Assembly: GCA_023430885.1 (NCBI GenBank)
Contig: JAEYYH010000032.1
Span: 19,279 to 83,278, forward strand
Direction: 5' to 3'
DNA length: 64,000 bases
Origin: Bacillota bacterium
Lineage (GTDB): Bacteria > Bacillota_I > Bacilli_A > RF39 > UBA660
Shown here: positions 1 to 64,000 of the stretch, one piece after another
Layout of the letters: each line of letters opens with the position of its first letter
Numbering within the stretch: position 1 is the first letter of the stretch
The notes under the pieces: generated by a model
Database searches by the model: none
What the model saw: only the letters and a program-made list of their open reading frames with translations
Told to the model about the DNA's origin: nothing
Made by a program: the position numbers and the translations under genes

Positions 1-675
1 TCTTTTTTCTTCATGTTCAGTTATTACTTTTAATACTTCTTTTGGATCAACATTACCTGTTACTACAACAAACATATTTGATGGATGATAAAAAGTATTA
101 TAACAATCATACAAATTTTCTTTTGTAATACTATTAACACTATCAATTGTACCAATAACAGGGTATTTCATTGGATGATCAATAAATGTATTATAAAGAA
201 TACCTTCATACATTCTTGAAAATGGTTTATCTTGATACATTTTTATTTCTTGAATAATTATTCCTTTTTCCTTTTCGACATTTTCATCAGTAAAATAAGG
301 TTTTTCGACATAATCAAGCAAAAATTCTAAATTTTCATAAAAACTATTTGGTCCAGAAAATAAATATGTTGTTTTTCTAACGTTGGTATTAGCATTAGCA
401 TCACTGCCTCTTTCTGAGAAGAAGTTAAAAACATCGCTACCATCTTCTTGTTCAAACATTTTGTGCTCTAAAAAATGAGCTATTCCTTTTGGAACACTAA
501 CCATTTTAGTACCGTTACTTGGTACAAAATCATTATGAATACCACCATATCTAGTACTATAAGTTGCATAAGTATTATTAACATTATTAAAAGGTACTAT
601 ATATACTTCTAAACCATTTTCTAATTTATCAAAATAAACATTTAAATCTAATCCGTTAAGCTGCTTCTTCTTCAT
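1..675 (-). CDS. M16 family zinc peptidase, catalytic subunit (N-terminal part; continues past window edge). The ORF track does not list this ORF because it is truncated at the window edge.
   Basis: Manual translation of minus strand from ATG at 675 (RBS aaaggag) gives MKKKQLNGLDLNVYFDKLENGLEVY...GIAHFLEHKMFEQEDG; HxxEH inverted zinc-binding motif (HFLEH) typical of M16/pitrilysin; start overlaps stop of upstream M16 partner. Confidence 0.6.
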   Translation of the reverse strand, partial: MKKKQLNGLDLNVYFDKLENGLEVYIVPFNNVNNTYATYSTRYGGIHNDFVPSNGTKMVSVPKGIAHFLEHKMFEQEDGSDVFNFFSERGSDANANTNVRKTTYLFSGPNSFYENLEFLLDYVEKPYFTDENVEKEKGIIIQEIKMYQDKPFSRMYEGILYNTFIDHPMKYPVIGTIDSVNSITKENLYDCYNTFYHPSNMFVVVTGNVDPKEVLKVITEHEEKR

Positions 676-1933
676 GTCTATCTCCTTTTAGTAAATATAT
701 AGTATCTAAATGAATCTTTTTACTTACATTAATAATATCTTCTCTAGTTACTTTTACTATTTCTTTAGTTCTATCTTCAAGCAAACCATAATCTAAATAT
801 TCATGAGCTTCATAGATATTTATTATACCATTTGTGGAATCCTCTAATTCTTTTAAAGACGCTAAATATGTTGTCTTTGCTTGAATAAGTTCTTCATCAG
901 TAAAGTCTCCCTGAGCCATCTTTTTAATTTCTTTTTTAACTAGTTTAATTGTTTTGTCAAAATTCTTTTCATCAATACCAGCACTAATATATTGCAAATT
1001 TGCAATACCAGAATGTGATGAAGAAATAGAATAACATAGGCTATTCTTTTCTCTTACTTCTTTGAATAATTTTGAATCAGGTCCACCACCTAATACAGAA
1101 TTATATAATGCCAAAACATATTCTCTCTCAAATGGAGTAATATTTTTCAGTTTAGATGCCACTATAAGAATACTTTGATTAATTTCTTTTGAATCTTTTA
1201 CTACTTGTGGTAATGTTCTAAACTTATCTTGCTTTATGAAATGATCTGCTGTTGTTCTCTTTAGAGTATTTATAATAAAATTATCTTTTATTATTTTTTC
1301 CATATTATTAAAATCAATATTACCCACTATAAATATATCAATTAAGTTTGTTCTAAGAAGATCTTTATAATATGTATATAAATTTTCAGGCGTTATTTTT
1401 TCTAAATCTTCCATATAGCCTGTATTATGAAATTTCAATACTGAATCAGGACACATATTTTCATAAAGTCTAGAAAAAGCATATCTTCCCGGATTATCGT
1501 TAAAAGATTCTATATCTTCTTTTAATATGTTTTTTGCATTATTGAATGTTTGAGTATCAAATTTACCATTTTCAACATTAGGATTAAAAATGAAGTCCAA
1601 AAAGAACTGAAAAGATTTTTCAGTCATTCCACTTTCAGTATACTTCTCATTTAAGAATGTTGTATCTAGTCTTAATAATTGGTAATTACCAGATTGACTA
1701 GTGCTAGCGCCTATGTTTATATTATATAAATATTCACACTCAATATCTAATAATCTTCTTGTAGTATATTTTTTTGTAGCCTCAAGCAAAATTAAAGAAA
1801 GCATATTTCTATATGCAATCTTTTCTTTTTCAATTGGTTCTTTAAAGTTTATTCTAACTTTAATTTTTTTGAACTTATCGGTTTTCACAAAATGAATATT
1901 ATAAGCCTGCTCATTTATTTTTCTGTATTCCAT
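656..1933 (-). CDS. M16 family peptidase, likely non-catalytic partner subunit
   Basis: 425-aa ORF, insulinase-like fold sequence pattern, no HxxEH motif; translationally coupled to downstream catalytic M16 gene. Confidence 0.7.
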   Translation of the reverse strand: MEYRKINEQAYNIHFVKTDKFKKIKVRINFKEPIEKEKIAYRNMLSLILLEATKKYTTRRLLDIECEYLYNINIGASTSQSGNYQLLRLDTTFLNEKYTESGMTEKSFQFFLDFIFNPNVENGKFDTQTFNNAKNILKEDIESFNDNPGRYAFSRLYENMCPDSVLKFHNTGYMEDLEKITPENLYTYYKDLLRTNLIDIFIVGNIDFNNMEKIIKDNFIINTLKRTTADHFIKQDKFRTLPQVVKDSKEINQSILIVASKLKNITPFEREYVLALYNSVLGGGPDSKLFKEVREKNSLCYSISSSHSGIANLQYISAGIDEKNFDKTIKLVKKEIKKMAQGDFTDEELIQAKTTYLASLKELEDSTNGIINIYEAHEYLDYGLLEDRTKEIVKVTREDIINVSKKIHLDTIYLLKGDRHEEEAA

Positions 1934-1947
1934 TTCTTCACCTCGTT

Positions 1948-2916
1948 TTATAATAAACTATTAAATTTATTTAACAATTCTTTCTTTTCTATTTCACTAA
2001 TAAAAGCATGTTCTATAGCCATTTTATTTATTTTAATAAAATCATCTATAGTAAATCCCAGACTATTTTCTAGATGTTGATATTCTTTTCTTAAAGTTGT
2101 ATTTGACACTGTTCTATTATCTGTATTAATTGATATCGGGACGTCCATGTCATATAATTTTTTAATAGGATGATTTTTATAACTATCTACTACTCTAGTT
2201 TGAATATTACTTGTAGGACATACTTCAAGTAATATGTTTTTATTTATTACTTCTTTAATTAAATCTTCTTCGGTAATTATATTAACACCATGGCCAATTC
2301 TTGAAGTGCCAAAATCTATGGCTGACTTAATGCTTTCTCTACCATCAGCTTCTCCAGCATGTATAGTAAATGGTACTTTTTTTTCTTTAGAATATTCAAA
2401 TAATTCTCTAAAATCCTCTGTTTTATATATTGCTTCTGCGCCCGCTAAATCTACAGCGCATACACCATTATTTAAATAATGTCTAGCTGTATCAATAACT
2501 TTCATATTAGCTTCTAAGCTATCATCACGCATCATACAAAGAATTACATTAGTTTTTAAATCCACTCTTCTTAATCCCATAATAACACTTTCAACAACAT
2601 CATATAAGGATAATCCTTCTAATATGTGTTTACTTGGCGCAAACCTAACTTCAGCATATAAAACACCATCATTTTTCATATCAACAGCAAGTTCATATGC
2701 CACTCTTTCCAAATTTCTACTTGTTTGCATAACCATAACAGGTAACTCAAATTTAGTTAAATAAGCATTTAAATCTTCACACTTTTCTTTGGCAATCATC
2801 TCATACTTAACTTCATTAATATTTCTATCAAGTAACTCTGAAGCAGTCTCTAATCTAACTGAACCATCTAGATGAACATGAAGTTCAATCTTAGGCAATC
2901 TAGTATAATCTGTCAT
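1948..2916 (-). CDS. add: adenosine deaminase
   Basis: N-terminal LPKIELHVHLDGS metal-binding motif and overall adenosine deaminase pattern (322 aa). Confidence 0.85.
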   Translation of the reverse strand: MTDYTRLPKIELHVHLDGSVRLETASELLDRNINEVKYEMIAKEKCEDLNAYLTKFELPVMVMQTSRNLERVAYELAVDMKNDGVLYAEVRFAPSKHILEGLSLYDVVESVIMGLRRVDLKTNVILCMMRDDSLEANMKVIDTARHYLNNGVCAVDLAGAEAIYKTEDFRELFEYSKEKKVPFTIHAGEADGRESIKSAIDFGTSRIGHGVNIITEEDLIKEVINKNILLEVCPTSNIQTRVVDSYKNHPIKKLYDMDVPISINTDNRTVSNTTLRKEYQHLENSLGFTIDDFIKINKMAIEHAFISEIEKKELLNKFNSLL

Positions 2917-3620
2917 AGTTTTAATGAGCTTTCTAATGCTAGTTCAATCATTTTAGTAAAACTATTTTGTCTCTCTAAAGATGTTGTTTCCTCATTTGTA
3001 ACTAAATTATTAGAAACTGTAAGTAAACAAGCTGCCTTTTTGCCTAATACATTGGCGTTGTGAAATAATGCAAATGATTCCATCTCACTAGCTAAACATC
3101 CATATTTATTATATATTTCTTTAAAATTATCATTCTCTTTATAAAATACATCAGAACTATGAATATTAGCTATTGTTATATGTTCATTTAACTCTTCAGC
3201 TGTTTCCTTTATGTAAAAGTTCAAATAATCAGAAGCATACATCATATTATCTTCACATCCATTTTGTGTTTTAGCATATGAAGATTCTGAATAACAGGCA
3301 TTTACTAAAACTAAATCATATAAATTTAAATCGGTAGTATATGCGCCACAGCTACCTACCCTAATTATTTTTTCGACATTATAAAATTTAAATAATTCAT
3401 ATGAATATATTCCAATACTTGGCATTCCCATACCAGAAGCCATTACTGTTACTGTCTTATCTTTATACTGACCAGTAAAAGCAAGTATTCCTCTTATATT
3501 ATTAACTAATTTATAATTTTCTAAATATGTTTCTGCAATGAACTTAGCACGTAATGGATCGCCTGGCATAATTACTATTTTAGCTATTTCATCTTCTTTT
3601 GCTTCAATATGTGGTGTCAT
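2913..3620 (-). CDS. deoD: purine nucleoside phosphorylase DeoD-type
   Basis: MTPHIEAKEDEIAKIVIMPGDPLRAKFIAE... classic DeoD/PNP-I N-terminus; 235 aa; 4-bp overlap with add. Confidence 0.85.
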   Translation of the reverse strand: MTPHIEAKEDEIAKIVIMPGDPLRAKFIAETYLENYKLVNNIRGILAFTGQYKDKTVTVMASGMGMPSIGIYSYELFKFYNVEKIIRVGSCGAYTTDLNLYDLVLVNACYSESSYAKTQNGCEDNMMYASDYLNFYIKETAEELNEHITIANIHSSDVFYKENDNFKEIYNKYGCLASEMESFALFHNANVLGKKAACLLTVSNNLVTNEETTSLERQNSFTKMIELALESSLKL

Positions 3621-3640
3621 AATTATTTCTCCTTTTTATT

Positions 3641-4150
3641 TTATGCATTTTTTTGTTTTTTATTTTGTTTTGGTAAATTTTTTTTAATAAAGTCTACTGC
3701 TTTATCAAAGTCTTCAGTTTTTTCAAATAATTGTTTATTAAATATAACTATCATTTTACTAGTTAACACTTCATAACTATTTTGAGTTTCATTTGTTTTA
3801 ATAATATCTTTTAGCAGTATTGATATTTCTGAATCATCTAATTTTTCAGTAAATTTTTCGGCAGTTAAAGTACAGTTATAAACACCGTATTTTACTCCTA
3901 AACTCTTTTCGTTCATTTTCACAAGTAATTTTGAAGTTAGTATAGTAACTAATTCAACTGCAATATAAATTATTATTACTGCAATTAAATAGAAACATAA
4001 CATTAGTAAAAAATTATCTAATATTAAATCTCTAACAAAAAATAGATAGATTATTGAACTTATTAATACATAATAACCATTGTTCTTTGAGTTTGTCTTT
4101 CTTACGATTCTTTCATAATTTTTCTTACTTAAGTTATACTTAAATTTCAT
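3641..4150 (-). CDS. hypothetical membrane protein
   Basis: 169-aa ORF with two predicted TM helices; extended -10 (TGcTATAAT) on coding strand about 25 nt upstream. Confidence 0.45.
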   Translation of the reverse strand: MKFKYNLSKKNYERIVRKTNSKNNGYYVLISSIIYLFFVRDLILDNFLLMLCFYLIAVIIIYIAVELVTILTSKLLVKMNEKSLGVKYGVYNCTLTAEKFTEKLDDSEISILLKDIIKTNETQNSYEVLTSKMIVIFNKQLFEKTEDFDKAVDFIKKNLPKQNKKQKNA

Positions 4151-4221
4151 TTTATCATCTTCCTAACATATACATTATAGCAAATTTATCATAAATCATA
4201 AACACTTTGTTTAAAGTTAGT

Positions 4222-4250
4222 TAATAAAAACCAATCTACTAATAGATTGG
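4222..4250 (-). terminator. rho-independent terminator downstream of pilin-like gene
   Basis: Minus-strand hairpin ccaatcta-ttag-tagattgg followed by TTTTTATT. Confidence 0.6.
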
Positions 4251-4288
4251 CTTAGTAATTATACAAGTTGTTAGAATTTTTTGTTATT

Positions 4289-4669
4289 TTATAGATCTGT
4301 TATTGTTAGTTCAGTAGCTGATGAAACTTTAGTAGCAGTAAATCTACTACTTGATATAGACACAGTTGAATTACATAAATTATCTAATGAAATTGTTCCA
4401 GTTAATGGTAATTCACCTTGAATATTCACAGCTGGTGATGCAACGCCATCATCAAATGAATACGATGTAGTTAATGCTTCGCCTTTAATAAGTTGAAGTT
4501 GACATGCATCTTCTACAGCTCCTACTATATTATTAGCACTTGCTTCAAATGTTCCTCTTCTACTTTCTCTAACAATAGTATTAACTACTGGGATAGCAAT
4601 TAATGCGATTATTGCTAGTATTAGAATTACAGCTAGTAATTCAATTAATGTAAATCCTTTTCTACTCAT
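4289..4669 (-). CDS. prepilin-type (class III signal peptide) pilin/pseudopilin-like protein
   Basis: MSRKGFTLIELLAVILILAIIALIAIPVV: canonical G-FTLIE prepilin cleavage/methylation motif; the first ~120 aa are paralogous to the N-terminus of the 19444..21153 protein. Confidence 0.7.
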   Translation of the reverse strand: MSRKGFTLIELLAVILILAIIALIAIPVVNTIVRESRRGTFEASANNIVGAVEDACQLQLIKGEALTTSYSFDDGVASPAVNIQGELPLTGTISLDNLCNSTVSISSSRFTATKVSSATELTITDL

Positions 4670-4761
4670 TTCTAAACTCCTTCTATTTTATTAATTTTAT
4701 TTTATCACGGATTCTATTTAATTTTCAAGATATTTAAAAAAATTGTCGGTTTTTGTTTACA

Positions 4762-4797
4762 TATAAAAATAAGAAATAAAATTTCATTTTATTTCTT
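4762..4797 (-). terminator. rho-independent terminator
   Basis: Minus-strand hairpin aagaaataaaat-gaa-attttatttctt followed by T-rich tract, immediately downstream of 4807..6324. Confidence 0.6.
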
Positions 4798-4806
4798 ATT
4801 CTATAT

Positions 4807-6324
4807 TTAATTATTAAGTGCTCTTAAAAAAGGATAACCATTATTTATAGTTGGGCTTATATTCCATATGTTTGTAAAATCCCAACCTATATAACTGTTT
4901 TTATTTTTAGCTTGAGTAGTTGTTAACCCTGCACCTAAATCAAAACTTTGATAAGGAATACCGGAACTTTCCATATCCCAATAAGAATTTGTTATTGTCG
5001 CACTATAATACCATCCAACAAGTCCTTCTTTAGCACCTGATGTATTTTGAATTACTTGACCAGTACTATAGCAATTTTCGACAGTTGCCATCCAAACGTA
5101 ACCAGCAAAACCACCTATGTGGCCGTAACTACTAGAGTTTATTACTGTTACATTAGCATACGAATTCCTTATAGTTTTATTGTTTCTTCCAACAAAGCCT
5201 CCGGTCATCATTGATGTTCCGCCTACATAAATATTTTCAACTTTACCTGTAGCATAAGACTCAGATATTGCCCCTTCGTTCTGCCCAATAAATCCTCCAA
5301 CATATTCATTAGAACCCTTTACATCGGCATTTATGACATATGATTTACTTATTTTACCAGATGATTCACCAATAAGTCCTCCTGTGTGGGCTGCTCCTCT
5401 AACAACTGGATTAATAATAGAACAGTTTTCTATTACTCCAGCACTACTTGTGTGTCTGCCCATTATTGTTCCTGTAATCCAATCTCCAGTTACATTTGCA
5501 TTTTCCAATACTATATTTTTGAAATCACCAGAGCCGGCAGTAAATAATCCTACACTATCACCAGTAGGTCTATTTATATATAAATTTTTTATACGAAAGT
5601 TGTTACCATTAAAATCACCAGAAAATTGATTTGATGATGTAATCCCACCAGTATCTAGAAAATTGCCTATTGGTTTCCAACCGGCACCAGTAGTCCAAAG
5701 AGCTTTATTTGCAGCAGAATTCAAATAACTTGCATTATCATTGAAATCTAAATTTCTCATTAATTCATAATTTGATGAACGCGTAGTTGAATTAGATTCA
5801 ATATATTTAAGTTGTTCTAAGTACCATATATCTAGATAACTATCGCCATCAGAATCTTTAAGATTATTTGCTACTTCTCCAGCTGGAGGCATAGGTGAAA
5901 AAAATCCATCCAAATTACAATCTTCTTTTGTTTTTGTCGTCAAAATTACACTATCGTCACCAAAAATTTTTTCAGCACAATATGTCCCATCATGAATGGC
6001 AATAGCTATTTCACCATCATTACGAATTATAACATAACCATAATCGGGATTCTTTCCAGAATAATCTAGTTTATTTAATGACGGTTCAAATACCTGCACT
6101 CCATTTACATAATTATAAGCCATACTATCTTTTGTTCCATCTAATGCATCTTTCGTATACCTTACTACTGCCGCATCAATTATAGTATGCGCTGTAACTT
6201 CAAATGCACCTTTTTTTGCTTGGGCTGTTATTTTTGAAACTGTTGGTATAGCTATTAAAACTATTACTCCTAATATTAAAATTACTGCTAAAAGTTCGAT
6301 TAATGTAAAACCGGCTTTTTTCAT
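4807..6324 (-). CDS. prepilin-type N-terminal domain protein with C-terminal GLUG-motif repeats
   Basis: MKKAGFTLIELLAVILILGVIVLIAIP prepilin motif; C-terminal half carries repeated GG(L/F)(I/V)G(E/Q/R)N...Y blocks (GGLIGESSG, GGFIGQNEG, GGFVGRNNK, GGFAGYVW) typical of the GLUG motif. Confidence 0.65.
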   Translation of the reverse strand: MKKAGFTLIELLAVILILGVIVLIAIPTVSKITAQAKKGAFEVTAHTIIDAAVVRYTKDALDGTKDSMAYNYVNGVQVFEPSLNKLDYSGKNPDYGYVIIRNDGEIAIAIHDGTYCAEKIFGDDSVILTTKTKEDCNLDGFFSPMPPAGEVANNLKDSDGDSYLDIWYLEQLKYIESNSTTRSSNYELMRNLDFNDNASYLNSAANKALWTTGAGWKPIGNFLDTGGITSSNQFSGDFNGNNFRIKNLYINRPTGDSVGLFTAGSGDFKNIVLENANVTGDWITGTIMGRHTSSAGVIENCSIINPVVRGAAHTGGLIGESSGKISKSYVINADVKGSNEYVGGFIGQNEGAISESYATGKVENIYVGGTSMMTGGFVGRNNKTIRNSYANVTVINSSSYGHIGGFAGYVWMATVENCYSTGQVIQNTSGAKEGLVGWYYSATITNSYWDMESSGIPYQSFDLGAGLTTTQAKNKNSYIGWDFTNIWNISPTINNGYPFLRALNN

Positions 6325-6464
6325 ATTCCTCTCCTAACATTCAGGTTCAACAATATACTACTTATTTTTCACATTGTAACATTCTATTTATTTAAAGTCA
6401 AATTCTATAAATCAGTATGCAATTACTATTTAAATCTATAAAATTAATTCTATTTAATAACAGT

Positions 6465-6504
6465 ATATAAAAAAACATTTTGACTTTATAAATCAAAATG
6501 TTTT
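6465..6504 (-). terminator. rho-independent terminator after uvrA
   Basis: 12-bp stem aaaacattttga/tcaaaatgtttt; on the minus strand followed by TTTTTTT. Confidence 0.6.
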
Positions 6505-6510
6505 TGCTTT

Positions 6511-9321
6511 TTATAATAATGGTTTTAAGAATTTTCCCGTATAGCTTTCATCAATTTTTATTATATCTTCTGGAGTACCTGTTGCAATAATAGTTCCACC
6601 ACCATCGCCACCTTCTGGACCCAAATCAATAATATAATCAGCAACTTTAATAACATCTAAGTTATGTTCAATAACAACAACTGTATCGCCATTATCAACT
6701 ATTCTTTGTAATATTACTAACAATTTCTTAATATCATCAGTATGTAAACCAGTTGTTGGCTCATCTAATATAAATAAACTCTTACCAGTTGGTTTCTTTT
6801 GTAACTCTTTGGCAAGCTTGACTCTTGCTGCTTCACCACCTGAAAGTGTTGGAGCACTTTGACCTAATTTAACATAAGAAAGTCCAACATCTAAAAGCAT
6901 TTGTAGTTTTGTCTTAACTTTTGGCACATTTTCAAAAAATTCTAATGCTTCATCAACACGCATTTCTAAAACATCATATATGTTTTTGTCTTTATATTTA
7001 ATTTGAAGTGTTTCAGTGTTATATCTTGTACCTCCACATACATCACAAGGAACATATACATCTGGTAGAAAGTGCATTTCTATTCTCTTTACGCCATCGC
7101 CCCAACAAGCTTCACAACGACCACCTTTAACATTAAATGAAAATCTTCCTTTATCGTAACCACGAATTTTTGCTTCTTTTGTTTGTGTAAACACATCTCT
7201 TATATCATCAAATACACCTACATAAGTTGCAGGATTACTTCTCGGAGTTCTTCCAATTGGTGATTGTGATATATCAACAACTTTATCAATATTATCTAAG
7301 CCTTTTATTGACTTAAACTTACCCGGTTTCTCTTTAGTTCTATATAAATTAGCGGCTACAGCCTTGTATAAAATTTCATTTATCAAACTACTCTTTCCAG
7401 AACCAGAAACACCAGTTACACAAGTAAATGTTCCAAGAGGAAATTTTGCATCAATATTTTTTAAATTATTTTCTGTAGCACCTTTAATTTCAATAAATTT
7501 TTTATTTCCTTTTCGTCTAGTTTCTGGCACTTCTATCTTAAGTGCACCTGTCAAATATTTACCAGTTAAACTATTAGGATTCTTCATTACTTCTTCTGGA
7601 GTACCTTCTGCTACAACTTGCCCACCATGTAATCCAGCTCCTGGACCAATATCCACTAAATAATCAGCCGCTAACATTGTATCAGTGTCATGTTCGACAA
7701 CTACTAATGTATTTCCTATATCGCGCATTTCAATTAGAGAATTAATTAATCTTTGATTGTCTCTTTGATGTAGACCAATACTCGGTTCATCAAGGACATA
7801 TAAAACACCAGTTAATCTTGATCCAATTTGTGTTGCAAGTCTAATTCTTTGTGCCTCGCCACCACTTAAAGTACCAGCAGTTCTTGCAAGCGTTAAATAC
7901 TCAAGGCCAACATTTATCAAAAAGTTTAATCTTGATTCTATTTCTTTTATAATTAGTTTTGCTATTTCAGCTTGCTCTTTTGTAAGTTCTAGATTATTTA
8001 TAAATTTATATAAATCTCTAATACTTAAAAGAGTTACCTCATATATATTTTTACTATTTATTTTAACAGAAAGAACAGAATCAGCCAGTCTTGCTCCATT
8101 ACAAGTTTGACATGGAAGTTCAGTCATATACTGTTCAATCCAATCTCTTATCCAGCCACTTTTAGTCTCTATATATCTTCTTTCTAGATTTGTTATTATA
8201 CCTTCATAAAAATCTCTAGATGTTCTTGTATTACCATTTTTAGCTACATAATTAAACTCAAGAACATCAGGTGTGCCATATAATAATATATCTAGTTTTT
8301 CTCTACTTATTTTTTTAATTGGGCTATCCATATTAATATTATAACGTTTACATACAGTATCAATTTGAGTATATATGATATTGGTTGTGTCATTTAAATT
8401 TATAGCAACTATACCACCATCATTAATACTCTTATCTCTATCTGGTATTACTAGATCCTCATCTATCTTCATTTTAATTCCTAAACCTTTACAGTCTGGG
8501 CATGCTCCATATGGGGCATTAAATGAAAACATTCTAGGTTCTAATTCTGGTAAACTAAAATCACAATCTGGACAAGCGTATTTTTCACTCATTATAATAA
8601 GGTCTTTTCCTATTACATCAATAACAACTTTACCATTTGAAAGCTTGCTAGCTATCTCAATTGCCTCATAAAGTCTACTTCTTATATCAGCTTTAATTAT
8701 TAATCTATCAACAATAGCTTCAATATTATGTTTTTTATTTTTTTCAAGAATAATTTCTTCACTTAAGTCATAATCTTCGCCATCAATTCTAACTCTTGCA
8801 TAACCATCTTTTCTAAGATCATCAAGAACATCTTTTTGTGTACCTTTTTCGCCATATACAATTGGACTAAGTACTCTTATTTTAGTTCCCTCTTCTAAAG
8901 ATAATATTTGGTTAGTCATTTCTTCTACACTTTGGCTAGATATAGGTCTATGATGGGTTGGACAATAAGGTATACCTATTCTAGCATATAGTAGTCTTAA
9001 GTAATCATATATTTCTGTTACAGTTCCTACAGTACTTCTAGGATTTTTATTAGTAGTCTTTTGATCAATACTTATAGCTGGTGATAATCCTTCAATAGAA
9101 TCAACATCAGGCTTTTCCGAACCACCTAAAAACTGTCTAGCATAAGCACTTAGACTTTCAACATATCTTCTTTGCCCCTCTGCATATATTGTATCAAAAG
9201 CAAGAGAAGATTTTCCTGAACCTGATACACCTGTCATAACAATCAATTTATTTTTTGGTAACGTTATGTTAATATTTTTTAAATTATTTTCACGTGCACC
9301 TTTAATTATTATATTTTCCAT
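6511..9321 (-). CDS. uvrA: excinuclease ABC subunit A
   Basis: 936 aa, two ABC ATPase modules (GVSGSGKSSL twice), zinc-finger Cys pairs, LSGGEAQR signature; unmistakable UvrA. Confidence 0.95.
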   Translation of the reverse strand: MENIIIKGARENNLKNINITLPKNKLIVMTGVSGSGKSSLAFDTIYAEGQRRYVESLSAYARQFLGGSEKPDVDSIEGLSPAISIDQKTTNKNPRSTVGTVTEIYDYLRLLYARIGIPYCPTHHRPISSQSVEEMTNQILSLEEGTKIRVLSPIVYGEKGTQKDVLDDLRKDGYARVRIDGEDYDLSEEIILEKNKKHNIEAIVDRLIIKADIRSRLYEAIEIASKLSNGKVVIDVIGKDLIIMSEKYACPDCDFSLPELEPRMFSFNAPYGACPDCKGLGIKMKIDEDLVIPDRDKSINDGGIVAINLNDTTNIIYTQIDTVCKRYNINMDSPIKKISREKLDILLYGTPDVLEFNYVAKNGNTRTSRDFYEGIITNLERRYIETKSGWIRDWIEQYMTELPCQTCNGARLADSVLSVKINSKNIYEVTLLSIRDLYKFINNLELTKEQAEIAKLIIKEIESRLNFLINVGLEYLTLARTAGTLSGGEAQRIRLATQIGSRLTGVLYVLDEPSIGLHQRDNQRLINSLIEMRDIGNTLVVVEHDTDTMLAADYLVDIGPGAGLHGGQVVAEGTPEEVMKNPNSLTGKYLTGALKIEVPETRRKGNKKFIEIKGATENNLKNIDAKFPLGTFTCVTGVSGSGKSSLINEILYKAVAANLYRTKEKPGKFKSIKGLDNIDKVVDISQSPIGRTPRSNPATYVGVFDDIRDVFTQTKEAKIRGYDKGRFSFNVKGGRCEACWGDGVKRIEMHFLPDVYVPCDVCGGTRYNTETLQIKYKDKNIYDVLEMRVDEALEFFENVPKVKTKLQMLLDVGLSYVKLGQSAPTLSGGEAARVKLAKELQKKPTGKSLFILDEPTTGLHTDDIKKLLVILQRIVDNGDTVVVIEHNLDVIKVADYIIDLGPEGGDGGGTIIATGTPEDIIKIDESYTGKFLKPLL

Positions 9322-9418
9322 GAGCCACCTCTTAATTTCATAATTTTAATTAAAAACATCAGTAGTTATTATACCACGATTTTGTCTTTTTACTAACAAA
9401 CATTCACATTATATCAAA

Positions 9419-9432
9419 CGAACAAATGTTTG
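9419..9432. promoter_or_regulatory. LexA (SOS/Cheo-type) box candidate upstream of uvrA
   Basis: CGAACAAATGTTTG matches Firmicute LexA consensus CGAAC-N4-GTTCG at 12/14, about 100 bp upstream of uvrA start. Confidence 0.45.
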
Positions 9433-9505
9433 TACAGTGTTTTTTGAAAAAATTAAGCAGAATTTTGATGATTTCTAAAATTATTATTATAAAAAAAACA
9501 GGTTT

Positions 9506-11560
9506 TTAACCCATTTTTTTTGATAAAATATTCATCACATTATTATATATTTCTTGTTGTTGTTCTTCTGTTAATTCATCATATTTAACTGATCCAGTAG
9601 TAGTTTCTTCAATTGATGCTGAAGTTTTTACAGTACCATTAATATTTACAGAAATACTATTTGTTTTTTCTTTTCCTGTATACTCTTCGTAAGTTATAAT
9701 ACTATCTAAGTTATACTCTTCACCTGCTGTTACTACTTCTATATTAGTACTGAAAGTTAATTTGTATTCATTTTTTTCATTCTTAAAGTCAGCAGTTACT
9801 TCATATAATGTTTTTGTACAATTTATCTTAATATAACCTAATTTTTCATCTTCTGATTTATATATATTTATTGTTAAAATTTGATCTTCTTTTACTAATT
9901 CTGCAAACCCTTTTAGATCATTATCTTCAATTATATAAATTCGTGGATTAGTATCTTTTCTATACTGGATACTAACTGTTTTTTCATCATATGATACTTC
10001 TGTACAATCTTGATATTCAGTTGTTGTATAGTCATCTGTTGTATATTCATCTGTTGTATAGTCATATGTAGTATTATCATTTCCTTCATAATCGTATATT
10101 GTATAATCATCAACTTGATTATCACTTGTCGTAGTATCATCATCTACTGAAGTTACTTTATAATTTTTAGTATTTGATTTCATGTTTTCTAAAACACCAT
10201 CTGATGTATCTTCTAAACCATCTTCTGATGTATTATCATAACAATTATCATAACTATATTCTTGATTATAATACTTATAGTCAAAATCAATACCTTGTAC
10301 ATTGTTTGTTAGTTTACTTGTATATACAGTATATGTATATGTACTCATATGTTCTTCGTCGATATCATCTATACTAGAATTCATATCATAACTAGCAAAA
10401 TCTTCATATATATTAGTTACAATTTCATTCGCACGTTCATCAGCTTTAATATCAGTAATTATCAAATCTAATAATTCAAGAATTTGTTTATCATTATATT
10501 CTAATTTTAAAGAATTAACCTGCTTCTTCTCACCATCAATAGTTATTTCAGCTGTATCTTTAACAAAATCTTTTTCATTTACATTGTTTATAAAACTTTT
10601 TTGTACAAAATTATATAGATAATTATAATCTTCTATATCATTATAATTTGTTGAAGATAAAGCATCTTTAAGCTCTGCAACTTCTATGTATTTGTCAAAT
10701 ATTTTATTTAGAAATACATATCCAGTATCTGATGTTGTTAATAATTTTACTCCTGCTATTTCTTCTTTTGTATCACTAACATTTAATTCTAATAATGTTT
10801 TTTCTGCAGTTTTACTGAAATTATAGTCAAATTTCATACTATTTAAGATATCAATTATTTGATTAGTATTTGCATTATTTGTTTTGCTCATTTGAATATT
10901 AAAAGTACCTTTTTCTGAATATTCATCAGAATCATTTAATGAAAGCGGTGTTAAAAAGTATTCTTTAAAGTTTTCTAATTGTTTAACACTATTATTTATA
11001 ATAACTTTTTCATTTTTACTGTAAGCAAAATATGTTCCCCCGCCTACTAAGCATAAAGTTAATATTATAAGAATAAATACTAGTGCTTTTATGCCCTTCT
11101 TTTTTTTGATTGGAGGCATAGTTTGGACCATCTCATTATTTGGAACAGATTGTTCCATTTGAACTGGCACTGGGGTTACTGTAGGCTCTTCTACTGGATA
11201 TACACTTGGTATACTTACAGGTTGGGTTACTTGAACTGGCTCTGGTATTCCAATAGGTTCTTCTACTGGATATGCACCAGGTATACTTACAGGTTGGTCT
11301 AATTGAACTGGCTCTGGTATTCCAATAGGCTCTTCTACTGGATATACACCAGGTATACTTACAGGTTGGTCTAATTGAACTGGCTCCGGTGTTCCAATAG
11401 GTTCTTCTACTGGATATACATTTGACATACTTACAGATTGGTTTACTTGAACTGGCTCTGGCATTCCAATAGGTTCTTCTACTGGAGGTATAGTTGGCAT
11501 TTCTTTTGGAAAAGTATTGTTGTTTTCACTACTTCCTAAATTATTATTCATTTTATTCAC
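9506..11560 (-). CDS. membrane protein with N-terminal proline-rich 23-aa tandem repeats and large extracytoplasmic domain
   Basis: 684 aa; four copies of YPVEEPIG(I/T)PEPVQLDQPVSIPG before a single TM helix; remainder acidic Asp/Thr/Tyr-rich. Confidence 0.5.
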   Translation of the reverse strand: MNKMNNNLGSSENNNTFPKEMPTIPPVEEPIGMPEPVQVNQSVSMSNVYPVEEPIGTPEPVQLDQPVSIPGVYPVEEPIGIPEPVQLDQPVSIPGAYPVEEPIGIPEPVQVTQPVSIPSVYPVEEPTVTPVPVQMEQSVPNNEMVQTMPPIKKKKGIKALVFILIILTLCLVGGGTYFAYSKNEKVIINNSVKQLENFKEYFLTPLSLNDSDEYSEKGTFNIQMSKTNNANTNQIIDILNSMKFDYNFSKTAEKTLLELNVSDTKEEIAGVKLLTTSDTGYVFLNKIFDKYIEVAELKDALSSTNYNDIEDYNYLYNFVQKSFINNVNEKDFVKDTAEITIDGEKKQVNSLKLEYNDKQILELLDLIITDIKADERANEIVTNIYEDFASYDMNSSIDDIDEEHMSTYTYTVYTSKLTNNVQGIDFDYKYYNQEYSYDNCYDNTSEDGLEDTSDGVLENMKSNTKNYKVTSVDDDTTTSDNQVDDYTIYDYEGNDNTTYDYTTDEYTTDDYTTTEYQDCTEVSYDEKTVSIQYRKDTNPRIYIIEDNDLKGFAELVKEDQILTINIYKSEDEKLGYIKINCTKTLYEVTADFKNEKNEYKLTFSTNIEVVTAGEEYNLDSIITYEEYTGKEKTNSISVNINGTVKTSASIEETTTGSVKYDELTEEQQQEIYNNVMNILSKKMG
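11143..11503. repeat. tandem 69-bp coding repeats (about 4.5 copies)
   Basis: Near-identical 69-nt units visible in DNA (ctggtattccaataggttcttctactggatatacaccaggtatacttacaggttgg...). Confidence 0.7.
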
Positions 11561-11650
11561 TCCGTCCTATTATAAATTATAGCAAAATTAGACAAAAAAA
11601 GAAACAAAAAATGTTTCTTTTTAAAATGCTTATAACTAAGCTTCTATTTA

Positions 11651-12118
11651 TTACATAAAGAAATATGTATAAATAGAGAAAGCAATTACCAAAACAAGTA
11701 CAACTCCAAGTACAATAATCATTAGCTTTTTGCTTGAACTGTTTTTTGCTGGAGCTACTGGAGCTTCTGCAGTAACAGGAGCATTTGCGTCAGCAGTCAC
11801 AGTTGGCTCAGTTACAGGAGTAACAGGTGCTACTGGAGTAATAGTTGGTACTACTACTGGAGTTACTGGTGCTACCGTTGGAGCTACTGGAGCTACTGGT
11901 GTTACCGTTGGAGCAACTGGTGCTACTGTTGGAGCAACTGGAGCAACTGGAGCTGCCATTGGTGCCGCAGGAGTTACTGGGGCTACTGTTGGAGCAACTG
12001 GTGCTACTGTTGGAGCTACTGGAGCAACTGGAGTAACAGTTGGTGTTACTACTGGAGTTACTGGAGTAACTGGAGTGTTGTTTATATTTGGTATTTCTTT
12101 ATTATCCATTCTAATCAC
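11651..12118 (-). CDS. Pro/Thr/Val/Ala-repeat protein with C-terminal TM anchor
   Basis: 155 aa, about 100 residues of [12 protein letters not shown] repeats then [25 protein letters not shown] hydrophobic tail; extended -10 (TGcTATAAT) upstream. Confidence 0.45.
11758..12079. repeat. 9/15-bp microsatellite-like coding repeat (ACTGGAGCAACTGTTGGAGCT...)
   Basis: Highly regular short-period repeat giving PT-rich frame on minus and Gly/Ala/Thr-rich mirror ORFs on plus. Confidence 0.7.
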
Positions 12119-12170
12119 CTATCCTATAAATACATTATAGCAAATAAAATGGGAAAATACAAAATTTTTT

Positions 12171-12530
12171 TTAATCTTTAGGTTTAAATATTAAAGAAAG
12201 GTAAAATGAAAAGATAATTGCCGAACAAATTCCGGAGGCGGTAAGATTAAACATTCCCATTATTAGCCCCATTATTCCATAAGTTCCTGCCGATTCTAAA
12301 GCCCCATGAATTAATAAATGACCAAAACTTGTTATTGGTACTAAAGCTCCTCCTCCACACCATAGAATTATTTTATCGTAAAAACTAAAAATATCTAAAA
12401 AAGAACCTAATACTACAAATATTGTAGTTATATGACCTGGTGTAAGTTTAGTATTATCTAATATTAATTCACCTATTAAACATATAAAACCAGCAAACAA
12501 AAATGAGTTTAAATAAATCACTCTATTACC
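12171..12530 (-). CDS. spoVAEb: stage V sporulation protein AEb
   Basis: Small polytopic membrane protein (NSFLFAGFICLIGELILDNTKLTPGHI...) directly after spoVAD; the listed ORF start at 12638 overlaps spoVAD by 120 nt, so the true start is probably a non-ATG codon near 12530. Confidence 0.55.
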   Translation of the reverse strand, partial: GNRVIYLNSFLFAGFICLIGELILDNTKLTPGHITTIFVVLGSFLDIFSFYDKIILWCGGGALVPITSFGHLLIHGALESAGTYGIMGLIMGMFNLTASGICSAIIFSFYLSLIFKPKD

Positions 12531-13507
12531 TCCAAACTTATAGCATGAGCAATAGAAGGTATCGAAAGTTTTTGATTTACTGTTGTTGGATTCATCAAAG
12601 CTCCTGTTGCTACTAATAATACTTTTTTTATTCTGCATTCTGTCATCTTTTTAAATACATATCCATATGCAACTAACGGCAAACAAGCTGGGCCGCTTCC
12701 ACCTGCATAAACATCTTGTTTTTCCCTATCATATATCATACATGCTGAGTCATCACAGTTATCTAAATTTATTTTATATGCTTTCTTCATATATTCTTTT
12801 AAAATAGATTTACCATATACTCCTAAATCGCCTGTTAATATTAAATCATAATAATCACTTTTTCGGTTTGTTTGCTCAAGATGATCATGAATTGTTTGAG
12901 CAGCGGCTATTGCCATTACACCACCCATATTAAATACTTCTTTTACTCCCGAATCAACCGCTTTGCCTATGGTGGCACTTTCTATTTTAAAACCCGTTTT
13001 CTTATTTGATAATAAGGCACTTGCTGCTCCTGTTACAGTAAAAGTAGTAGTTTTAGGTTTAGGACCACCATATTCAATTGGATATCTAAATTGTTTTTCA
13101 GCAGTATTATTATGAGAAGAAGTACTCACGATAACGTTGTTTGCTTGTTTAGCCTCAATCATGTTTGAAGCTATGATTAGACCTTCGACACTTGTTGCAC
13201 AGGCATTATATATACCTAAATAAGGTATATCATATCTACTAGCAACATAATTAGAAGATACTAATTGATTTAGTAAGTCGCCAGAAATAAATAGTCCTAT
13301 ATCTTTAACTTGCTTTTTTTCTTTTTTTAATAATAAGTTAATTGATTCATCTAATAATTTCATTTCAGCTTGTTCCCATGTCTTTTCGCCAAAATAAAAC
13401 TCGTCATACTTCTTATCATAATATTTTGATAATGGTCCTTCTTTTTCAAATGGTCCTGCAATTATTTCGGTATTATTTATATAAACATTACTGTATTTTA
13501 AAGTCAT
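12518..13507 (-). CDS. spoVAD: stage V sporulation protein AD (thiolase-fold, dipicolinate uptake)
   Basis: 329 aa, N-terminus and Cys-containing thiolase-like core typical of SpoVAD; sits in canonical spoVAC-AD-AEb order. Confidence 0.8.
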   Translation of the reverse strand: MTLKYSNVYINNTEIIAGPFEKEGPLSKYYDKKYDEFYFGEKTWEQAEMKLLDESINLLLKKEKKQVKDIGLFISGDLLNQLVSSNYVASRYDIPYLGIYNACATSVEGLIIASNMIEAKQANNVIVSTSSHNNTAEKQFRYPIEYGGPKPKTTTFTVTGAASALLSNKKTGFKIESATIGKAVDSGVKEVFNMGGVMAIAAAQTIHDHLEQTNRKSDYYDLILTGDLGVYGKSILKEYMKKAYKINLDNCDDSACMIYDREKQDVYAGGSGPACLPLVAYGYVFKKMTECRIKKVLLVATGALMNPTTVNQKLSIPSIAHAISLEVIE

Positions 13508-13947
13508 TATCCACCAAAAATAATATACCTTATAATACCGAATGTATATGCGCTTACAACACCGAAAATAATTACCGAACCTGCTAATTTAAACATATTT
13601 GCTCCTATTCCTGTTACCATACCTTCCTTGCGATACTCTAAAGTGGCACTCATCATGGCATGAGCAAATCCAGTAATAGGAACAATCAAACCACATCTTG
13701 CCTTATGAACCCATTTATCAAAAAAACCAAAACATGTAAATAAACATCCTAAAAATATAAGAGTAACAATCATAAAAACAGACGCCTGTGCTGTTGGAAT
13801 ATTAAAATAATATGAATATAAGTCAATTAGTGATTGACCGATTAAACCTAATAATCCACCAACAAAAAATGCCACTACTGCATTTTTAAATCTGTCTTCT
13901 GTTGGCGTATGTTTTTCTACAATTTCTTTATACATATTTTTATTCAT
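13507..13947 (-). CDS. spoVAC: stage V sporulation protein AC
   Basis: 146-aa four-TM protein immediately upstream of spoVAD with overlapping stop/start. Confidence 0.7.
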   Translation of the reverse strand: MNKNMYKEIVEKHTPTEDRFKNAVVAFFVGGLLGLIGQSLIDLYSYYFNIPTAQASVFMIVTLIFLGCLFTCFGFFDKWVHKARCGLIVPITGFAHAMMSATLEYRKEGMVTGIGANMFKLAGSVIIFGVVSAYTFGIIRYIIFGG

Positions 13948-14024
13948 AATAACCTCCTAAAATTATTATGAATAAATTCTTTTTTTATATACGAATTAAT
14001 TATTAATATTAGATATAAAAAAAA

Positions 14025-14504
14025 TTAATTCAAAAGTGAATTAATTTCTTTTTCAATATCTAAAGTAAATTTAGCCTTATTATTTTTGTATATAGAAAAT
14101 TGGTGATTCTCTATTATATTAATACTTTTATCAAGTTGTTCTTTAGTTAAGGCCATCAATGCATAATTATTTTCTGCTACATATTTAGTTACTTCTAATT
14201 GATGATCATTAATATGTTCTTTATACTCTTTTAGTCTTGGTACTACTATTACCTTTTTACCTTTTTCTAAAGCTTTAAATATAGTCCCGCCACCACCGTG
14301 AGTTATAATTATTCTTGCTTCATTAATTTTATTATCCATTTCATCTTGTCCAAAGAAATCATGATATTCAATATTTAAATTAGTAAAATGGTAGTTACTT
14401 TTACCACCTTGAACTATTATCTTTTCATCAACATTTAGTTCATTAATATAATTAAATAATCTTTTAAAAGATTGTTTTTGTGTTCCAATAGTTACTAATA
14501 TCAT
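14025..14504 (-). CDS. Alg13-like glycosyltransferase family 28 C-terminal domain protein (PssE/EpsF-like)
   Basis: 159 aa; MILVTIGTQKQSFKRL...HGGGGTI pattern of Alg13/MurG C-domain. Confidence 0.65.
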   Translation of the reverse strand: MILVTIGTQKQSFKRLFNYINELNVDEKIIVQGGKSNYHFTNLNIEYHDFFGQDEMDNKINEARIIITHGGGGTIFKALEKGKKVIVVPRLKEYKEHINDHQLEVTKYVAENNYALMALTKEQLDKSINIIENHQFSIYKNNKAKFTLDIEKEINSLLN

Positions 14505-16786
14505 TAATATACCCCCTTAATATATTTAGCTTCAGGATATATTTCTTTATAATTATTATGCTGAACTATAAAAGTAGTAGCTATAGGATAAATTAATTTG
14601 CCAGATAATGTAGGAGTATGTGTTCTATCAAATACTTCTACAAATATAATTTTTCGATCAAAAATATATCCTAAATAACAAATTAATAAAGAAGTATGAG
14701 CTCCTGTTGTATAAATAACATCGGGATTATATCTAATAAAATAATATACATTTTTAAATACATTAACTATGCTTGTAAACACATATTTTATTGGATAGTA
14801 TCTTGACCCATACAATAAATACCTAACATTATATTTATTTTTTAGTTTCTTTGAAATCATATTCTTTTCTGTTATTAATACATAATCATAGTTTTTATAA
14901 ATACTATCTATAGCTAATAACTCAGTCAGATGTCCTCCAGCACTTGCAATAAAAACCACTTTATTTTTATTCTTTAAGTTCCCATAATTATAATTTAAAA
15001 ATACTAAATCTAAAAGTAATAAAAAGTGAATAAATTCGTAACTCATAGTTATATCAACTATTGATGAACCAACCAATAATAGAAACAATAGAATTGCAAT
15101 TGTTGACTTCTCATCTTTTAGTAATCTAATTGAAAATACAAGACCATATAAAATTAAAAGAAAATAATATATTACTCCTATAATGCCTACTTCCATTAAC
15201 ATCCTTGCTATAAAACTATGTTCGTCTGTTGGCAAAGAATGAAAATAGTGAATAGATGAATAATGTCTTAACGCTCTAAAGCCTTGGCCTGTTAGAAAGC
15301 TTTCTTTAGATAGTTCTAAAACATGTTTATATGTTGCTATTCTATCATCATAACTATACTTATCATACTTCAATTGTTCTTTAGAATGAAGGTATATATA
15401 AGGTGTCCAAATGTAATCCACAGAATATATATTGATACTATTATTGCTTAAATCAAATACTTCTACACTACTTATTTCAACGGAGTTATACATATCGATA
15501 TTTTGCAAATCTAAATAATAAAAATCAAAATTTTCAGGTGTATTTAAATTAAAGTAATATGTATTAGTCCCCTCGTTTACTGTATGCGATGATACTATTT
15601 TTTTTATTATATGTTCGTTTTTTATATATAAAACTTTTAAATTTAAAATAGGATTATTTAACTCTGTTTTACTTTTTATATCTAACTTAATTATATAATT
15701 ATTTTCCGGTTTTAAATTCATAAAATCGGCAAAAATTATATTATCATTATTCTTCGAACTACTTGTTGATGTTACATTAGATATTTTCAATGTTTGATTT
15801 TTAGGATATAAAAATAATACACAAGTTATGGTAGAAATAATAATAATTAAAATTATATAAACTATTTTACTTTTGTTATTAATATAAGATAATATTATAT
15901 AACTTAGATAGTAAATAATAAACATTAAAATAATAATAAAAAAGTAAATTATTAAATTATTATTATATATAAATATACGTGTTTTATTAACTGCATATAG
16001 TACTGGTAAAACCATACTAAAGTATATAGTTAATAGAGATATAAGCTGTTTATAATTTTTTTGTATTAAATAATATACAACCATAAGAATATTAATAATT
16101 AAAAATATTATAGTTGTTATTTTAGAAATAGTTAATAGAAATGCTAAGAATAATATAAATAAGCAAAAATGTGTAATAATAATTTTGTTATTATCTTTTA
16201 ATAAATAATTATATGAAATAAAAAAACCAACTAGTACAAACACAGCGTATGTGTTTGGATAAAAAAGTGTCCCATATAACCTATCTACACTACTTGCATA
16301 ATAATCTCCAAACAAAGAAGATATTTGAAAAAAATTTGTTATGTCGTGATTGCTATCAGTAATAAAAGAAAATAATACTGATATTACGCAAGATAATACG
16401 ATAGTCTTTAAAATATATTCAAGTCTTTTCTTATTAAGTATTCTTCTAAGTACTATTATATGGACTGCTAGTAACAAACTAACAAATATGTATTCTAAAT
16501 TTAACCTTATAGACTCTACATTTTTACCACACAATATAGGAATAAAATATAAGATTGGGAAAATTATTATTAGGAAGTCTAACCTATTAAATTTCACTTT
16601 ACTATCTCTATAAACAAAAAGATACCCTAAAGATATGAATAAAGTTATTGTTATCCAAAATATCTTTACGTATCTAGTTACTTCTGAAGTTTCAGCAAAC
16701 AAATTTGAATAGTTAAAATATAGCGGACTTATCATTATATATATTAAAGTTAAAAATATAGTAATTTCTTCATACTTTTTTTTCAT
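14504..16786 (-). CDS. fusion of polytopic O-antigen-polymerase/ligase-like membrane domain with C-terminal Alg14-like (GT28 N-domain) module
   Basis: 760 aa; more than 10 TM helices in first ~330 aa, central soluble segment, C-terminal ~150 aa (NKVVFIASAGGHLTELL...GAHTSLLICYLGYIF) resembles Alg14/PssD; translationally coupled to Alg13-like gene. Confidence 0.55.
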   Translation of the reverse strand: MKKKYEEITIFLTLIYIMISPLYFNYSNLFAETSEVTRYVKIFWITITLFISLGYLFVYRDSKVKFNRLDFLIIIFPILYFIPILCGKNVESIRLNLEYIFVSLLLAVHIIVLRRILNKKRLEYILKTIVLSCVISVLFSFITDSNHDITNFFQISSLFGDYYASSVDRLYGTLFYPNTYAVFVLVGFFISYNYLLKDNNKIIITHFCLFILFLAFLLTISKITTIIFLIINILMVVYYLIQKNYKQLISLLTIYFSMVLPVLYAVNKTRIFIYNNNLIIYFFIIILMFIIYYLSYIILSYINNKSKIVYIILIIIISTITCVLFLYPKNQTLKISNVTSTSSSKNNDNIIFADFMNLKPENNYIIKLDIKSKTELNNPILNLKVLYIKNEHIIKKIVSSHTVNEGTNTYYFNLNTPENFDFYYLDLQNIDMYNSVEISSVEVFDLSNNSINIYSVDYIWTPYIYLHSKEQLKYDKYSYDDRIATYKHVLELSKESFLTGQGFRALRHYSSIHYFHSLPTDEHSFIARMLMEVGIIGVIYYFLLILYGLVFSIRLLKDEKSTIAILLFLLLVGSSIVDITMSYEFIHFLLLLDLVFLNYNYGNLKNKNKVVFIASAGGHLTELLAIDSIYKNYDYVLITEKNMISKKLKNKYNVRYLLYGSRYYPIKYVFTSIVNVFKNVYYFIRYNPDVIYTTGAHTSLLICYLGYIFDRKIIFVEVFDRTHTPTLSGKLIYPIATTFIVQHNNYKEIYPEAKYIKGVY

Positions 16787-16854
16787 AATACACCTAGTTA
16801 TAATATACTTTCTAAGTAAATTATACTATATGTACTTCTTGGTTGCAACTGTGA

Positions 16855-17511
16855 TTAACTTAAATTGTTTCTTAATTTTGTTAAAACTTTTTGTTCTTTT
16901 CTGGATACTTGAACCTGTGTCATGCCTAAATCGTTAGCTGTTTCTGTTTGCGTCTTATCATTAAAATATCTGTCTTTTAATAATTCAAGTTCAGCTGAAT
17001 CTAACTTTGTTAATTCTTGTTTTAAAGCAATTAAAGTATTAATATCTAAAATTCTATCAGGAATAGTCTCGTGAAGCGTTACTTCTTTTGAATCACTTGC
17101 AATAGGTTCATCAATACTTTTAACTTCCCTTTTACTATTTAAAGCTTCGTTAACTAATATTTCTGGTATCCCAAGAAACTGTGATAGTTCTAAAGATGTT
17201 GGCATCCTATATAGCTTCTGTGACAACATATTTGAAGCCTGCTCTATCTTAGCATTTAAAGACGAGATGTTCCTACTTACTTTAATTGATTTATCCTCTC
17301 TTATATATTTTTTCATTTCACCTAAAATATAAGTGTATGCATAAGTCGTAAACTTTATATTAAAACTTTCATCATAGTTATGATAAGCTTTCATAATTCC
17401 TATTACTCCCACTTGAAATAAGTCTTCTTTATTTTTATAATTACTAAAATAGTTAGTAATTGAATATATTAAATTTTGATTTTCTAGTATTATTTGCTCA
17501 ATTGGTTTCAT
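16855..17511 (-). CDS. sigma-70 family sigma factor of the SigF/SigG/SigB group
   Basis: 218 aa; region 2 (DLFQVGVIGIMKAYHNYD...FTTYAYTYILGEMKKYIRED..KVSR) and region 4 HTH (TQTETANDLGMTQVQVSRKEQK) closely match sporulation/stress sigma factors. Confidence 0.8.
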   Translation of the reverse strand: MKPIEQIILENQNLIYSITNYFSNYKNKEDLFQVGVIGIMKAYHNYDESFNIKFTTYAYTYILGEMKKYIREDKSIKVSRNISSLNAKIEQASNMLSQKLYRMPTSLELSQFLGIPEILVNEALNSKREVKSIDEPIASDSKEVTLHETIPDRILDINTLIALKQELTKLDSAELELLKDRYFNDKTQTETANDLGMTQVQVSRKEQKVLTKLRNNLS

Positions 17512-17522
17512 TTTTTATCTCC

Positions 17523-17864
17523 TTAAATATTAAATATATTTAATGCTGTTAATTCGTTATTCGTTATAGGAATGTAACTTTGCGTACTCCGAGCCAGCGC
17601 TCTTTTTACATTACCGTTTATATTACATATAATAGACTCTCCTTTGTTTTGCTTACATAATTTATAATTATATATTAATGAATTTATACCATTAATATCT
17701 ATTTCATTTACATTTTCTAAATTAAAAACAATATTTCTTATACCATTATCAAAAACCATTTCTGCAACTTCTTCGTATAATTTATTACAGGTATCACCAT
17801 TTAATTTTCCATCTAATCTAATAAATAAAATTCCTTTTATAAATTCCATTTCTATTCCAAGCAT
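17523..17864 (-). CDS. STAS-domain anti-sigma-factor antagonist (SpoIIAA/RsbV-like)
   Basis: 113 aa, STAS pattern, located 12 bp upstream of the sigma factor gene. Confidence 0.6.
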   Translation of the reverse strand: MLGIEMEFIKGILFIRLDGKLNGDTCNKLYEEVAEMVFDNGIRNIVFNLENVNEIDINGINSLIYNYKLCKQNKGESIICNINGNVKRALARSTQSYIPITNNELTALNIFNI

Positions 17865-17930
17865 CTAATCACCTTCCTATATAATTTAGCACATCTTTTT
17901 TAATTATTATTCACATTCGACAAAACTAGA

Positions 17931-19316
17931 TTATTTTTTCACAATTCTTTTTTCGACAAGTTTATTCCCTACAAATATAATTGTCAAACATAATAATATT
18001 AGAGATATATTAGATGATTGATTATTTATTTTAGACTCTTCTTTAAGTTCTTGTCTTTCTTCCAAAATTTTGATTTTTGTTTTGTAATTATTTACTTCTT
18101 CTTTTAATCTATTTATTTCATTAGTACTATCAATTATATTTTCTTTTATCTCCAAGTTCTTTTGATTAACACTATAATTTGCTGTCTCAGAAGCATCTAG
18201 TAAATAATCGACATATTGTTCTTGTAATTTTAAAGCATCTAAATAATTTTGTTTAATATCAACTTTTACATTAGTTGATATTGTTTTAAAAGGAAGTATA
18301 AAATTAATATCATAAATTCCATTAACATTAAGATTCAAATTACTTGTTATTTTTATATCTTTTAAAGTACTTTCCAAAATAAAATCATTTAGATTAACAT
18401 CTTTATTTTCTATAGTCATATCGTCATTTAATACTACTTTATCGCGAATTTTATATCGGTAATATGTTTTATAATCATTATAATCTATCTTATAACTAGT
18501 ACTTGCTTCATCAACATATAAATCTAAATATTCCTTTGTAATTATTTTATATTCATATTTGATAAAAATATTGCGATATATAGGATCTTCATTTACTATT
18601 TTGCCATTAACATTTTCATCACAATATGATTTAGTAGTACTATTTAAAAGCAGTTCATCAACATTACTAAAGTCTCCTATTGCCAAATCTATGTTGTTAT
18701 TATCACTATTATCTTCCACAGTTTTTACAAGAATTTTATCACCAAATGGATTGTTTTCATTATTCATAGATAAAGTGAGTTTTACATCTTTGGCACTTTG
18801 TTTATCAATAGATATATATATTTTTAAATTAGCTAAATTATATTCTTCGTCAATATAAAAAATAAATGTATCATTACTATACATATAAAAATCGTCATTG
18901 TTCATTAATACCTTTTCATTTTTTAAATCGTAAACTTTAATGGATTCAATATGTATATTTTTACTCAAATTTTTCAAATAAAAATACTTTAATTCTTTAA
19001 AAGGTTTGTATGTGTAAGAAGTACATTCTTCTATTTCAGCATTTAAATCTAATAAATTTATATTTGTATTCCAATTTGAATATCTAATAGAATAATTACC
19101 TGTTTTTTCATATAAAGAATCTTCTAAATATTCATAACTTATTTTATCTGTATATGCATGATAAAAATTTTTGCTTTCAACTTTTAAAATATCACTTGAG
19201 TTAATTTTTCCCTCACTATAATCTGTATAATCACCGTACTCACTATAATAAGTTTTAGCGTGTACTGGTTTAACACATATCCATAGCACCAGAAAAAAAA
19301 CAAAGAATTTTTTCAC
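17931..19316 (-). CDS. secreted protein with signal peptide, C-terminal coiled coil and C-terminal TM anchor
   Basis: 461 aa; N-terminal signal (MKKFFVFFLVLWICVKPVHA), Asn/Tyr-rich body, heptad-like KE-rich segment, final hydrophobic stretch. Confidence 0.4.
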   Translation of the reverse strand: MKKFFVFFLVLWICVKPVHAKTYYSEYGDYTDYSEGKINSSDILKVESKNFYHAYTDKISYEYLEDSLYEKTGNYSIRYSNWNTNINLLDLNAEIEECTSYTYKPFKELKYFYLKNLSKNIHIESIKVYDLKNEKVLMNNDDFYMYSNDTFIFYIDEEYNLANLKIYISIDKQSAKDVKLTLSMNNENNPFGDKILVKTVEDNSDNNNIDLAIGDFSNVDELLLNSTTKSYCDENVNGKIVNEDPIYRNIFIKYEYKIITKEYLDLYVDEASTSYKIDYNDYKTYYRYKIRDKVVLNDDMTIENKDVNLNDFILESTLKDIKITSNLNLNVNGIYDINFILPFKTISTNVKVDIKQNYLDALKLQEQYVDYLLDASETANYSVNQKNLEIKENIIDSTNEINRLKEEVNNYKTKIKILEERQELKEESKINNQSSNISLILLCLTIIFVGNKLVEKRIVKK

Positions 19317-19443
19317 TTATTTCACCTCCTCATTTATATACTATAAGAAGGTAGAGTCATTTCCTTTTTAGATTAGCATTTATTTAGATAAAACAATCAA
19401 TTAAAACATCTTAATAAAAAAATGCGCATAATGCACATTCTTT

Positions 19444-21153
19444 TTATGATCCAGTAATAGCTAAAGTTACACGAAATGCATAATCTGCTGCTACTCCAGA
19501 TGAACCACTAAATGTAAAAATTCCTGCTCCTGCCCCTGCAGACCAATTACCACTTCTAATTACCCAAGGAAATCCATTATATGCAAAATGAGCATAATCA
19601 TGATACCAGGAACTCTCATATCTACTTGTTGCATCTGTATCAATTGTACTTTGAGCAAAACTTCCCATTTCTTTAGTTGCATCTCCTAAAGAACCTCTTG
19701 AATATGCGGTTATATCTTTCCAAGTTGTTCCATAATCATATAAATCAAAGTACTTACTTATAGGAAAAGCAATTCCTGTTGTAAGAGAGCCAGTAGTACC
19801 GTATAGACCATTAAAGCCTGAATTACTTGCATCACTATTTCCTGATAATGGAGCATTTGTTCCGGTGCTATCTTGAACTACTCCCATTACATACTCCCAA
19901 GCTCCACCAGCCATATCATATATTCCAGTAATATTACCTGTTGTACTAGCTATATATCCATTAGCTGTGTTATAAGCATTTTCACATCCGGCATAACCAG
20001 CTGTTGTTGATGATGTTGCAGGCTCAGTACTAGCTGCGCATCCTGTAATATAGTCACTACTATTATTGTAACGCATATTACTGTTTAGTCCATATATTGA
20101 ATGAGAAAGATACGCTACTGCACCCCACTCTATATTTTTCATAAGATGAGTATCAACTTTACTAGCTTCAATTCCATAAATATTACCATTACTTTCCATA
20201 TCTCTTATAGTTGTAAATATTTCTGATACATTCATATTTCTTAAACTTGCTATGTTTGGTTTAATTGTAGTTGTTGCTATATTCCCAGTAGTTTCAAATT
20301 TTCCTGCCCAAAATCCATTTAAATCTTCAGTACCAAATTTAAATGCTGGGTGTGTCAAATACTGACCAGTAGTAGTACCTGTTGATGTAGTAGTATTCTT
20401 ATTTTCAAATACAATATTAATTGTTTTAATATTACTGCTATTGGTTGCTGTTACATCAATATTTGTTCCATCATTAAATAATTCATATCGGTATCTAGGA
20501 ATCCATACCAAATAAGTTAATATATCATTTTCTGTAATTGTAGTACCACTTTTATAAGTTCCATCACCATTTATATAATTACTTCTGCTAGAAGATGTCA
20601 CAGTTACAGCATTAGCCCATCTCTTACTTGAATAGCTGTACCAGTTAGAATATATATCCGCTAGTGCTACAGTTCCGTCATCAGATATTAACACCGGTAT
20701 CATTCCTGTTTCTAGTTCTGGATCAGTGCCATTTAAAGTAGTATCTTTGTAAACAACAGGCGTTACTACCGAACCTTCTACTACTGTTATTTTATCTTCA
20801 GCAAATGTCTTAGTCGCAGTAAAAGTTCCATTAGTTAAATTTGCGGCTGTTTTACAATTACTATCGACATTTATTGTACCAGTAGTTGGCAATTTTCCCT
20901 TAACATTAAGTGAAGGAGATATATTTCCATCAGTAAATGTGTATGTTGTTGTAAGTTCTTCTTCTCTTAATAATTCTAGTTCACAAGCATTTTCAGCTGC
21001 TGTTAAAACATTTTCAACTGTTGTTGTAAATGCCCCTTTTTTACTAGTTTTAATAATATTATTCACAACGGGAACTGCTATTAGGGCAATTATTCCTAAT
21101 ATTAATATTACTGCTAATAATTCTATTAAAGTAAAACCTTTTTCTTTTATCAT
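19444..21153 (-). CDS. prepilin-type N-terminal domain protein with C-terminal FGE-sulfatase (SUMF1)-like domain
   Basis: MIKEKGFTLIELLAVILILGIIALIAVPVV prepilin motif; first ~125 aa paralogous to 4289..4669; C-terminal region contains GIYDMAGGAWEYVMG resembling the FGE-sulfatase signature G(L)(Y/F)DM(x)GNVWEW, and a terminal Gly/Ser/Ala-rich tail. Confidence 0.55.
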   Translation of the reverse strand: MIKEKGFTLIELLAVILILGIIALIAVPVVNNIIKTSKKGAFTTTVENVLTAAENACELELLREEELTTTYTFTDGNISPSLNVKGKLPTTGTINVDSNCKTAANLTNGTFTATKTFAEDKITVVEGSVVTPVVYKDTTLNGTDPELETGMIPVLISDDGTVALADIYSNWYSYSSKRWANAVTVTSSSRSNYINGDGTYKSGTTITENDILTYLVWIPRYRYELFNDGTNIDVTATNSSNIKTINIVFENKNTTTSTGTTTGQYLTHPAFKFGTEDLNGFWAGKFETTGNIATTTIKPNIASLRNMNVSEIFTTIRDMESNGNIYGIEASKVDTHLMKNIEWGAVAYLSHSIYGLNSNMRYNNSSDYITGCAASTEPATSSTTAGYAGCENAYNTANGYIASTTGNITGIYDMAGGAWEYVMGVVQDSTGTNAPLSGNSDASNSGFNGLYGTTGSLTTGIAFPISKYFDLYDYGTTWKDITAYSRGSLGDATKEMGSFAQSTIDTDATSRYESSWYHDYAHFAYNGFPWVIRSGNWSAGAGAGIFTFSGSSGVAADYAFRVTLAITGS

Positions 21154-21208
21154 AATTATGCATCCCTTTTTATTAAGTCTATTTTACATATTGACAATAA
21201 TAAGAAAA

Positions 21209-23530
21209 TTATACATAAGTATAATTTTCTATTGATTTTATATTTACTTTATTATTACCATCTATTACTTCGCTAATTATAATACTTTCAAAAACATCAC
21301 GTATTATTTTATCTATTTTACGGGCACCATACTCTTTGTAATTAGATTTACTTATTATCTCATCTATTACTTTTTTATCGTAATTAACTTTAATATCTTT
21401 TTTAAGATATTTTTCTTTTATTTTTTGTAGTTTTTCAGTAATTATTTTATTTATAGCCTTTATATCTAAATAATTAAAAGATATTGTGTCATCTATACGA
21501 TTAATAAAGGATGTTGAAAATGATTCTTTTTGTTTTGTTAATAAATTATTTTCATCTTTTATAAAGCCAATTGGGTTATTTTCAAATCCTACATTAGTAG
21601 TCATTATAATAATTACATTATTAAAAAATATCTCACGTCCAGTAGAATCCTTAATTTTACTATCTTCAAGTATCTGAAAGAAAAGGTTTAATACATCATG
21701 ATGGGCTTTTTCTATTTCATCTAGTATTAGAACAGTATTAGGCTTATTTCTTATATCATCTAGTATGTTATGATTATCACTATAACCAACATAACCAGGA
21801 GGAGCTCCTACTATTTTACTTATAGAATGTGGTTCCCTATACTCACTCATATCAAGTTTAACTACGTTCTTTTTACCAACCATATATTCTCCAAATAATG
21901 TAGCCAGGTATGTTTTTCCCACACCAGAAGGTCCTGAAAATAAGAATGAATAGCATTTATTGTCTTCCTTCAAGCCTAATTTAATTCTTTTGCCTATTCT
22001 TACAATTTGATTAATCGCATACTGCTGTCCAATAATATTTTCTTTTAGTTTTGATTCTAGTTTATTAATACTTTTGGTATCAGTAGATATAATTTCATAT
22101 ACTGGCACTTTAGTACGAGTTGAAATGACTTTGGCAACATCTTCTTTGTTTACTTTATTTAGTGTCTTTTTCTTATTTAGTTTTAATTCTGTTAAATTTA
22201 TCTTATTTTGGATTAAATTTTCTTTATTTTTAAGTTCCTTCGCTGATACATAATCATCATCTAAAATGCTTCTTCTTTTGTCTAATTTAACTGTTTCAAC
22301 TTCTAGTAATAAGTCGTTATATTCTTTAAGCAATTTATTTTCTTTTAAACTAGCCTTAGCACAAACTTCGTCAAGTATATCAATTGCTTTATCTGGTTGC
22401 TTTCGATCGTAAATGTATTTCTCTGATAACTCAATTATAAGATCTATTATTTCATCACTTAATCTAACCATATGATAATTCTCATATATTGGTTTTAATT
22501 TTAGTAATATCTTTTTTGTATCCTCTTTACTTGGAGACTCTATAAATACTTTTTGAAATCTTCGCTCTAAGGCAGCATCATTTTCAATATATTTTTTATA
22601 TTCTTCAGTAGTAGTTGCTCCAATACATTTTAATTTATTTCTAGCTAGAGATGGTTTAAATATGTTTGATGCATCTATGGCTCCTTCAGCACCGCCGGCG
22701 CCTACTAAAGTATGAATTTCATCTATAAAAAGAATTATTTCCTCATTATCCTCTACTTCTTTTAATATTTTTTTTAGACGTTCTTCAAATTCGCCACGAT
22801 ATTTTGTTCCTGCTACAGTACTTGCCATATCGACACTTATAATTCTTTTATTTTTAAGACTATTTGGTACTTGCTTATTTACTATACGTTTGCTAAGTTC
22901 CTCTACTATAGCTGTTTTTCCTACTCCAGCATCTCCAATTAATAATGGATTATTCTTTGTCCTACGCATAAGAATTTCAATAACCCTATTTATTTCTTCT
23001 TCTCTACCTATTACTGGATCTAATTCGTTATTTGAAGCCTTTTTATTTAAATCGATTCCTATTTCTTCTAGTAAAAGTTTTTTACTCTTTTTCTTTTTAT
23101 CTACTTTATTTGTGTAAAATTCCTTATATAAACTATCTATATCAACTTCCATTGATAAAAGTATCCTTATTGCAATACCTTCACCCTCATCTAGTAAGTT
23201 TAAAAATAAGTGTTCTATCATAACTTCACTATTTGAATCTTTACTATCAACAATAGAGTTTTCAATAATTCTTCTAAGCATAGGTGTATATAAGAACCAT
23301 TCACTTTGCTTGCTACCTACTCCTATAATACTTATTATCTCTTTTTTAACTTTTTCATAGTCTATATCAAATTCTGTCAGTTTTTTGCTAACATTATTTT
23401 TTCCCTTTAGTATAGCAAGTAAAAGATGTTCACTTCCTATATAGGGATGCTTTAAATTACTCATCTCTTCTTTGGCAGTTACTATAACTATTCTTGCTTC
23501 TTCTGAAAAGTTACCAAACATAATAATCAT
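21209..23530 (-). CDS. ClpC/ClpE-like class III AAA+ chaperone (two nucleotide-binding domains)
   Basis: 773 aa; Clp N-domain repeat at N-terminus, Walker A GDAGVGKTAIVE and second GPSGVGKTYLA, coiled-coil middle domain. Confidence 0.85.
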   Translation of the reverse strand: MIIMFGNFSEEARIVIVTAKEEMSNLKHPYIGSEHLLLAILKGKNNVSKKLTEFDIDYEKVKKEIISIIGVGSKQSEWFLYTPMLRRIIENSIVDSKDSNSEVMIEHLFLNLLDEGEGIAIRILLSMEVDIDSLYKEFYTNKVDKKKKSKKLLLEEIGIDLNKKASNNELDPVIGREEEINRVIEILMRRTKNNPLLIGDAGVGKTAIVEELSKRIVNKQVPNSLKNKRIISVDMASTVAGTKYRGEFEERLKKILKEVEDNEEIILFIDEIHTLVGAGGAEGAIDASNIFKPSLARNKLKCIGATTTEEYKKYIENDAALERRFQKVFIESPSKEDTKKILLKLKPIYENYHMVRLSDEIIDLIIELSEKYIYDRKQPDKAIDILDEVCAKASLKENKLLKEYNDLLLEVETVKLDKRRSILDDDYVSAKELKNKENLIQNKINLTELKLNKKKTLNKVNKEDVAKVISTRTKVPVYEIISTDTKSINKLESKLKENIIGQQYAINQIVRIGKRIKLGLKEDNKCYSFLFSGPSGVGKTYLATLFGEYMVGKKNVVKLDMSEYREPHSISKIVGAPPGYVGYSDNHNILDDIRNKPNTVLILDEIEKAHHDVLNLFFQILEDSKIKDSTGREIFFNNVIIIMTTNVGFENNPIGFIKDENNLLTKQKESFSTSFINRIDDTISFNYLDIKAINKIITEKLQKIKEKYLKKDIKVNYDKKVIDEIISKSNYKEYGARKIDKIIRDVFESIIISEVIDGNNKVNIKSIENYTYV

Positions 23531-23605
23531 CTCCTCTATAATATTCTATGACTATTATGATAAATATTTTGTCTTTTAAACACATGAAACAAAAAAAAGA
23601 AGTAA

Positions 23606-25873
23606 TTAATTTTTACTTCCCTTTTTTATCTCTTTATATGTAACTATTCCAATTAAAACTAAACCTATTAATAATAAGTATGACCAAAGTGGTATAACTT
23701 CCCATAAATTCCTTAATTGATATAGTATATTTATAATTGTAAAACAAATTCCAGTCACAAATAAACTTCTATAATCATCGTTTATTAAGCCAATTAGTAT
23801 TAGTACTAGTGATACTATTGCTGCATATAAACCAATTAGTGCACTACCATTAAATATAATCATTAAAAGTACTGCTATAGATACTGTTGTTGCTAATAAA
23901 TTTGCTTTCTTTATATCCTTTATAACATTCTTACATGTTATAAAAGTTATATAAAAAATTAATGTAGATGTTAACATAGTTACAAAGTCTTGATCTTTTA
24001 TAATATTATCTATTAAGTTAAAGACAGGTATAGTAACAGCATAACCAGTTATTACATATGAAAGTTTATCTTTTCTAGTAAATATCATTATTGCAATAAA
24101 TGATAAAAGTACTATTAACGAAAGATAAGCTTCACCATATGAAAACATATCCTTATTAAATGTTAGATAAATAACTGTAAGCATAAACATTAATAATGGT
24201 GTTTTTACTTGTTTTAATATACTTGTTTTTGATTTTACTGAATAGAAATAAGCAAATATTGATGCAGACATGATAACTATTCCAGGGAATAACTCTCCAT
24301 CATTATAATTTGTAAAAGCTGCTAGGAACAGAATTATTAAAGTAATAATTATATTTTCTTCATGCAATTTTGTTTTCTTTGAAAAATGTGCCATTAAACC
24401 ATATATTAAAAAGGCAGTTACCATAATTTGAACTCTTGTTAAATTACATATGCATAAACCAATAGCTAATATAATTGGAGCAACTTTTATTGGTGTTAAA
24501 TAATACTCATATCTTAATTTATCATCTTTTTTCATAAGCATCTGATAAATGATAGATGTCATTATTATTATTAGAGCGCATCCAAATATTGTATAAATAT
24601 CTGGCATTTCTAAAGATGTATACGCAATATTTGGTACATAAGACATCTCTAAGTTAATTACAAATGATAGAAGCATTAAAGCGTTAGCTATTATAATGAA
24701 TGTTTTAGCAAATTCTTTATGTTTTATTAAGAATTTTGTATACATAAGTACACTGTATAAAACAGCAATTGTTGCTATGACTGTTATAACAGTAACATAG
24801 AAAGCACAATCAAGGGCATAACTTCCGACTAAAATCACTAAATTTATTAGTAAGCCATTTGATAAATCAAATTTATCATATTCTTTCTTACTGACAATAA
24901 ATAATATTGCTGCTACCATTACTAAACCGTTTAAAGAAATAAAAATATTATTCATATCCATAAAACTTAGTAAAGTAAGCATACCTATAATATAAGTCGC
25001 AATTATTGAAAAACTCTTTAGACTTCTAAATAACTTTGTGTTTCCTAATGATACATTATTTAAAACTAATAAAACTACATTTATTATTAATAAATTCATT
25101 CCAATATTCAATTTAAAATAATTAAGAAGGAAAATAACACCTAAAGCCATTAATAAATATGTTGGTGTTAGCAAACTATTATTTTCATATTTTTTATATG
25201 AAATATATAGTAAGAAGGCTCCTATAAATGCATTTGATGCATAATATAAACTTTCTCCTGCTCCGCCTATTGATAAATAATCACCAAATAAACCAAAATA
25301 ACCAATTGAATAATAAGAAAACCATATAAAACACATACCTAATAAGTAGTAGACTACTGAAGATTTTTTTAAACCAAATGTTTCTCCTGTTAAGTATGCA
25401 AGTCCAAAAAATAGTATTCCACCAAACACTAAAAATAAAGTTTTAGCTAAATCTGGCATACCGCTCCAAGATGTTGTTGCAAATATAAAACCTGCTAGTG
25501 CCACCATGAATACACCTAACTTTAATAAAATATCTAATTTTCTTTTTTCTGGATCTAATTGTTCTTTAATAATTTTTGGTTCTGGAGAACCTCTATAATT
25601 ATTAGAACTAAGCAAGTTTATTTTATCAACGGTTAATAATAGTACTACTGCTGATATTGGATTAGCAAATAACAATAGTACTCCTATTAATATTAATAAA
25701 GATTTACTTCTTTTAATCTCTTGATCTGATTTGCTAGCTAAGTTATATAAATATAAACCTGTAACTAATAATAATACAATTCTAAGAAGACCAAAACCTA
25801 TAAAATTATATAATACACTTAACATTATAAATATAAAATTCATTATTGCGCAAAACTTAAATTTATCTCGCAT
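23606..25873 (-). CDS. large polytopic membrane protein of unknown function
   Basis: 755 aa with about 20 hydrophobic segments; no recognisable catalytic motif. Confidence 0.45.
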   Translation of the reverse strand: MRDKFKFCAIMNFIFIMLSVLYNFIGFGLLRIVLLLVTGLYLYNLASKSDQEIKRSKSLLILIGVLLLFANPISAVVLLLTVDKINLLSSNNYRGSPEPKIIKEQLDPEKRKLDILLKLGVFMVALAGFIFATTSWSGMPDLAKTLFLVFGGILFFGLAYLTGETFGLKKSSVVYYLLGMCFIWFSYYSIGYFGLFGDYLSIGGAGESLYYASNAFIGAFLLYISYKKYENNSLLTPTYLLMALGVIFLLNYFKLNIGMNLLIINVVLLVLNNVSLGNTKLFRSLKSFSIIATYIIGMLTLLSFMDMNNIFISLNGLVMVAAILFIVSKKEYDKFDLSNGLLINLVILVGSYALDCAFYVTVITVIATIAVLYSVLMYTKFLIKHKEFAKTFIIIANALMLLSFVINLEMSYVPNIAYTSLEMPDIYTIFGCALIIIMTSIIYQMLMKKDDKLRYEYYLTPIKVAPIILAIGLCICNLTRVQIMVTAFLIYGLMAHFSKKTKLHEENIIITLIILFLAAFTNYNDGELFPGIVIMSASIFAYFYSVKSKTSILKQVKTPLLMFMLTVIYLTFNKDMFSYGEAYLSLIVLLSFIAIMIFTRKDKLSYVITGYAVTIPVFNLIDNIIKDQDFVTMLTSTLIFYITFITCKNVIKDIKKANLLATTVSIAVLLMIIFNGSALIGLYAAIVSLVLILIGLINDDYRSLFVTGICFTIINILYQLRNLWEVIPLWSYLLLIGLVLIGIVTYKEIKKGSKN

Positions 25874-25935
25874 ATATTCCCTACTTTCTTTATAATAATT
25901 ATATCACTATATAGAAAAAAATATAAGATATTATC

Positions 25936-27807
25936 TTATATTTCTGTTTCTTCAAATTGAGAATTATATAGGTTTGCGTAGAATCCACCTTTATTAAGAA
26001 GTTCATTATGTGTTCCAGTTTCTACTATGTCACCTTTATCCATTACTAATATTAAATCTGCATTTTTAATTGTTGATAAACGATGTGCTATTATGAAACT
26101 AGTTCTACCTTCCATAAGTTTATCCATTGCTTTTTGAATTAGTATTTCTGTTCTTGTATCTACACTACTAGTAGCTTCGTCTAAAATAAGTATTTTAGGA
26201 TCAGCTAATATAACTCTAGCAATTGTAAGAAGTTGTTTTTGACCTTGTGATATATTATCACTTTCTTCATTTAAAATCATGTCGTAAGTGTCAGGAAGTG
26301 TTTTTATAAAATGATGAACACTTGCTGCACGGCATGCTTCTTTAACTTCTTCAAGACTAGCATCTAACTTACCATATCTAATATTATCCGCTATAGTACC
26401 ACTATAAAGCCATGTATCTTGTAAAACCATACCAAACTGACTTCTTAGTTCACCACGCTTATATTCTCTTATATCATGGCCATCTACAAGAATTTGACCA
26501 CTATTAATGTCATAAAATCTCATAAGTAATTTTACCATAGTAGTTTTACCAGCACCTGTTGGTCCTACTATTGCTATTTTTTGACCAGATTTTACTTTAG
26601 CGTTGAAATCATTAATAATTGTTTGATTTTCATTATAACCAAAGTTAACATCTTTAAATTCTATATTACCTTTTACTTTTTCGGTAGATACAGCATCTTT
26701 TACATCTTTAATTTCTTCCTCTTCTTCTAAGAATTCAAAAACTCTTTCAGCTGCTGCTACTGTAGATTGTAACATACTTGATATTTGAGCCAACTGTGCT
26801 ATAGGTTGATTAAAGTTTCTTACATATTGTGTAAATGAAACAATATTACCTACAGTAATTTTTCCTTTAACAGCAAGATAACCACCTAATATAGATACCA
26901 TAACATAACTTATATTACCTACAAAGCTCATTAAAGGCCACATAATACCAGATAGGAACTGACTTTTCCAAGCTGAATCAAATAACTTAGTATTTGATTT
27001 ATTAAAGTCCTCTAAAGCTTTTTCTTCACCATTGAAAGCTTTTACTACATCATGTCCACCATATACTTCTTCAACAATACCATTAACATTACCTAAATAT
27101 TCTTGTTGTTCTTTAAAGTATTTTTGAGATTTAGATACTATAAATATAACTCCACCAAGTGACAATGGCAAGATTAGTAAAGTTGCTATTGTCATAGAAC
27201 CACTTATCTTTATCATCATTACAAGTACACCTATAATAGTTGCAACACTCGTAATTATTTGACTTAAACTTTGAGATAAATTTTGTGATAAAGTATCTAC
27301 ATCATTAGTTACTCTTGATAAAATTTCACCATGTGTTTTCTTATCAAAATATCTCATTGGTAATTTATTTATTTTTTTACTTAAATCTTTTCTTAATTCA
27401 TATGATACTTTACAAGAAATAGAATTCATTATAAATCCTTGAATATAAGAGAAGATTGCACTTAGGACATATAAACCTAGTAATAACAATAAAGTCTTAT
27501 TTATAATACTAAAGTTCATTTCACCAGTACCACTTACTTTTGCTATTAAACCAGTGTATATTTCAGTAACTACATCACCTAATATATCAGGTCCTAGTAT
27601 TGAAAAAATAGTACTTAATATGGCAAATACAACAACTACTATTATACCTATTTTATATTTTTTCATATAATTAACAAGTTTTTTAAAAGAACCTTTAAAG
27701 TTTTTAGGCTTCTCTACAACTGCTTGCATACCACCCATTGGGCCGCCGCCCATTGGACCATTTTTACGTTTACTTTTTTCATTAGACATTAGATAATTCC
27801 TCCTCAC
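25936..27807 (-). CDS. ABC transporter permease/ATP-binding fused protein (exporter type)
   Basis: 623 aa; six-TM domain then Walker A GPTGAGKTT, LSGGQKQ signature, Walker B ILILDEATS. Confidence 0.85.
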   Translation of the reverse strand: MRRNYLMSNEKSKRKNGPMGGGPMGGMQAVVEKPKNFKGSFKKLVNYMKKYKIGIIVVVVFAILSTIFSILGPDILGDVVTEIYTGLIAKVSGTGEMNFSIINKTLLLLLGLYVLSAIFSYIQGFIMNSISCKVSYELRKDLSKKINKLPMRYFDKKTHGEILSRVTNDVDTLSQNLSQSLSQIITSVATIIGVLVMMIKISGSMTIATLLILPLSLGGVIFIVSKSQKYFKEQQEYLGNVNGIVEEVYGGHDVVKAFNGEEKALEDFNKSNTKLFDSAWKSQFLSGIMWPLMSFVGNISYVMVSILGGYLAVKGKITVGNIVSFTQYVRNFNQPIAQLAQISSMLQSTVAAAERVFEFLEEEEEIKDVKDAVSTEKVKGNIEFKDVNFGYNENQTIINDFNAKVKSGQKIAIVGPTGAGKTTMVKLLMRFYDINSGQILVDGHDIREYKRGELRSQFGMVLQDTWLYSGTIADNIRYGKLDASLEEVKEACRAASVHHFIKTLPDTYDMILNEESDNISQGQKQLLTIARVILADPKILILDEATSSVDTRTEILIQKAMDKLMEGRTSFIIAHRLSTIKNADLILVMDKGDIVETGTHNELLNKGGFYANLYNSQFEETEI

Positions 27808-29986
27808 TAAGTTGTGATAGAGCTATTTCTTTATATACATCACAATTATTCATTAATTCTTTATGATTTCCAATACCAACTACTTTACCTTCATCAAGTA
27901 CAACTATTTGATCAGCATTTAATATAGTACTAATTCTTTGAGCAACTATAAATACTGTCTTATCTTCTGTAACTTTTGTTAATTCACTACGTAATTTAGC
28001 ATCAGTTTTCAAATCAAGAGCAGAGAAACTGTCATCAAATATGTATATATCTGGATTAATTGCAATAGCTCTTGCTATAGATAATCTTTGTCTTTGACCA
28101 CCAGATACATTTGTACCACCTTGTGATATTTCTGCTTCATATTTTCCATCTAAATTTTCAATAAAGTCAGATGCTTGCGCTATACTAGCAGCTTTTTTCA
28201 TTTCTTTATCTGTAATTTTAGAATCACCATATTTTATATTACTTTCGACATCACCGCTAAATAGCATACCTTTTTGTGGTACATATCCTATTTTAGCTCT
28301 TAAATCTTTAGTAGATACATCTCTTATATCTACTCCATCTATTAATATGGCTCCTTCAGTAACATCGTAAAATCTAGGAATCAAATTAATTAGTGTTGAC
28401 TTTCCACTACCAGTAGAACCAATAAAGGCTGTTGTTGTTCCTGGTTTAGAGATAAAGTTAATATCTGTAATTACATCATCATTAGCATCAGGATATCTAA
28501 AGCTGACTCTCTTAAATTCAACAACTCCTTTTTTAGAATTATCAAATTTCTTTGAAACCTCATTTTCTTTTATTGCTACTTCTGTATTTATTATTTCAAC
28601 TATTCTGTTAGCTGAAACACTTGCTCTTGGAAGCATAATACTCATCATACCTATAAATAAGAATGACATTATTATTTGCATACTATATTGAATATATGCC
28701 ATCATGTCTCCTACTTGCATTACTCCATCATTTATGCCATATGCACCCTTCCAAACGATAGCAATGCATACTACATTCATAAGAAGCATCATAAAAGGCA
28801 TCATGAAGGCCATTGTTCTATTAACAAATAAGTTCACTTTGTTTAAATTTGAATTAGCGTCATCAAATCTTTTTTCTTCATGTTTTTCATTATTAAAAGC
28901 ACGAATTACTGGAATACCAGTTAAAATTTCTCTAGTTACTAAGTTTAATTTATCAACTAATGTTTGTAATTTTTTAAACTTAGGCATAACTATAGTAAAT
29001 AAAGTAGTAATTATAATTAATAAAGCCGCTACTGCTAAAGCAATAATCCACCCCATTGAACCAGAAGTACTAGTAGTCTTAATAATACCTCCTACTGCTA
29101 TAATTGGTGCATAGAATACTACTCTCATAAGCATAACTATTATTTGTTGTACTTGTTGAATATCATTAGTAGTTCTAGTTATTAATGAAGCAGTACCATA
29201 ATTTTTCATCTCTGTTTTTGAAAAACCTACTACTTTAGAAAATACCTTACTTCTTAAAGTAAGAGCAAGATTGGCTGCAAGGCGTGAACCTAGAAGTCCA
29301 ACTGCTAATGCTAAAATCATAATTAATAAAGCAATAGCTAACATCTTAGCACCACTTACTAATATATAATTAGTTTGTAAGGCTCCTGTATCTATACCAA
29401 TACTTTTATATTCTTCCTGTATTGCTAAGATAGCTGTACTAGTTAAGATAGTTTCAGGCATTGCTTCCAATTTTTTATTAACATTTGAAAGCATATCATC
29501 AATTTGTTCACTAGTCATATATTTTAAGGCTGTGTAAAAATCAACGTTCCCTGGTACTGCAAAACCATATTCAGCAGCTTTACCAGATGTAATCATATAA
29601 TCCATCATAAGAGGCAAAGATAAAATATCACTTATTTTTTCTTTCACATCTTCATCTTTGGTATTTAATTTATATAAATTTTCTGTTTCAAGTATAGGAT
29701 ATTCATCCTTATAATCATTATAATCTTCAGTAGTTAATAAATCATAATAACTATCAAGATATTCTTTTTCATCATCTGATAAAAATAACTCTATATTATC
29801 ATATTTTTCTGCAGTTATTACTGTAGCTGCAGCACTCTCTATACCATTTTGTTGTATACCCACATTAACTATTTTAGAAGTATATTCAGGTAATTTTAAA
29901 TCACAAATGGCTTGTGTTACAAGTAACAGGATTATAACTATAATTGATAATATTGAAGATTTTAAATATTTAAATAATTTTAGCAT
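27782..29986 (-). CDS. ABC transporter permease/ATP-binding fused protein, heterodimer partner, with ~180-aa extracytoplasmic insert after TM1
   Basis: 734 aa; Walker A GSTGSGKST, signature VSGGQRQR, Walker B IYIFDDSFSALD; overlaps downstream partner by 26 nt. Confidence 0.85.
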   Translation of the reverse strand: MLKLFKYLKSSILSIIVIILLLVTQAICDLKLPEYTSKIVNVGIQQNGIESAAATVITAEKYDNIELFLSDDEKEYLDSYYDLLTTEDYNDYKDEYPILETENLYKLNTKDEDVKEKISDILSLPLMMDYMITSGKAAEYGFAVPGNVDFYTALKYMTSEQIDDMLSNVNKKLEAMPETILTSTAILAIQEEYKSIGIDTGALQTNYILVSGAKMLAIALLIMILALAVGLLGSRLAANLALTLRSKVFSKVVGFSKTEMKNYGTASLITRTTNDIQQVQQIIVMLMRVVFYAPIIAVGGIIKTTSTSGSMGWIIALAVAALLIIITTLFTIVMPKFKKLQTLVDKLNLVTREILTGIPVIRAFNNEKHEEKRFDDANSNLNKVNLFVNRTMAFMMPFMMLLMNVVCIAIVWKGAYGINDGVMQVGDMMAYIQYSMQIIMSFLFIGMMSIMLPRASVSANRIVEIINTEVAIKENEVSKKFDNSKKGVVEFKRVSFRYPDANDDVITDINFISKPGTTTAFIGSTGSGKSTLINLIPRFYDVTEGAILIDGVDIRDVSTKDLRAKIGYVPQKGMLFSGDVESNIKYGDSKITDKEMKKAASIAQASDFIENLDGKYEAEISQGGTNVSGGQRQRLSIARAIAINPDIYIFDDSFSALDLKTDAKLRSELTKVTEDKTVFIVAQRISTILNADQIVVLDEGKVVGIGNHKELMNNCDVYKEIALSQLSEEELSNV

Positions 29987-30591
29987 AACTTCTCTCTTTC
30001 TATACCCTTTCTTATTATATTAATCTGTTTAATATAATGTTCTTTGATCTTTTCTTTTTGCTCAAGATGATTAAATGTATGTGCAACACTTTGAAAAAAT
30101 AGTGGCATTAAAATACTAAGTAATACATATATATCATCTTCTTTTAAATCTAATGTATCCTTATTAATATTTGCAATTACCAGTTTATCATTCTCTCTTT
30201 TACAGTCTTTTCTAGGAACTGATGATTCTAATCTTCTTGTATTCATATTTAAAAAGAACTTATTAATTAGCAAAGTAATATCAGAATCACTATTACTAAT
30301 GATAAAATCATATAGAATTATATATGAATCAAAAATATTGCCATCGTTTTCCTTTAAAATAGTAATAAATCTTTTAATTAGATTATCTTTATAAAAAGTA
30401 AAAATATAATTATATATATCCTCTTTATTTTCAAAATATAAATAAAAACTCCCCCTTGGCATATTTATATCTTTAATAATCTGATTAATAGAGGCATCTT
30501 CAAATAAATTATTTGAAAATTCTTTCTTAGCTGCTTCAATTAGTTTAGTCTTTTTATCATCTGATAAATTAAAAAAAGCACTTGTTGGCAT
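29980..30591 (-). CDS. TetR/AcrR family transcriptional regulator
   Basis: 203 aa, N-terminal TetR HTH (KLIEAAKKEFSNNLFEDASINQIIKDINMPRGSFYLYF); overlaps ABC gene start, so a TetR-ABC-ABC operon. Confidence 0.7.
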   Translation of the reverse strand: MPTSAFFNLSDDKKTKLIEAAKKEFSNNLFEDASINQIIKDINMPRGSFYLYFENKEDIYNYIFTFYKDNLIKRFITILKENDGNIFDSYIILYDFIISNSDSDITLLINKFFLNMNTRRLESSVPRKDCKRENDKLVIANINKDTLDLKEDDIYVLLSILMPLFFQSVAHTFNHLEQKEKIKEHYIKQINIIRKGIEREKLC

Positions 30592-30705
30592 ACATTCATC
30601 TCCTTTATAGCAACCACAACATTATATCACTGACAACATGTCAGGTCAATAGAAAAAATTAAAAATTCACAAGAAAAAAAGAAAAAGCAAACAATTAAGT
30701 TCACT

Positions 30706-31782
30706 TTATTTAATCATACCATTTGATAGCAATATATATAGTATACAAAATGCACCGTATATAATTGTAAGCAGGCAAATGAATACTATACTTGTAAAAC
30801 CGTTATATTTTTTATTAAGATCCTTCATAGTTAATGCTTTAACTTTTGGCTGAACTTCTAAAGTTTCTGGACCTTTTTGAATTTCTTGTTGTTTTTGCAT
30901 TAGTCTTCTTTTTTCTACAATTCTTTTTAATATTACTTTTTGATCATCAGTTAGCGAATCGAATCTGTTATTTAATGTGAATTCAAGTTCATAATCATCC
31001 ATTTGTTCAAAAATTTGTTCAGCGGGATTTTCTACTGTTACAGCTGTTTCAATTCCATTGTCATTAATTGCTTGGACATCTTCTGAAACTGTTTCTACGC
31101 CCTTCTCATCAGCTTTTCTAATTTCCATCTGCCCTAAAGTATTAAGATGAGTATAATATGTTTCACCAGTATCTCTATTAATATATATATTACGTTTTGT
31201 ATCTGCAACAAAATTATTTATATCCGTTTCTTGCATATGAATAATAGAAGCAAACTGTCTTCTTTCCTCCGGTGTTAAATCACGTTTATCAATATCAACT
31301 GTTGATACTAAGTTAGCTTCTTCTTTTTCTTTTTGCATTGCATCAATTATTTCTTCTCTATTTTGGACACCATTTGTAGTTCTATAATCCATGCTTGAGT
31401 TTTGCTTATCTTGAAATTGAGTTACAAAGTCATCTTTACTCATATTATCATCAAGTACTGTATAAGTATCATCTGGATTTTCTACCTTTATATATTCTTT
31501 ATCATCCACTTTAAAACCAGTTACATTATCTAAATTAAGACTTGATGTATTAACTTTAGTCTTATCATAATAATCTAAAATTATTGTAGCTATCTTATTT
31601 AAATCTTCAACGTTATGCTCTATTCCATAAGATTCTAAACTTCTTAACATTTCAGAATTATTTGCAACCATCTCCGGAATATTTTTTAAATATTGAGCTA
31701 ATGCCTCTTTACTTTCAAATTCACCATTATTAATTCTGCCTTTAATATCATCAATAAAATTTTCGTCATAAAATTCACTCAT
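30706..31782 (-). CDS. hypothetical C-terminally membrane-anchored protein
   Basis: 358-aa acidic soluble region followed by a single C-terminal TM helix. Confidence 0.4.
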   Translation of the reverse strand: MSEFYDENFIDDIKGRINNGEFESKEALAQYLKNIPEMVANNSEMLRSLESYGIEHNVEDLNKIATIILDYYDKTKVNTSSLNLDNVTGFKVDDKEYIKVENPDDTYTVLDDNMSKDDFVTQFQDKQNSSMDYRTTNGVQNREEIIDAMQKEKEEANLVSTVDIDKRDLTPEERRQFASIIHMQETDINNFVADTKRNIYINRDTGETYYTHLNTLGQMEIRKADEKGVETVSEDVQAINDNGIETAVTVENPAEQIFEQMDDYELEFTLNNRFDSLTDDQKVILKRIVEKRRLMQKQQEIQKGPETLEVQPKVKALTMKDLNKKYNGFTSIVFICLLTIIYGAFCILYILLSNGMIK

Positions 31783-32058
31783 ATTATCACCTATTTTAAT
31801 TATATCACAAATATAATTATTAACAATTTATATAATGTAACTATTTAAACTTATTTTTATATGTCAACTAAAATTAGAAAATTATTTTATTTTTCTTATA
31901 AAAGCTGTTTTTTGTATAATAATCCAAGGAATTAATGTCAATTTTCGCCTTATTTTACATAAAATTTGACGCTTAATTGACATTTTTGTAAAAGAAAATA
32001 ATTGTAAATAAAAAAAATAAAAGATATAATTAATTTATAAGAGAAAGGGGTCTAAAGT

Positions 32059-32691
32059 ATGCGTATACTCAAAAAAGCAAGATTTGTTTTAGTATTAATT
32101 TCTTTTTCTGTATGTCTTGGTTTAATGAGTAGTACTTATTCAAGATATGTTGCAGGTACCACTAGTAATATTGAAGTACTATTTGCTAAATGGCAAATAC
32201 TAGTTAACAACACTGATATTACAAGTAATACAAGTTCTTCGATAACATTTGTACCCGTTATTGAAGAAAATAACTATGTTGAAGCTAATACTGTTGCACC
32301 TTCTTCAAAAGGATACTTTGATATAGCCGTTGATCCTAGTAACGTAGGAGTTTCATTTAAATATACAATTAATTTAGCAGTAGCAAATGAAAATATGCCT
32401 GACTTGATGATTACAAAATATTCAATTATTCCTTCTACTTATGTTGAAGGAGATCCACTTGAAGTTACTAACTTAACTGATAACACTATAACAAACACAT
32501 TAAATTTTGATAAAAATATTACGTCATTTAAATTCACACCTTTTACTATCAGAGTCTACTTTGAATGGTACGAAGGTACAGGTGAAACAATGACTGATGT
32601 TGAAGATACAGCTGCTGGATTATCTGCTGTTACTGATAATACAAAATTTCAAATGACCGCCAATATTAATTTCGAACAAATCTTTGAATAA
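32059..32691 (+). CDS. small secreted protein with SipW-cognate-like signal peptide (possible TasA/camelysin-like)
   Basis: 210 aa; only plus-strand gene; N-terminal h-region then STYSRYVAGTT; RBS aaaggggtctaaagtATG. Confidence 0.45.
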   Translation: MRILKKARFVLVLISFSVCLGLMSSTYSRYVAGTTSNIEVLFAKWQILVNNTDITSNTSSSITFVPVIEENNYVEANTVAPSSKGYFDIAVDPSNVGVSFKYTINLAVANENMPDLMITKYSIIPSTYVEGDPLEVTNLTDNTITNTLNFDKNITSFKFTPFTIRVYFEWYEGTGETMTDVEDTAAGLSAVTDNTKFQMTANINFEQIFE

Positions 32692-32791
32692 AATATATAT
32701 GTATTTAAGAAGTAGATTAAATTTCTACTTCTTTTTGTGAGATAAAAAAAACAACATTTCAAATGTTGTTTCAATATATAAACATATTTCA

Positions 32792-34021
32792 TTACAAGTT
32801 TGTTTTTGGTGCTATTATTACTGGTATTACATTACAACTTGTTGTTTTAGCTTCGCCATACATTTTAGAATTAATTTCATCAATTTTTTTAACTGCAAAG
32901 CCGTTATTACTATTATATTCATTACTTGTCCAATAACAGTTAGCTGAAGAGATATAATTAAATTTTTCATTTGAGAAATTATAATGACCATTTGAACTAA
33001 CTGCTTTAGCAATTTCTGTATTCATACGAGTACCATAATTTAATTTTCCTATAATTAAATCAGATATATTATCTCTAATTAAAGTTGATTCAATTACATC
33101 TTTTGAAGTTATTTTTAATAAATCTTCAACCGTTAAGGCTCTTGTCCCTACCGTCCATCCACTTGTTACGGACGACAGTGTCATAGCATAATCATTAAAA
33201 CTACTACTTAAGTAAGTATTTTTGACATTTGGTAACAAAGTAACTGTATCATCACCCAATGTGTTATTCGTATCTATTACGTATGTTGTAAGACAGGTTG
33301 TACTAATTTCTGTACACGCTTCATTATTTACAACATCATATAAAATAACGTCACCTAAATCATATTTAGGATCACTGGTTGTATTAGATTCTATGTATTG
33401 TTCAGCTTTTACACTAATTACAATTTGAATTGATGGTTTAATCTGATAATTCGCATCATTATTTTTTTTTGTTATTTCACTCTGTTCAAATTTATAGGCT
33501 TCTGTTCCCCATAAACTGTCTAGAGAATCAATACCAGAATCTAAAGGCCAAGATACGGAAACCTCAAATGAACTTTCCTCACCTTTAGCTAAAATATAAT
33601 TTTTACTTAAATTAATATTAATATGAAATGGATAATCGTGTGATAATACATCTTCAACAGATTCAGAAGTTGTTGCCGTATCATCTATTACATAATTATC
33701 GGCTTCATCGCCTAAAATTCTAGCAGAAACAATTGAATAACTAAGCTGAGCATCAGAATCACCCAAATTTTTAATGTTGACTAGTTCATCCACTATATCC
33801 ATTCCTGGATAAATATCAGATAAAGATATAACGATATCATTAGAAACCGGTTGACCATCTTTATCCAATTCTATATACCAAGCTTTAACACCTATTTCAG
33901 TAGAAACACTTGATAAACCACTATAAGCAAACCAAGCAAGTGTTACAGATATAAATGAAATTACTATAAAGGTTACAGACATTATATTTAATCTTAAATA
34001 TAATTTATGCTTTTTTTCCAA
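32792..34021 (-). CDS. secreted TasA-like protein with SipW-cognate signal peptide
   Basis: 409 aa; signal VISFISVTLAWFAYSG; segment IYPGMDIVDELVNIKNLGDSDAQLSY resembles the TasA/camelysin N-terminal PGD...N-G-S block; directly downstream of the sipW-like gene (sipW-tasA arrangement). Confidence 0.5.
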   Translation of the reverse strand: MEKKHKLYLRLNIMSVTFIVISFISVTLAWFAYSGLSSVSTEIGVKAWYIELDKDGQPVSNDIVISLSDIYPGMDIVDELVNIKNLGDSDAQLSYSIVSARILGDEADNYVIDDTATTSESVEDVLSHDYPFHININLSKNYILAKGEESSFEVSVSWPLDSGIDSLDSLWGTEAYKFEQSEITKKNNDANYQIKPSIQIVISVKAEQYIESNTTSDPKYDLGDVILYDVVNNEACTEISTTCLTTYVIDTNNTLGDDTVTLLPNVKNTYLSSSFNDYAMTLSSVTSGWTVGTRALTVEDLLKITSKDVIESTLIRDNISDLIIGKLNYGTRMNTEIAKAVSSNGHYNFSNEKFNYISSANCYWTSNEYNSNNGFAVKKIDEINSKMYGEAKTTSCNVIPVIIAPKTNL

Positions 34022-34066
34022 TTATATCACCTCGCCGTTCACTTATATTCTTTGTTTATATTATTA

Positions 34067-34651
34067 CTAATTACTACTAATTTTTTTTCTTCTCTCGTCT
34101 TCTTTTTCTAGCATCGTTGAAAGTATTTCAGATCCTATAATGAAAAGCAAAGGAAGTATTATAAATAAATAAAATCCTATAGTTGTGCCAACAATTCGAT
34201 AAATTATTGAAAGTATAATTGATCTATAAATAACAACGCCATATATCTGGCTTTCAGAAATAGTAGGATCTTCAAATAAGTTTGCTAATCCTTTTGTTTG
34301 GAATAGATATTTTCCATCTTCATCAGTTTTAATACTAACAACTTCATGGGTAATAACTTTATCTTTGAAATCACCAGCTGTTCCTAGATAACTAACTGCA
34401 TCACCAACTTTAATTGTTGATGGATCAACTTCTTTTGAAATTAACACATCTCCAATCTTATACTTGGGCTCCATACTTCCTGAAATTACTGTAAACATTC
34501 TATAATTGAAAAAAGATATTTTATTGTCACTGAAGCGTTGCAAACATACAACAATTATAAATCCAACAAGTATTACAACAAACATTATTTGTGCTATAGT
34601 TGCGACAATTTTATATGCTTTGCTGTTTTTAATTTCCATTAATTTTTTCAT
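34067..34651 (-). CDS. sipW: signal peptidase I, archaeal/ER type (SipW-like)
   Basis: 194 aa; TM1, catalytic VISGSMEPKYKIGD (Ser) and ITHEVV (His), C-terminal second TM typical of SipW. Confidence 0.75.
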   Translation of the reverse strand: MKKLMEIKNSKAYKIVATIAQIMFVVILVGFIIVVCLQRFSDNKISFFNYRMFTVISGSMEPKYKIGDVLISKEVDPSTIKVGDAVSYLGTAGDFKDKVITHEVVSIKTDEDGKYLFQTKGLANLFEDPTISESQIYGVVIYRSIILSIIYRIVGTTIGFYLFIILPLLFIIGSEILSTMLEKEDERRKKISSN

Positions 34652-34660
34652 ATAAATAAC

Positions 34661-35794
34661 CTACAAATAATTTTGAGTCCTTTCTAAATATTCGTCCATT
34701 GCAGACTGAAATTTCTTTTTAATATCAGTACTGCCAATTACTCTTTTTTCTTTTTCATTTTTTATTTCACTAGTTATCATAGCAATTATTTCTTCATCTG
34801 TTATTTTAATTCCACAATTTAGTAATAAAGAAACAGCTCTATGTATTTCTTTTTTTACCATTATAACAGCATATTTTGATAACTTGTCTTTTTGTTCTCT
34901 TTTAGATGAGCTTATTGAATCAAAGACACAATAATCTATCAAGAAAGATTCATCCAAAATTCCTTTTAGGACATCGTTTCCTGTAGTGTCTAAACCATCT
35001 TTAGAACCATCAGTATCTTCATAATCATAAGTTTGTAAGAAGTCCCATAATTTCATAGCAATTTGAAAATTAGGATTTTTTAAAATCATATTAGTTTTCT
35101 TAATTGGAGAAACTACAAATGCAACATGTGCTTTTTCTAAAGATTTTAACATTTCGCTTCTTTTCCAGCTAGCAATGTAATCTTTCATTTTTTTTACTCT
35201 TTTTTTAAGATCATCTAATTCTTTTTGAAAATCATTTTCTTTGCTTCCTTTTGGCATTTCTTTTGAACTTATTTTAAGTTCAACATTAACTTTTTCATAA
35301 CCATTATTAGTAGAAGCAGCATATTCTAAAACTTTATCATTTTTTGTTTTAAAATTTTCTAATGCTACTTCCTTTCTCATAATAAATCTTAACATATTGT
35401 CAATTAAAGTATAAATAAATCTATTTTCATATGTGTTAAATGTTTCTTCATGATGCTCGATTAATATTTTTGATGGACGAACTTCATTAGTAACTTTATC
35501 TATTTTTTCAATAAAATGAGTGTGCTTAGATAAGTCTTTTACACTTGCTACAGTAATTTTTCGAGCTTTCTCTATTTTCACTACTTCTTCTTCTTTAATA
35601 AGAGCCACTTTTGGGTTTCTAACAATATTATCAATATATGGGCAAGAAAATTCAATCTCATTTACCCAGTCGAAAGACATGGAATCATTAGTAATTTCGG
35701 ATTTAAAAGACATATCCGAACTTACATTTTGCATAAACAGTTCGCTTTTTTCTGCTAATTTTTCATCACTAGGAAATTTTTTGGCTCTAGCCAT
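34661..35794 (-). CDS. hypothetical cytoplasmic protein, partner of McrB-like NTPase
   Basis: 377 aa, KE-rich, no TM; 16 bp downstream of 35811..37340. Confidence 0.4.
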   Translation of the reverse strand: MARAKKFPSDEKLAEKSELFMQNVSSDMSFKSEITNDSMSFDWVNEIEFSCPYIDNIVRNPKVALIKEEEVVKIEKARKITVASVKDLSKHTHFIEKIDKVTNEVRPSKILIEHHEETFNTYENRFIYTLIDNMLRFIMRKEVALENFKTKNDKVLEYAASTNNGYEKVNVELKISSKEMPKGSKENDFQKELDDLKKRVKKMKDYIASWKRSEMLKSLEKAHVAFVVSPIKKTNMILKNPNFQIAMKLWDFLQTYDYEDTDGSKDGLDTTGNDVLKGILDESFLIDYCVFDSISSSKREQKDKLSKYAVIMVKKEIHRAVSLLLNCGIKITDEEIIAMITSEIKNEKEKRVIGSTDIKKKFQSAMDEYLERTQNYL

Positions 35795-35810
35795 ATATAA
35801 TCACCACTAT

Positions 35811-37340
35811 CTATACAGACTTTTTAATTCTTTCTAAGTATTCAATACATTCCTTCATATTGTCATCGCCAAATTCTTTTTTTAAATAGGCAATGAAAGG
35901 ATCTATTTCATCACGAATTAATAATATATTTAATTGATCAAACTTACGGAAAATTTTCTTAGCAATAAAGTAATCGATACCATCAACTTCTTTACCACCA
36001 CAAGCAACATAAACTGGTACAAACGTATTTAATTGTTTCATAATACGATTACCAAAAGCTACTCTGAAATGTTTGATAACATAATCATCCATTAATCTAA
36101 TTTTTTCTAAATTTTTATCAGAAACCTTTTTGTTTTCAACTGCTGCTGCAAACAAGGATTCAAGATAACTTGAATTAAGATCTATAGCATCTTGTTCTCT
36201 ACATTTAAAAGGCTCTATTTTGGTATTAATATCAATAGGCATTGCACGGTCATAAACTTTATCAGTAACCATAAATGTTGAATCATCATTATTAATTGTA
36301 CCAATATACCATAAGTTACCAGGCAATTTTAATTTTCCCTCTTTTATACGAACAGGGTCACTAGGCCATGAGTTAGTAACTAACTCAATAATCCATTCTT
36401 CCCTAGAAGGCATTTCTAGAATAGATAACATTTCAGCAAAATAATACTCAACACGAGCGATGTTCATTTCATCCAAAATGATTGTATGTACATCATCATC
36501 AAGTCCTGATATATATAATTCCGCTAATACATCAGTCTCATTAAACTTTTTTGTAAATTCATTGAAATATCCTAATAATTCAGTTTTATCACGCCAAGAA
36601 GGCTCTACTGATGCTATACAAGAATCTTTTTTTACAAACTTTCCCCAAGCATATGCAAGTGAAGTTTTACCTGTTCCTGATATACCTTGTAAAATTACTA
36701 GCTTACCGCAAGCTAAGCCTGCAAAGAACGCTCTTAAAAGTGAAGCATCATAATATAAATGTAACTGACTAGCAGAATAACATCTAAAATTATCTAACAT
36801 TTCATCTAATGTAAAATTATTACCATAATTTTTAACCTTAAGTGTCTTGAATTTTTGATCTATTTTATCAAGTTTAGGAAATCTAATGTCACCAACATTT
36901 TCCTGTTTTTTATCTTCTTCTTTAGGCTCTTCTTCTGGATTTTCTGCATCATTAGGATTTAATCCTAATTGAGAAACTTTCATAGCCATAATTTCATTTT
37001 TTTCTTTCATTAATTTCTTTACTTGGCTATCTAAATCAGCAATTTCGTCTAATAAGTCTTCTTGATTCAATTTATTTTTTCTAAATCTTATTAACTTTCT
37101 AAGACTAAATAAAATGATAAATACAATTAAACCCAATATAATAACTAGAGTGGCTATAACTGAACCAACTAGTAGCCACTCTGATCCTTTAAAACTATCT
37201 TGATAACTATTTATTATTTTCATATATTCTTTGTAGTTAATCATTTGGGTTAAGCCATTAACAAAACCTTTAATTATTAAAAGCACCCCATCAAAGAATA
37301 TTGAAATAAACTCGTAGAAAAATCTTAAAAAAGTATTCAT
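35811..37340 (-). CDS. membrane-anchored McrB-like (AAA_5 family) NTPase
   Basis: 509 aa; two N-terminal TM helices, coiled-coil/acidic linker, Walker A GISGTGKTS, Walker B IILDEMNIARVEYYF (McrB DEiNRa-like), GTINNDDSTF...DRAM sensor region. Confidence 0.6.
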   Translation of the reverse strand: MNTFLRFFYEFISIFFDGVLLIIKGFVNGLTQMINYKEYMKIINSYQDSFKGSEWLLVGSVIATLVIILGLIVFIILFSLRKLIRFRKNKLNQEDLLDEIADLDSQVKKLMKEKNEIMAMKVSQLGLNPNDAENPEEEPKEEDKKQENVGDIRFPKLDKIDQKFKTLKVKNYGNNFTLDEMLDNFRCYSASQLHLYYDASLLRAFFAGLACGKLVILQGISGTGKTSLAYAWGKFVKKDSCIASVEPSWRDKTELLGYFNEFTKKFNETDVLAELYISGLDDDVHTIILDEMNIARVEYYFAEMLSILEMPSREEWIIELVTNSWPSDPVRIKEGKLKLPGNLWYIGTINNDDSTFMVTDKVYDRAMPIDINTKIEPFKCREQDAIDLNSSYLESLFAAAVENKKVSDKNLEKIRLMDDYVIKHFRVAFGNRIMKQLNTFVPVYVACGGKEVDGIDYFIAKKIFRKFDQLNILLIRDEIDPFIAYLKKEFGDDNMKECIEYLERIKKSV

Positions 37341-39592
37341 TCTTGTTCCCCCCTGAAATCACCAATTTTGTCAACTATATCTTCATAAATAACATTATCC
37401 AAAAGTTCATCTGGAATATATGAAATCACACTTGCCATATTTGGTATTTTTTTATTAATAAATACATAATCAGCAATATATAAATCACCACGATTTTTTT
37501 CTTTAATTGTTGTTTCTTTATTAAATACTAAAGCAAATTTATAACCCATCTTTTTAATTCTCTTTAAAAATTGTTTGTTTATTAATAAGTCTTCAAATGT
37601 TGTTAAAATCAGAACATTATCTTTAGCATATTTGTCATCAATAACTCTTAATAACTTTTCAAACTTTTTCTCTTTAGCATATAAACTTTTAGGAATATAT
37701 AAAATATATTTTCTATTAAAATTAGCTGAAACCATATCTTTTATTAATTGCATTGATAATAAATTTAATAGTACTGATAACTTATCTTCAGCAACAACGC
37801 CTTCGGTATAAGTTTTATCAATAACATAATCACTATAAACTTTACTAAAAGAAATATTATGTTCAAGTTCTAATCCGTACATATCTTTCTTATTACTTAA
37901 TTTATTAAATTTTAAATTAAACATATTAGTTTCTAGTTTTTGTAAAAAATATCCAAATATATCATTATATTTTTTTTGGATCTGTCCAATTTTAGCAACT
38001 ATTTGTGCTTCTTTTTGAATATCCCAATCTTTATAAAATTTTGCTATCTCTTTTTTATAAAATTCATTTCTAACCTTAATTTCTTCTATAGAATCTTTAG
38101 CACTCTCTAAATTAGCAATTAATATAAAGATATTATTATAAGTATCCACAATTTCATTATATCTCTTGTTACTACCTTTATAATTACTAATTAGTTCGTT
38201 TGCAACTTTATTTATAACTTTTTTATTTTTTAAAACTGAACTTTTTCCTGTAGACTCGATATCTTTATCACCAAAGTAATTATAGTATTTAGCATTGATG
38301 TATGTATTAATAAATATATTTTTAACTGTTATTTCTTTAGTACGAATTTTTTCATCAACTAAGATATCTATTAACTCATTTATCTCTTCTTTTTTTATAA
38401 ACATTGATGTTTCAATAATATTTTTGTGATTACCTAGTTTACTCTTTATTGATTCTAAGTTTATTTTTGTTAGAGTTTCATTATCTTCAACTATTGGTTC
38501 TTCTTCTTTTTCAGAATTCAAATCAGCATTCTTTTTTTGTTTTTTATCTTTTTGCTCAGATACTTTCATTTCATTTCTAGCGATTTCTAGTAAAGTGTCG
38601 CCTATTTCAGATGCATCAACTGGAATAACTCTAAATAATGATGTTTTATCTAAATCGTCCTCAATATCTTCTTCTTCCTCTTTTTGTGGTGCAACTTTAT
38701 ATTTATCATCAACTTCGTTAGAATCAACTGAAATAACTCTAAAAATGGATGTTTTTTCTAATTCTTCTTCTTTATGAATTTCTTCTTCAGACTTTTGAAC
38801 TGAATGTATTAACTCATCTTCTTCTTTCTCAGAATTAGCGGATACAACTTTGAAAAGTGTATTTTCTTTTTGAGCTTCAATTTTCTTTTCTTCATATTTT
38901 TTAGCATGAGCTTTTTTATATTCTTCTAAACTTTGGATTTTACCACGATGTTTATTTATATATTTAATAACTTTTTTCCTAATATTCTTAAATAATATTC
39001 CGCCTTTTTTTACTAAAGATTCAAAGATCAAATACATATTTTCTTCTTTAATATCTTCACCTTTAGCTTTTTCTGCATCTATTTTATTCTTTTTGACTGC
39101 CATATTAAATAAGAATAAAGTAATAATAAGAGTTATCAAAACACCTGGATTAAATAATGTTTTTCTAAGAATACCAAAATTACCTAGTATTTTTACTACT
39201 TTACCTACAATTTGACTTTGATCTATTGGGTCATCTTTTGCATTATTAGCATCACCCTTAGTAATATAAGTCCCATTGTAAACTTCGATAATTCTGTGTG
39301 TTATATATTCTTTATCTAATCTATAAGTTACTATATCATCAAGTTTAACTTTTTGTGTTAGTTTTACAACTATCCAATCACCGGCATTAATTGTATCCTC
39401 CATACTTCCTGTTTGGACTTCAAATATAGAATATCCAAAAAAATCAGTATAATCATTACCAAGAAGTTTAGTTTGAACACCGGTATATATAGAGACAATT
39501 AAAATAACACCAAATATAAAAATCAATATATTTAATAAAAAATTAATAATTTTCTCAATAAAATTCATATTTTTTAAATTCATATTTATCAT
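37337..39592 (-). CDS. SipW-type signal peptidase domain fused to long cytoplasmic extension (tandem repeats and degenerate EAL-like C-terminal region)
   Basis: 751 aa; TM1, QTGSMEDTINAGDWIVVK (Ser) and ITHRIIEV (His) matching canonical SipW at 34067, TM2, then ~580 aa KE-rich region with three T(S/L)(I/L)F(R/K)V(I/V)... repeats; last ~200 aa align loosely to EAL domain blocks but lack DDFGTG. Confidence 0.55.
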   Translation of the reverse strand: MINMNLKNMNFIEKIINFLLNILIFIFGVILIVSIYTGVQTKLLGNDYTDFFGYSIFEVQTGSMEDTINAGDWIVVKLTQKVKLDDIVTYRLDKEYITHRIIEVYNGTYITKGDANNAKDDPIDQSQIVGKVVKILGNFGILRKTLFNPGVLITLIITLFLFNMAVKKNKIDAEKAKGEDIKEENMYLIFESLVKKGGILFKNIRKKVIKYINKHRGKIQSLEEYKKAHAKKYEEKKIEAQKENTLFKVVSANSEKEEDELIHSVQKSEEEIHKEEELEKTSIFRVISVDSNEVDDKYKVAPQKEEEEDIEDDLDKTSLFRVIPVDASEIGDTLLEIARNEMKVSEQKDKKQKKNADLNSEKEEEPIVEDNETLTKINLESIKSKLGNHKNIIETSMFIKKEEINELIDILVDEKIRTKEITVKNIFINTYINAKYYNYFGDKDIESTGKSSVLKNKKVINKVANELISNYKGSNKRYNEIVDTYNNIFILIANLESAKDSIEEIKVRNEFYKKEIAKFYKDWDIQKEAQIVAKIGQIQKKYNDIFGYFLQKLETNMFNLKFNKLSNKKDMYGLELEHNISFSKVYSDYVIDKTYTEGVVAEDKLSVLLNLLSMQLIKDMVSANFNRKYILYIPKSLYAKEKKFEKLLRVIDDKYAKDNVLILTTFEDLLINKQFLKRIKKMGYKFALVFNKETTIKEKNRGDLYIADYVFINKKIPNMASVISYIPDELLDNVIYEDIVDKIGDFRGEQE
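38590..38880 (-). repeat. three internal protein repeats (about 35 aa each) within the SipW-fusion gene
   Basis: TLFKVVSANSEKEEDE / TSIFRVISVDSNEVDD / TSLFRVIPVDASEIGD followed by acidic spacers. Confidence 0.5.
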
Positions 39593-39845
39593 TCCTACTC
39601 CATTTTTCGACCATATTCTATCTTATATAATTTTATCACATTAAAATACTATTTACAATAATATGAAACTTTTTTCTAATAAAAAATCAAATGCAAAAAT
39701 GAGCTTTATTTTAAAAGAAATTACTAAAAAACTATAGTTATTTTATTTTAATTAAAGTATAAACTTAAATTAATAAAGACACATAATCATTGATCATGTG
39801 TCTTTAACTTATATTATTAATTATTTTTATAAATACTGGCCTTGA

Positions 39846-40379
39846 TTATTTTATATAATCTTCTTTACCATATTTAATTTCAACAACTAGAGCATAAAAT
39901 TCATAAATAAATATTAAGAAACTTGGTACAAGAACTATAAATAAGAAACCCCATTTAGATTCTATTACAGATAAATAAGTACCTATATTGTTATAAACTT
40001 TACTAGCTTCACCTACTACAAATTTTGTTGAATATGTAGAACCATTTTCATAAGTAATTGCTTCATCAGCTTCATGAACTTCGCCTACTTTACCTAAATC
40101 AATACTTACGCTACCATCGCTAGCTACTTTATAAACAAATATTTCATCATCAACAGCGATTTCAGTTATTTTTCTTGATTCAACAAGTACTAAATCACCT
40201 TTTTTAAAATTATCCGAAGTAATATCGCCTTTTATTAAAATTAGAGAAGTGTCCCCAAATTGAGTAACTCCATAGTCATTATAATTTAATAGTAATACTG
40301 TCATTGCTATTGCAAAGCCAAAGAATACTACTCCTAAAACTCCTATAACAATTTTTTTAATGATCTCTAGTATCTTCAT
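39846..40379 (-). CDS. SipW-like membrane protein lacking catalytic Ser/His (possible inactive paralog)
   Basis: 177 aa with the same TM - beta-rich domain - TM topology and GD..V.V spacing as SipW, but SGSMEP replaced by FGDTSL and no ITH motif. Confidence 0.3.
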   Translation of the reverse strand: MKILEIIKKIVIGVLGVVFFGFAIAMTVLLLNYNDYGVTQFGDTSLILIKGDITSDNFKKGDLVLVESRKITEIAVDDEIFVYKVASDGSVSIDLGKVGEVHEADEAITYENGSTYSTKFVVGEASKVYNNIGTYLSVIESKWGFLFIVLVPSFLIFIYEFYALVVEIKYGKEDYIK

Positions 40380-40465
40380 TTTTTTACCACCTATTCTATT
40401 TATATAATAACATAAAAAGATTCTTATATCAATGATTTAATCGAAAATATGACATTAATTTTAAA

Positions 40466-41392
40466 TTAACAACCATCTGTTTCTTCAAGAGTAAATTCAC
40501 TAGCATTATACGTTGTATTAAAGCTTTTACTATAAAACATATAGCTTAAACTATCTTTCGCGTTGATATTAAACTTAATCTCATTTATGTAATTATTTGC
40601 GTCTGTATTAGCAGTACTATACTCGCTACTATCTGCATTTATTATTAATTTACTAGCGTCCCAAGTTACTTTAACGCATTTCGTAGTTGAGGAAGGATTA
40701 GTAACAATTAGTCTGTCATAATTAGAATAATTTTTATAAGATAAAGTTACATCATTACTTTTAGTACCGGCTTTATGAAGTGTAAAATCTCCACTTAAGG
40801 TTTTACTGTATGGTGTTGTGCTAGATACTGTAACATTAACTACGACATCATTAATTTCATAATTAGTATCGGTTAAAACAACATCAAAATAAAGGTTCTT
40901 TGTTACAATTTGATTAACCCAATCATACCCGTTTAGTTCACAATCTGTTTTATTAAAAGAGCTAACATCTACTTGATCACCAGTTTTATTACTACATGCT
41001 TGCAAACTAGATAAAACTCCATCCTGTGAATTTAAATCAGTACCATTCATATGGCATTCAGCATAAGCTGCTGCATCTCCTGTTACAGTACATGTGGCAG
41101 TATAACCTATATCATAATCTGTTATAACACTTTGATTAAGACTATTATTAATACTAAAGTTAATACTGCCACCATCCCACTGACTATTTGCATTCTTAAC
41201 TACAGTTCCTGAAGCTAATTGTTCACTGCTAAAGTAAAAACCTTTAGATTTCAAGTAATAATTCCAAACAGAATTTGAAATATATTTTGCAGAAGTAATG
41301 CCATAAATAACTGCTATGCTACAAACTAACAATATAGATATTAAAATTATATGTTTTTTCTTACTTTTCATAAACATCATCCTAATCTTCAA
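40466..41392 (-). CDS. secreted Ser/Thr/Asn-rich protein with signal anchor (SipW-cognate-like)
   Basis: 308 aa; h-region then GITSAKYISNS; C-terminal Cys. Confidence 0.4.
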   Translation of the reverse strand: MKIRMMFMKSKKKHIILISILLVCSIAVIYGITSAKYISNSVWNYYLKSKGFYFSSEQLASGTVVKNANSQWDGGSINFSINNSLNQSVITDYDIGYTATCTVTGDAAAYAECHMNGTDLNSQDGVLSSLQACSNKTGDQVDVSSFNKTDCELNGYDWVNQIVTKNLYFDVVLTDTNYEINDVVVNVTVSSTTPYSKTLSGDFTLHKAGTKSNDVTLSYKNYSNYDRLIVTNPSSTTKCVKVTWDASKLIINADSSEYSTANTDANNYINEIKFNINAKDSLSYMFYSKSFNTTYNASEFTLEETDGC

Positions 41393-41933
41393 GTTTTTGC
41401 CAACTTCTAATCTCTATATTAATGTAATCCACCAAATCAGAATATGATGTAGAATTATATTCATTTGGGAAATCTATTTTTAATATGTAATTATCAAGTT
41501 CTTCAGTACTATGGCCTATTTCCTCTGTTGGGGTTGTACACACTAACTCATTTGATGAGTTTCGTGTATACGTTTCATCACAAGTCATTATTAATTCCTC
41601 AGTCTCACCATTCAATTTATAAAGTTTAATTGCAAGTGGAACTAAATGATATGTTTTGACTGTCATTTGATATTCAGCAGTAATGTTACTTTTACTACCA
41701 GAAGCATTATTGCTTACAGCAAAGGTATATTCTTTACTATCCCCAGGATTTAAATCAATTAAAGGTAACTGAATTTGATTTGAACTTTCGGCATTAAATA
41801 TAAATTTTGCTATACTTTGATCACCTGAACTAAGTGAAGTATTTGAATGGAAAATAGAATATGTTATACCAAAACAGAACACTATTGATATTAATATAAA
41901 TAGAGTTATTAAAATTTTGTATTTTAATTTCAT
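41382..41933 (-). CDS. TasA/camelysin-like secreted protein
   Basis: 183 aa; signal FCFGITYSIFHS; IDLNPGDSKEYTFAVSNNASGS parallels B. subtilis TasA NLKPGDKLTKDFQFENNGS. Confidence 0.5.
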   Translation of the reverse strand: MKLKYKILITLFILISIVFCFGITYSIFHSNTSLSSGDQSIAKFIFNAESSNQIQLPLIDLNPGDSKEYTFAVSNNASGSKSNITAEYQMTVKTYHLVPLAIKLYKLNGETEELIMTCDETYTRNSSNELVCTTPTEEIGHSTEELDNYILKIDFPNEYNSTSYSDLVDYINIEIRSWQKLED

Positions 41934-41941
41934 ATCTTTAC

Positions 41942-44900
41942 CTATTTAACAATAAAATGTTTTTCTATTGTTCCTATCTTTTTAGTATCATCATATAATT
42001 CAAAAACAAATTTATACCCTGTATTTTCAAAACTAGCTGTTATCAAGTTTAATCCAAAACTGTTGTTTTCAGTTGGAGTAGCCGAAACATAATAAACATT
42101 TTGTGAAACTGCATTTAAATTATCGCTAACATAAGAAGCTAAATCAACAATTGTATAATCTTGATTATATGCTGTTAAATTATTTTTCTTATATAATGAA
42201 ACTCTTATATTTGGATTAATTAATAAACCATTTTGAGAAATATTAAACAAAACATTTACTGATTCACTTGTTTTATTTATTATACGATTTGTATCGTTCA
42301 TACTAGCGTTGAAACCATATATAGTATTCAAACTTGTTCTTGTTACATTAACTGGAATAAGTATATTTTGCGCACCTAGTTCGTCACAATATTCACCATC
42401 AATAGAAGTATAATTTGAAACTTTCAAATAATATGTTCCTTCTGGTAAATCATCATTATTGGCATATGTTGTTACTGTAAGAGTTTTAGTAACATCAGCA
42501 ATTCCATTATTTAGATTAATATGAATCATATTATCTGATTCAGGATAATATGTAGCATTTCCTATTTTAAATATAAAATTTTTCAAATGTGATTTTTCAA
42601 TAGTATTGCCATTGCTATCAACAAGCTTTATTAATAAACCAATTTGTTTATCTTCAAAAGTTGTGTCAACTATTTTAAAATCATTTATAAACTTATAATT
42701 TAAACCACTAGTTAAATTGATATTAGTAGTAGAATTACTATTAAATTCTATTGCATTTCCACTATAATCAGTAGTTAATGATAAAGTAGCCTTTGTATCA
42801 GTAGCATTTACTGTAGAGTATATATTAAATTTATTAATTGTATTATATAAAGTTGGTCTAACATTAATATCACTTGGGCTACGTAGTTCCATAGATAAAC
42901 TAACATCATTATAATTTACGGAAATGTCGGTATCAGCAAGATCCATAACAATTGTGAAATCCTCTGTAACTACACCATTATTATAATAAGTTGTTTCAGT
43001 ATAATAATTATTAACTGTTGCTGTCCCTATTTCTTTAAATAAAGTAAATGGATATGTTGCTTTTTTAATACAATTTAAATCTTCAACGCCACAACTACTA
43101 TTATAATTATAAATATCTGTAGCAGTTGTTATTTTATATTCATAAACTTTTTTTGTAGCATTATCTATTAAGGTTAGTTTTGTTCCTAATGGAAGAAGCA
43201 TATTTGCAACTAAGTTATGAGTATAGTCTGTTAAATTAGTTGCTTCTGAATTTGAATAACTAAAGTCTATCGTAATAGTTGATTTATCAGTTATATAAGG
43301 ATCTGCATTTAAATAACTTGAAGAGTTTCTTCCAATTACTAAATTTGACTCAGTATAACCATCTAAATTAATATAGTCAGTATTTATGTAAGTAACATAA
43401 TCAAAACTATCCACTATTTTTATATATACAACTTGTTTGCCAGTATTTTGTATTAATATTTCATTAGAATATGTAGTCCATTTATCATTAGATAATGCAT
43501 CTAATTCTGCAGTATTTAGTGAATCATTAGTAATGTAATATTCAATACTTGATACTCCTGAAATCGCATCTGATGCATCTACTGTAATAGTTTTTTGTCT
43601 ATCAATATATATACCATCCAAATTTGATTTTAAACTTGTCCACTTATAATCATCAAGATTAACACTAGCTTTTACACCCGGCAAATCTAAAACTAATACA
43701 TCAGTATTTAAATATGTAACATTATTATCATAATCTACAACTTTAACATATATAACATAAACACCTTCTGTTGTTATTTGTTCAATATCACTATATGAAG
43801 TCCATGCTGTTATTTGAGATATTTCTGTACTTGTAAGTGGTGTACTAGAATTGCTAATATAATAATATTTTTCTTTAACAGGGTTTAATTCATCAGCATC
43901 TTCAATACTAAAAGTAATATTAGAAGTTAATCTTAAGTTATTTAATTCATAACTTAAATTATTCCATGAATATGCACTTACATTTATATTTGCTATTGGT
44001 TTATTAATATCATCAATAAACAATATTGGTAATGAATCAGTCTCATATATCCATGCATTTTCATTATTTGTTACGATGTCTTGAAAATCCACGAATTCAT
44101 TAAAATGTAGAACACTTATATCTACACTTTTTGTTTTCAAGTTATCTAAGGTAGTTAATACAAAATCACCATTTGTTACTCCGCCTTTTATAGCAGAAAC
44201 ACCATTAACATAATATGAATTGGTTATATTAACATTTGAATTATATATAGTTCCAATACTATAATCTGAAGCTGATGTATTAAATGTATTACTTATTGAA
44301 ATAGCACCGGTATTATTAGATGCAATACCAATTAAACCACCAAAATTTGTGGAAGTTATATAACCAGTATTATAACTTTTTTCTATATTAATATCATTAA
44401 TACTTTTTTCGATAATACCTACTAAACCACCGCTTATATAAGTACTTTTAATATTACCAGTATTATAAGATTGATTTACACTAGTTGAATTATTAGTAAC
44501 CCCTACTAAACCCCCACTAATTGAATAACCATATATAGAACCTTTATTTATTGTATTTTCTATTGTTGTATTGTTAGAAATTGCAACTATACCTGCAGAA
44601 ACTGCGTATTTATAGGCAATGTTATAACTTAAATTAGAGAAAGTCAATGTATCCCCTTCAGTTGCATTAGTATATGTCAAAACAGGCACATTATTTAGTA
44701 TATTAGTACCTAAATCAATTGAAAAGTTTCCGCCTGTTACTACTTGTCCATTTATAGTAATCGTAGCATCAGCACCATTTAAACCATCAATAACATAGTT
44801 ACCAGTAATTGATGTTGAAACAATCTCTGCACCAGTTAAAGGAATATTATTTGTTAAATCTATATAATTTGTTGTCTCATAATTTTGCATGTTTATTACA

Positions 44901-45640
44901 GGAGATGCTGGAGTACTACTAATATTCTTTGAGTCTAAAGTACTTTTACCAACTACATAACCATCAAATAAAATATTACTTAATGAAGCATTATTAGTTT
45001 TAGACGCAATACCTGCTGTTATTGTCCCACCATATATCATAGCATTTTCAACATATAAATTTTTAACTTCACCTTGTAAATTAGTAAATAGAGCTAATTC
45101 TTCACTAGTTTCATTAGTCATATATAAACCATATATTCTAAATGAATTACCATTAAAAATACCCTTAAAATTATTTAGTGAATTAAATAAATTAACTGTT
45201 CCTATTTCTGTACCAGTCATATCCACATTATCATAATATTTATTAGTATAAGGATTAACATAATATGTATGTCCGTCTAAAATATAGTTTATTTTATTAT
45301 TTTCATCATAATTAAATACGCCATTATTTATTACAATGTCGTTACTTAAAGTAAAATATGTATTATCGTAATCATTAGTTGCAAGCTGAGAATAAAAATA
45401 TGCTAACTCTGAACCTGAAGAGATTAAATATGGGTCACTAGATGAACCAGTACCACTTTTATAACTGCTAGCTACACTTCCATCCCATACAGGATTAGTT
45501 ATTAAAGTATTTCTATTTTTATATCTTGCTAAAGTTGGTATACCTACGGATAATATTAAAGCAAATATTAATATTAAAACCAAATAAGTAATTTTTTGAG
45601 TTTTTGATAATTTATTAATAAAATCTATTATTACTTTCAT
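41942..45640 (-). CDS. giant secreted surface protein with GLUG-motif repeats
   Basis: 1232 aa; signal anchor; repeated SGGLVG / FGGLIG blocks (GLUG motif), Asn/Thr/Tyr-rich beta-rich body; first gene of a four-gene operon. Confidence 0.55.
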   Translation of the reverse strand: MKVIIDFINKLSKTQKITYLVLILIFALILSVGIPTLARYKNRNTLITNPVWDGSVASSYKSGTGSSSDPYLISSGSELAYFYSQLATNDYDNTYFTLSNDIVINNGVFNYDENNKINYILDGHTYYVNPYTNKYYDNVDMTGTEIGTVNLFNSLNNFKGIFNGNSFRIYGLYMTNETSEELALFTNLQGEVKNLYVENAMIYGGTITAGIASKTNNASLSNILFDGYVVGKSTLDSKNISSTPASPVINMQNYETTNYIDLTNNIPLTGAEIVSTSITGNYVIDGLNGADATITINGQVVTGGNFSIDLGTNILNNVPVLTYTNATEGDTLTFSNLSYNIAYKYAVSAGIVAISNNTTIENTINKGSIYGYSISGGLVGVTNNSTSVNQSYNTGNIKSTYISGGLVGIIEKSINDINIEKSYNTGYITSTNFGGLIGIASNNTGAISISNTFNTSASDYSIGTIYNSNVNITNSYYVNGVSAIKGGVTNGDFVLTTLDNLKTKSVDISVLHFNEFVDFQDIVTNNENAWIYETDSLPILFIDDINKPIANINVSAYSWNNLSYELNNLRLTSNITFSIEDADELNPVKEKYYYISNSSTPLTSTEISQITAWTSYSDIEQITTEGVYVIYVKVVDYDNNVTYLNTDVLVLDLPGVKASVNLDDYKWTSLKSNLDGIYIDRQKTITVDASDAISGVSSIEYYITNDSLNTAELDALSNDKWTTYSNEILIQNTGKQVVYIKIVDSFDYVTYINTDYINLDGYTESNLVIGRNSSSYLNADPYITDKSTITIDFSYSNSEATNLTDYTHNLVANMLLPLGTKLTLIDNATKKVYEYKITTATDIYNYNSSCGVEDLNCIKKATYPFTLFKEIGTATVNNYYTETTYYNNGVVTEDFTIVMDLADTDISVNYNDVSLSMELRSPSDINVRPTLYNTINKFNIYSTVNATDTKATLSLTTDYSGNAIEFNSNSTTNINLTSGLNYKFINDFKIVDTTFEDKQIGLLIKLVDSNGNTIEKSHLKNFIFKIGNATYYPESDNMIHINLNNGIADVTKTLTVTTYANNDDLPEGTYYLKVSNYTSIDGEYCDELGAQNILIPVNVTRTSLNTIYGFNASMNDTNRIINKTSESVNVLFNISQNGLLINPNIRVSLYKKNNLTAYNQDYTIVDLASYVSDNLNAVSQNVYYVSATPTENNSFGLNLITASFENTGYKFVFELYDDTKKIGTIEKHFIVK

Positions 45641-45764
45641 AATTACCCTTCCTTCATAAAAAAATTATAGGACTTAGTATACTTTATATAAATTATTATA
45701 TCATAATATGACATATTTTGCACCACAAATATAACTTGCAATATATACAAAAAGAAACTCCTTT

Positions 45765-47432
45765 TTAAGAAGTTTCTTGCTCTTTTTTCTTTTCATTTAC
45801 ATTGATTTTTTCAACCTGAGCCATGAACCAGATCTTTTCAACTGTCGTTGAACTTTTCTCAATTTCATTTACTCTTAATAAGAATAAAATCTTATTTAAT
45901 AGTGTCTCTAATTCATCTGGATTTAAATTTTCTTCATTAAGATTAATATTATCCAGTCTATATTTATTCATGATAATTCTTGTAATATTTGTCTCTTCGA
46001 ATACTGCAACACCATTAATTATTATATTAGTTGGATTCATTGCAAATAAATCAAATTCATCACTATACTTTGCTACTTCTTCATGAACTGTAGTATTAAA
46101 TGCAGTTTGTATTGCCTTTTTTTTAAAGTAATCAAAACTATAATATAAGTGTAACAAATCAGATACAGTTAAAGAATCATTTAGTACTTCCATAACTTTT
46201 TCTTTAAAATATTCTTGAGCATAAATTTTATATAAATCATATAATTCCTTGGCAATTTTTATTGAATCAATTTTTAGTTTCTTTACAGCAGCACCTTTTG
46301 AAAAATCAAATAATAGTGGTTCACCACCAAATATTTTTTTATTCATTTTTTCAAGTTGTGATTCTTTTAAAGAAATTTTTGCTAGAGTTTCTTTTAGTGT
46401 TTTATTAGGATTATTTTTATCATTACTTCCTTTAGTAGAAGAAGATTCAACTTTTGTAATTTCCTTTTCATACTCTTTCCTAAAATTTTCAATTAATGGA
46501 GTGAATTTTATATAATTATTATATTCTTCAACATTGTTTTTTAATTTTCTTAGGGTATCATAAAACTTATCCATAAATGCTTTATCTGATATATTTGAAG
46601 AGTTAATCATTAATGAGTTGTACGCACCTATTCTTGTCTTGCTATCTTCAAAATAACTATTCATATCAATAGCTCCTGATTTAGCTAATTTTATAATATC
46701 TGCTACACTTTCACTATCTACTTCATTTAATTGATTATAAGCAATTTTAAGTTTATCTAAGCAATCTTGATAGCTAGTAATACTATTTTCAACCATTACT
46801 TTCTTTTGCAATTTATTAATATAATCTGTGAATTTTTTCTCATACTTATTAATTAATTTCAGAAAATTTAGTTCTATATGCTGAATTATTTCAGGATTGA
46901 CCCAATAAATTTTTTCAAATACTTCTGATAACTTATCACAACTACATTCTTTTGCATTTTTATTTTCCAAAAAGCATGTCATATATTCATGAACATAACA
47001 TGTATAATCAAAATCGCTACTTGTAAGTTTAATATCTGCTGATTCAAATTTTATTAAGAACTGATTAATTACTTCATTTAAAGAATCAAAATTAAAGTTA
47101 TAATAATTGCTTATTTCATAGATTAAATTATCAAAGCCAAGTTTTTCATTAACTGTATTTGTTGGATTTAGGATAAATCTAACATGCTCGAGTTCAGTTA
47201 CATTTCTATTTAGTTTTTCTAAACTTTTATCACTGTCTTTTACATTAAAACTTTTGCTCTTTGTATCAATATATTTTTTGACAGCAGCTTTATAATCAAC
47301 ATATTTTTCTGTAATTGAATCTATTTTTTCATTGAATTTCTTAATGTCTCTTTTTGTATTAGTTGGCATTGTAGAAATTAAGGTTGTTTTCATTTCGATA
47401 TCTTCGTCAATAAACTTCAAAAAATTAATCAT
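45765..47432 (-). CDS. hypothetical cytoplasmic protein
   Basis: 555 aa, no TM, KE-rich helical. Confidence 0.4.
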   Translation of the reverse strand: MINFLKFIDEDIEMKTTLISTMPTNTKRDIKKFNEKIDSITEKYVDYKAAVKKYIDTKSKSFNVKDSDKSLEKLNRNVTELEHVRFILNPTNTVNEKLGFDNLIYEISNYYNFNFDSLNEVINQFLIKFESADIKLTSSDFDYTCYVHEYMTCFLENKNAKECSCDKLSEVFEKIYWVNPEIIQHIELNFLKLINKYEKKFTDYINKLQKKVMVENSITSYQDCLDKLKIAYNQLNEVDSESVADIIKLAKSGAIDMNSYFEDSKTRIGAYNSLMINSSNISDKAFMDKFYDTLRKLKNNVEEYNNYIKFTPLIENFRKEYEKEITKVESSSTKGSNDKNNPNKTLKETLAKISLKESQLEKMNKKIFGGEPLLFDFSKGAAVKKLKIDSIKIAKELYDLYKIYAQEYFKEKVMEVLNDSLTVSDLLHLYYSFDYFKKKAIQTAFNTTVHEEVAKYSDEFDLFAMNPTNIIINGVAVFEETNITRIIMNKYRLDNINLNEENLNPDELETLLNKILFLLRVNEIEKSSTTVEKIWFMAQVEKINVNEKKKEQETS

Positions 47433-47577
47433 TTTTTTCTTCCACCTTCTCTTCTTGTACTATTTTTTTATCTTCGAGAAATTGTAAGAAATTAGTTATA
47501 TCTTCATAAACCTTAATTAATTCACTTAAACTAAGTGTTGATATATCAAAATTCACTTTTTCTTCTTCTTTTTTCAT
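47425..47577 (-). CDS. small acidic protein (50 aa) translationally coupled to 45765..47432. The ORF track does not list this ORF.
   Basis: ATG at 47577 with RBS aagggtga; MKKEEEKVNFDISTLSLSELIKVYEDITNFLQFLEDKKIVQEEKVEEKND; stop overlaps downstream ATG (ATGATTAA). Confidence 0.3.
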   Translation of the reverse strand: MKKEEEKVNFDISTLSLSELIKVYEDITNFLQFLEDKKIVQEEKVEEKND

Positions 47578-47597
47578 TAAAATCACCCTTTTTTTTC

Positions 47598-48776
47598 TTA
47601 ATTATAACCCGATAAATCTTTTATGAAATTAATTGCAATAGTAATAGCAGCACCTTTTGAATATGTTTCTAAGCTATCTATATCTTGTCCTTCAATCCAA
47701 ACATAAGCTCTTACTTTTGTTATACCACTTGGAATTTGAAAGATTGGATTTGTAAATGTAGTAGTTGTCTTTTGCAAGGCAAAATGCTCTGTATCAAGTG
47801 GTATACCTGTACCTTCTTGTCCATTTGAATGTTGAAGATTTCTTCCTTCATTTATAATGGCATATGTTGGATTGTATGTACCATCCACCAAAGTAATATC
47901 GCTTTCTTTAGCTGTCTTAATAGATCCTTCAGAATGCGCTGTACTATTAGGTTCATAAATAACCATTTCGCAATTATTATTGCATACAATATTTTGAATA
48001 TTGTTAACACTTGATTTTAAAGGAACACTTCCTACTTTTATAAGACCTATTCTCATAGAATTCATTATTCCACTCATAGAATCAATAATATCTTCTTTTG
48101 TTGCTTCATCTGTGTCAGCATATTTATTATAATCAAAATCAATAGCAGTATCATCATCAAAATACAGATTATCGCTTAGTGGTGAACCACTAACATTTTT
48201 TAAAAAGATATCAAATGCAATGTAAACATTAGCAGCTGATGAGTTATTTTGATCAACTAATGTCGTATTTAATAATCGTTCACCTGGAACAATCTTTTTC
48301 TTATTTTTAACTATTTCTCCTACATAGACATCAAATTTATCACTATTAGAATTTGGAATTCCAATAGTTGAAACAGGCCATAAACCGGCTGAAGCCCACT
48401 GATTAGTGTTGGTTGGATATTTATTCTCTAAGTCTTTAATTACACTATCTAGAGATATCTCAACTGAATCCGAAAAGTCAATACCGTCAAGTGAAATAAA
48501 TAATCCACTGTTACTAGATACGGACATATCAAGAAATTTAACTTTAACATTTAAGGATGCAGATAACCAAGCGTATGAAGAAACTATTAACAAAATACCA
48601 GTAAAGAAAATAATAAATATTAATAATCTAGGATCTATTTTCTTTATTCTTATTCTTTGACCTTTTAGTATTTTTCTAACACTTTTCTTCTTTCCTTTAT
48701 TATTAATCTTTTTCTTGTTTTTAGAATTACTATTTTTCTTTACTTTTAAATTTTCTTTCGTATTTTGTACGGTCAT
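47598..48776 (-). CDS. secreted TasA-like paralog 1 (SipW-cognate signal SSYAWLSA)
   Basis: Start taken at second Met (GAGGTG RBS); very basic n-region, h-region, SYAWLSASLNVKVKF; divergent homolog of the three downstream paralogs, lacks the DUF5011 tail. Confidence 0.5.
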   Translation of the reverse strand: MTVQNTKENLKVKKNSNSKNKKKINNKGKKKSVRKILKGQRIRIKKIDPRLLIFIIFFTGILLIVSSYAWLSASLNVKVKFLDMSVSSNSGLFISLDGIDFSDSVEISLDSVIKDLENKYPTNTNQWASAGLWPVSTIGIPNSNSDKFDVYVGEIVKNKKKIVPGERLLNTTLVDQNNSSAANVYIAFDIFLKNVSGSPLSDNLYFDDDTAIDFDYNKYADTDEATKEDIIDSMSGIMNSMRIGLIKVGSVPLKSSVNNIQNIVCNNNCEMVIYEPNSTAHSEGSIKTAKESDITLVDGTYNPTYAIINEGRNLQHSNGQEGTGIPLDTEHFALQKTTTTFTNPIFQIPSGITKVRAYVWIEGQDIDSLETYSKGAAITIAINFIKDLSGYN

Positions 48777-48802
48777 AAAGCACCTCATTCAAAATATAAA
48801 TA

Positions 48803-48828
48803 AAGAGTAACCAGCTTTGATTACTCTT
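48803..48828 (-). terminator. terminator hairpin after paralog 2, only 27 bp before start of paralog 1
   Basis: aagagtaa-N10-ttactctt, T-rich after on minus strand. Confidence 0.5.
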
Positions 48829-48905
48829 AATTATCTTAATAATAACTAATTACTAACATAACCACTAGTCAGTATTATTTAAATATTAAATTTTATCAAT
48901 CATTA

Positions 48906-50366
48906 TTATTTAACAATTACAGTTCTTGTTTTAGTGCCTACGTTTCCTGCTGCATCAGTTACTGTATATGTTATTGTATAAGTTCCTGCTTCTGCAGTAT
49001 TAACTGTACCTGTTATTGCGATATTTTCTGTAGCAATATCGCCATCTCTAGCATCCTTAGCAGTTGCTCCTGGTTCAACATAAGTTCCACCAACAGCTAA
49101 TGTCATAGGATTTGCTCCTTCTAATGAGATAACTGGTCTTTCAGTATCTGGAATAGTTGGTCCGTTATAATGGATATCATCCTCAGTATATCTTTCTTTA
49201 GTGAATCCAAAATTTACAGAAATTTTCTTACCAATTGAAGCAAAGTCATAGTTATCTATATCTTGTCCTTCAATATAAATATAAATTCTAATTTTTGTAA
49301 TACTATTTGGAGCTAAAGTCATAAATGTTGGACGAGCAGTTCCAGTATAACCTTTCATTGTATCAGTAAAATATGGATATGCTGTTAACTTAGCACTTGA
49401 TGTGTAAGTGTTATATTCAGCACCATCGTAAACATCTACATTGTCACCTGAATCTATATCAGTACTTACAGCATATGTTGGATATGCATGATCATCTGCA
49501 ACAGCACCACAGCCTCCTGCTGAAGGATATGATAAATCTAATGTAACGTCTAAACCAGTTCTTGCTTTACAAGAAGTAGTGTACCAACTAATTGCATTTG
49601 CAACATGATCTATATCATTTGGTTCCCAAATTTGAGCTGTTCTACAAATACCTGTTACACCATCAGCAATTGATGGTTTTGATTCAGCATTTGCATTACA
49701 ATTAATACCTGTAATCTTTGCTACATCAGTAGTAGTTCCTGCAACACGCCCTATTTGAGCGAATGCTACTCTTACAGAGTTTTCAATACCAGTGTTTTCA
49801 ACACCTGTAGCAGCCACTTTTACTGCAGAATCTGTAGTCAAATAAATTGCTTCTTCATCTAGTGGTTCTAAAGCTTCTAGATATTGTGTACCTGAGAAGT
49901 TTTTAACAAATAAATCAAATGCAACGTATCCATCTTGTTCAGCAGGTAAAGCTTCCTCACCTACTTTATAGTTTTTAACACGACTTGCCATAAGTCTGTA
50001 ACCACCAGGTGTTGTTGTTAAACTTGCTTTCTCAAACAATTGCATTCTTGAAGATTTAACATCCATAGTACCTATAGATGAAACTGGAAATAATCCTGCT
50101 CCACCCCAGTTATTAGTGTTTCCTTCATAAGAATTAGAATCTACGGTTGCTTGTGAAATTTGTACTGTTGTATCCCATGTTTGTCCATTTAAAGATAATA
50201 ACAAACTATCAGTTGAAGCTATTTCAACATCAAAACTTGATACATTAACAGTTCGCATACCAATAAACCATGCGTATGTTGAAACAGATAAAATTACAGC
50301 AGTTAAAGAAAAAATAAAAATAAGGTTTCTAATGCGTTTTCTACGCATTTTACTTTGTTTTGGCAT
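48906..50366 (-). CDS. secreted TasA-like paralog 2 with C-terminal DUF5011 Ig-like domain
   Basis: Start at MPKQSKMRRKR (RBS present; the longer listed ORF is conserved leader); signal LSVSTYAWFIGMRTVNVSSFDVEIAST; C-terminal PVISLEGANPMTLAVGGTYVEPGATAKDARDGD...GTYTITYTVTDAAGNVGTKTRTVIV. Confidence 0.55.
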   Translation of the reverse strand: MPKQSKMRRKRIRNLIFIFSLTAVILSVSTYAWFIGMRTVNVSSFDVEIASTDSLLLSLNGQTWDTTVQISQATVDSNSYEGNTNNWGGAGLFPVSSIGTMDVKSSRMQLFEKASLTTTPGGYRLMASRVKNYKVGEEALPAEQDGYVAFDLFVKNFSGTQYLEALEPLDEEAIYLTTDSAVKVAATGVENTGIENSVRVAFAQIGRVAGTTTDVAKITGINCNANAESKPSIADGVTGICRTAQIWEPNDIDHVANAISWYTTSCKARTGLDVTLDLSYPSAGGCGAVADDHAYPTYAVSTDIDSGDNVDVYDGAEYNTYTSSAKLTAYPYFTDTMKGYTGTARPTFMTLAPNSITKIRIYIYIEGQDIDNYDFASIGKKISVNFGFTKERYTEDDIHYNGPTIPDTERPVISLEGANPMTLAVGGTYVEPGATAKDARDGDIATENIAITGTVNTAEAGTYTITYTVTDAAGNVGTKTRTVIVK

Positions 50367-50385
50367 AAATACATCTCTCTCTCTA

Positions 50386-51078
50386 TTATCCAACAAATTC
50401 AGAATTAAAATCCATGTGAATTTTAATTTCTCCTCCAAGAATGTTATCAGTGCATTCTGGATCAGTTCCTTCTAACCATAAGACTATTGTATATTTGTTT
50501 TTATCACCAGGTTTAAAGTCAACTACATGTTCATGAGCAATAAGGGTATCCGTTTCAAAAGCAACCGTTTCTTTTTCTGGATTCCCGTTACTAGACGCCT
50601 TAGCGTAGGTAATATAATTACCGTTCTTATATACTCTAATTCTTACAGCATCGTCAAGATTTTTTATAACATCATCAATAATTATTTCAGACCAATAATC
50701 AGATGGAGTATCGCCTAGATTTTCAATATAAAAAGTGTAGGCAACGTAATTATCACCGTTGTGAGATCCGCCTTCAAAATTGTCAATGTCTTCTGGAAGC
50801 CACTTATAGGAAATATTATCAAAGCTTTCAACAATTGGTGCATATAGCTCTGTTCTAAATACTTTATAGTTAGAATCATCATAAATAACAATATTATTTT
50901 CTAAATATAAGTTCCTATCTAGTGTAATACTGAAATTACCATTGTTGTAAATAACCCTAACAACAATGTATAAGATAAGTAACAATAGTGTGAAGAAAAG
51001 TAATACTAATTTAACAATTTTCGTTATTTTTTTCTTATGTTTTCTTTTGCCAGCTCTAGCTATAATTTCATTATTCAT
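50386..51078 (-). CDS. secreted/membrane-anchored 230-aa protein co-transcribed with paralog 2
   Basis: Basic n-region, TM, beta-rich body; shares promoter/leader architecture with paralog 3. Confidence 0.4.
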   Translation of the reverse strand: MNNEIIARAGKRKHKKKITKIVKLVLLFFTLLLLILYIVVRVIYNNGNFSITLDRNLYLENNIVIYDDSNYKVFRTELYAPIVESFDNISYKWLPEDIDNFEGGSHNGDNYVAYTFYIENLGDTPSDYWSEIIIDDVIKNLDDAVRIRVYKNGNYITYAKASSNGNPEKETVAFETDTLIAHEHVVDFKPGDKNKYTIVLWLEGTDPECTDNILGGEIKIHMDFNSEFVG

Positions 51079-51149
51079 TTCCTACCCATGTCCTTTATGT
51101 GTAACTTCACAGAATATTCATATGCATATATAGATACCCTACTATAATA

Positions 51150-51186
51150 TACAATATTATTGTAACATAGTCTAAAACATAATTCA
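51150..51186 (-). promoter_or_regulatory. sigma-A type promoter (TTGAAT-17-TGtTACAAT)
   Basis: On minus strand: -35 at 51181..51186, extended -10 at 51158..51163 plus TG. Confidence 0.45.
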
Positions 51187-51220
51187 ACATTTTTTTCACT
51201 ACAAGTATTATTTAATTTAC

Positions 51221-51255
51221 ATAAAAATAAAAGAGTAATCACACCGATTACTCTT
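51221..51255 (-). terminator. rho-independent terminator after paralog 3
   Basis: aaagagtaatc-acacc-gattactcttt then T-tract on minus strand. Confidence 0.6.
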
Positions 51256-51291
51256 TAATATTTTAACAATAATTAATTATTAATATAATAA

Positions 51292-52779
51292 TTATCCTGT
51301 TATTATAACTGTTCTAGTTTTAGTACCTACATTTCCAGCTGCATCAGTTACTGTATAAAGTATTTTATATGTTCCTGGTACTGCTGCATTTACTGTTCCT
51401 GTTTTAACAATACTTGTTGTTAAATTGCCATCTTTGTTGTCTGTTGCAGTTGCTCCTGCATCTGCATAATCGCCAGGAAGATCACTCTTAGGCTGAGTTA
51501 CTACACTATCACCAACTAATGTGATTACTGGTACAGTCTTATCTGCACTTGCAGTAGCATCAGGGCCTTCACCTTCGTTTAAATCTGGTCCATTATAATT
51601 GATATCATCTTCAGTATATCTTTCTTTAGTGAATCCAAATTTAACAGAAATCTTTCTACCAATTGAAGCAAAATCATAGTTATCTATATCTTGACCTTCA
51701 ATATAAATATAAACTCTAACTTTTGTGATACTATTTGGAGATAAAGTCATAAATGATGGACGACTTGTACCTGTTAATAATTTCATAGTATCTGTAAAGT
51801 ATGGGTAAGCTGTTAATAATGTTGAAGATGGAGTTCCAACAAAACTATTATATGTTCCACCATCATAAATATCAACATTGTTAGCAGAAGTTATATCATT
51901 ATTTATTGCATATGTTGGATATGCTATACCATTTGTTAAAACTCCGCAACTTCCAGCATAAGCACTGCTTAATGTAACATTATCACCATCTGGTGATGCT
52001 AATCTCTTTTTACAAGAAGTATTATACCAACTAATAGCATTTGCTACATGGTCAGTATCATTTGGTTCCCAAATTTGGGCTGTTCTACAAATACCTGTTA
52101 CTGCGCTATCACTAGTACAAGTAATACCTGTAATTGTTGATGCAGTAGTAGTCGTCCCTGCAACACGTCCTATTTGTGCGAAAGCCACCCTTACTGAATT
52201 TTCAATACCTGCTCCATCTACTCCACCGTTTAAACCAGCTTCTGCTACTGTAACTGCAGAATCATTAGTTAAATAAATTGCTTCTTCATCTAATGGTTCT
52301 AAAGCTGGAAGATATTGTGTACCTGAAAAGTTTTTAATGAATAAGTCGAATGCAACATATCCATCTTGTTCAGGTTTTCCATCATAGTTGTTAACACGAC
52401 TTGCCATAAGTCTATAACCACCAGGTGTAGAAGTTAAACTTGCTTTTTCGAATAGTTTCATTCTTGAAACAGTCGAGTCCATGGCACCTACTGAAGATAC
52501 TGGGAATAAACCAGCTCCACCCCAACTATTTGTGTTGCCTTCATATACAACAGCTGGATCATTAACAGTTCCTTGTGAAATGGCAACAGTTGTGTCCCAA
52601 GTTGAACCATTCAATGATAGTAATAAGCTGTCTGTAGAAGCTATTTCAACATCAAAGCTTGATACATTAACGGTTCTCATACCGATAAACCATGCATATG
52701 TTGAAACAGATAAAACAACAGCCGATAAAGAAAAAATAGCGATAAGATTTCTTAGGCGTTTTTTGTTTTGTTTTGGCAT
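51292..52779 (-). CDS. secreted TasA-like paralog 3 with C-terminal DUF5011 Ig-like domain
   Basis: 495 aa; MPKQNKKRLRNLIAIFSLSAVVLSVSTYAWFIGMRTVNVSSFDVEIAST; C-terminal PVITLVGDSVVTQ...GTYKILYTVTDAAGNVGTKTRTVII. Confidence 0.55.
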   Translation of the reverse strand: MPKQNKKRLRNLIAIFSLSAVVLSVSTYAWFIGMRTVNVSSFDVEIASTDSLLLSLNGSTWDTTVAISQGTVNDPAVVYEGNTNSWGGAGLFPVSSVGAMDSTVSRMKLFEKASLTSTPGGYRLMASRVNNYDGKPEQDGYVAFDLFIKNFSGTQYLPALEPLDEEAIYLTNDSAVTVAEAGLNGGVDGAGIENSVRVAFAQIGRVAGTTTTASTITGITCTSDSAVTGICRTAQIWEPNDTDHVANAISWYNTSCKKRLASPDGDNVTLSSAYAGSCGVLTNGIAYPTYAINNDITSANNVDIYDGGTYNSFVGTPSSTLLTAYPYFTDTMKLLTGTSRPSFMTLSPNSITKVRVYIYIEGQDIDNYDFASIGRKISVKFGFTKERYTEDDINYNGPDLNEGEGPDATASADKTVPVITLVGDSVVTQPKSDLPGDYADAGATATDNKDGNLTTSIVKTGTVNAAVPGTYKILYTVTDAAGNVGTKTRTVIITG

Positions 52780-52939
52780 AATTATTATCTCTCCTTCTTT
52801 TTTTATAAGTATAAAATTAAAAATTGGTATTTTTCTTAATTTTCCACTTATGTCTTACCAATAAAATAAACCTGTCATCTTTGTAATTTCACGATATACA
52901 TTTGAATAAATTCATATGTATATTTCGCTACCCTATACA

Positions 52940-53010
52940 ATTTATATTGTATCATAAGCAGGTAAATTGTCAATACAATTTATTTTTTTTGTCAAAAATT
53001 GTCATGTTGA
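52940..53010 (-). promoter_or_regulatory. promoter of paralog 3 (TTGACA-16-TGaTACAAT) preceded by tandem TTGACAA repeats
   Basis: Minus strand: catGACAAtttTTGACAAaaaaaataaattgtaTTGACAatttacctgcttaTGaTACAAT; -35 at 52968..52973, -10 at 52946..52951; leader about 160 nt. Confidence 0.5.
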
Positions 53011-53092
53011 ATGTACCGATTTTTAAATGTTTTTTGTGTAAAATATATCATTTTATAATATAAAAAATGCTTTATCTTTATATCATGAATAT

Positions 53093-53130
53093 AAAATAAA
53101 AAGATAGTAACTCTTTCGAGATACTATCTT
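53093..53130 (-). terminator. rho-independent terminator after paralog 4
   Basis: aagatagta-N12-tactatctt with T-tract on minus strand. Confidence 0.55.
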
Positions 53131-53167
53131 TAGGTTGTTTTATATTAAACTTTATTGTTTATTATAG

Positions 53168-54646
53168 TTATTGAACAGTTACTGTTCTAGTTACTTGATC
53201 AGCATAGTTACCAGCCCAGTCACTAACATTGTAAGTTACAGTATATACGCCTGCTTTACTTGTGTCTACTGGATTAATAACATGAATTTTTGCTGTCATG
53301 TTTGTATCTTCATTGTCTGTTGCTGTTGCTCCAGCATCCTCATAAGTACTTCCTAGATCAACTGTTATAGCACTATTACCATTTAATGTAATTACTGGTT
53401 TAACAGTATCTGTACTTGCATTTAATGGTGGATTTCCACTGTAAACATCAGATTCAGCATATCTTTCTTTAGTGAATCCAAATTTAACAGAAATCTTTTT
53501 ACCAATTGAAGCAAAATCATAGTTATCTACATCTTGTCCTTCAATATAAATATAAATTCTTACTTTTGTAATACTATTTGGAGATAAAGTCATAAATGTT
53601 GGTCTATTTGTTGATGTCTTCATCTTCATAGTATCAGTAAAATATGGGAATGCAGTTAAGTATGCACTACTTCCTGTAAAAGTATTATAATCTTCGCCAT
53701 CATAAATATTTACATTATTTGCAGAAGTAATAGCACTACCTATAGCATATGTATCATAAGCATTAGTATTTGTTACAGGTAAACAATTTCCTTCATAAGA
53801 TTCTGCTTTTGTAACATCACTTGTTTGTCCCTCTAAAACTGCTTTTCTTGTTTTACAAGAAGTTGTATACCAACTAATAGCATTTGCTACGTGTTTAGTA
53901 TCATTTGGTTCCCAGATTTGAGCTGTTCTACAAATACCTGTTACATCACTATCAACAGCTGGATTACAAGTAATTCCAGTAATTGTTGATGCATTAGTAG
54001 TAGTTCCTGCAACACGTCCTATTTGAGCGAAAGCTACTCTTACTGAGTTTTCAATTCCTGTTTCACCAACTCCACCAGTTTCTGCTACTGTTACTGCAGA
54101 ATCTGTAGTTAAGTAAATTGCTTCTTCATCTAATTCATTTAATGCTTTAATATATTGTGTACCTGAAAAATTCTTAATGAATAAGTCAAATGCAACATAT
54201 CCATCTTGTTCAGCAGTTAGTTTGCCTTCTCCATCTGTTTGATAATTATTAACACGACTTGCCATAAGTCTATATCCACCAGGTGTAGAAGTTAAACTTG
54301 CTTTTTCGAATAGTTTCATTCTTGAAGCTGTGTTATCCATAGCACCTATTGATGAAACTGGAATTAATCCGGCTCCACCCCAAGTGTTAGTGTTTCCTTC
54401 ATATACAACATCTGTATCATTAACGTTTGCTTGTGAAATATTTACTGTGGTATCCCATTTTTGACCATTAAGAGATAACAATAAACTATCAGTTGATGCT
54501 ATTTCAACATCAAAGCTAGAAACATTAACAGTTCGCATACCAATAAACCATGCATATGTTGAAACTGATAAAATTATAGCTGTTAAAGAAAAAATAACAA
54601 TAAGATTTCTAACGCGTTTTGAGCGTAGTTTCTTTAGTTTTGGCAT
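53168..54646 (-). CDS. secreted TasA-like paralog 4 with C-terminal DUF5011 Ig-like domain
   Basis: Start at MPKLKKLRSKR (RBS aggaagagag); VSTYAWFIGMRTVNVSSFDVEIAST; C-terminal PVITLNGNSAITVDLGSTYEDAGATATDNED...GVYTVTYNVSDWAGN. Confidence 0.55.
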   Translation of the reverse strand: MPKLKKLRSKRVRNLIVIFSLTAIILSVSTYAWFIGMRTVNVSSFDVEIASTDSLLLSLNGQKWDTTVNISQANVNDTDVVYEGNTNTWGGAGLIPVSSIGAMDNTASRMKLFEKASLTSTPGGYRLMASRVNNYQTDGEGKLTAEQDGYVAFDLFIKNFSGTQYIKALNELDEEAIYLTTDSAVTVAETGGVGETGIENSVRVAFAQIGRVAGTTTNASTITGITCNPAVDSDVTGICRTAQIWEPNDTKHVANAISWYTTSCKTRKAVLEGQTSDVTKAESYEGNCLPVTNTNAYDTYAIGSAITSANNVNIYDGEDYNTFTGSSAYLTAFPYFTDTMKMKTSTNRPTFMTLSPNSITKVRIYIYIEGQDVDNYDFASIGKKISVKFGFTKERYAESDVYSGNPPLNASTDTVKPVITLNGNSAITVDLGSTYEDAGATATDNEDTNMTAKIHVINPVDTSKAGVYTVTYNVSDWAGNYADQVTRTVTVQ

Positions 54647-55070
54647 AAATACATCTCTCTTCCTATTTTCGACTATTTTTACCATAAACATTTTATATAT
54701 GTTTATGGATCTTGCTTCTAACTATAAGACATGTTGTAGTTTAATTCTATTACCTATTTTAAGTTCTTCTAAATACTTTTGTATGACAGGTTTAATCAGT
54801 TCAAAAGAAATTATATCTTTTTCAAGAATCAATTATTAGAGGATTTGAAATAAGTAACTTAATTACGGCCTTCGTGAATTCTTTTTTCTTACAGTTTATT
54901 GACTATTTTTTAATATCACCAATAATTTTCGCAATTATTATTGATTGTAATAAAAAATTGTCACTATTATAAACAATACAAACGACAATAATATAGTCTC
55001 GTTATTCACGTTTTGCATGGTGACTTTTTATGTCACCAATCATAATATCTTTATCGTAGTATACATTCAC

Positions 55071-55135
55071 ATTTTATCACAAATAGGCAAGTTGTCAATA
55101 TGGTTTAACATTTTTTGTCAAAATTTGTCAAAGTA
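55071..55135 (-). promoter_or_regulatory. promoter of paralog 4 (TTGACA-17-TGaTAAAAT) preceded by tandem TTGACAA repeats; about 440-nt leader
   Basis: Minus strand: ctTTGACAAatttTGACAAaaaatgttaaaccataTTGACAacttgcctatttgTGaTAAAAT; -35 at 55094..55099, -10 at 55071..55076; the same architecture as 52940..53010. Confidence 0.5.
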
Positions 55136-55262
55136 AAATTTTGAAGTTTTAGTGTTTTTTGGATTAAATTTTTATGAATAATTGATACTATAATAAAAAA
55201 AACAATCTAATTGAAGTGAACCCAATTTAGTAGACAAGAAATAAAAACAGTTTCTTGTTTTT

Positions 55263-56012
55263 TTATAAAAGACGAATTCTATCTGTATTATAAAATGATA
55301 TCCAATTAATTACAAGTTCTATGTAATTTTCTAAAGATATGATATCATTGTTATAGAGAGTTTCTTTCTTTAATATTGAATGAAAACTTTCCATTGGTGA
55401 ATCATCAATAGGAGTTCCTTTTCTGCTCATAGAGATTGTTATTCCATTAGATTCGCATATTTTTTTATATTGATAAGATGTATATTGAAATCCTTGATCA
55501 GAGTGGATTATCAAACCTTTTACATCTTGTCTTTTTTTTATTGCCTCATTCAAAGTATCTATAACTAATTTATTGTCATTTCTATTACTTATTTTATAGG
55601 AAACAACTTTTCTGTCATATAGATCTAAGATTGTAGATAAATAAGCTCGTTTATTTCCAAATATCAAGTAAGTAATATCAGTAGTCCATATTTTGTTAGA
55701 AGTTTCCACTTTGAATTTTCTATTAACTAAGTTTGGTTTAACGTTTTCTTCAATTCTTTTATAATTGAATGGTTTAATTCTTTTCATATAAATAGGTTTA
55801 ATATTATATTTTGACATCAATCGTCTAATCTTTTTGTGATTTATAATTACGCCATATTTTATTTTTAAGCCTTCCTCAATTCTTCTATATCCATAAGTCC
55901 ATTTGGATTCATCAAATATATTTTTAATCAATAAATAATCATAGTAATCATTATCTACTTTATATCTATATTTATAATAATTTTTAATACCTATATTTAA
56001 TACATCGCACAT
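55263..56012 (-). CDS. IS3 family transposase OrfB (DDE integrase core); coordinates from first Met, true frame extends upstream via frameshift
   Basis: 249 aa; rve/DDE core (IIHSDQGFQYTS...), typical of IS3 OrfB. Confidence 0.8.
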   Translation of the reverse strand: MCDVLNIGIKNYYKYRYKVDNDYYDYLLIKNIFDESKWTYGYRRIEEGLKIKYGVIINHKKIRRLMSKYNIKPIYMKRIKPFNYKRIEENVKPNLVNRKFKVETSNKIWTTDITYLIFGNKRAYLSTILDLYDRKVVSYKISNRNDNKLVIDTLNEAIKKRQDVKGLIIHSDQGFQYTSYQYKKICESNGITISMSRKGTPIDDSPMESFHSILKKETLYNNDIISLENYIELVINWISFYNTDRIRLL

Positions 56013-56053
56013 ATTAATTAATTTGTATCTATTTATATTTAAATTGATGAATG

Positions 56054-56365
56054 TTATCTTTTCCCTTGTCGGGATTCTTTGAGGAAGGCTTGGAAGTTTT
56101 TTAGTATTTCATATCTTTCTTTATAATCAATCTCCTCGTTTCCTTTAGGTCTTCCTTTTTTATTATTTAAAGTATTCCCTTTACGAATTTGATAAGCCCA
56201 CATCCTTATCGTATTATTTGATATTCCGTATTCTCGTTCTAATCCACCCGAAGAATAACCAGCATTTAACTTATTAACTATCTCCGCTCTTTTCTCTGGT
56301 GAATACTTTTGATATTTTTGTCCTTTTCTTGCCATAACTATCACTCCTTTATTTAATTTTAACAT
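56054..56365 (-). CDS. IS3 family transposase OrfA (HTH)
   Basis: 103 aa; MARKGQKYQKYSPEKRAEIVNKLNAGYSSGGLEREYGIS helix-turn-helix; ends just after slippery heptamer. Confidence 0.8.
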   Translation of the reverse strand: MLKLNKGVIVMARKGQKYQKYSPEKRAEIVNKLNAGYSSGGLEREYGISNNTIRMWAYQIRKGNTLNNKKGRPKGNEEIDYKERYEILKNFQAFLKESRQGKR

Positions 56366-56430
56366 ATAAAAAAGTAGACGCTCTTTTTTTAGAATGTCTA
56401 CTTTTATAATATCACTTCATAATGATTGTT

Positions 56431-57585
56431 TTATAATTCAATATTTCCACTTATAATATCGCCAAGATATCTAAAGTATAGTTTAAATATATTAATCTTT
56501 TCGACATTTTCTTTTACGGTAATAGCAACTTCTCTTATTACTTCATCATCTTCGTATACTTCAATCTTCCCTATTTCATCGCCAACTTTAAGCGGTGCTT
56601 TTACTTTATACATTTTCACTTTATAAGTTGCATTAGTTTTCTGAGCTAATTTTTTATTTAAGAATGTTATATCTTCTTTTGGTACTACTTCTATATATCT
56701 AGTTTTTCCTTTATCAACTTCTGTACTGCCAAGAACACTATCAGTTGTAAGAAGAGTTTCTAGTTCATACTGGGCATATCCATAGTCAAGCATTGAAGAT
56801 ACTTCACTATTTCTTACTGTTGCATCTGCCTCACCCATTACAACAGCAATTAAACGCATGTTATTCTTATTTGCAGTTGCTGTTAAACAATAGCCTGCTC
56901 CTTCTGTAAAGCCAGTTTTAAGACCATCTACGCCACTGTAAAAGCGTACTAGTTTATTTGTATTAACTAGCCATATTTTAGTATCTAGATTTTCTCTTAA
57001 ATATGTTTCATATACAGATGTATATTCTAGAACTTTTTTATGTTTAACTAGTTCTTTTGCTATAAGACTCATATCTCTTGCTGTTGAATAATGATTAGCC
57101 GTGTCTAAACCGTGTGGATTTTTAAAATAAGTATTAGTTAATCCTAACTCAGTTGCTCTTTCGTTCATCATTTCGATAAACATTTCTTCAGTACCTGCTA
57201 TTTTTTCAGCAAGGGCTACAACAGCATCATTACCACTGGCAATAGCTACGCCTTTAAATAAGTCTTCTACACTCATTTCTTCACCAGTTTCAAGTAAAAT
57301 CTGTGATCCACCCATACCTGAAGCATTGGCTGATACCGTTACCATTTCGTCCCAACTAATAACACCTTTCTCAATAGCTTCTACTATTAGAAGCATGGAC
57401 ATTATTTTTGTCATTGAAGCTGGTGCTAATTTTTCATCAGCATTGTTTTCAAATAGAATCTCACCTGTTGAAGCTTCTATTAAAATAGCACTTTTAGCAC
57501 TAGGAGCCAAAGCTACATCTAAAGCTTTTACATTACATGGAATAAATAGTAGTATACTAATAACAATTATAATCACTTTTCTCAT
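56431..57585 (-). CDS. D-alanyl-D-alanine carboxypeptidase (low-molecular-weight PBP, DacA/DacF-like)
   Basis: 384 aa; signal peptide, SxxK active site APASMTKIMS, SGN and KTG motifs. Confidence 0.8.
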   Translation of the reverse strand: MRKVIIIVISILLFIPCNVKALDVALAPSAKSAILIEASTGEILFENNADEKLAPASMTKIMSMLLIVEAIEKGVISWDEMVTVSANASGMGGSQILLETGEEMSVEDLFKGVAIASGNDAVVALAEKIAGTEEMFIEMMNERATELGLTNTYFKNPHGLDTANHYSTARDMSLIAKELVKHKKVLEYTSVYETYLRENLDTKIWLVNTNKLVRFYSGVDGLKTGFTEGAGYCLTATANKNNMRLIAVVMGEADATVRNSEVSSMLDYGYAQYELETLLTTDSVLGSTEVDKGKTRYIEVVPKEDITFLNKKLAQKTNATYKVKMYKVKAPLKVGDEIGKIEVYEDDEVIREVAITVKENVEKINIFKLYFRYLGDIISGNIEL

Positions 57586-57636
57586 ATTACACCTCTAATA
57601 GATAATATGAAAAAAGACATATTTCTATGTCTTTTA

Positions 57637-58296
57637 TTAAATTACATTTAATAGTTCTTTTATTATCTCACTTGATCTATAAGCAGCCTTCTCTTCAAAG
57701 TCATCTTGACCGTCAGCAAAATCAGATATAGTTCTTAAAATAACAAAAGGTATATTATTTAAAGTAGCAATATGACCAATACTAGCACTTTCCATATCTA
57801 CTACATCTGCCTTTGTTTCTTCATATATTCTATCTCTTTCAATACTGTCGGTTACAAAGTGATCACCACTTGCAATTATAGCCTCGTGATAATTAGTGAT
57901 TTTAAGGTCATTTAAGACTTCTTTTACTTTTGCAACTAGTTTATCATCAGCAAGTATCTTGCCATTGTTAGGTGTACTATACTGCATAATTCTTACTGGT
58001 TTAAAGTCATGGTAAGTTACATAATTAGATATTACTATATCCATTACTTTTACTTTACTAGTTAAACTACCGGCGCAGCCTGTATTAATTATCATTTCTA
58101 CATCACATTTATTTATCAAGTACTGAGTAGTAGCAGCAGCATTTACTTTACCAATACCACTTTTTACAATATATAACTCTTTATTTTGATAACTACAATT
58201 ATATATATTATATTTATCATCTATCTTTTTTAAATCAAACATATCGATAAATTTTTCTATCTCGTTATCCATTGCTCCGATTATCCCTATTTTCAT
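57637..58296 (-). CDS. mtnN: 5'-methylthioadenosine/S-adenosylhomocysteine nucleosidase
   Basis: 219 aa; MKIGIIGAMDNEIEKF N-terminus and PNP_UDP_1 pattern. Confidence 0.8.
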   Translation of the reverse strand: MKIGIIGAMDNEIEKFIDMFDLKKIDDKYNIYNCSYQNKELYIVKSGIGKVNAAATTQYLINKCDVEMIINTGCAGSLTSKVKVMDIVISNYVTYHDFKPVRIMQYSTPNNGKILADDKLVAKVKEVLNDLKITNYHEAIIASGDHFVTDSIERDRIYEETKADVVDMESASIGHIATLNNIPFVILRTISDFADGQDDFEEKAAYRSSEIIKELLNVI

Positions 58297-58320
58297 ATAT
58301 CCCCCATAAAAAAGAGTGAA

Positions 58321-59580
58321 TTATTTTTCACCCTTTAATACATCTATAGCAGCTCTCATTGTTAAATCATATTTAATCATTTCTATACCACCAAATGCTT
58401 TTAAGAATTCATCTTTTGTCATTTGATATTTTTCCGCTAAAGTTGTTGCTTCTTTTTCAGCATCTTCTTCACTTATTGATAATTTTTCTGCTTTTACTAT
58501 TTCTTCAAGCATTAATCTATAAGTTACTCTATTTTTAGCTTCATCATGCATTTGTTCCATTAAAGCTTCTTCATTTGAATTAGTAAATTGGAAGAATTGT
58601 TCTAATGTAATTCCTTGCATTTGTAAATGCTCTTCATATTGATGAACCATTCTATGTGCTTCTTCATGAATCATAGTATCTGGTACTTCAACTTCTACTG
58701 TTTTAGCAGCTTCAGCTAATAAGTCATCAATATACTTATTATCTGCATCTGTTTCTTTTCTTAATTTAATAGTTTCTTCAACTTGTTTTCTTAAGTCAGC
58801 TTCTGTTTCTAAATCAGTCATTCCTAAATCCGCAAAGAAATCTTTGTCTAAATCAGGTATTTGAACTGTTTTAACTTCTTTTACTGTTACTTTAAATACA
58901 ACTGGAGCACCTTTTAAATCTTCAGCATGGTAATCTTCTGGGAAAGTTACATTAACATCTTTTGTTTCTCCCTTTTTCATACCTACTACTTGTTCTTCGA
59001 ATCCTGGAATAAATGTATGACTACCGATTGTTAAATCATAGTTTTCACCTTTTCCACCTTCAAATGCTACACCGTCTTTAAAACCTTCAAAATCGATAAC
59101 AGCAATATCGCCATCTTCTACTTTATCAGTTTCTTTAACAACGTTTTCAGCATATCTATTACGCATTTCACTAATTGTTTTATCTATTTCTTCTTTAGTT
59201 ACTTTTATTTCTGGTTTTGCTACTTTTAATCCTTTATACTTACCTAATTTAACTTCTGGTTTAGTAGTTAAAGTAAATACAAATTCAACTCCGTTTTCAT
59301 CAACTGATTTTAAAGCGATGTCAGGTTGTGCAACTAATTCTAAGTTATCTTTACCTTCAAATGCTTTTTTATAAGCTGATTCAAGTACTAAATCTCCAGC
59401 ATCCATAAATAATGATTCAACACCATATTTCTTCATGAATACTTCTTTAGGAGCTTTACCAGGTCTGAAACCATCTATTTTTGCTTTTTTACTTGCTTTA
59501 TCATAAGCTTTTTCTAAAGCATCTTTCCATTCTTGTCCATCAATTTTAACAGTTACTTCTGTTACATTTTTATTTGCCAT
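58321..59580 (-). CDS. tig: trigger factor
   Basis: 419 aa; ribosome-binding GFRPGKAP motif, FKBP-type PPIase middle domain. Confidence 0.9.
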   Translation of the reverse strand: MANKNVTEVTVKIDGQEWKDALEKAYDKASKKAKIDGFRPGKAPKEVFMKKYGVESLFMDAGDLVLESAYKKAFEGKDNLELVAQPDIALKSVDENGVEFVFTLTTKPEVKLGKYKGLKVAKPEIKVTKEEIDKTISEMRNRYAENVVKETDKVEDGDIAVIDFEGFKDGVAFEGGKGENYDLTIGSHTFIPGFEEQVVGMKKGETKDVNVTFPEDYHAEDLKGAPVVFKVTVKEVKTVQIPDLDKDFFADLGMTDLETEADLRKQVEETIKLRKETDADNKYIDDLLAEAAKTVEVEVPDTMIHEEAHRMVHQYEEHLQMQGITLEQFFQFTNSNEEALMEQMHDEAKNRVTYRLMLEEIVKAEKLSISEEDAEKEATTLAEKYQMTKDEFLKAFGGIEMIKYDLTMRAAIDVLKGEK

Positions 59581-59640
59581 AAATTTCCTCCCTCAAAACA
59601 TATCTAGTATATAATAAATCGTTTTTTTTTACAAGTTTTA

Positions 59641-59665
59641 TAAAGAAAAAAGCACTTATTGTGCT
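59641..59665 (-). terminator. weak terminator hairpin overlapping greA stop
   Basis: agcac-aataa-gtgct then TTTTTTC on minus strand; short 5-bp stem. Confidence 0.35.
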
Positions 59666-60138
59666 GAAATTTCTAATATTTTTACATCATAATCATCGGC
59701 ATCACATTTTACAGTTGCTATATCGCCAACTTTTTTACCAAGTATAGCTTGCGCTATTGGTGATTCATTTGAAATCTTATTTTCAAATGGGTCAGCTTCA
59801 GTTCTACCAACAATTAAATAAAGTTCTGTTTCTTTGTCGTCTACAAATTCAATTTTTACAGAAGTTCCAATTGAAACACTATCAGTATTAATTTTATCTT
59901 CACTAATTACTTCAGCAGTTTCTAATATTTTCTCAAGTTCTGTTATTCTTGATTCTATAACAGCTTGTTCATTTCTAGCAGCATCATATTCAGCATTTTC
60001 TGATAGATCTCCTAGAGCTCTAGCATCTTTTAATGCTTGAATATTTTCAGGTCTTTTTACTGTTTTCAAGACTTCAAGTTCTGCTTGTAACTCTTGTAAA
60101 CCTTTCCCTGTCAAATAAGTTTTTTCTGCATTTGCCAT
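59656..60138 (-). CDS. greA: transcription elongation factor GreA
   Basis: 160 aa; N-terminal coiled coil and C-terminal FKBP-like domain, conserved acidic tip residues. Confidence 0.9.
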   Translation of the reverse strand: MANAEKTYLTGKGLQELQAELEVLKTVKRPENIQALKDARALGDLSENAEYDAARNEQAVIESRITELEKILETAEVISEDKINTDSVSIGTSVKIEFVDDKETELYLIVGRTEADPFENKISNESPIAQAILGKKVGDIATVKCDADDYDVKILEISAQ

Positions 60139-60190
60139 ATTTATTCACCTCAAATTAATTTTATTTATTTTGTAAACCTACAAAATAATA

Positions 60191-61411
60191 CTATACTTTA
60201 GTAGTTTTGTCAACTATTTTTATACGCATCATATCATTTTGATTTACTGGTTTATCAACATGCATTTTAACTATTTGTTTTGGATGTCTAACTACTGAAA
60301 TAGTGTTATCATCCTCATCAATTATTTTATCTATAGTATATGTAAATGTTTTAGTTTTAGGACCAAAAAATTCTACTATATCACCTGTTTTAAAATAGTT
60401 TCTTTGTTCTAAAGTAACTATTTGATTTTCTTTGTCATAATCAAGTACTATTCCTAAAAAATCTTGATTAGATATTTCCACTCTACCATTATAATATTGA
60501 CTTTCTTTACCATAGTTTCCTAGGAAGAACTGACTAATACTATCTCTATTAGCACATGCTCTAAGTACTTTCTCATAATCACTATTATATTCATAGTTTT
60601 CCATATTATCATAATATTCGTCTATTACTTTACGATATATTCCTACTACAGTAGCTATATAGTAAACTGATCTCATTCTTCCTTCAATCTTGAATGAAGA
60701 TATGCCCATATCACACATTTCAGGAATATGTTTAAGTTCTGATAAATCTTTAGTACAGAAGGTAAAATCTTTTTCACCTTGCAGTGCTTCTTCTTTATCA
60801 TTTAACAAATTAAAATCCCATCTGCATATCTGAGCACAGCCACCACGGTTAGCATCTCTAGCAGTAAAGAAATTAGAAAGTACGCATCTACCACTAAATG
60901 ATGAACACATAGCTCCATGAATGAATGTTTCTATTTCAATATCAACATTATCTATTATTTCTTTTATATCTTCTTTTGATGCTTCTCTACCCATTACTAT
61001 TCTAGCAACACCTTGTTTTTTCCAAAACTTAATGGCTTCTATGTTTAGAGTCGAAGCTTGAGTAGATACATGTATTTCTAAATTGGTATTATCTTTTGCT
61101 ATTTTAATTATGGCTGGATCACTAACAATAATAGCATCTACCCCAGCTTTTTCAAGTTCTTTTAAGTACTCTACTAAAGCATCTATTTCTTTATTATGTA
61201 GTACTATATTTACGGTAACATGAACTCTTTTATTTAAAGAGTGAGCAAAGTTGCATCCCTCTTTAATATCATCTAATGTAAAATTGATAGCGTTAGCTCT
61301 AAGACCAAAAGCAGGTCCTCCTATATATACAGCATCTGCTCCATATATTAAAGCTATTTTTAATCTTTCTAAGTCTCCAGCTGGAGATAACAATTCTGGT
61401 TTCTTAATCAT
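60191..61411 (-). CDS. peptidase U32 family protein (YrrO/TrhO-like, tRNA 5-hydroxyuridine synthesis)
   Basis: 406 aa; MIKKPELLSPAGDLERLKIALIYGADAVYIGG U32 N-terminus; Cys-rich motif. Confidence 0.75.
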   Translation of the reverse strand: MIKKPELLSPAGDLERLKIALIYGADAVYIGGPAFGLRANAINFTLDDIKEGCNFAHSLNKRVHVTVNIVLHNKEIDALVEYLKELEKAGVDAIIVSDPAIIKIAKDNTNLEIHVSTQASTLNIEAIKFWKKQGVARIVMGREASKEDIKEIIDNVDIEIETFIHGAMCSSFSGRCVLSNFFTARDANRGGCAQICRWDFNLLNDKEEALQGEKDFTFCTKDLSELKHIPEMCDMGISSFKIEGRMRSVYYIATVVGIYRKVIDEYYDNMENYEYNSDYEKVLRACANRDSISQFFLGNYGKESQYYNGRVEISNQDFLGIVLDYDKENQIVTLEQRNYFKTGDIVEFFGPKTKTFTYTIDKIIDEDDNTISVVRHPKQIVKMHVDKPVNQNDMMRIKIVDKTTKV

Positions 61412-62264
61412 TTTTCTTCACCTTGTAGATAGTTTCTTTATATAAGAAACCTAAATTTGTTTTAAACATACTATCAATTTTTTCTTTATAATCATTTACA
61501 TTATCATTAGTTACTGTTTTAAACATATATACTACTTCTTTAAATTTATCATCATCTATACTAAAACTATTTAATACCATATAGTCTACTTTAGTATTTA
61601 ATACCTCAGTAATACCATTTAGTATATGTGAAGAATAAGCAACTGTGCCATCTTCAGAATCAATAATTTGATATTTATTTCCTTCTTTTTCTAGTATATT
61701 AATTTTACTATCATCTTTAAGGTCAAAAGTATCTAAATAATTTTTAACTAAATGTCTTCTACTTACAAACATAGGTAAATATCCAAACAAAGTTACCATT
61801 AATTTTGCTGATGCTTTTTCTTTTATTTCGTTTATTTCTTCTATTGTTATTTCACTAGAAAGATATGTATATTTAGCACCAAAATCATACCAATAATTAC
61901 TTGTTAAATAATTAGTAGTTAAATGTTCTTGATTCCAAACAAGAGCAGTTTTTAGTCCTAACTCTTCTTTCATATTTACTATGGCTATATCATAATACAT
62001 TATTCCATCTATTTCTTTTTTATCTAATTCTAGTAATGTTTCTTTTAAATAATCTAAATCACTATTAAACATATTTTTATTTAATGATATAAATATCTCT
62101 TTATTATTTTGATTACATATATCAATTATTTCAAATACTTCTTGTCTAGTGAAATTAAATGGCATATTGATACAAAGTTTATTAATTCCTACAATAACTC
62201 CGTCAATATTATCAATTATTTCACTTATTTGTTTCATACTACTAGGCATTACTAATAACTTCAT
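61404..62264 (-). CDS. peptidase U32 family protein (YrrN/TrhP-like partner)
   Basis: 286 aa; overlaps downstream U32 gene by 8 nt; same order as B. subtilis yrrN-yrrO. Confidence 0.65.
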   Translation of the reverse strand: MKLLVMPSSMKQISEIIDNIDGVIVGINKLCINMPFNFTRQEVFEIIDICNQNNKEIFISLNKNMFNSDLDYLKETLLELDKKEIDGIMYYDIAIVNMKEELGLKTALVWNQEHLTTNYLTSNYWYDFGAKYTYLSSEITIEEINEIKEKASAKLMVTLFGYLPMFVSRRHLVKNYLDTFDLKDDSKINILEKEGNKYQIIDSEDGTVAYSSHILNGITEVLNTKVDYMVLNSFSIDDDKFKEVVYMFKTVTNDNVNDYKEKIDSMFKTNLGFLYKETIYKVKKND

Positions 62265-62342
62265 ATCATCACTTCCATTTCTAAGTTATACATCATATAA
62301 CTAATTATTATATATTAGTTTAGTGTATAATGCAAAACATTT

Positions 62343-63161
62343 TTATCTTTTTTGCAATTTTTGTATTTCTCTTAGTGATTCATCACGTAATTTACAATAA
62401 TCACTTGTTATTTTTTTTATCATTTGAGTTGGTTTTTTGCCTAAGTCGCTATCTTTTTTATATAAACCTTTATCTAGTATTTCTTCTAAAGATTCCATTA
62501 TTCTAAATTTTGTAAAATCTGAATATATAGCATTATTTATTATTATTTGATTAATAGGCTCGGTTAAAAATTCAACACTCTCTGTTTTTGATTTGTAACC
62601 ACTTCTAATAACTTTTAACATTGCAATTAGATTATCTCTTGTTATATCCTTTTTCAAGTATAGAATAGTAAGAGAATTAAATAAATTAATCCATTCATTT
62701 CCTATCCCATATCCGCCACCAGAAATACGTCTATCTACTCTTTCAATTATCTTACTACCTTTTGTTTTATCACTATTATATTCATAGTTTTGCTCAATTA
62801 ATTCAATAAAATTAGAATCAATCAAAAACCTAAGCGATTGTAAATCACTTACCTTTTCTGAAGACGCTATATCTTTAATTACTTTTTTATAAAAGTCAAT
62901 ATCTGCTAAATGTCTATTACTTATTACTAAGCCTTTTTCTTCAAACACCATCTTATTTATAATTTGTCTTAATCTTTTGGATACAAAATACTTATGATGT
63001 TCGATACTTTTTGAAAAATAAGTATAATGGTTAGAATGTGCTATTTTACAAGTATCACCTTGGATATTAAAAGAAGGGTAACTATTACCTCCTTGAAATC
63101 TATATAGCATACTTGCTTTTTCTAAACTTATATTTTCTAGTATACTATGCCTAAATTCCAT
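62343..63161 (-). CDS. hypothetical protein
   Basis: 272 aa, soluble, no recognised motif. Confidence 0.4.
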   Translation of the reverse strand: MEFRHSILENISLEKASMLYRFQGGNSYPSFNIQGDTCKIAHSNHYTYFSKSIEHHKYFVSKRLRQIINKMVFEEKGLVISNRHLADIDFYKKVIKDIASSEKVSDLQSLRFLIDSNFIELIEQNYEYNSDKTKGSKIIERVDRRISGGGYGIGNEWINLFNSLTILYLKKDITRDNLIAMLKVIRSGYKSKTESVEFLTEPINQIIINNAIYSDFTKFRIMESLEEILDKGLYKKDSDLGKKPTQMIKKITSDYCKLRDESLREIQKLQKR

Positions 63162-63224
63162 AATATCCCTCCTTAAATTTCACAATATAATAGCACATTT
63201 TAAATAATAAATCAAAAAGAATAA

Positions 63225-63809
63225 CTATTTGTTATTCCTTTTGCTTATCATAAGACCATCGCCTATATCAACATACTTGGAATTATACTCTTTATTGCTA
63301 TCAAGCCACTCTAAATACGTCTTTATTTTTCTTATTAATTGTCTAACATTACGACTATCTATTTTGTCATCTGAAAATGTTAAACCATGAAAATTTATAT
63401 TATCAGTAATAATAGTTCCATTATTATTTAAATTCTTTTCATATTTTTGAAAAAACTTTATAGATTGGGCTTTAGCAGCATCTATAAATATTAAATCATA
63501 ACGGCCTGTTACTTCTAATTCTAAAGCATCACCATATATAGCATTTATTTTATCTTCTAAATTAAATGCTTTTATATTTTTAATTGCTTCTTCATATCTT
63601 CCCTTATCTCTTTCAATGGTTGTTACTGTTATATCATTATCCATCATTGTCATTCTTATAGCTGAATAACCTATAGCAGTTCCTATTTCTAATATGTTTT
63701 TTACATTATTCTCTCTTACATATTTAGTAAGAAATTCTATACCATCATGTTCCATTATAGGAACACCATGGACTTTGGCATAATTCTCTATATCTTCTAT
63801 GCGCACCAA
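63225..63809 (-). CDS. class I SAM-dependent O-methyltransferase (YrrM/TrmR-like tRNA mo5U methyltransferase)
   Basis: 194 aa; LEIGTAIGYSAI SAM-binding motif, DLIFIDAAK; probable TTG start overlapping mltG stop. Confidence 0.7.
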   Translation of the reverse strand: MVRIEDIENYAKVHGVPIMEHDGIEFLTKYVRENNVKNILEIGTAIGYSAIRMTMMDNDITVTTIERDKGRYEEAIKNIKAFNLEDKINAIYGDALELEVTGRYDLIFIDAAKAQSIKFFQKYEKNLNNNGTIITDNINFHGLTFSDDKIDSRNVRQLIRKIKTYLEWLDSNKEYNSKYVDIGDGLMISKRNNK

Positions 63810-64000
63810 TTCCCCGCCGCCTTTAACTGATTAATTGTATTGTAATGACCATTATCATCGTAGTTTAAATATGTTTTGCCACTACAATCTGCTACAAAGT
63901 AATAGTAGTTATGACTAGTTGGATTAAATACTGCTTTTAAAGATTCTTCACCAGGATTATCAATTGGTCCGACTGGAAGACCAGCTCTTGAGGTACATCT
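63798..64000 (-). CDS. mltG: endolytic murein transglycosylase MltG/YceG-like, C-terminal fragment (gene continues beyond window)
   Basis: Manual minus-strand translation RCTSRAGLPVGPIDNPGEESLKAVFNP...: matches the conserved GLPPGPIxNPG block of the YceG family; synteny with yrrL-yrrM-yrrN-yrrO. Confidence 0.5.

Follow-up and report, generated by a model that had tools for sequence, protein, structure and literature searches.

Background

Among the described systems closest to the locus considered here is the tapA-sipW-tasA operon of Bacillus subtilis, which comprises three genes. In this system, as here, genes for dedicated signal peptidases of the ER/archaeal type adjoin the subunit genes, and a major subunit (TasA, Peptidase_M73, PF12389) is accompanied by a low-abundance homolog or partner, the counterpart of which at our locus is presumably also scarce. 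The wider TasA superfamily, among whose members the β-rich core described here has its best, though weak, structural matches, also covers AbpA, AbpX, the CanX/CanA cannulae and the Saci_0406 threads. The signal peptide of TasA ends in T-aromatic-A followed by x-F, again as here, and in its motif TWA-AFND an aromatic residue occupies P2 and Phe occupies P2' (PMC10269814).

Pilin and flagellin arrangements that include an attenuating terminator, such as papA of the pap operon and sets of several flagellin paralogs, offer a further parallel: a hairpin follows a highly expressed major-subunit gene, minor-subunit and assembly genes come after it in the pap-type order, and the termini, presumed to be the polymerisation interface, are conserved while the exposed centre varies. 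Their protein family and export route are, however, unrelated to those found here. The 'CoCoPALM' systems have been named, with their analysis deferred (PMC11090510); the available part of the text gives them an McrB-like AAA+ protein that carries hydrophobic segments at its N-terminus and precedes a DUF2357 (McrC N-terminal) protein, and a conserved association with signal-peptidase-family proteins, all of which recur here; a subunit family, arrays of paralogs and an RNA element do not feature in that part (PMC11090510).

Below we compare with these systems a locus in a 64,000-nucleotide window, by which we mean the whole stretch of DNA that was analysed. A sequence-only reading had proposed a family of surface or fibre subunits, and in this it was on firm ground: the paralogs are very probably structural subunits of the surface or of a fibre, secreted in abundance and encoded in separate transcription units. 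With moderate confidence, we regard three of them (MAJ) as the major subunits, alternative or assembling together, of a pilus-like surface structure or extracellular fibre and the fourth homolog (MIN1) as its conserved minor subunit.

Results and discussion

Three close paralogs and a distant homolog

53168..54646, minus strand: MAJ paralog 4, 492 aa; signal peptide, core of ~370 aa and PF16403 Ig-like tail
51292..52779, minus strand: MAJ paralog 3, 495 aa; architecture as in paralog 4
48906..50366, minus strand: MAJ paralog 2, 486 aa; architecture as in paralog 4
47598..48776, minus strand: MIN1 (originally paralog 1), 392 aa; no Ig tail; N-terminal extension rich in Lys

Four homologous ORFs do lie on the minus strand, with lengths (492, 495, 486 and 392 aa) that match the public gene call, but they are not the equivalent tandem copies originally envisaged: MIN1 is distant, and the s230 gene, between paralogs 3 and 2, breaks the strict tandem order. 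The three MAJ genes are intact, with 71-80% mutual identity (78-80% in the cores). Their DUF5011-type tails, recognised from the outset, are full-length matches above the Pfam cutoff to PF16403 (Bact_surface_Ig-like, formerly DUF5011; E 8e-17 to 9e-24) over the C-terminal ~70 residues. Compared with other DUF5011/PF16403 proteins, the domain here is a tail only, and it is the N-terminal part of ~400 aa that is conserved and defining; databases name the whole protein after the tail. Judging by length (65 of 158 MAJ homologs fall below 450 aa), about 40% of the homologs probably have no Ig tail. The core shared by MAJ and MIN1 constitutes an unannotated family of ~1,450 clusters at 50% identity, which no family in Pfam or NCBIfam matches.

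The dN/dS comparison suggested earlier gives 0.24-0.39 among the MAJ paralogs at dS 0.5-0.7, indicating that the copies are old and intact. Over codons 31-60 the proteins are 100% identical despite a dS of 0.58-2.1, which points to purifying selection rather than gene conversion. At codons 271-300, two of the three pairs show a dN equal to or above dS. Invariant residues are concentrated in two motifs, YAW close to the N-terminus and R..EGQD.D..G towards the core end. The near-identical N-terminus once attributed to all four proteins is a property of three only, since MIN1 is ~34% identical to MAJ and has just the YAW motif and the general layout in common with it. Homology is clear from hhalign (MAJ versus MIN1, probability 100%), and AF2 models of both types are confident (pLDDT 87.2 for paralog 3, 85.8 for MIN1). 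MIN1 forms a separate single-copy orthologous group, and we rejected its treatment as a fourth equivalent copy in favour of a distinct, single-copy minor homolog.

A conserved cluster with signal peptidases and an McrB-like module

50386..51078, minus strand: s230, 230-aa N-terminally anchored membrane protein; conserved partner
47425..47577, minus strand: s50, 50-aa acidic protein, usually directly 3' of MIN1
45765..47432, minus strand: p555, 555 aa; conserved partner of s50
45752..45778, minus strand: terminator-like hairpin at the p555 end
41942..45640, minus strand: p1232, 1232-aa surface protein; N-terminal signal GIPTLA-RY of the MAJ type
41382..41933, minus strand: p183, small secreted protein; N-terminal half resembles TasA
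40466..41392, minus strand: p308, p183 homolog (hhalign probability 94.7%)
39846..40379, minus strand: p177, signal-peptidase homolog without the SGSM catalytic motif
37337..39592, minus strand: SipW-type signal peptidase I fusion; N-terminal ~160 aa plus a C-terminal region of ~580 aa
35811..37340, minus strand: AAA509; hydrophobic segments at the N-terminus, Walker A motif
34661..35794, minus strand: DUF2357 (McrC N-terminal domain) protein, PF09823 E=1.5e-11
34067..34651, minus strand: SipW-type signal peptidase I, 194 aa, SGSMEP...THEV; TIGR02228 74.5 bits
32792..34021, minus strand: p409, secreted; TLAWF signal motif
32059..32691, plus strand: p210, small secreted protein with an STYS-RY motif; conserved member on the opposite strand

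The core family is embedded in a conserved, uncharacterised cluster of ~17 genes, the hosts of which are uncultured gut and digester bacteria. A set comprising s230, MAJ (1-4 copies), MIN1, s50, p555, p1232, p183 and p308 recurs in ~80 genomes, and with it, in the same genomes, p177, the S24 peptidase, AAA509, DUF2357, SipW, p409 and p210. A distant locus (L086), in which MAJ is only 27-29% identical, keeps most components, p1232 and p308 being missing; s230, which lies ahead of a MAJ gene in most related loci, is 45% identical even there. p1232 is a candidate tip or adhesin component. No hydrophobic segment was seen in the N-terminal region of p555, and the N-terminus of p409 aligns with MIN1 (hhalign probability 89%).

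The suspected SipW connection proved well founded, in that two SipW/archaeal-type peptidase genes belong to this cluster, both scoring above the TIGR02228 cutoff of 51.85 bits (71.8 bits for the fusion, which also matches PF00717). p177 is related to the family of the 194-aa enzyme (hhalign probability 95%). AAA509 is weakly similar to the McrB AAA+ domain (E=0.005), and the DUF2357 protein reaches 44.5 bits against a PF09823 cutoff of 23.3. The pairing of a DUF2357 protein with an McrB-like AAA+ protein anchored in the membrane fits a system of the 'CoCoPALM' type; the motif here reads N-N-D-D, in which the NxD signature and NxxD are indistinguishable. The conservation of AAA509, measured as identity to the window protein, is among the highest in the cluster (61-74% over full-length matches in related loci, 53% in L086).

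Export, assembly and the relationship to TasA

The MAJ signal peptides end in STYA-WF, as against TWA-AF in TasA, the parallel lying in the aromatic residue at P2 and Phe at P2'. hhalign aligns the two motifs at a score that is not significant, and none of the NCBIfam signal-peptide families matched the N-termini. In the SipW-processed fibre that we favour, Sec would export each protein and the SipW-type peptidases of the cluster would remove its signal peptide, probably by cleavage after STYA, to leave a mature N-terminus beginning WFIGMRTVNVSSFDVEIAS. The polymerisation interface could then be built from the N-terminal strand, which is strictly conserved, together with the conserved strands at the C-terminal end, possibly through donor-strand complementation, while the Ig-like tail and the variable loop in the centre would face outward. 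The secreted proteins with similar signals and the 1232-aa surface protein that co-occur in the cluster may contribute to the same structure, as may the McrB-like AAA+ protein and its DUF2357 partner.

The original proposal that the paralogs are true TasA/camelysin (Peptidase_M73) members forming Bacillus-like biofilm-matrix fibres would account for the signal motif and the nearby SipW-type peptidases, but is very improbable: PF12389 gave no match even at E<=10 in 90 members of the family described here, hhalign of the core against a 50-sequence TasA alignment returned a probability of 0.2%, and PDB sequence searches found no match. Unlike the 261-aa full-length TasA query, the core spans ~370 aa, often with an Ig-like tail, and there are several major paralogs; unlike the three-gene operon, the ~17-gene locus encodes a giant surface protein, the McrB-like/DUF2357 pair and, of the peptidase type, two predicted active enzymes and a degenerate homolog. 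The label 'TasA-like' is valid by context only. We also consider it unlikely that the paralogs are non-polymerising surface proteins (an adhesin or S-layer-like coat), either anchored through an N-terminal helix that stays uncleaved or shed as monomers, with binding by the Ig-like tail and paralog diversity serving as diversity of binding or antigen. A PF16403 tail is characteristic of surface proteins in bacteria, the genes each have strong expression signals of their own, dN equals or exceeds dS in the central region as described above, and fold comparison matched no solved filament subunit significantly; nevertheless, the best fold matches, though weak, are archaeal filaments of the TasA superfamily, and a simple anchor is hard to reconcile with strict conservation of the 30 residues after the predicted cleavage site despite high synonymous divergence. 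[quoted passage not shown] That the McrB-like and DUF2357 genes simply form a type IV restriction system of the usual kind beside unrelated surface-protein genes, rather than part of a single system, is suggested by the weak McrB similarity and the DUF2357 domain, yet appears extremely unlikely. The pair is linked to the peptidases, MAJ, MIN1, s230, s50 and p555 in dozens of genomes, a linkage that survives rearrangements of module order and extends to the distant lineage; AAA509 has N-terminal hydrophobic segments, a domain search found no nuclease domain in the DUF2357 protein, and Bell et al., in the part of their text that is available, link such GTPases to signal-peptidase proteins.

Transcription units and the hairpin ahead of MIN1

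55071..55098, minus strand: predicted promoter of paralog 4, TTGACA-16-TAAAAT with TG
52946..52973, minus strand: predicted promoter of paralog 3, TTGACA-16-TACAAT with TG
51159..51187, minus strand: predicted promoter of the s230-paralog 2 unit, TTGAAT-17-TACAAT with TG
53100..53131, minus strand: terminator hairpin after paralog 4, folding z-score -4.9
51230..51256, minus strand: terminator hairpin after paralog 3, AAAGAGTAATC...GATTACTCTTT; folding z-score -3.6
48803..48828, minus strand: junction hairpin, putative attenuating terminator, AAGAGTAATC-loop-GGTTACTCTT; folding z-score -2.9
48851..48874, minus strand: second conserved intergenic element, small hairpin, TACTGACTAGTGGTTATGTTAGTA

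Within 15 kb, no sigma-70-like sites are better than the predicted promoters of paralogs 4 and 3, and that of paralog 4 is homologous both to that of paralog 3 and to the s230 promoter, which is conserved across ~50 aligned loci. Intrinsic terminators had been described after paralogs 2, 3 and 4, and hairpins followed by T-rich tracts are indeed present at all three places. Paralogs 4 and 3 would each be monocistronic, with their own strong conserved promoter and terminator; s230 and paralog 2 are probably co-transcribed, in a unit that ends at the conserved junction hairpin. The stem of this hairpin ends 27 nt ahead of the MIN1 ATG (48776; ribosome-binding site GAGGTG), exactly the spacing first noticed. 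Of 76 related loci, 70 retain the hairpin in sequence; its alignment is 99.1% paired, with four pairs changed on both sides and a conserved U.G, and 40 of the 55 occurrences of the strict motif in 1.2 Mb searched fall at the MAJ-MIN1 junction. The 70/76 conservation and the compensatory changes lend support to the earlier idea that the hairpin limits MIN1 expression, which would then depend on read-through; partial read-through could feed MIN1, s50 and p555 at sub-stoichiometric levels. Against this reading, the U-tract 3' of the stem is often interrupted (TTTAATTAT).

It is possible, though doubtful, that this regulatory reading is wrong: the hairpin might terminate efficiently or only serve in mRNA stabilisation or processing, with MIN1, s50 and p555 having their own promoter, or all units might be read as one long transcript. 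Unlike the pap-type terminators, the stem is conserved in sequence, not in structure alone, across distant genomes, a feature that plain terminators seldom show and that suggests recognition by a factor; the second conserved element lies just upstream, and a weak promoter-like site, TTGATA-17-AATACT (9/12), occurs between paralog 2 and the hairpin. The -35 of this site is, however, not conserved in related loci, more distant loci have an intergenic region of only 49-80 nt with little beyond the hairpin and ribosome-binding site, and the conserved U.G and the compensatory changes point to a coding-strand RNA stem.

54703..54927, minus strand: decayed s230 copy in the paralog 4 leader (blastn)

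The long leaders reported before paralogs 3 and 4 correspond to the ~160 and ~418 nt implied by the predicted promoters; a regulatory role for them is not supported. They consist of a conserved promoter plus, in paralog 4, pseudogene debris, rather than being demonstrated regulatory leaders. Most of the paralog 4 leader is a degenerate remnant of a second s230 copy, with 65.5% identity over 232 nt (blastn, E=1e-5) and stops in every frame.

The array and its context

The MAJ/MIN1 array is real, and it is more interesting in its genomic context than as a simple array of paralogs. It comprises three close paralogs numbered 4, 3 and 2 (MAJ), the distant homolog paralog 1 (MIN1), and the gene for s230, an N-terminally anchored protein; all genes of the region lie on the minus strand:

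53168-54646, minus strand: paralog 4 (MAJ), 492 aa, from the ORF list and the sequence
51292-52779, minus strand: paralog 3 (MAJ), 495 aa, from the ORF list and the sequence
50386-51078, minus strand: s230, a 230-aa gene inside the MAJ/MIN1 array
48906-50366, minus strand: paralog 2 (MAJ), 486 aa, from the ORF list and the sequence
47598-48776, minus strand: paralog 1 (MIN1), 392 aa, start ATG preceded by GAGGTG

A public gene call for this metagenome scaffold has the same lengths for all four paralogs. The sequence-only reading had described four tandem paralogs with a near-identical N-terminus. This stands for three genes, as paralogs 4, 3 and 2 share 71-74% identity over their full length and 78-80% over the core, but the fourth is a distant homolog with only about 34% identity to the others and no C-terminal domain, and s230 interrupts the array. 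The same reading was right about three Ig-like tails of the DUF5011 type: PF16403 (Bact_surface_Ig-like, formerly DUF5011) scores 83.8, 61.5 and 76.3 bits in paralogs 2, 3 and 4, respectively, against a Pfam gathering cutoff of 27, and is absent from paralog 1. A status of s230 as a fifth paralog was not established, since its resemblance to the MAJ C-terminus is confined to the final ~40-47 residues (hhalign probability 7-10%).

Evolution of the MAJ copies

The alignment and dN/dS analysis suggested earlier as a check shows purifying selection on intact MAJ copies of considerable age, with pairwise dN/dS of 0.24-0.39 and dS of 0.5-0.7. Across codons 31-60 (YAWFIGMRTVNVSSFDVEIASTDSLLLSLNG) the protein is 100% identical in every MAJ pair at a local dS of 0.58-2.1, which indicates constraint and rules out gene conversion as the source of the identical N-termini. 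At codons 271-300, dN reaches 0.36-0.56, at or above dS in two of the three pairs, and the Ig tail is likewise variable. Related genomes contain 1-4 MAJ genes per locus. Among copies having a same-locus paralog, only 13 of 144 find their closest relative within their own locus, implying that most duplications are ancient and have been kept; 93 of 158 MAJ homologs are at least 450 aa long and thus probably carry the Ig tail.

One close relative (locus L084) has the identical three-copy layout. There, dacA is followed directly by the promoter region, and the IS3 element found upstream in the window is missing, which marks the latter as a strain-specific insertion:

55263-56365, minus strand: IS3-family element, directly upstream of the paralog 4 promoter
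56054-56365, minus strand: IS3 orfA (HTH_Tnp_1)
55263-56012, minus strand: IS3 orfB (rve integrase core)

Promoters, leaders and terminators

The predicted expression signals of the array are:

55098-55071, minus strand: predicted paralog 4 promoter, TTGACA-16-TAAAAT with TG
52973-52946, minus strand: predicted paralog 3 promoter, TTGACA-16-TACAAT with TG
51187-51159, minus strand: predicted s230 promoter, TTGAAT-17-TACAAT with TG
53131-53100, minus strand: hairpin and T-rich tract after paralog 4, folding z -4.9 versus shuffled sequence
51256-51230, minus strand: hairpin and T-rich tract after paralog 3, folding z -3.6 versus shuffled sequence
48828-48803, minus strand: hairpin and T-rich tract after paralog 2, folding z -2.9 versus shuffled sequence

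A scan of 15 kb for sigma-70-like sites ranked the promoters of paralogs 4 and 3 above all others. These two promoter regions are homologous (77.8% identical over 72 nt), and the paralog 3 leader is 74% identical over 54 nt to the region upstream of s230. A conserved TTGACA-N11-TATGnTAnAAT, with GTATAnTA at the predicted start, unites the window's three promoters (for s230, region 51159-51200) with 50 related s230 upstream regions; a semi-conserved leader segment follows GTATAnTA in the aligned regions. Two extra copies of TGACAA were observed upstream of the -35 elements of paralogs 4 and 3 (regions 55071-55140 and 52946-53010), and in several related loci their position is taken by a CGACAAAAA element; this could be a regulator-binding site.

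The long leaders previously noticed before paralogs 3 and 4 agree with these promoters, which imply ~160 and ~418 nt, respectively, but that of paralog 4 consists mostly of decayed s230 sequence: the segment 54703-54927 aligns with the 3' half of s230 (65.5% identity over 232 nt), with stops in every frame, and so represents the pseudogene left from an s230-MAJ duplication. The intrinsic terminators that had been proposed after paralogs 2, 3 and 4 are upheld as predictions by the hairpins and T-rich tracts found there, and the stem of the one after paralog 2 does end 27 nt ahead of the paralog 1 start. An invertible paralog 4 promoter is not supported, there being only a 20-nt, 80%-complementary inverted repeat on either side of it and no invertase gene nearby. 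The arms of this repeat (54818-54837 and 55177-55196, with 339 nt between them) are AT-rich and may be a chance match.

A conserved hairpin at the MAJ-MIN1 junction

The hairpin between the last MAJ gene and MIN1 recurs in 70 of 76 related loci, and the sequence of its outer stem (AAGAGTAA...TTACTCTT) is itself conserved, which is unusual for a terminator. In 1.2 Mb of loci a strict version of the motif was counted 55 times, 40 of them at this junction and most of the others just after other MAJ genes; the 64-kb window has two occurrences versus none expected by chance. In a 30-sequence alignment pairing is retained in 99.1% of cells, and four pairs are changed on both sides (11 cells), a level reached by 0 of 500 shuffles; a conserved U.G pair indicates that the stem forms in RNA of the coding strand. 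The hairpin may be a candidate cis-regulatory RNA. The U-tract that follows is often interrupted (TTTAATTAT), so termination here may be partial.

The closer loci (L001-L049) share a further conserved element:

48874-48851, minus strand: TACTGACTAGTGGTTATGTTAGTA, 24 nt, ~22 nt upstream of the junction hairpin

This element folds into a small hairpin, with support from one-sided changes only. Between its loop (GTGGTTAT) and the 3' arm of the junction hairpin (TTGGTTAC) there is a likeness that makes an alternative pairing conceivable. Rfam searches of 41-57 kb (E<=1) recovered neither element, the single result being a chance sRNA match inside a coding region. A promoter within the paralog 2-MIN1 spacer was also considered and rejected, the one weak site having a -35 that is not conserved.

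Signal peptides and SipW-type peptidases

MAJ and MIN1 carry the signal motifs STYA-WF and SSYA-WL, to be compared with TWA-AFND of TasA, a SipW substrate marked by W at P2 and F at P2' (PMC10269814); the likeness of MAJ/MIN1 to TasA resides in this predicted signal peptide. NCBIfam signal-peptide families gave no match to the paralog N-termini at E<=10. Similar motifs begin the cluster proteins p409 (TLAWF), p210 (STYS-RY), p183 (ITYS-IF), p308 (ITSA-KY) and p1232 (PTLA-RY). Downstream lie two genes for SipW/archaeal-type signal peptidase I, one at 34067-34651 (TIGR02228, 74.5 bits) and one forming the N-terminus of a fusion protein (71.8 bits; cutoff 51.85); a third homolog has no catalytic motif:

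37337-39592, minus strand: S24 peptidase fusion, SipW-type domain with a ~580-aa C-terminal region
39846-40379, minus strand: p177, 177 aa, SipW-type peptidase homolog (hhalign probability 95%) missing the SGSM catalytic serine motif

The ~580-aa region of the fusion contains an acidic repeat stretch and has no Pfam match, only the N-terminal peptidase domain being recognized; in a distant locus from a human-gut metagenome (L086) the peptidase and the counterpart of this region are separate genes. Almost every related locus retains p177, which could thus function as a pseudo-enzyme or in assembly. Linkage of the SipW-type peptidases to the subunit genes is retained in related loci, and in this respect the cluster resembles the SipW-dependent fibres of the TasA superfamily, in which a dedicated peptidase of this type is encoded with the subunits. 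In MIN1 and its orthologs a Lys-rich N-terminal extension of ~45 residues (1-45), of low AF2 confidence, precedes the hydrophobic helix. Such an extension is unusually long for a signal-peptide n-region, and MIN1 could conceivably stay membrane-anchored.

A subunit family without annotation

The ~400-aa N-terminal part of the paralogs defines a large family that matched no Pfam or NCBIfam family. Paralog 3 has >3,000 homologs among the candidates scored for it, and paralog 1 has 743; an exhaustive profile search gave 1,446 clusters at 50% identity with E<=1e-3, 229 of them with E<=1e-30. MIN1 constitutes its own orthologous group, single-copy in each locus. With annotation restricted to the tail domain, source names, where any exist, are hypothetical or "DUF5011 domain-containing", and all named records derive from metagenome-assembled genomes. 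A family of >3,000 close homologs and ~1,450 clusters at 50% identity has stood unannotated apart from its tail. Pfam and NCBIfam scans of all cluster proteins returned only PF16403, S24/SipW, DUF2357 and the IS3 transposase. We found no description of the family in the literature, the CoCoPALM mention discussed below being the only link.

AF2 gives confident models of paralog 3 and MIN1 (pLDDT 87.2 and 85.8), in each of which a beta-rich core comes after an N-terminal helix. Of the fold matches, which are weak, the first three are assigned to the "TasA superfamily" by bioRxiv 10.1101/2024.12.30.630787; fibres of that superfamily are characterised by a jelly-roll fold and polymerisation through donor-strand complementation. 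Foldseek searches against PDB yielded nothing significant. PDB sequence searches with MAJ/MIN1, p210 and p183 profiles likewise gave nothing real, matches to a designed repeat protein being spurious. Two other types of fibre subunit were rejected. A sortase-assembled pilin is at odds with the lack of LPXTG (C-termini read ...TRTVIVK, ...TRTVIITG and ...TRTVTVQ) and of any sortase among the cluster genes scanned, and a type IV pilin with N-termini lacking the class III signal (G/F-x-x-x-E) and a cluster lacking a prepilin peptidase or PilB-type ATPase.

Invariant in the family alignments (A3, A6) are an E-G-Q-D-x-D motif towards the end of the core and two cysteines (C221/C231 in paralog 3). 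In sequence terms, these suggest a metal (perhaps Ca2+) site and a disulfide. The archaeal TasA-superfamily filaments are described as calcium-dependent in the cannulae preprint. One family member (P0258, 1017 aa) joins the MAJ core to four repeated ~90-aa modules and a Gly-rich C-terminus, indicating that the core is able to carry very different display domains.

The conserved cluster and its relationship to CoCoPALM

A survey of 80 related loci, from a scan of species-representative genomes, and of one 1.49-Mb chromosome established the usual order s230, MAJ (1-4 copies), MIN1, s50, p555, p1232, p183, p308, p177, S24 peptidase fusion, AAA509, DUF2357, SipW, p409 and p210, with the modules permuted in some genomes. 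Most components are kept even in L086, whose three MAJ-like genes, accompanied by s230, are 27-29% identical to MAJ and whose AAA509 is 53% identical; homologs of p1232 and p308 are missing there.

AAA509, a putative McrB-like AAA+ protein, has a Walker A motif (GISGTGKT) and, towards its N-terminus, hydrophobic segments; as read from the sequence, there are two of these, followed by a charged stretch (residues ~85-135). Its phmmer match to McrB structures is weak (E=0.005, residues 195-372), and Pfam AAA_5 was not matched. Its GTPase motif GTINNDDS aligns without gaps to McrB NTAD (HMMER), so that NxD-D and NxxD are indistinguishable in this protein. The neighbouring gene encodes DUF2357, the McrC N-terminal domain (PF09823, E=1.5e-11, 44.5 bits; cutoff 23.3), and adjoins AAA509 in those related loci that reach that far. 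In Bell et al. (PMC11090510), the CoCoPALM class named there has a McrB-like AAA+ GTPase domain with a shortened NxD signature motif, N-terminally fused to transmembrane and coiled-coil (FtsB-like) segments, an adjacent McrC homolog with DUF2357, and associated proteins of the signal-peptidase family. Both the adjacent DUF2357 gene and the signal-peptidase association are present in our cluster, and by its sequences the combination would correspond to CoCoPALM systems as characterized in that text, which expressly defers them to later study. We found no literature follow-up, and the CoCoPALM supplement text added nothing. Linking the subunit family to the SipW-type peptidases and to the McrB-like/DUF2357 pair gives CoCoPALM a concrete candidate substrate and a testable hypothesis, namely a filament whose polymerisation strand is conserved and whose exposed parts vary.

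A proposed mechanism and its alternatives

Paralogy, domain content, expression signals, the conserved SipW-peptidase cluster and the conserved hairpin are direct observations, around which the following scheme is the most likely. MAJ proteins would be exported and then cut after STYA by the peptidases of the cluster. The polymerisation interface would consist of the new, invariant N-terminal strand and the conserved strands at the C-terminus (R..EGQD.D..G), with subunits possibly joined by donor-strand complementation and the variable loop and Ig tail exposed. Sharing this interface, the MAJ paralogs could co-assemble or substitute for one another. Initiator, anchor or tip roles would fall to MIN1 and to the remaining small secreted proteins, all of low abundance, with read-through of the junction hairpin limiting how much of them is made. 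On its predicted functions, the cluster adds a variation to the theme of SipW-dependent fibres, one whose subunits come from an unannotated family and which is tied to CoCoPALM.

The earlier designation "TasA-like" does not survive as family membership. Canonical TasA membership would fit the SipW-type peptidases nearby and the TasA-like signal motif, but PF12389 (Peptidase_M73) matched neither the four paralogs (E<=0.01), nor 90 family members (E<=10), nor the neighbours, and hhalign of a 90-sequence MAJ/MIN1 alignment with a 50-sequence TasA alignment gave a probability of 0.2% (E=0.31), in the signal-peptide region only; we therefore disfavour this reading. A restriction system lying by accident beside surface genes would account for the McrB- and McrC-like pair, but the linkage is conserved, and this too is disfavoured. 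Two rivals bear on the scheme itself: MAJ and MIN1 might be surface proteins that do not polymerise, and the regulatory logic might differ, with MIN1 transcribed from its own promoter or the hairpin serving as an RNA stability or processing element.

A more far-reaching version of the filament scheme, which we hold to be possible but on balance unlikely, is that these genes specify an undescribed class of bacterial extracellular filament. This class would comprise a new subunit family without a Pfam entry, distantly if at all related to TasA, with dedicated SipW-type processing; a McrB-like NTPase embedded in the membrane, with its McrC-like partner, would be coupled to how the filament is assembled, anchored or turned over, a restriction-enzyme motor recruited to surface-structure biogenesis, and the conserved two-hairpin RNA element between the major and minor genes would set subunit stoichiometry or be bound by a dedicated factor.

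Carriers of the cluster

The cluster is carried by uncultured Bacilli of low GC content that go under the labels Bacilli, Mollicutes or Erysipelotrichia, and about whose cell surfaces almost nothing is known; their sources are anaerobic digesters, the rumen and the guts of animals and humans. Many of the carrier genomes (L002, L003, L004, L016 and others) bear titles such as 'uncultured Muribaculaceae', 'Ignavibacteriales' or 'Actinomycetes', which are probably taxonomy or binning errors.

Follow-up and report, generated by a model that had tools for sequence, protein, structure and literature searches.

The analysed window, a stretch of 64 kb, contains a group of tandem paralogs encoding secreted surface proteins; the paralog genes and promoters considered below are all in minus-strand orientation. 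Paralog 4 (53168–54646, minus strand) encodes an N-terminal STYAWF signal/anchor, a beta-rich domain of about 400 aa that matches no known family, and a C-terminal PF16403 Ig-like domain. The gene is followed by a hairpin and T-run (53092–53131, minus strand), read directly from the sequence as a putative terminator, so paralog 3 (51292–52779, minus strand) would form a separate transcription unit. The 166-nt leader of paralog 3 corresponds to a 230-type leader from which the 230-aa gene has been deleted. An intact unit of the ancestral type, in which the 230-aa gene (50386–51078) directly precedes paralog 2 (48906–50366), occupies 48906–51078 (minus strand). SipW-type signal peptidases are encoded at the same locus, at 34067–34651 and in the N-terminus of 37337–39592. 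The surface-protein family has more than 2,500 members, annotated only as “DUF5011 domain-containing” or hypothetical, and occurs in uncultured Bacilli from guts and digesters. An AF2 model of a paralog (pLDDT 74.9) gave PDB matches for the C-terminal Ig-like domain only. The assignment of the paralogs as TasA-like was rejected, since neither a sequence match nor a fold match was obtained.

The promoters of paralogs 3 and 4 share the structure TTGACA-16 bp-TGnTAnAAT, which is that of a predicted sigma-A extended −10 promoter. The promoter scan placed the −35 hexamer TTGACA of paralog 4 at 55093–55098 and its extended −10, TGaTAAAAT, at 55071–55079; for paralog 3, the TTGACA was located at 52968–52973 and the extended −10, TGaTACAAT, at 52946–52954 (all minus strand). 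These were the top two promoter-like scores in the 12 kb between 45 and 57 kb, both with 11/12 hexamer matches and the TG, and the core promoters are conserved in relatives. The common −35/extended −10 promoter architecture described in the first-pass annotation was borne out as sigma-A-type, and the spacing, given there as 16–17 bp, proved to be 16 bp in both cases and 17 bp in neither. A third promoter of the family, TTGAAT-17-TGtTACAAT (51159–51187, minus strand; promoter scan), drives the 230-aa gene together with paralog 2. No upstream boxes were found at this promoter, either in the window or in close relatives.

Both the paralog 3 and the paralog 4 promoters carry additional boxes upstream of the −35 hexamer. 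At paralog 4, the distal box TTTGACAAA (55124–55132, minus strand; TTTGTCAAA on the plus strand, with the 0A-like core TGTCaAA) lies at about −68 to −62 and the proximal box TTTGACAAA (55114–55122, minus strand) at about −58 to −52, the latter starting 23 nt 5′ of the −35; the TTGACAA heptamers occupy 55125–55131 and 55115–55121, respectively. The proximal box TTTGACAAA of paralog 3 (52988–52996, minus strand; heptamer TTGACAA at 52989–52995) starts 22 nt 5′ of the −35, and the distal box, read from the sequence at 52999–53005 (minus strand), is the imperfect ATGACAA. The offsets from the −35 in the window are −22/−23 and −33. The annotation had described two TTGACAA boxes per promoter, 5 bp apart: the repeats are present and both are perfect at paralog 4, but not at paralog 3, and they are separated by a gap of 3 bp with a period of 10 bp.

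The upstream regions of paralogs 3 and 4, once aligned as the annotation had advised, showed islands of conservation that coincide exactly with the boxes, the −35 and −10 elements, and a TGTATA motif at +1. A conserved initial-transcribed motif, TGTATACTACGATA (55052–55065, minus strand), is located at the predicted +1 (about 55064) of paralog 4; for paralog 3, the start is predicted at about 52938. The pattern TGACAA-N3-5-TGACAA was found at two places in 64 kb, both of them these promoters (in the N4 form), against 0.04 expected. In contrast, the heptamer TTGACAA alone was not enriched (13 found in the window, 15.9 expected). The specific signal is the phased pair at a set distance from the −35 and not the TTGACAA word, and the refuting condition named in the annotation, a repeat motif found all over AT-rich intergenic DNA, did not hold in the window.

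The leader of paralog 4 is about 418 nt long (predicted +1 near 55064, ATG at 54646) rather than the previously stated 440 nt or so, and most of it consists of a degenerate 230-aa gene copy (54690–55018, minus strand). This pseudogene is also present in close relatives, with differing frameshifts, and its intact counterpart is the 230-aa gene still preceding paralog 2. The idea that the leader hosts an RNA regulatory element was not substantiated. The Rfam scan returned no credible match in the leader at the gathering threshold or at E ≤ 10, and RNAalifold gave 0 conserved pairs in 22 “230-type” leaders and 0 in 6 long leaders of relatives; the folding z-scores were only −2.8 and −2.5. A cis-regulatory leader RNA (riboswitch, T-box, or attenuator) was rejected for want of an Rfam family and of conserved pairs, the leader being a pseudogene. 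Nucleotide-conserved, box-like islands were observed in the leaders at 54958–54997, 54765–54799, and 52855–52904.

The comparison set consisted of 58 homologous promoters from genomes of related uncultured Bacilli. In 29/58 promoters, the 40 nt preceding the −35 contain CGACA (the TTCGACAA form) in the same orientation, compared with a background of 1.1%; the promoters are homologous and not independent, which inflates the binomial P value. In the opposite orientation, CGACA was found within this distance in 0/58 promoters. When aligned, the boxes share a conserved core that reads exactly tTTCGACAAAa, the reverse complement of TGTCGAA with an A/T flank. The box starts cluster at −12/−13, −22/−23, and −32/−33 from the −35, and 15 homologous promoters have TTCGACAA at the offset of the paralog 4 proximal box. 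In relatives, the GTCGAA/TCGACA form mostly occurs as one strong box; box similarity peaks exactly 10 bp to either side of each strong box, where a weaker box is located, and also at +20 bp. A further 16 of the 58 promoters contain TGTCG(A/T) (TGTCGAA) at a set place within the −35/−10 spacer, where it and the −35 heptamer together form an inverted repeat of 7-1-7 layout, and only 1 promoter among the 58 combines the upstream and spacer placements. CpG is depleted in the genomes of distant relatives (O/E 0.51–0.57), yet the boxes keep their CpG. Nearly all promoters of this type drive 230-aa or STYAWF genes. The exact TGACAA-N3-5-TGACAA pattern was found in none of the 76 related loci. A metagenome scan for the whole module produced 114 matches, almost all unrelated, with locus L192 as the sole relative; other tandem-TTCGACAA promoters were followed by genes of many kinds, which gave no clue.

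The proximal boxes were invariant, in 4 close relatives for paralog 4 and in 5 relatives for paralog 3. The distal box of paralog 4 reads TTGACAA in the window, whereas it is TCAACAA (TTCAACA, equal to TGTtGAA) in L198, L199, and L201; a single transition in TCGACAA yields either TTGACAA or TCAACAA. In L201, the distal box of paralog 3 reads GTGACAT, and conservation with the window upstream of this gene climbs from about 50% to some 90% precisely where the boxes lie. Among strains, an 88-nt promoter block is conserved as a whole, and not the boxes alone.

We consider the TTTGACAAA repeats to be probably weakened Spo0A-binding sites (0A boxes), with a probability of about 0.55. TTCGACA is the reverse complement of the 0A box TGTCGAA, and the boxes in the window agree with it at 6/7 positions (TGTCaAA, three times) or 5/7 positions (TGTCATg), the former being one-transition variants that have lost the CpG; many established Spo0A targets also have imperfect boxes. 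The tandem layout with a 3-bp gap and a 10-bp period is seen in TGTCAAAattTGTCAAA at 55116–55132. Known Spo0A sites consist of two boxes 3 bp apart with a footprint of 25–30 bp, and TGTtGAA pairs in phage Nf are footprinted Spo0A sites (PMC2731898). The G5 of TGTCGAA is contacted, and the G5A change lowered binding of Clostridioides difficile Spo0A about 10-fold (PMC3485338). In B. subtilis, the sinI promoter, which Spo0A activates, carries ATTCGACA in reverse orientation just 5′ of the −35, according to the primer sequence (PMC7470987). The earlier proposal that the extra repeats serve a dimer-binding regulator agrees with their head-to-tail phasing at 10 bp and with the comparison across homologous promoters.

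Several observations were counted against the Spo0A assignment. Both window boxes are without CpG at the contacted base, the distal box varies among close relatives, the third family promoter has no box, and the near-consensus core promoters have no obvious need for an activator. In addition, TGTCGAAnnnTGTCGAA taken as a bare pattern is no rarity: when up to 3 mismatches are allowed, the window has 2 matches against 2.7 expected, so the case for Spo0A rests on the comparative data. In favour of the assignment, the consensus TTTGTCRAA, reportedly that of Molle 2003, has 6 matches in the window, 4/6 of which are regulatory sites at the paralog promoters or at spoIIAA.

The window also encodes spoVAC, spoVAD, spoVAE, spoIIAA, and a SigF-like sigma factor. 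A canonical 0A box, TTTGTCGAA, lies in intergenic DNA at 17916–17924 (minus strand), where it immediately precedes a weak −35 belonging to the spoIIAA/sigF-like operon, and served as an internal motif control. This is the single case in the window of the canonical motif at a canonical Spo0A target, the other TGTCGAA copies being coding. The apparent enrichment of TGTCGAA (10 found in the window, 1.96 expected) was rejected as mostly a coding artefact of V-E-K codons, as was a TGTCGAA pair at 274–310 that seemed intergenic at first sight. The spoIIAB gene is absent between spoIIAA and the sigF-like gene; thus, the sporulation pathway may be eroding. No spo0A was found in the 64-kb window or in the 10 kb beyond its start, nor, by a tblastn search with an approximate B. 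subtilis Spo0A query, in the fetched loci; this and the absence of spoIIAB also count against the Spo0A assignment. Endospore formers carry spo0A, and because sporulation genes are present in the window, Spo0A is likely encoded in the genome.

Other explanations of the repeats were weighed against the same data. The T(C/T)GACAA boxes might be operators of a different regulator, a response regulator or an HTH protein dedicated to the surface-protein locus, which would recognise heptamers that are either directly repeated in the upstream region or paired in inverted orientation with the −35 heptamer (TTGACAAtTTGTCGAA). The tight linkage of the boxes to one gene family (230-aa/STYAWF), the 7-1-7 inverted repeat in the spacer, which is atypical of head-to-tail Spo0A dimers, the extra box-like conserved islands in the leaders, and the departure of the window boxes from the 0A core at the contacted base all speak for such a protein. 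However, the conserved core equals the 0A box and its flanks base for base, tandem boxes phased at 10 bp are the Spo0A arrangement, the identical 9-mer occurs at spoIIAA, a canonical Spo0A target, and no DNA-binding domain was detected in the scanned locus proteins; we regard a different regulator as unlikely, though deserving some weight. Somewhat less probable is a version in which uncultured spore-forming Bacilli have the boxes as part of an undescribed multi-operator cassette that accompanies the SipW-dependent family. Its components would be the phased T(C/T)GACAA boxes or the spacer inverted pair, the invariant GTATA..GTAG at +1, and the leader islands, and a dedicated regulator would set which of the tandem paralogs is expressed. 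It is improbable, to a greater degree, that no dedicated regulator binds the repeats and that they are UP-element-like A/T-rich DNA or relics of −35 duplication (alternative promoters) kept by recent paralogy. The boxes do look like the −35 heptamer TTGACAA, with A-tracts after them, TTGACAA is not enriched in the window, and the entire 88-nt block is conserved among strains. Nevertheless, the boxes of distant relatives read TTCGACAA and keep the CpG despite its depletion, being neither UP-like nor −35-like; orientation and phasing are strict, and conservation in the diverged relative begins precisely at the boxes. Alternative −35 elements, as suggested by the annotation, fared poorly, since TTCGACAA makes a poorer −35 and no acceptable −10 lies 16–18 bp from the upstream hexamers.

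Two known regulators have sites that partly resemble the boxes, and both were judged very improbable. CtsR, the class III heat-shock repressor, recognises the tandem heptad (A/G)GTCAAAnAn(A/G)GTCAAA near clp and chaperone promoters. The plus strand of the window, TGTCAAAattTGTCAAA, shares with this operator (tandem GGTCAAA heptads) the direct heptads, the GTCAAA core, and the 3-nt gap. However, 3 mismatches are needed for a match, a level at which 15 sites were found in the window against 14.3 expected; moreover, relatives have GTCGAA, usually as a single strong box, and the targets are secreted surface proteins and not clp or chaperone genes. SpoIIID, which would silence the promoters in the mother cell, has sites with the consensus WWRRACARnY, whose core is resembled by GACAA, and sporulation genes are present. 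This consensus needs a purine before GACA, whereas the boxes have a conserved pyrimidine (C or T) there, and neither the conserved upstream TT nor the 10-bp tandem phasing is a SpoIIID feature. B. subtilis PhoP binds TT(A/T/C)ACA-N5 direct repeats with a period of about 11 bp and A, T, or C at position 3. Judged by this general consensus, OmpR/PhoB-type (PhoP/WalR) repeats were rejected, the boxes having a period of 10 bp and G at position 3, and relatives having mostly one strong box, TCGACA.

Read on the opposite strand, the boxes are TGTCaAA-att-TGTCaAA, that is, two 7-bp boxes with a 3-bp gap. If they are Spo0A sites, a dimer of phosphorylated Spo0A would bind them head-to-tail, at about −52 to −68 of a sigma-A extended −10 promoter that is close to consensus. 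Spo0A~P would in this way couple the expression of these SipW-type secreted surface-protein genes to stationary phase and to the start of sporulation. The boxes lack the contacted CpG, so a response only to high levels of Spo0A~P would be expected, and the T-to-C change of TTTGACAAA to TTCGACAAA is predicted to give about 10-fold tighter Spo0A binding. As to the sign of the effect, we lean slightly to repression, because the core promoters need no activator and because about a quarter of the homologous promoters have the box in the −35/−10 spacer, where a bound protein could act only by blocking RNA polymerase. Spo0A binding, the presence of Spo0A in the genome, and this sign are what we infer from the sequence data. 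On this reading, a known type of control would gain a further gene family, without any new mechanism.

The candidate sites compare with the Spo0A sites of Bacillus/Clostridioides (abrB tandem boxes, the A2c and A2b promoters of phages phi29/Nf, and the sinI promoter) in the 7-bp core TGTCGAA of the relatives (PMC2731898, PMC3485338, PMC7470987), from which the cores here are one mismatch off (TGTCaAA or TGTtGAA). Two boxes 3 bp apart with A/T flanks are likewise a common feature; boxes about 22–27 bp upstream of a strong sigma-A −35 are shared with phi29/Nf A2b, and a reverse-oriented box 5′ of the −35 with sinI. The differences are that both window boxes are without CpG, that the targets are a secreted-protein family not linked to Spo0A before, that relatives often have a second, mutually exclusive placement in the −35/−10 spacer, and that spo0A itself was not found in the DNA covered. 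The matrix operons tapA-sipW-tasA of B. subtilis and sipW-bsaA of C. perfringens are controlled by the Spo0A pathway, and the locus resembles them in combining a SipW-type signal peptidase with secreted substrates that are apparently wired to Spo0A. The wiring of tapA-sipW-tasA in B. subtilis is indirect, via SinI/SinR and AbrB, whereas the candidate boxes described here lie directly on the promoters of structural genes, and the paralogs have no sequence or fold match to TasA.

If the Spo0A assignment is true, a large unnamed secreted-protein family is under direct control of the master regulator of sporulation, and the window boxes provide an example of 0A box erosion via CpG loss. The two alternative promoter designs, conserved across dozens of genomes, offer a handle on the timing of display of these proteins. 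A parallel may be drawn with the Caulobacter pilA promoter, where several upstream CtrA sites tune a surface-filament gene up and down (PMC11264516). The likeness would be one of logic only, a developmental master response regulator acting in both cases; the regulator, motif, and phylum are unrelated.

Paralogs 3 and 4, two of the duplicated surface-protein (STYAWF) genes on the minus strand, are each preceded by a TTGACA hexamer and, after a 16-bp spacer, by TGaTA(A/C)AAT; these are the top two promoter-like sites within 45–57 kb. The shared promoter module proposed for these genes in the first-pass annotation was thus borne out, with corrections. When the two upstream regions were aligned, conserved islands coincided with the boxes (phased heptamers that precede the core promoter), with the −35 and −10 elements, and with a TGTATA motif at the predicted start. 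The two TTGACAA boxes described for each promoter are both perfect at paralog 4 (55125–55131 and 55115–55121, minus strand), whereas paralog 3 has one perfect heptamer (52989–52995) and an imperfect ATGACAA (52999–53005, minus strand). The heptamers are 3 bp apart, with a 10-bp period, rather than 5 bp apart as first described. The single TTGACAA heptamer is not enriched in the 64-kb window; the phased pair, TGACAA-N4-TGACAA, is confined to these two promoters (0.04 expected). The box-promoter feature is real and non-random.

A one-genome-per-species scan yielded 76 loci with homologues (48–68% identity) in genome bins of uncultured Bacilli, “Mollicutes,” and Erysipelotrichia-like bacteria. 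Many of these bins (L001, L004, L005, and others) bear the title “uncultured Muribaculaceae,” which looks like a mislabel, since they have the gene content and gene neighbours of Bacilli. The exact TGACAA pair was found in none of the 76 loci. Their promoters are clearly homologous (TTGACAA, 16–17 bp, TGnTAnAAT, then GTATA at +1), and nearly all of them precede genes of the STYAWF or 230-aa type. Among 58 promoters outside the window, for which counts are inflated by shared ancestry, 29 had an upstream CGACA in coding-strand orientation no more than 40 nt from the −35 (background 1.1%), and none had it reversed in that interval. Despite this ancestry, the sequence flanking the boxes has diverged. 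The boxes start at −12/−13, −22/−23 (15 cases), and −32/−33 relative to the −35; those of the window start at −22/−23 and −33. In a further 16 of the 58 promoters, TGTCG(A/T) occupies a constant site between the −35 and the −10 (TTGACAAtTTGTCGAAtTATGtTACAAT); only one promoter combines both placements. This spacer design, a forward 0A-like box, occurs in loci L001, L003, L004, L009, L012, L015, L016, L025, L028, L040, L053, and L062; its 28-nt block is almost invariant over about 15 loci and mutually exclusive with upstream boxes.

The aligned boxes of the relatives gave the consensus tTTCGACAAAa, whose conserved core, TTCGACA, exactly matches the Spo0A-binding 0A box TGTCGAA in reverse complement, A/T-rich flank included (PMC3485338; PMC2731898). 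Around each strong box, similarity to the box peaked sharply at ±10 bp and also at +20 bp, a phasing that reproduces the published layout of the Spo0A dimer site, in which two boxes are separated by 3 bp and the footprint spans 25–30 bp (PMC2731898). CpG is depleted in the window (O/E 0.51) and in the relatives (0.57 in L001–L076), a mutational bias that would erode CpG-containing 0A boxes; against this depletion, the CpG kept in the relatives' boxes stands out. In four unrelated low-GC metagenome contigs (L084, L121, L124, and L193), two or three copies of TTCGACAA, repeated every 10 bp, lie about 21–24 nt upstream of a consensus −35, and the downstream genes are diverse.

The syntenic loci of closer relatives (L198–L201 and L192; 80–90% protein identity) retain an invariant proximal box, TTTGACAAAA, upstream of both paralogs. 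At paralog 4, the window and L200 have TTGACAA as the distal box, and L198, L199, and L201 have TCAACAA; the distal box of paralog 3 is ATGACAA or GTGACAT. A single transition in the CpG can turn TCGACAA into either TTGACAA or TCAACAA, so the simplest history would be an ancestral canonical box whose CpG was lost by two different routes. In phage Nf, TGTtGAA (the complement of TTCAACA) has been footprinted as an imperfect Spo0A box (PMC2731898). Ahead of paralog 3, the window and L201 are about 50% identical up to the point where the boxes begin, and there identity jumps to about 90%. L192 shows a single substitution over the 88 nt that run from the distal box to about +25, compared with about 14% in the flanking sequence.

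The best-supported interpretation of the repeats is that they are predicted low-affinity tandem 0A boxes, through which phosphorylated Spo0A (Spo0A~P) would modulate two strong sigma-A promoters; judged from sequence, they most likely add a new group of targets to a regulator already known. Like the boxes of the Spo0A-activated sinI promoter, which lie just upstream of the −35, they are reverse-oriented (PMC7470987). A dedicated, unnamed regulator is the foremost alternative: G5 of TGTCGAA is a contacted base (PMC3485338), and the G5-to-A change in the window boxes removes it. The next alternative regards the boxes as non-regulatory upstream DNA. A CtsR operator ranks lower, with three mismatches and a chance-level occurrence in the window, and SpoIIID sites come last.

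As to the sign of regulation by Spo0A, the similarly oriented sinI boxes belong to an activated promoter; a consensus box 26–27 bp upstream of the −35 represses phi29 A2b and hardly affects Nf A2b, the outcome being set by the side on which the second box lies (PMC2731898). A spacer-placed box could only occlude RNA polymerase. Because of this placement and the near-consensus core promoters of paralogs 3 and 4, we lean slightly to repression at high Spo0A~P.

The window is a bacterial chromosome segment (27.6% G+C) that encodes GreA, trigger factor, a PBP5-type carboxypeptidase, and UvrA; its species also occurs in ENA and Logan metagenome assemblies. Given spoVAC/spoVAD/spoVAE, spoIIAA, and a SigF-like sigma factor gene, the organism is, on gene content, an endospore former. 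The sole truly intergenic TGTCGAA, the canonical 0A box TTTGTCGAA (17916–17924), directly adjoins a weak −35 (TGAATA-17-TAAATT) ahead of spoIIAA, a canonical Spo0A target, and provides an internal control. The other nine copies are coding, mostly V-E-K codons. The window has six TTTGTCRAA matches, four of which are the spoIIAA site and the three strong paralog boxes. At 16855..17864 (minus strand), spoIIAA is followed after 11 nt by the short (218 aa) SigF-like gene, with no spoIIAB between them, which may indicate that the sporulation pathway is reduced or eroding. No spo0A was found in the window or in 10 kb beyond its start, nor, by tblastn with a B. subtilis Spo0A sequence, in the fetched loci; we infer its presence in the genome from the sporulation genes.

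All genes in the paralog part of the window are on the minus strand: paralog 4 (53168..54646, true ATG at 54646 preceded by GGAAGAGAG), paralog 3 (51292..52779), a 230-aa gene (50386..51078), paralog 2 directly downstream (48906..50366, starting 19 nt after), and the more distant paralog 1 (47598..48788). The suggestion that the paralog 4 leader might host an RNA regulatory element was not supported, as the Rfam scan gave no match, related leaders had no conserved base pairing, and folding z-scores were modest. Most of this ~418-nt leader is instead a decayed copy of the 230-aa gene (55018..54690, minus strand), as indicated by 65% identity to 50683–50455 over 232 nt, short stretches that match the 230-type genes of more than 20 loci at 80–88% identity, and recognisable peptide remnants (e.g., VLWLEGTDPEC to VL*LEARS). 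The pseudogene is common to the close relatives, with differing frameshifts. The paralog 3 leader is a 230-type leader from which the gene was deleted. Together, the two leaders indicate that the ancestral unit, duplicated in tandem, is boxes, promoter, 230-aa gene, STYAWF gene, and terminator. The third unit keeps an intact 230-aa gene ahead of paralog 2, with a weaker −35 (TTGAAT) and no boxes, likewise in relatives.

An invariant motif, (T)GTATA(T/C)TA..G(A)TAG, begins at the predicted +1, about 7 nt downstream of the −10, in the window (55052–55065 and 52925–52939, minus strand) and in most family promoters of L001–L076. It accompanies 64 of 123 extended −10 matches (background 6%) with a sharp offset peak and shows no conserved RNA pairing. 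Leader islands at 54958–54997 and 54765–54799 (paralog 4) and 52855–52904 (paralog 3) are 90–100% identical to the diverged L201, with flanks at 45–70%. The first is conserved at the nucleotide level despite frameshifts and holds an inverted pair of box-like sequences, TTGTCGT ... GTGACAA.

An IS3-family element (55263..56365, minus strand; orfA 56054..56365, orfB 55263..56012) is inserted in the PBP5 gene terminator, about 85 nt upstream of the paralog 4 distal box. It is not at this position in L198, L199, and L201, and Logan contigs of the species stop near it. Each paralog starts with a basic/hydrophobic N-terminal segment that ends in STYAWF, continues with a beta-rich domain (about 400 aa) without a match in family searches, and finishes with a C-terminal PF16403 Ig-like domain; the STYAWF family has more than 2,500 matches, annotated only as “DUF5011 domain-containing” or hypothetical. 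Their gene cluster includes two SipW/archaeal-type signal peptidase I homologues (34067..34651 and 37337..39592, minus strand), one fused to a 600-aa extension, together with several large family-less proteins. Three ORFs with a prepilin-type N-terminal methylation motif (type IV pilin-like; 4289..4669, 4807..6324, and 19444..21153, minus strand) were also found; at 505 and 569 aa, two of these are unusually long.
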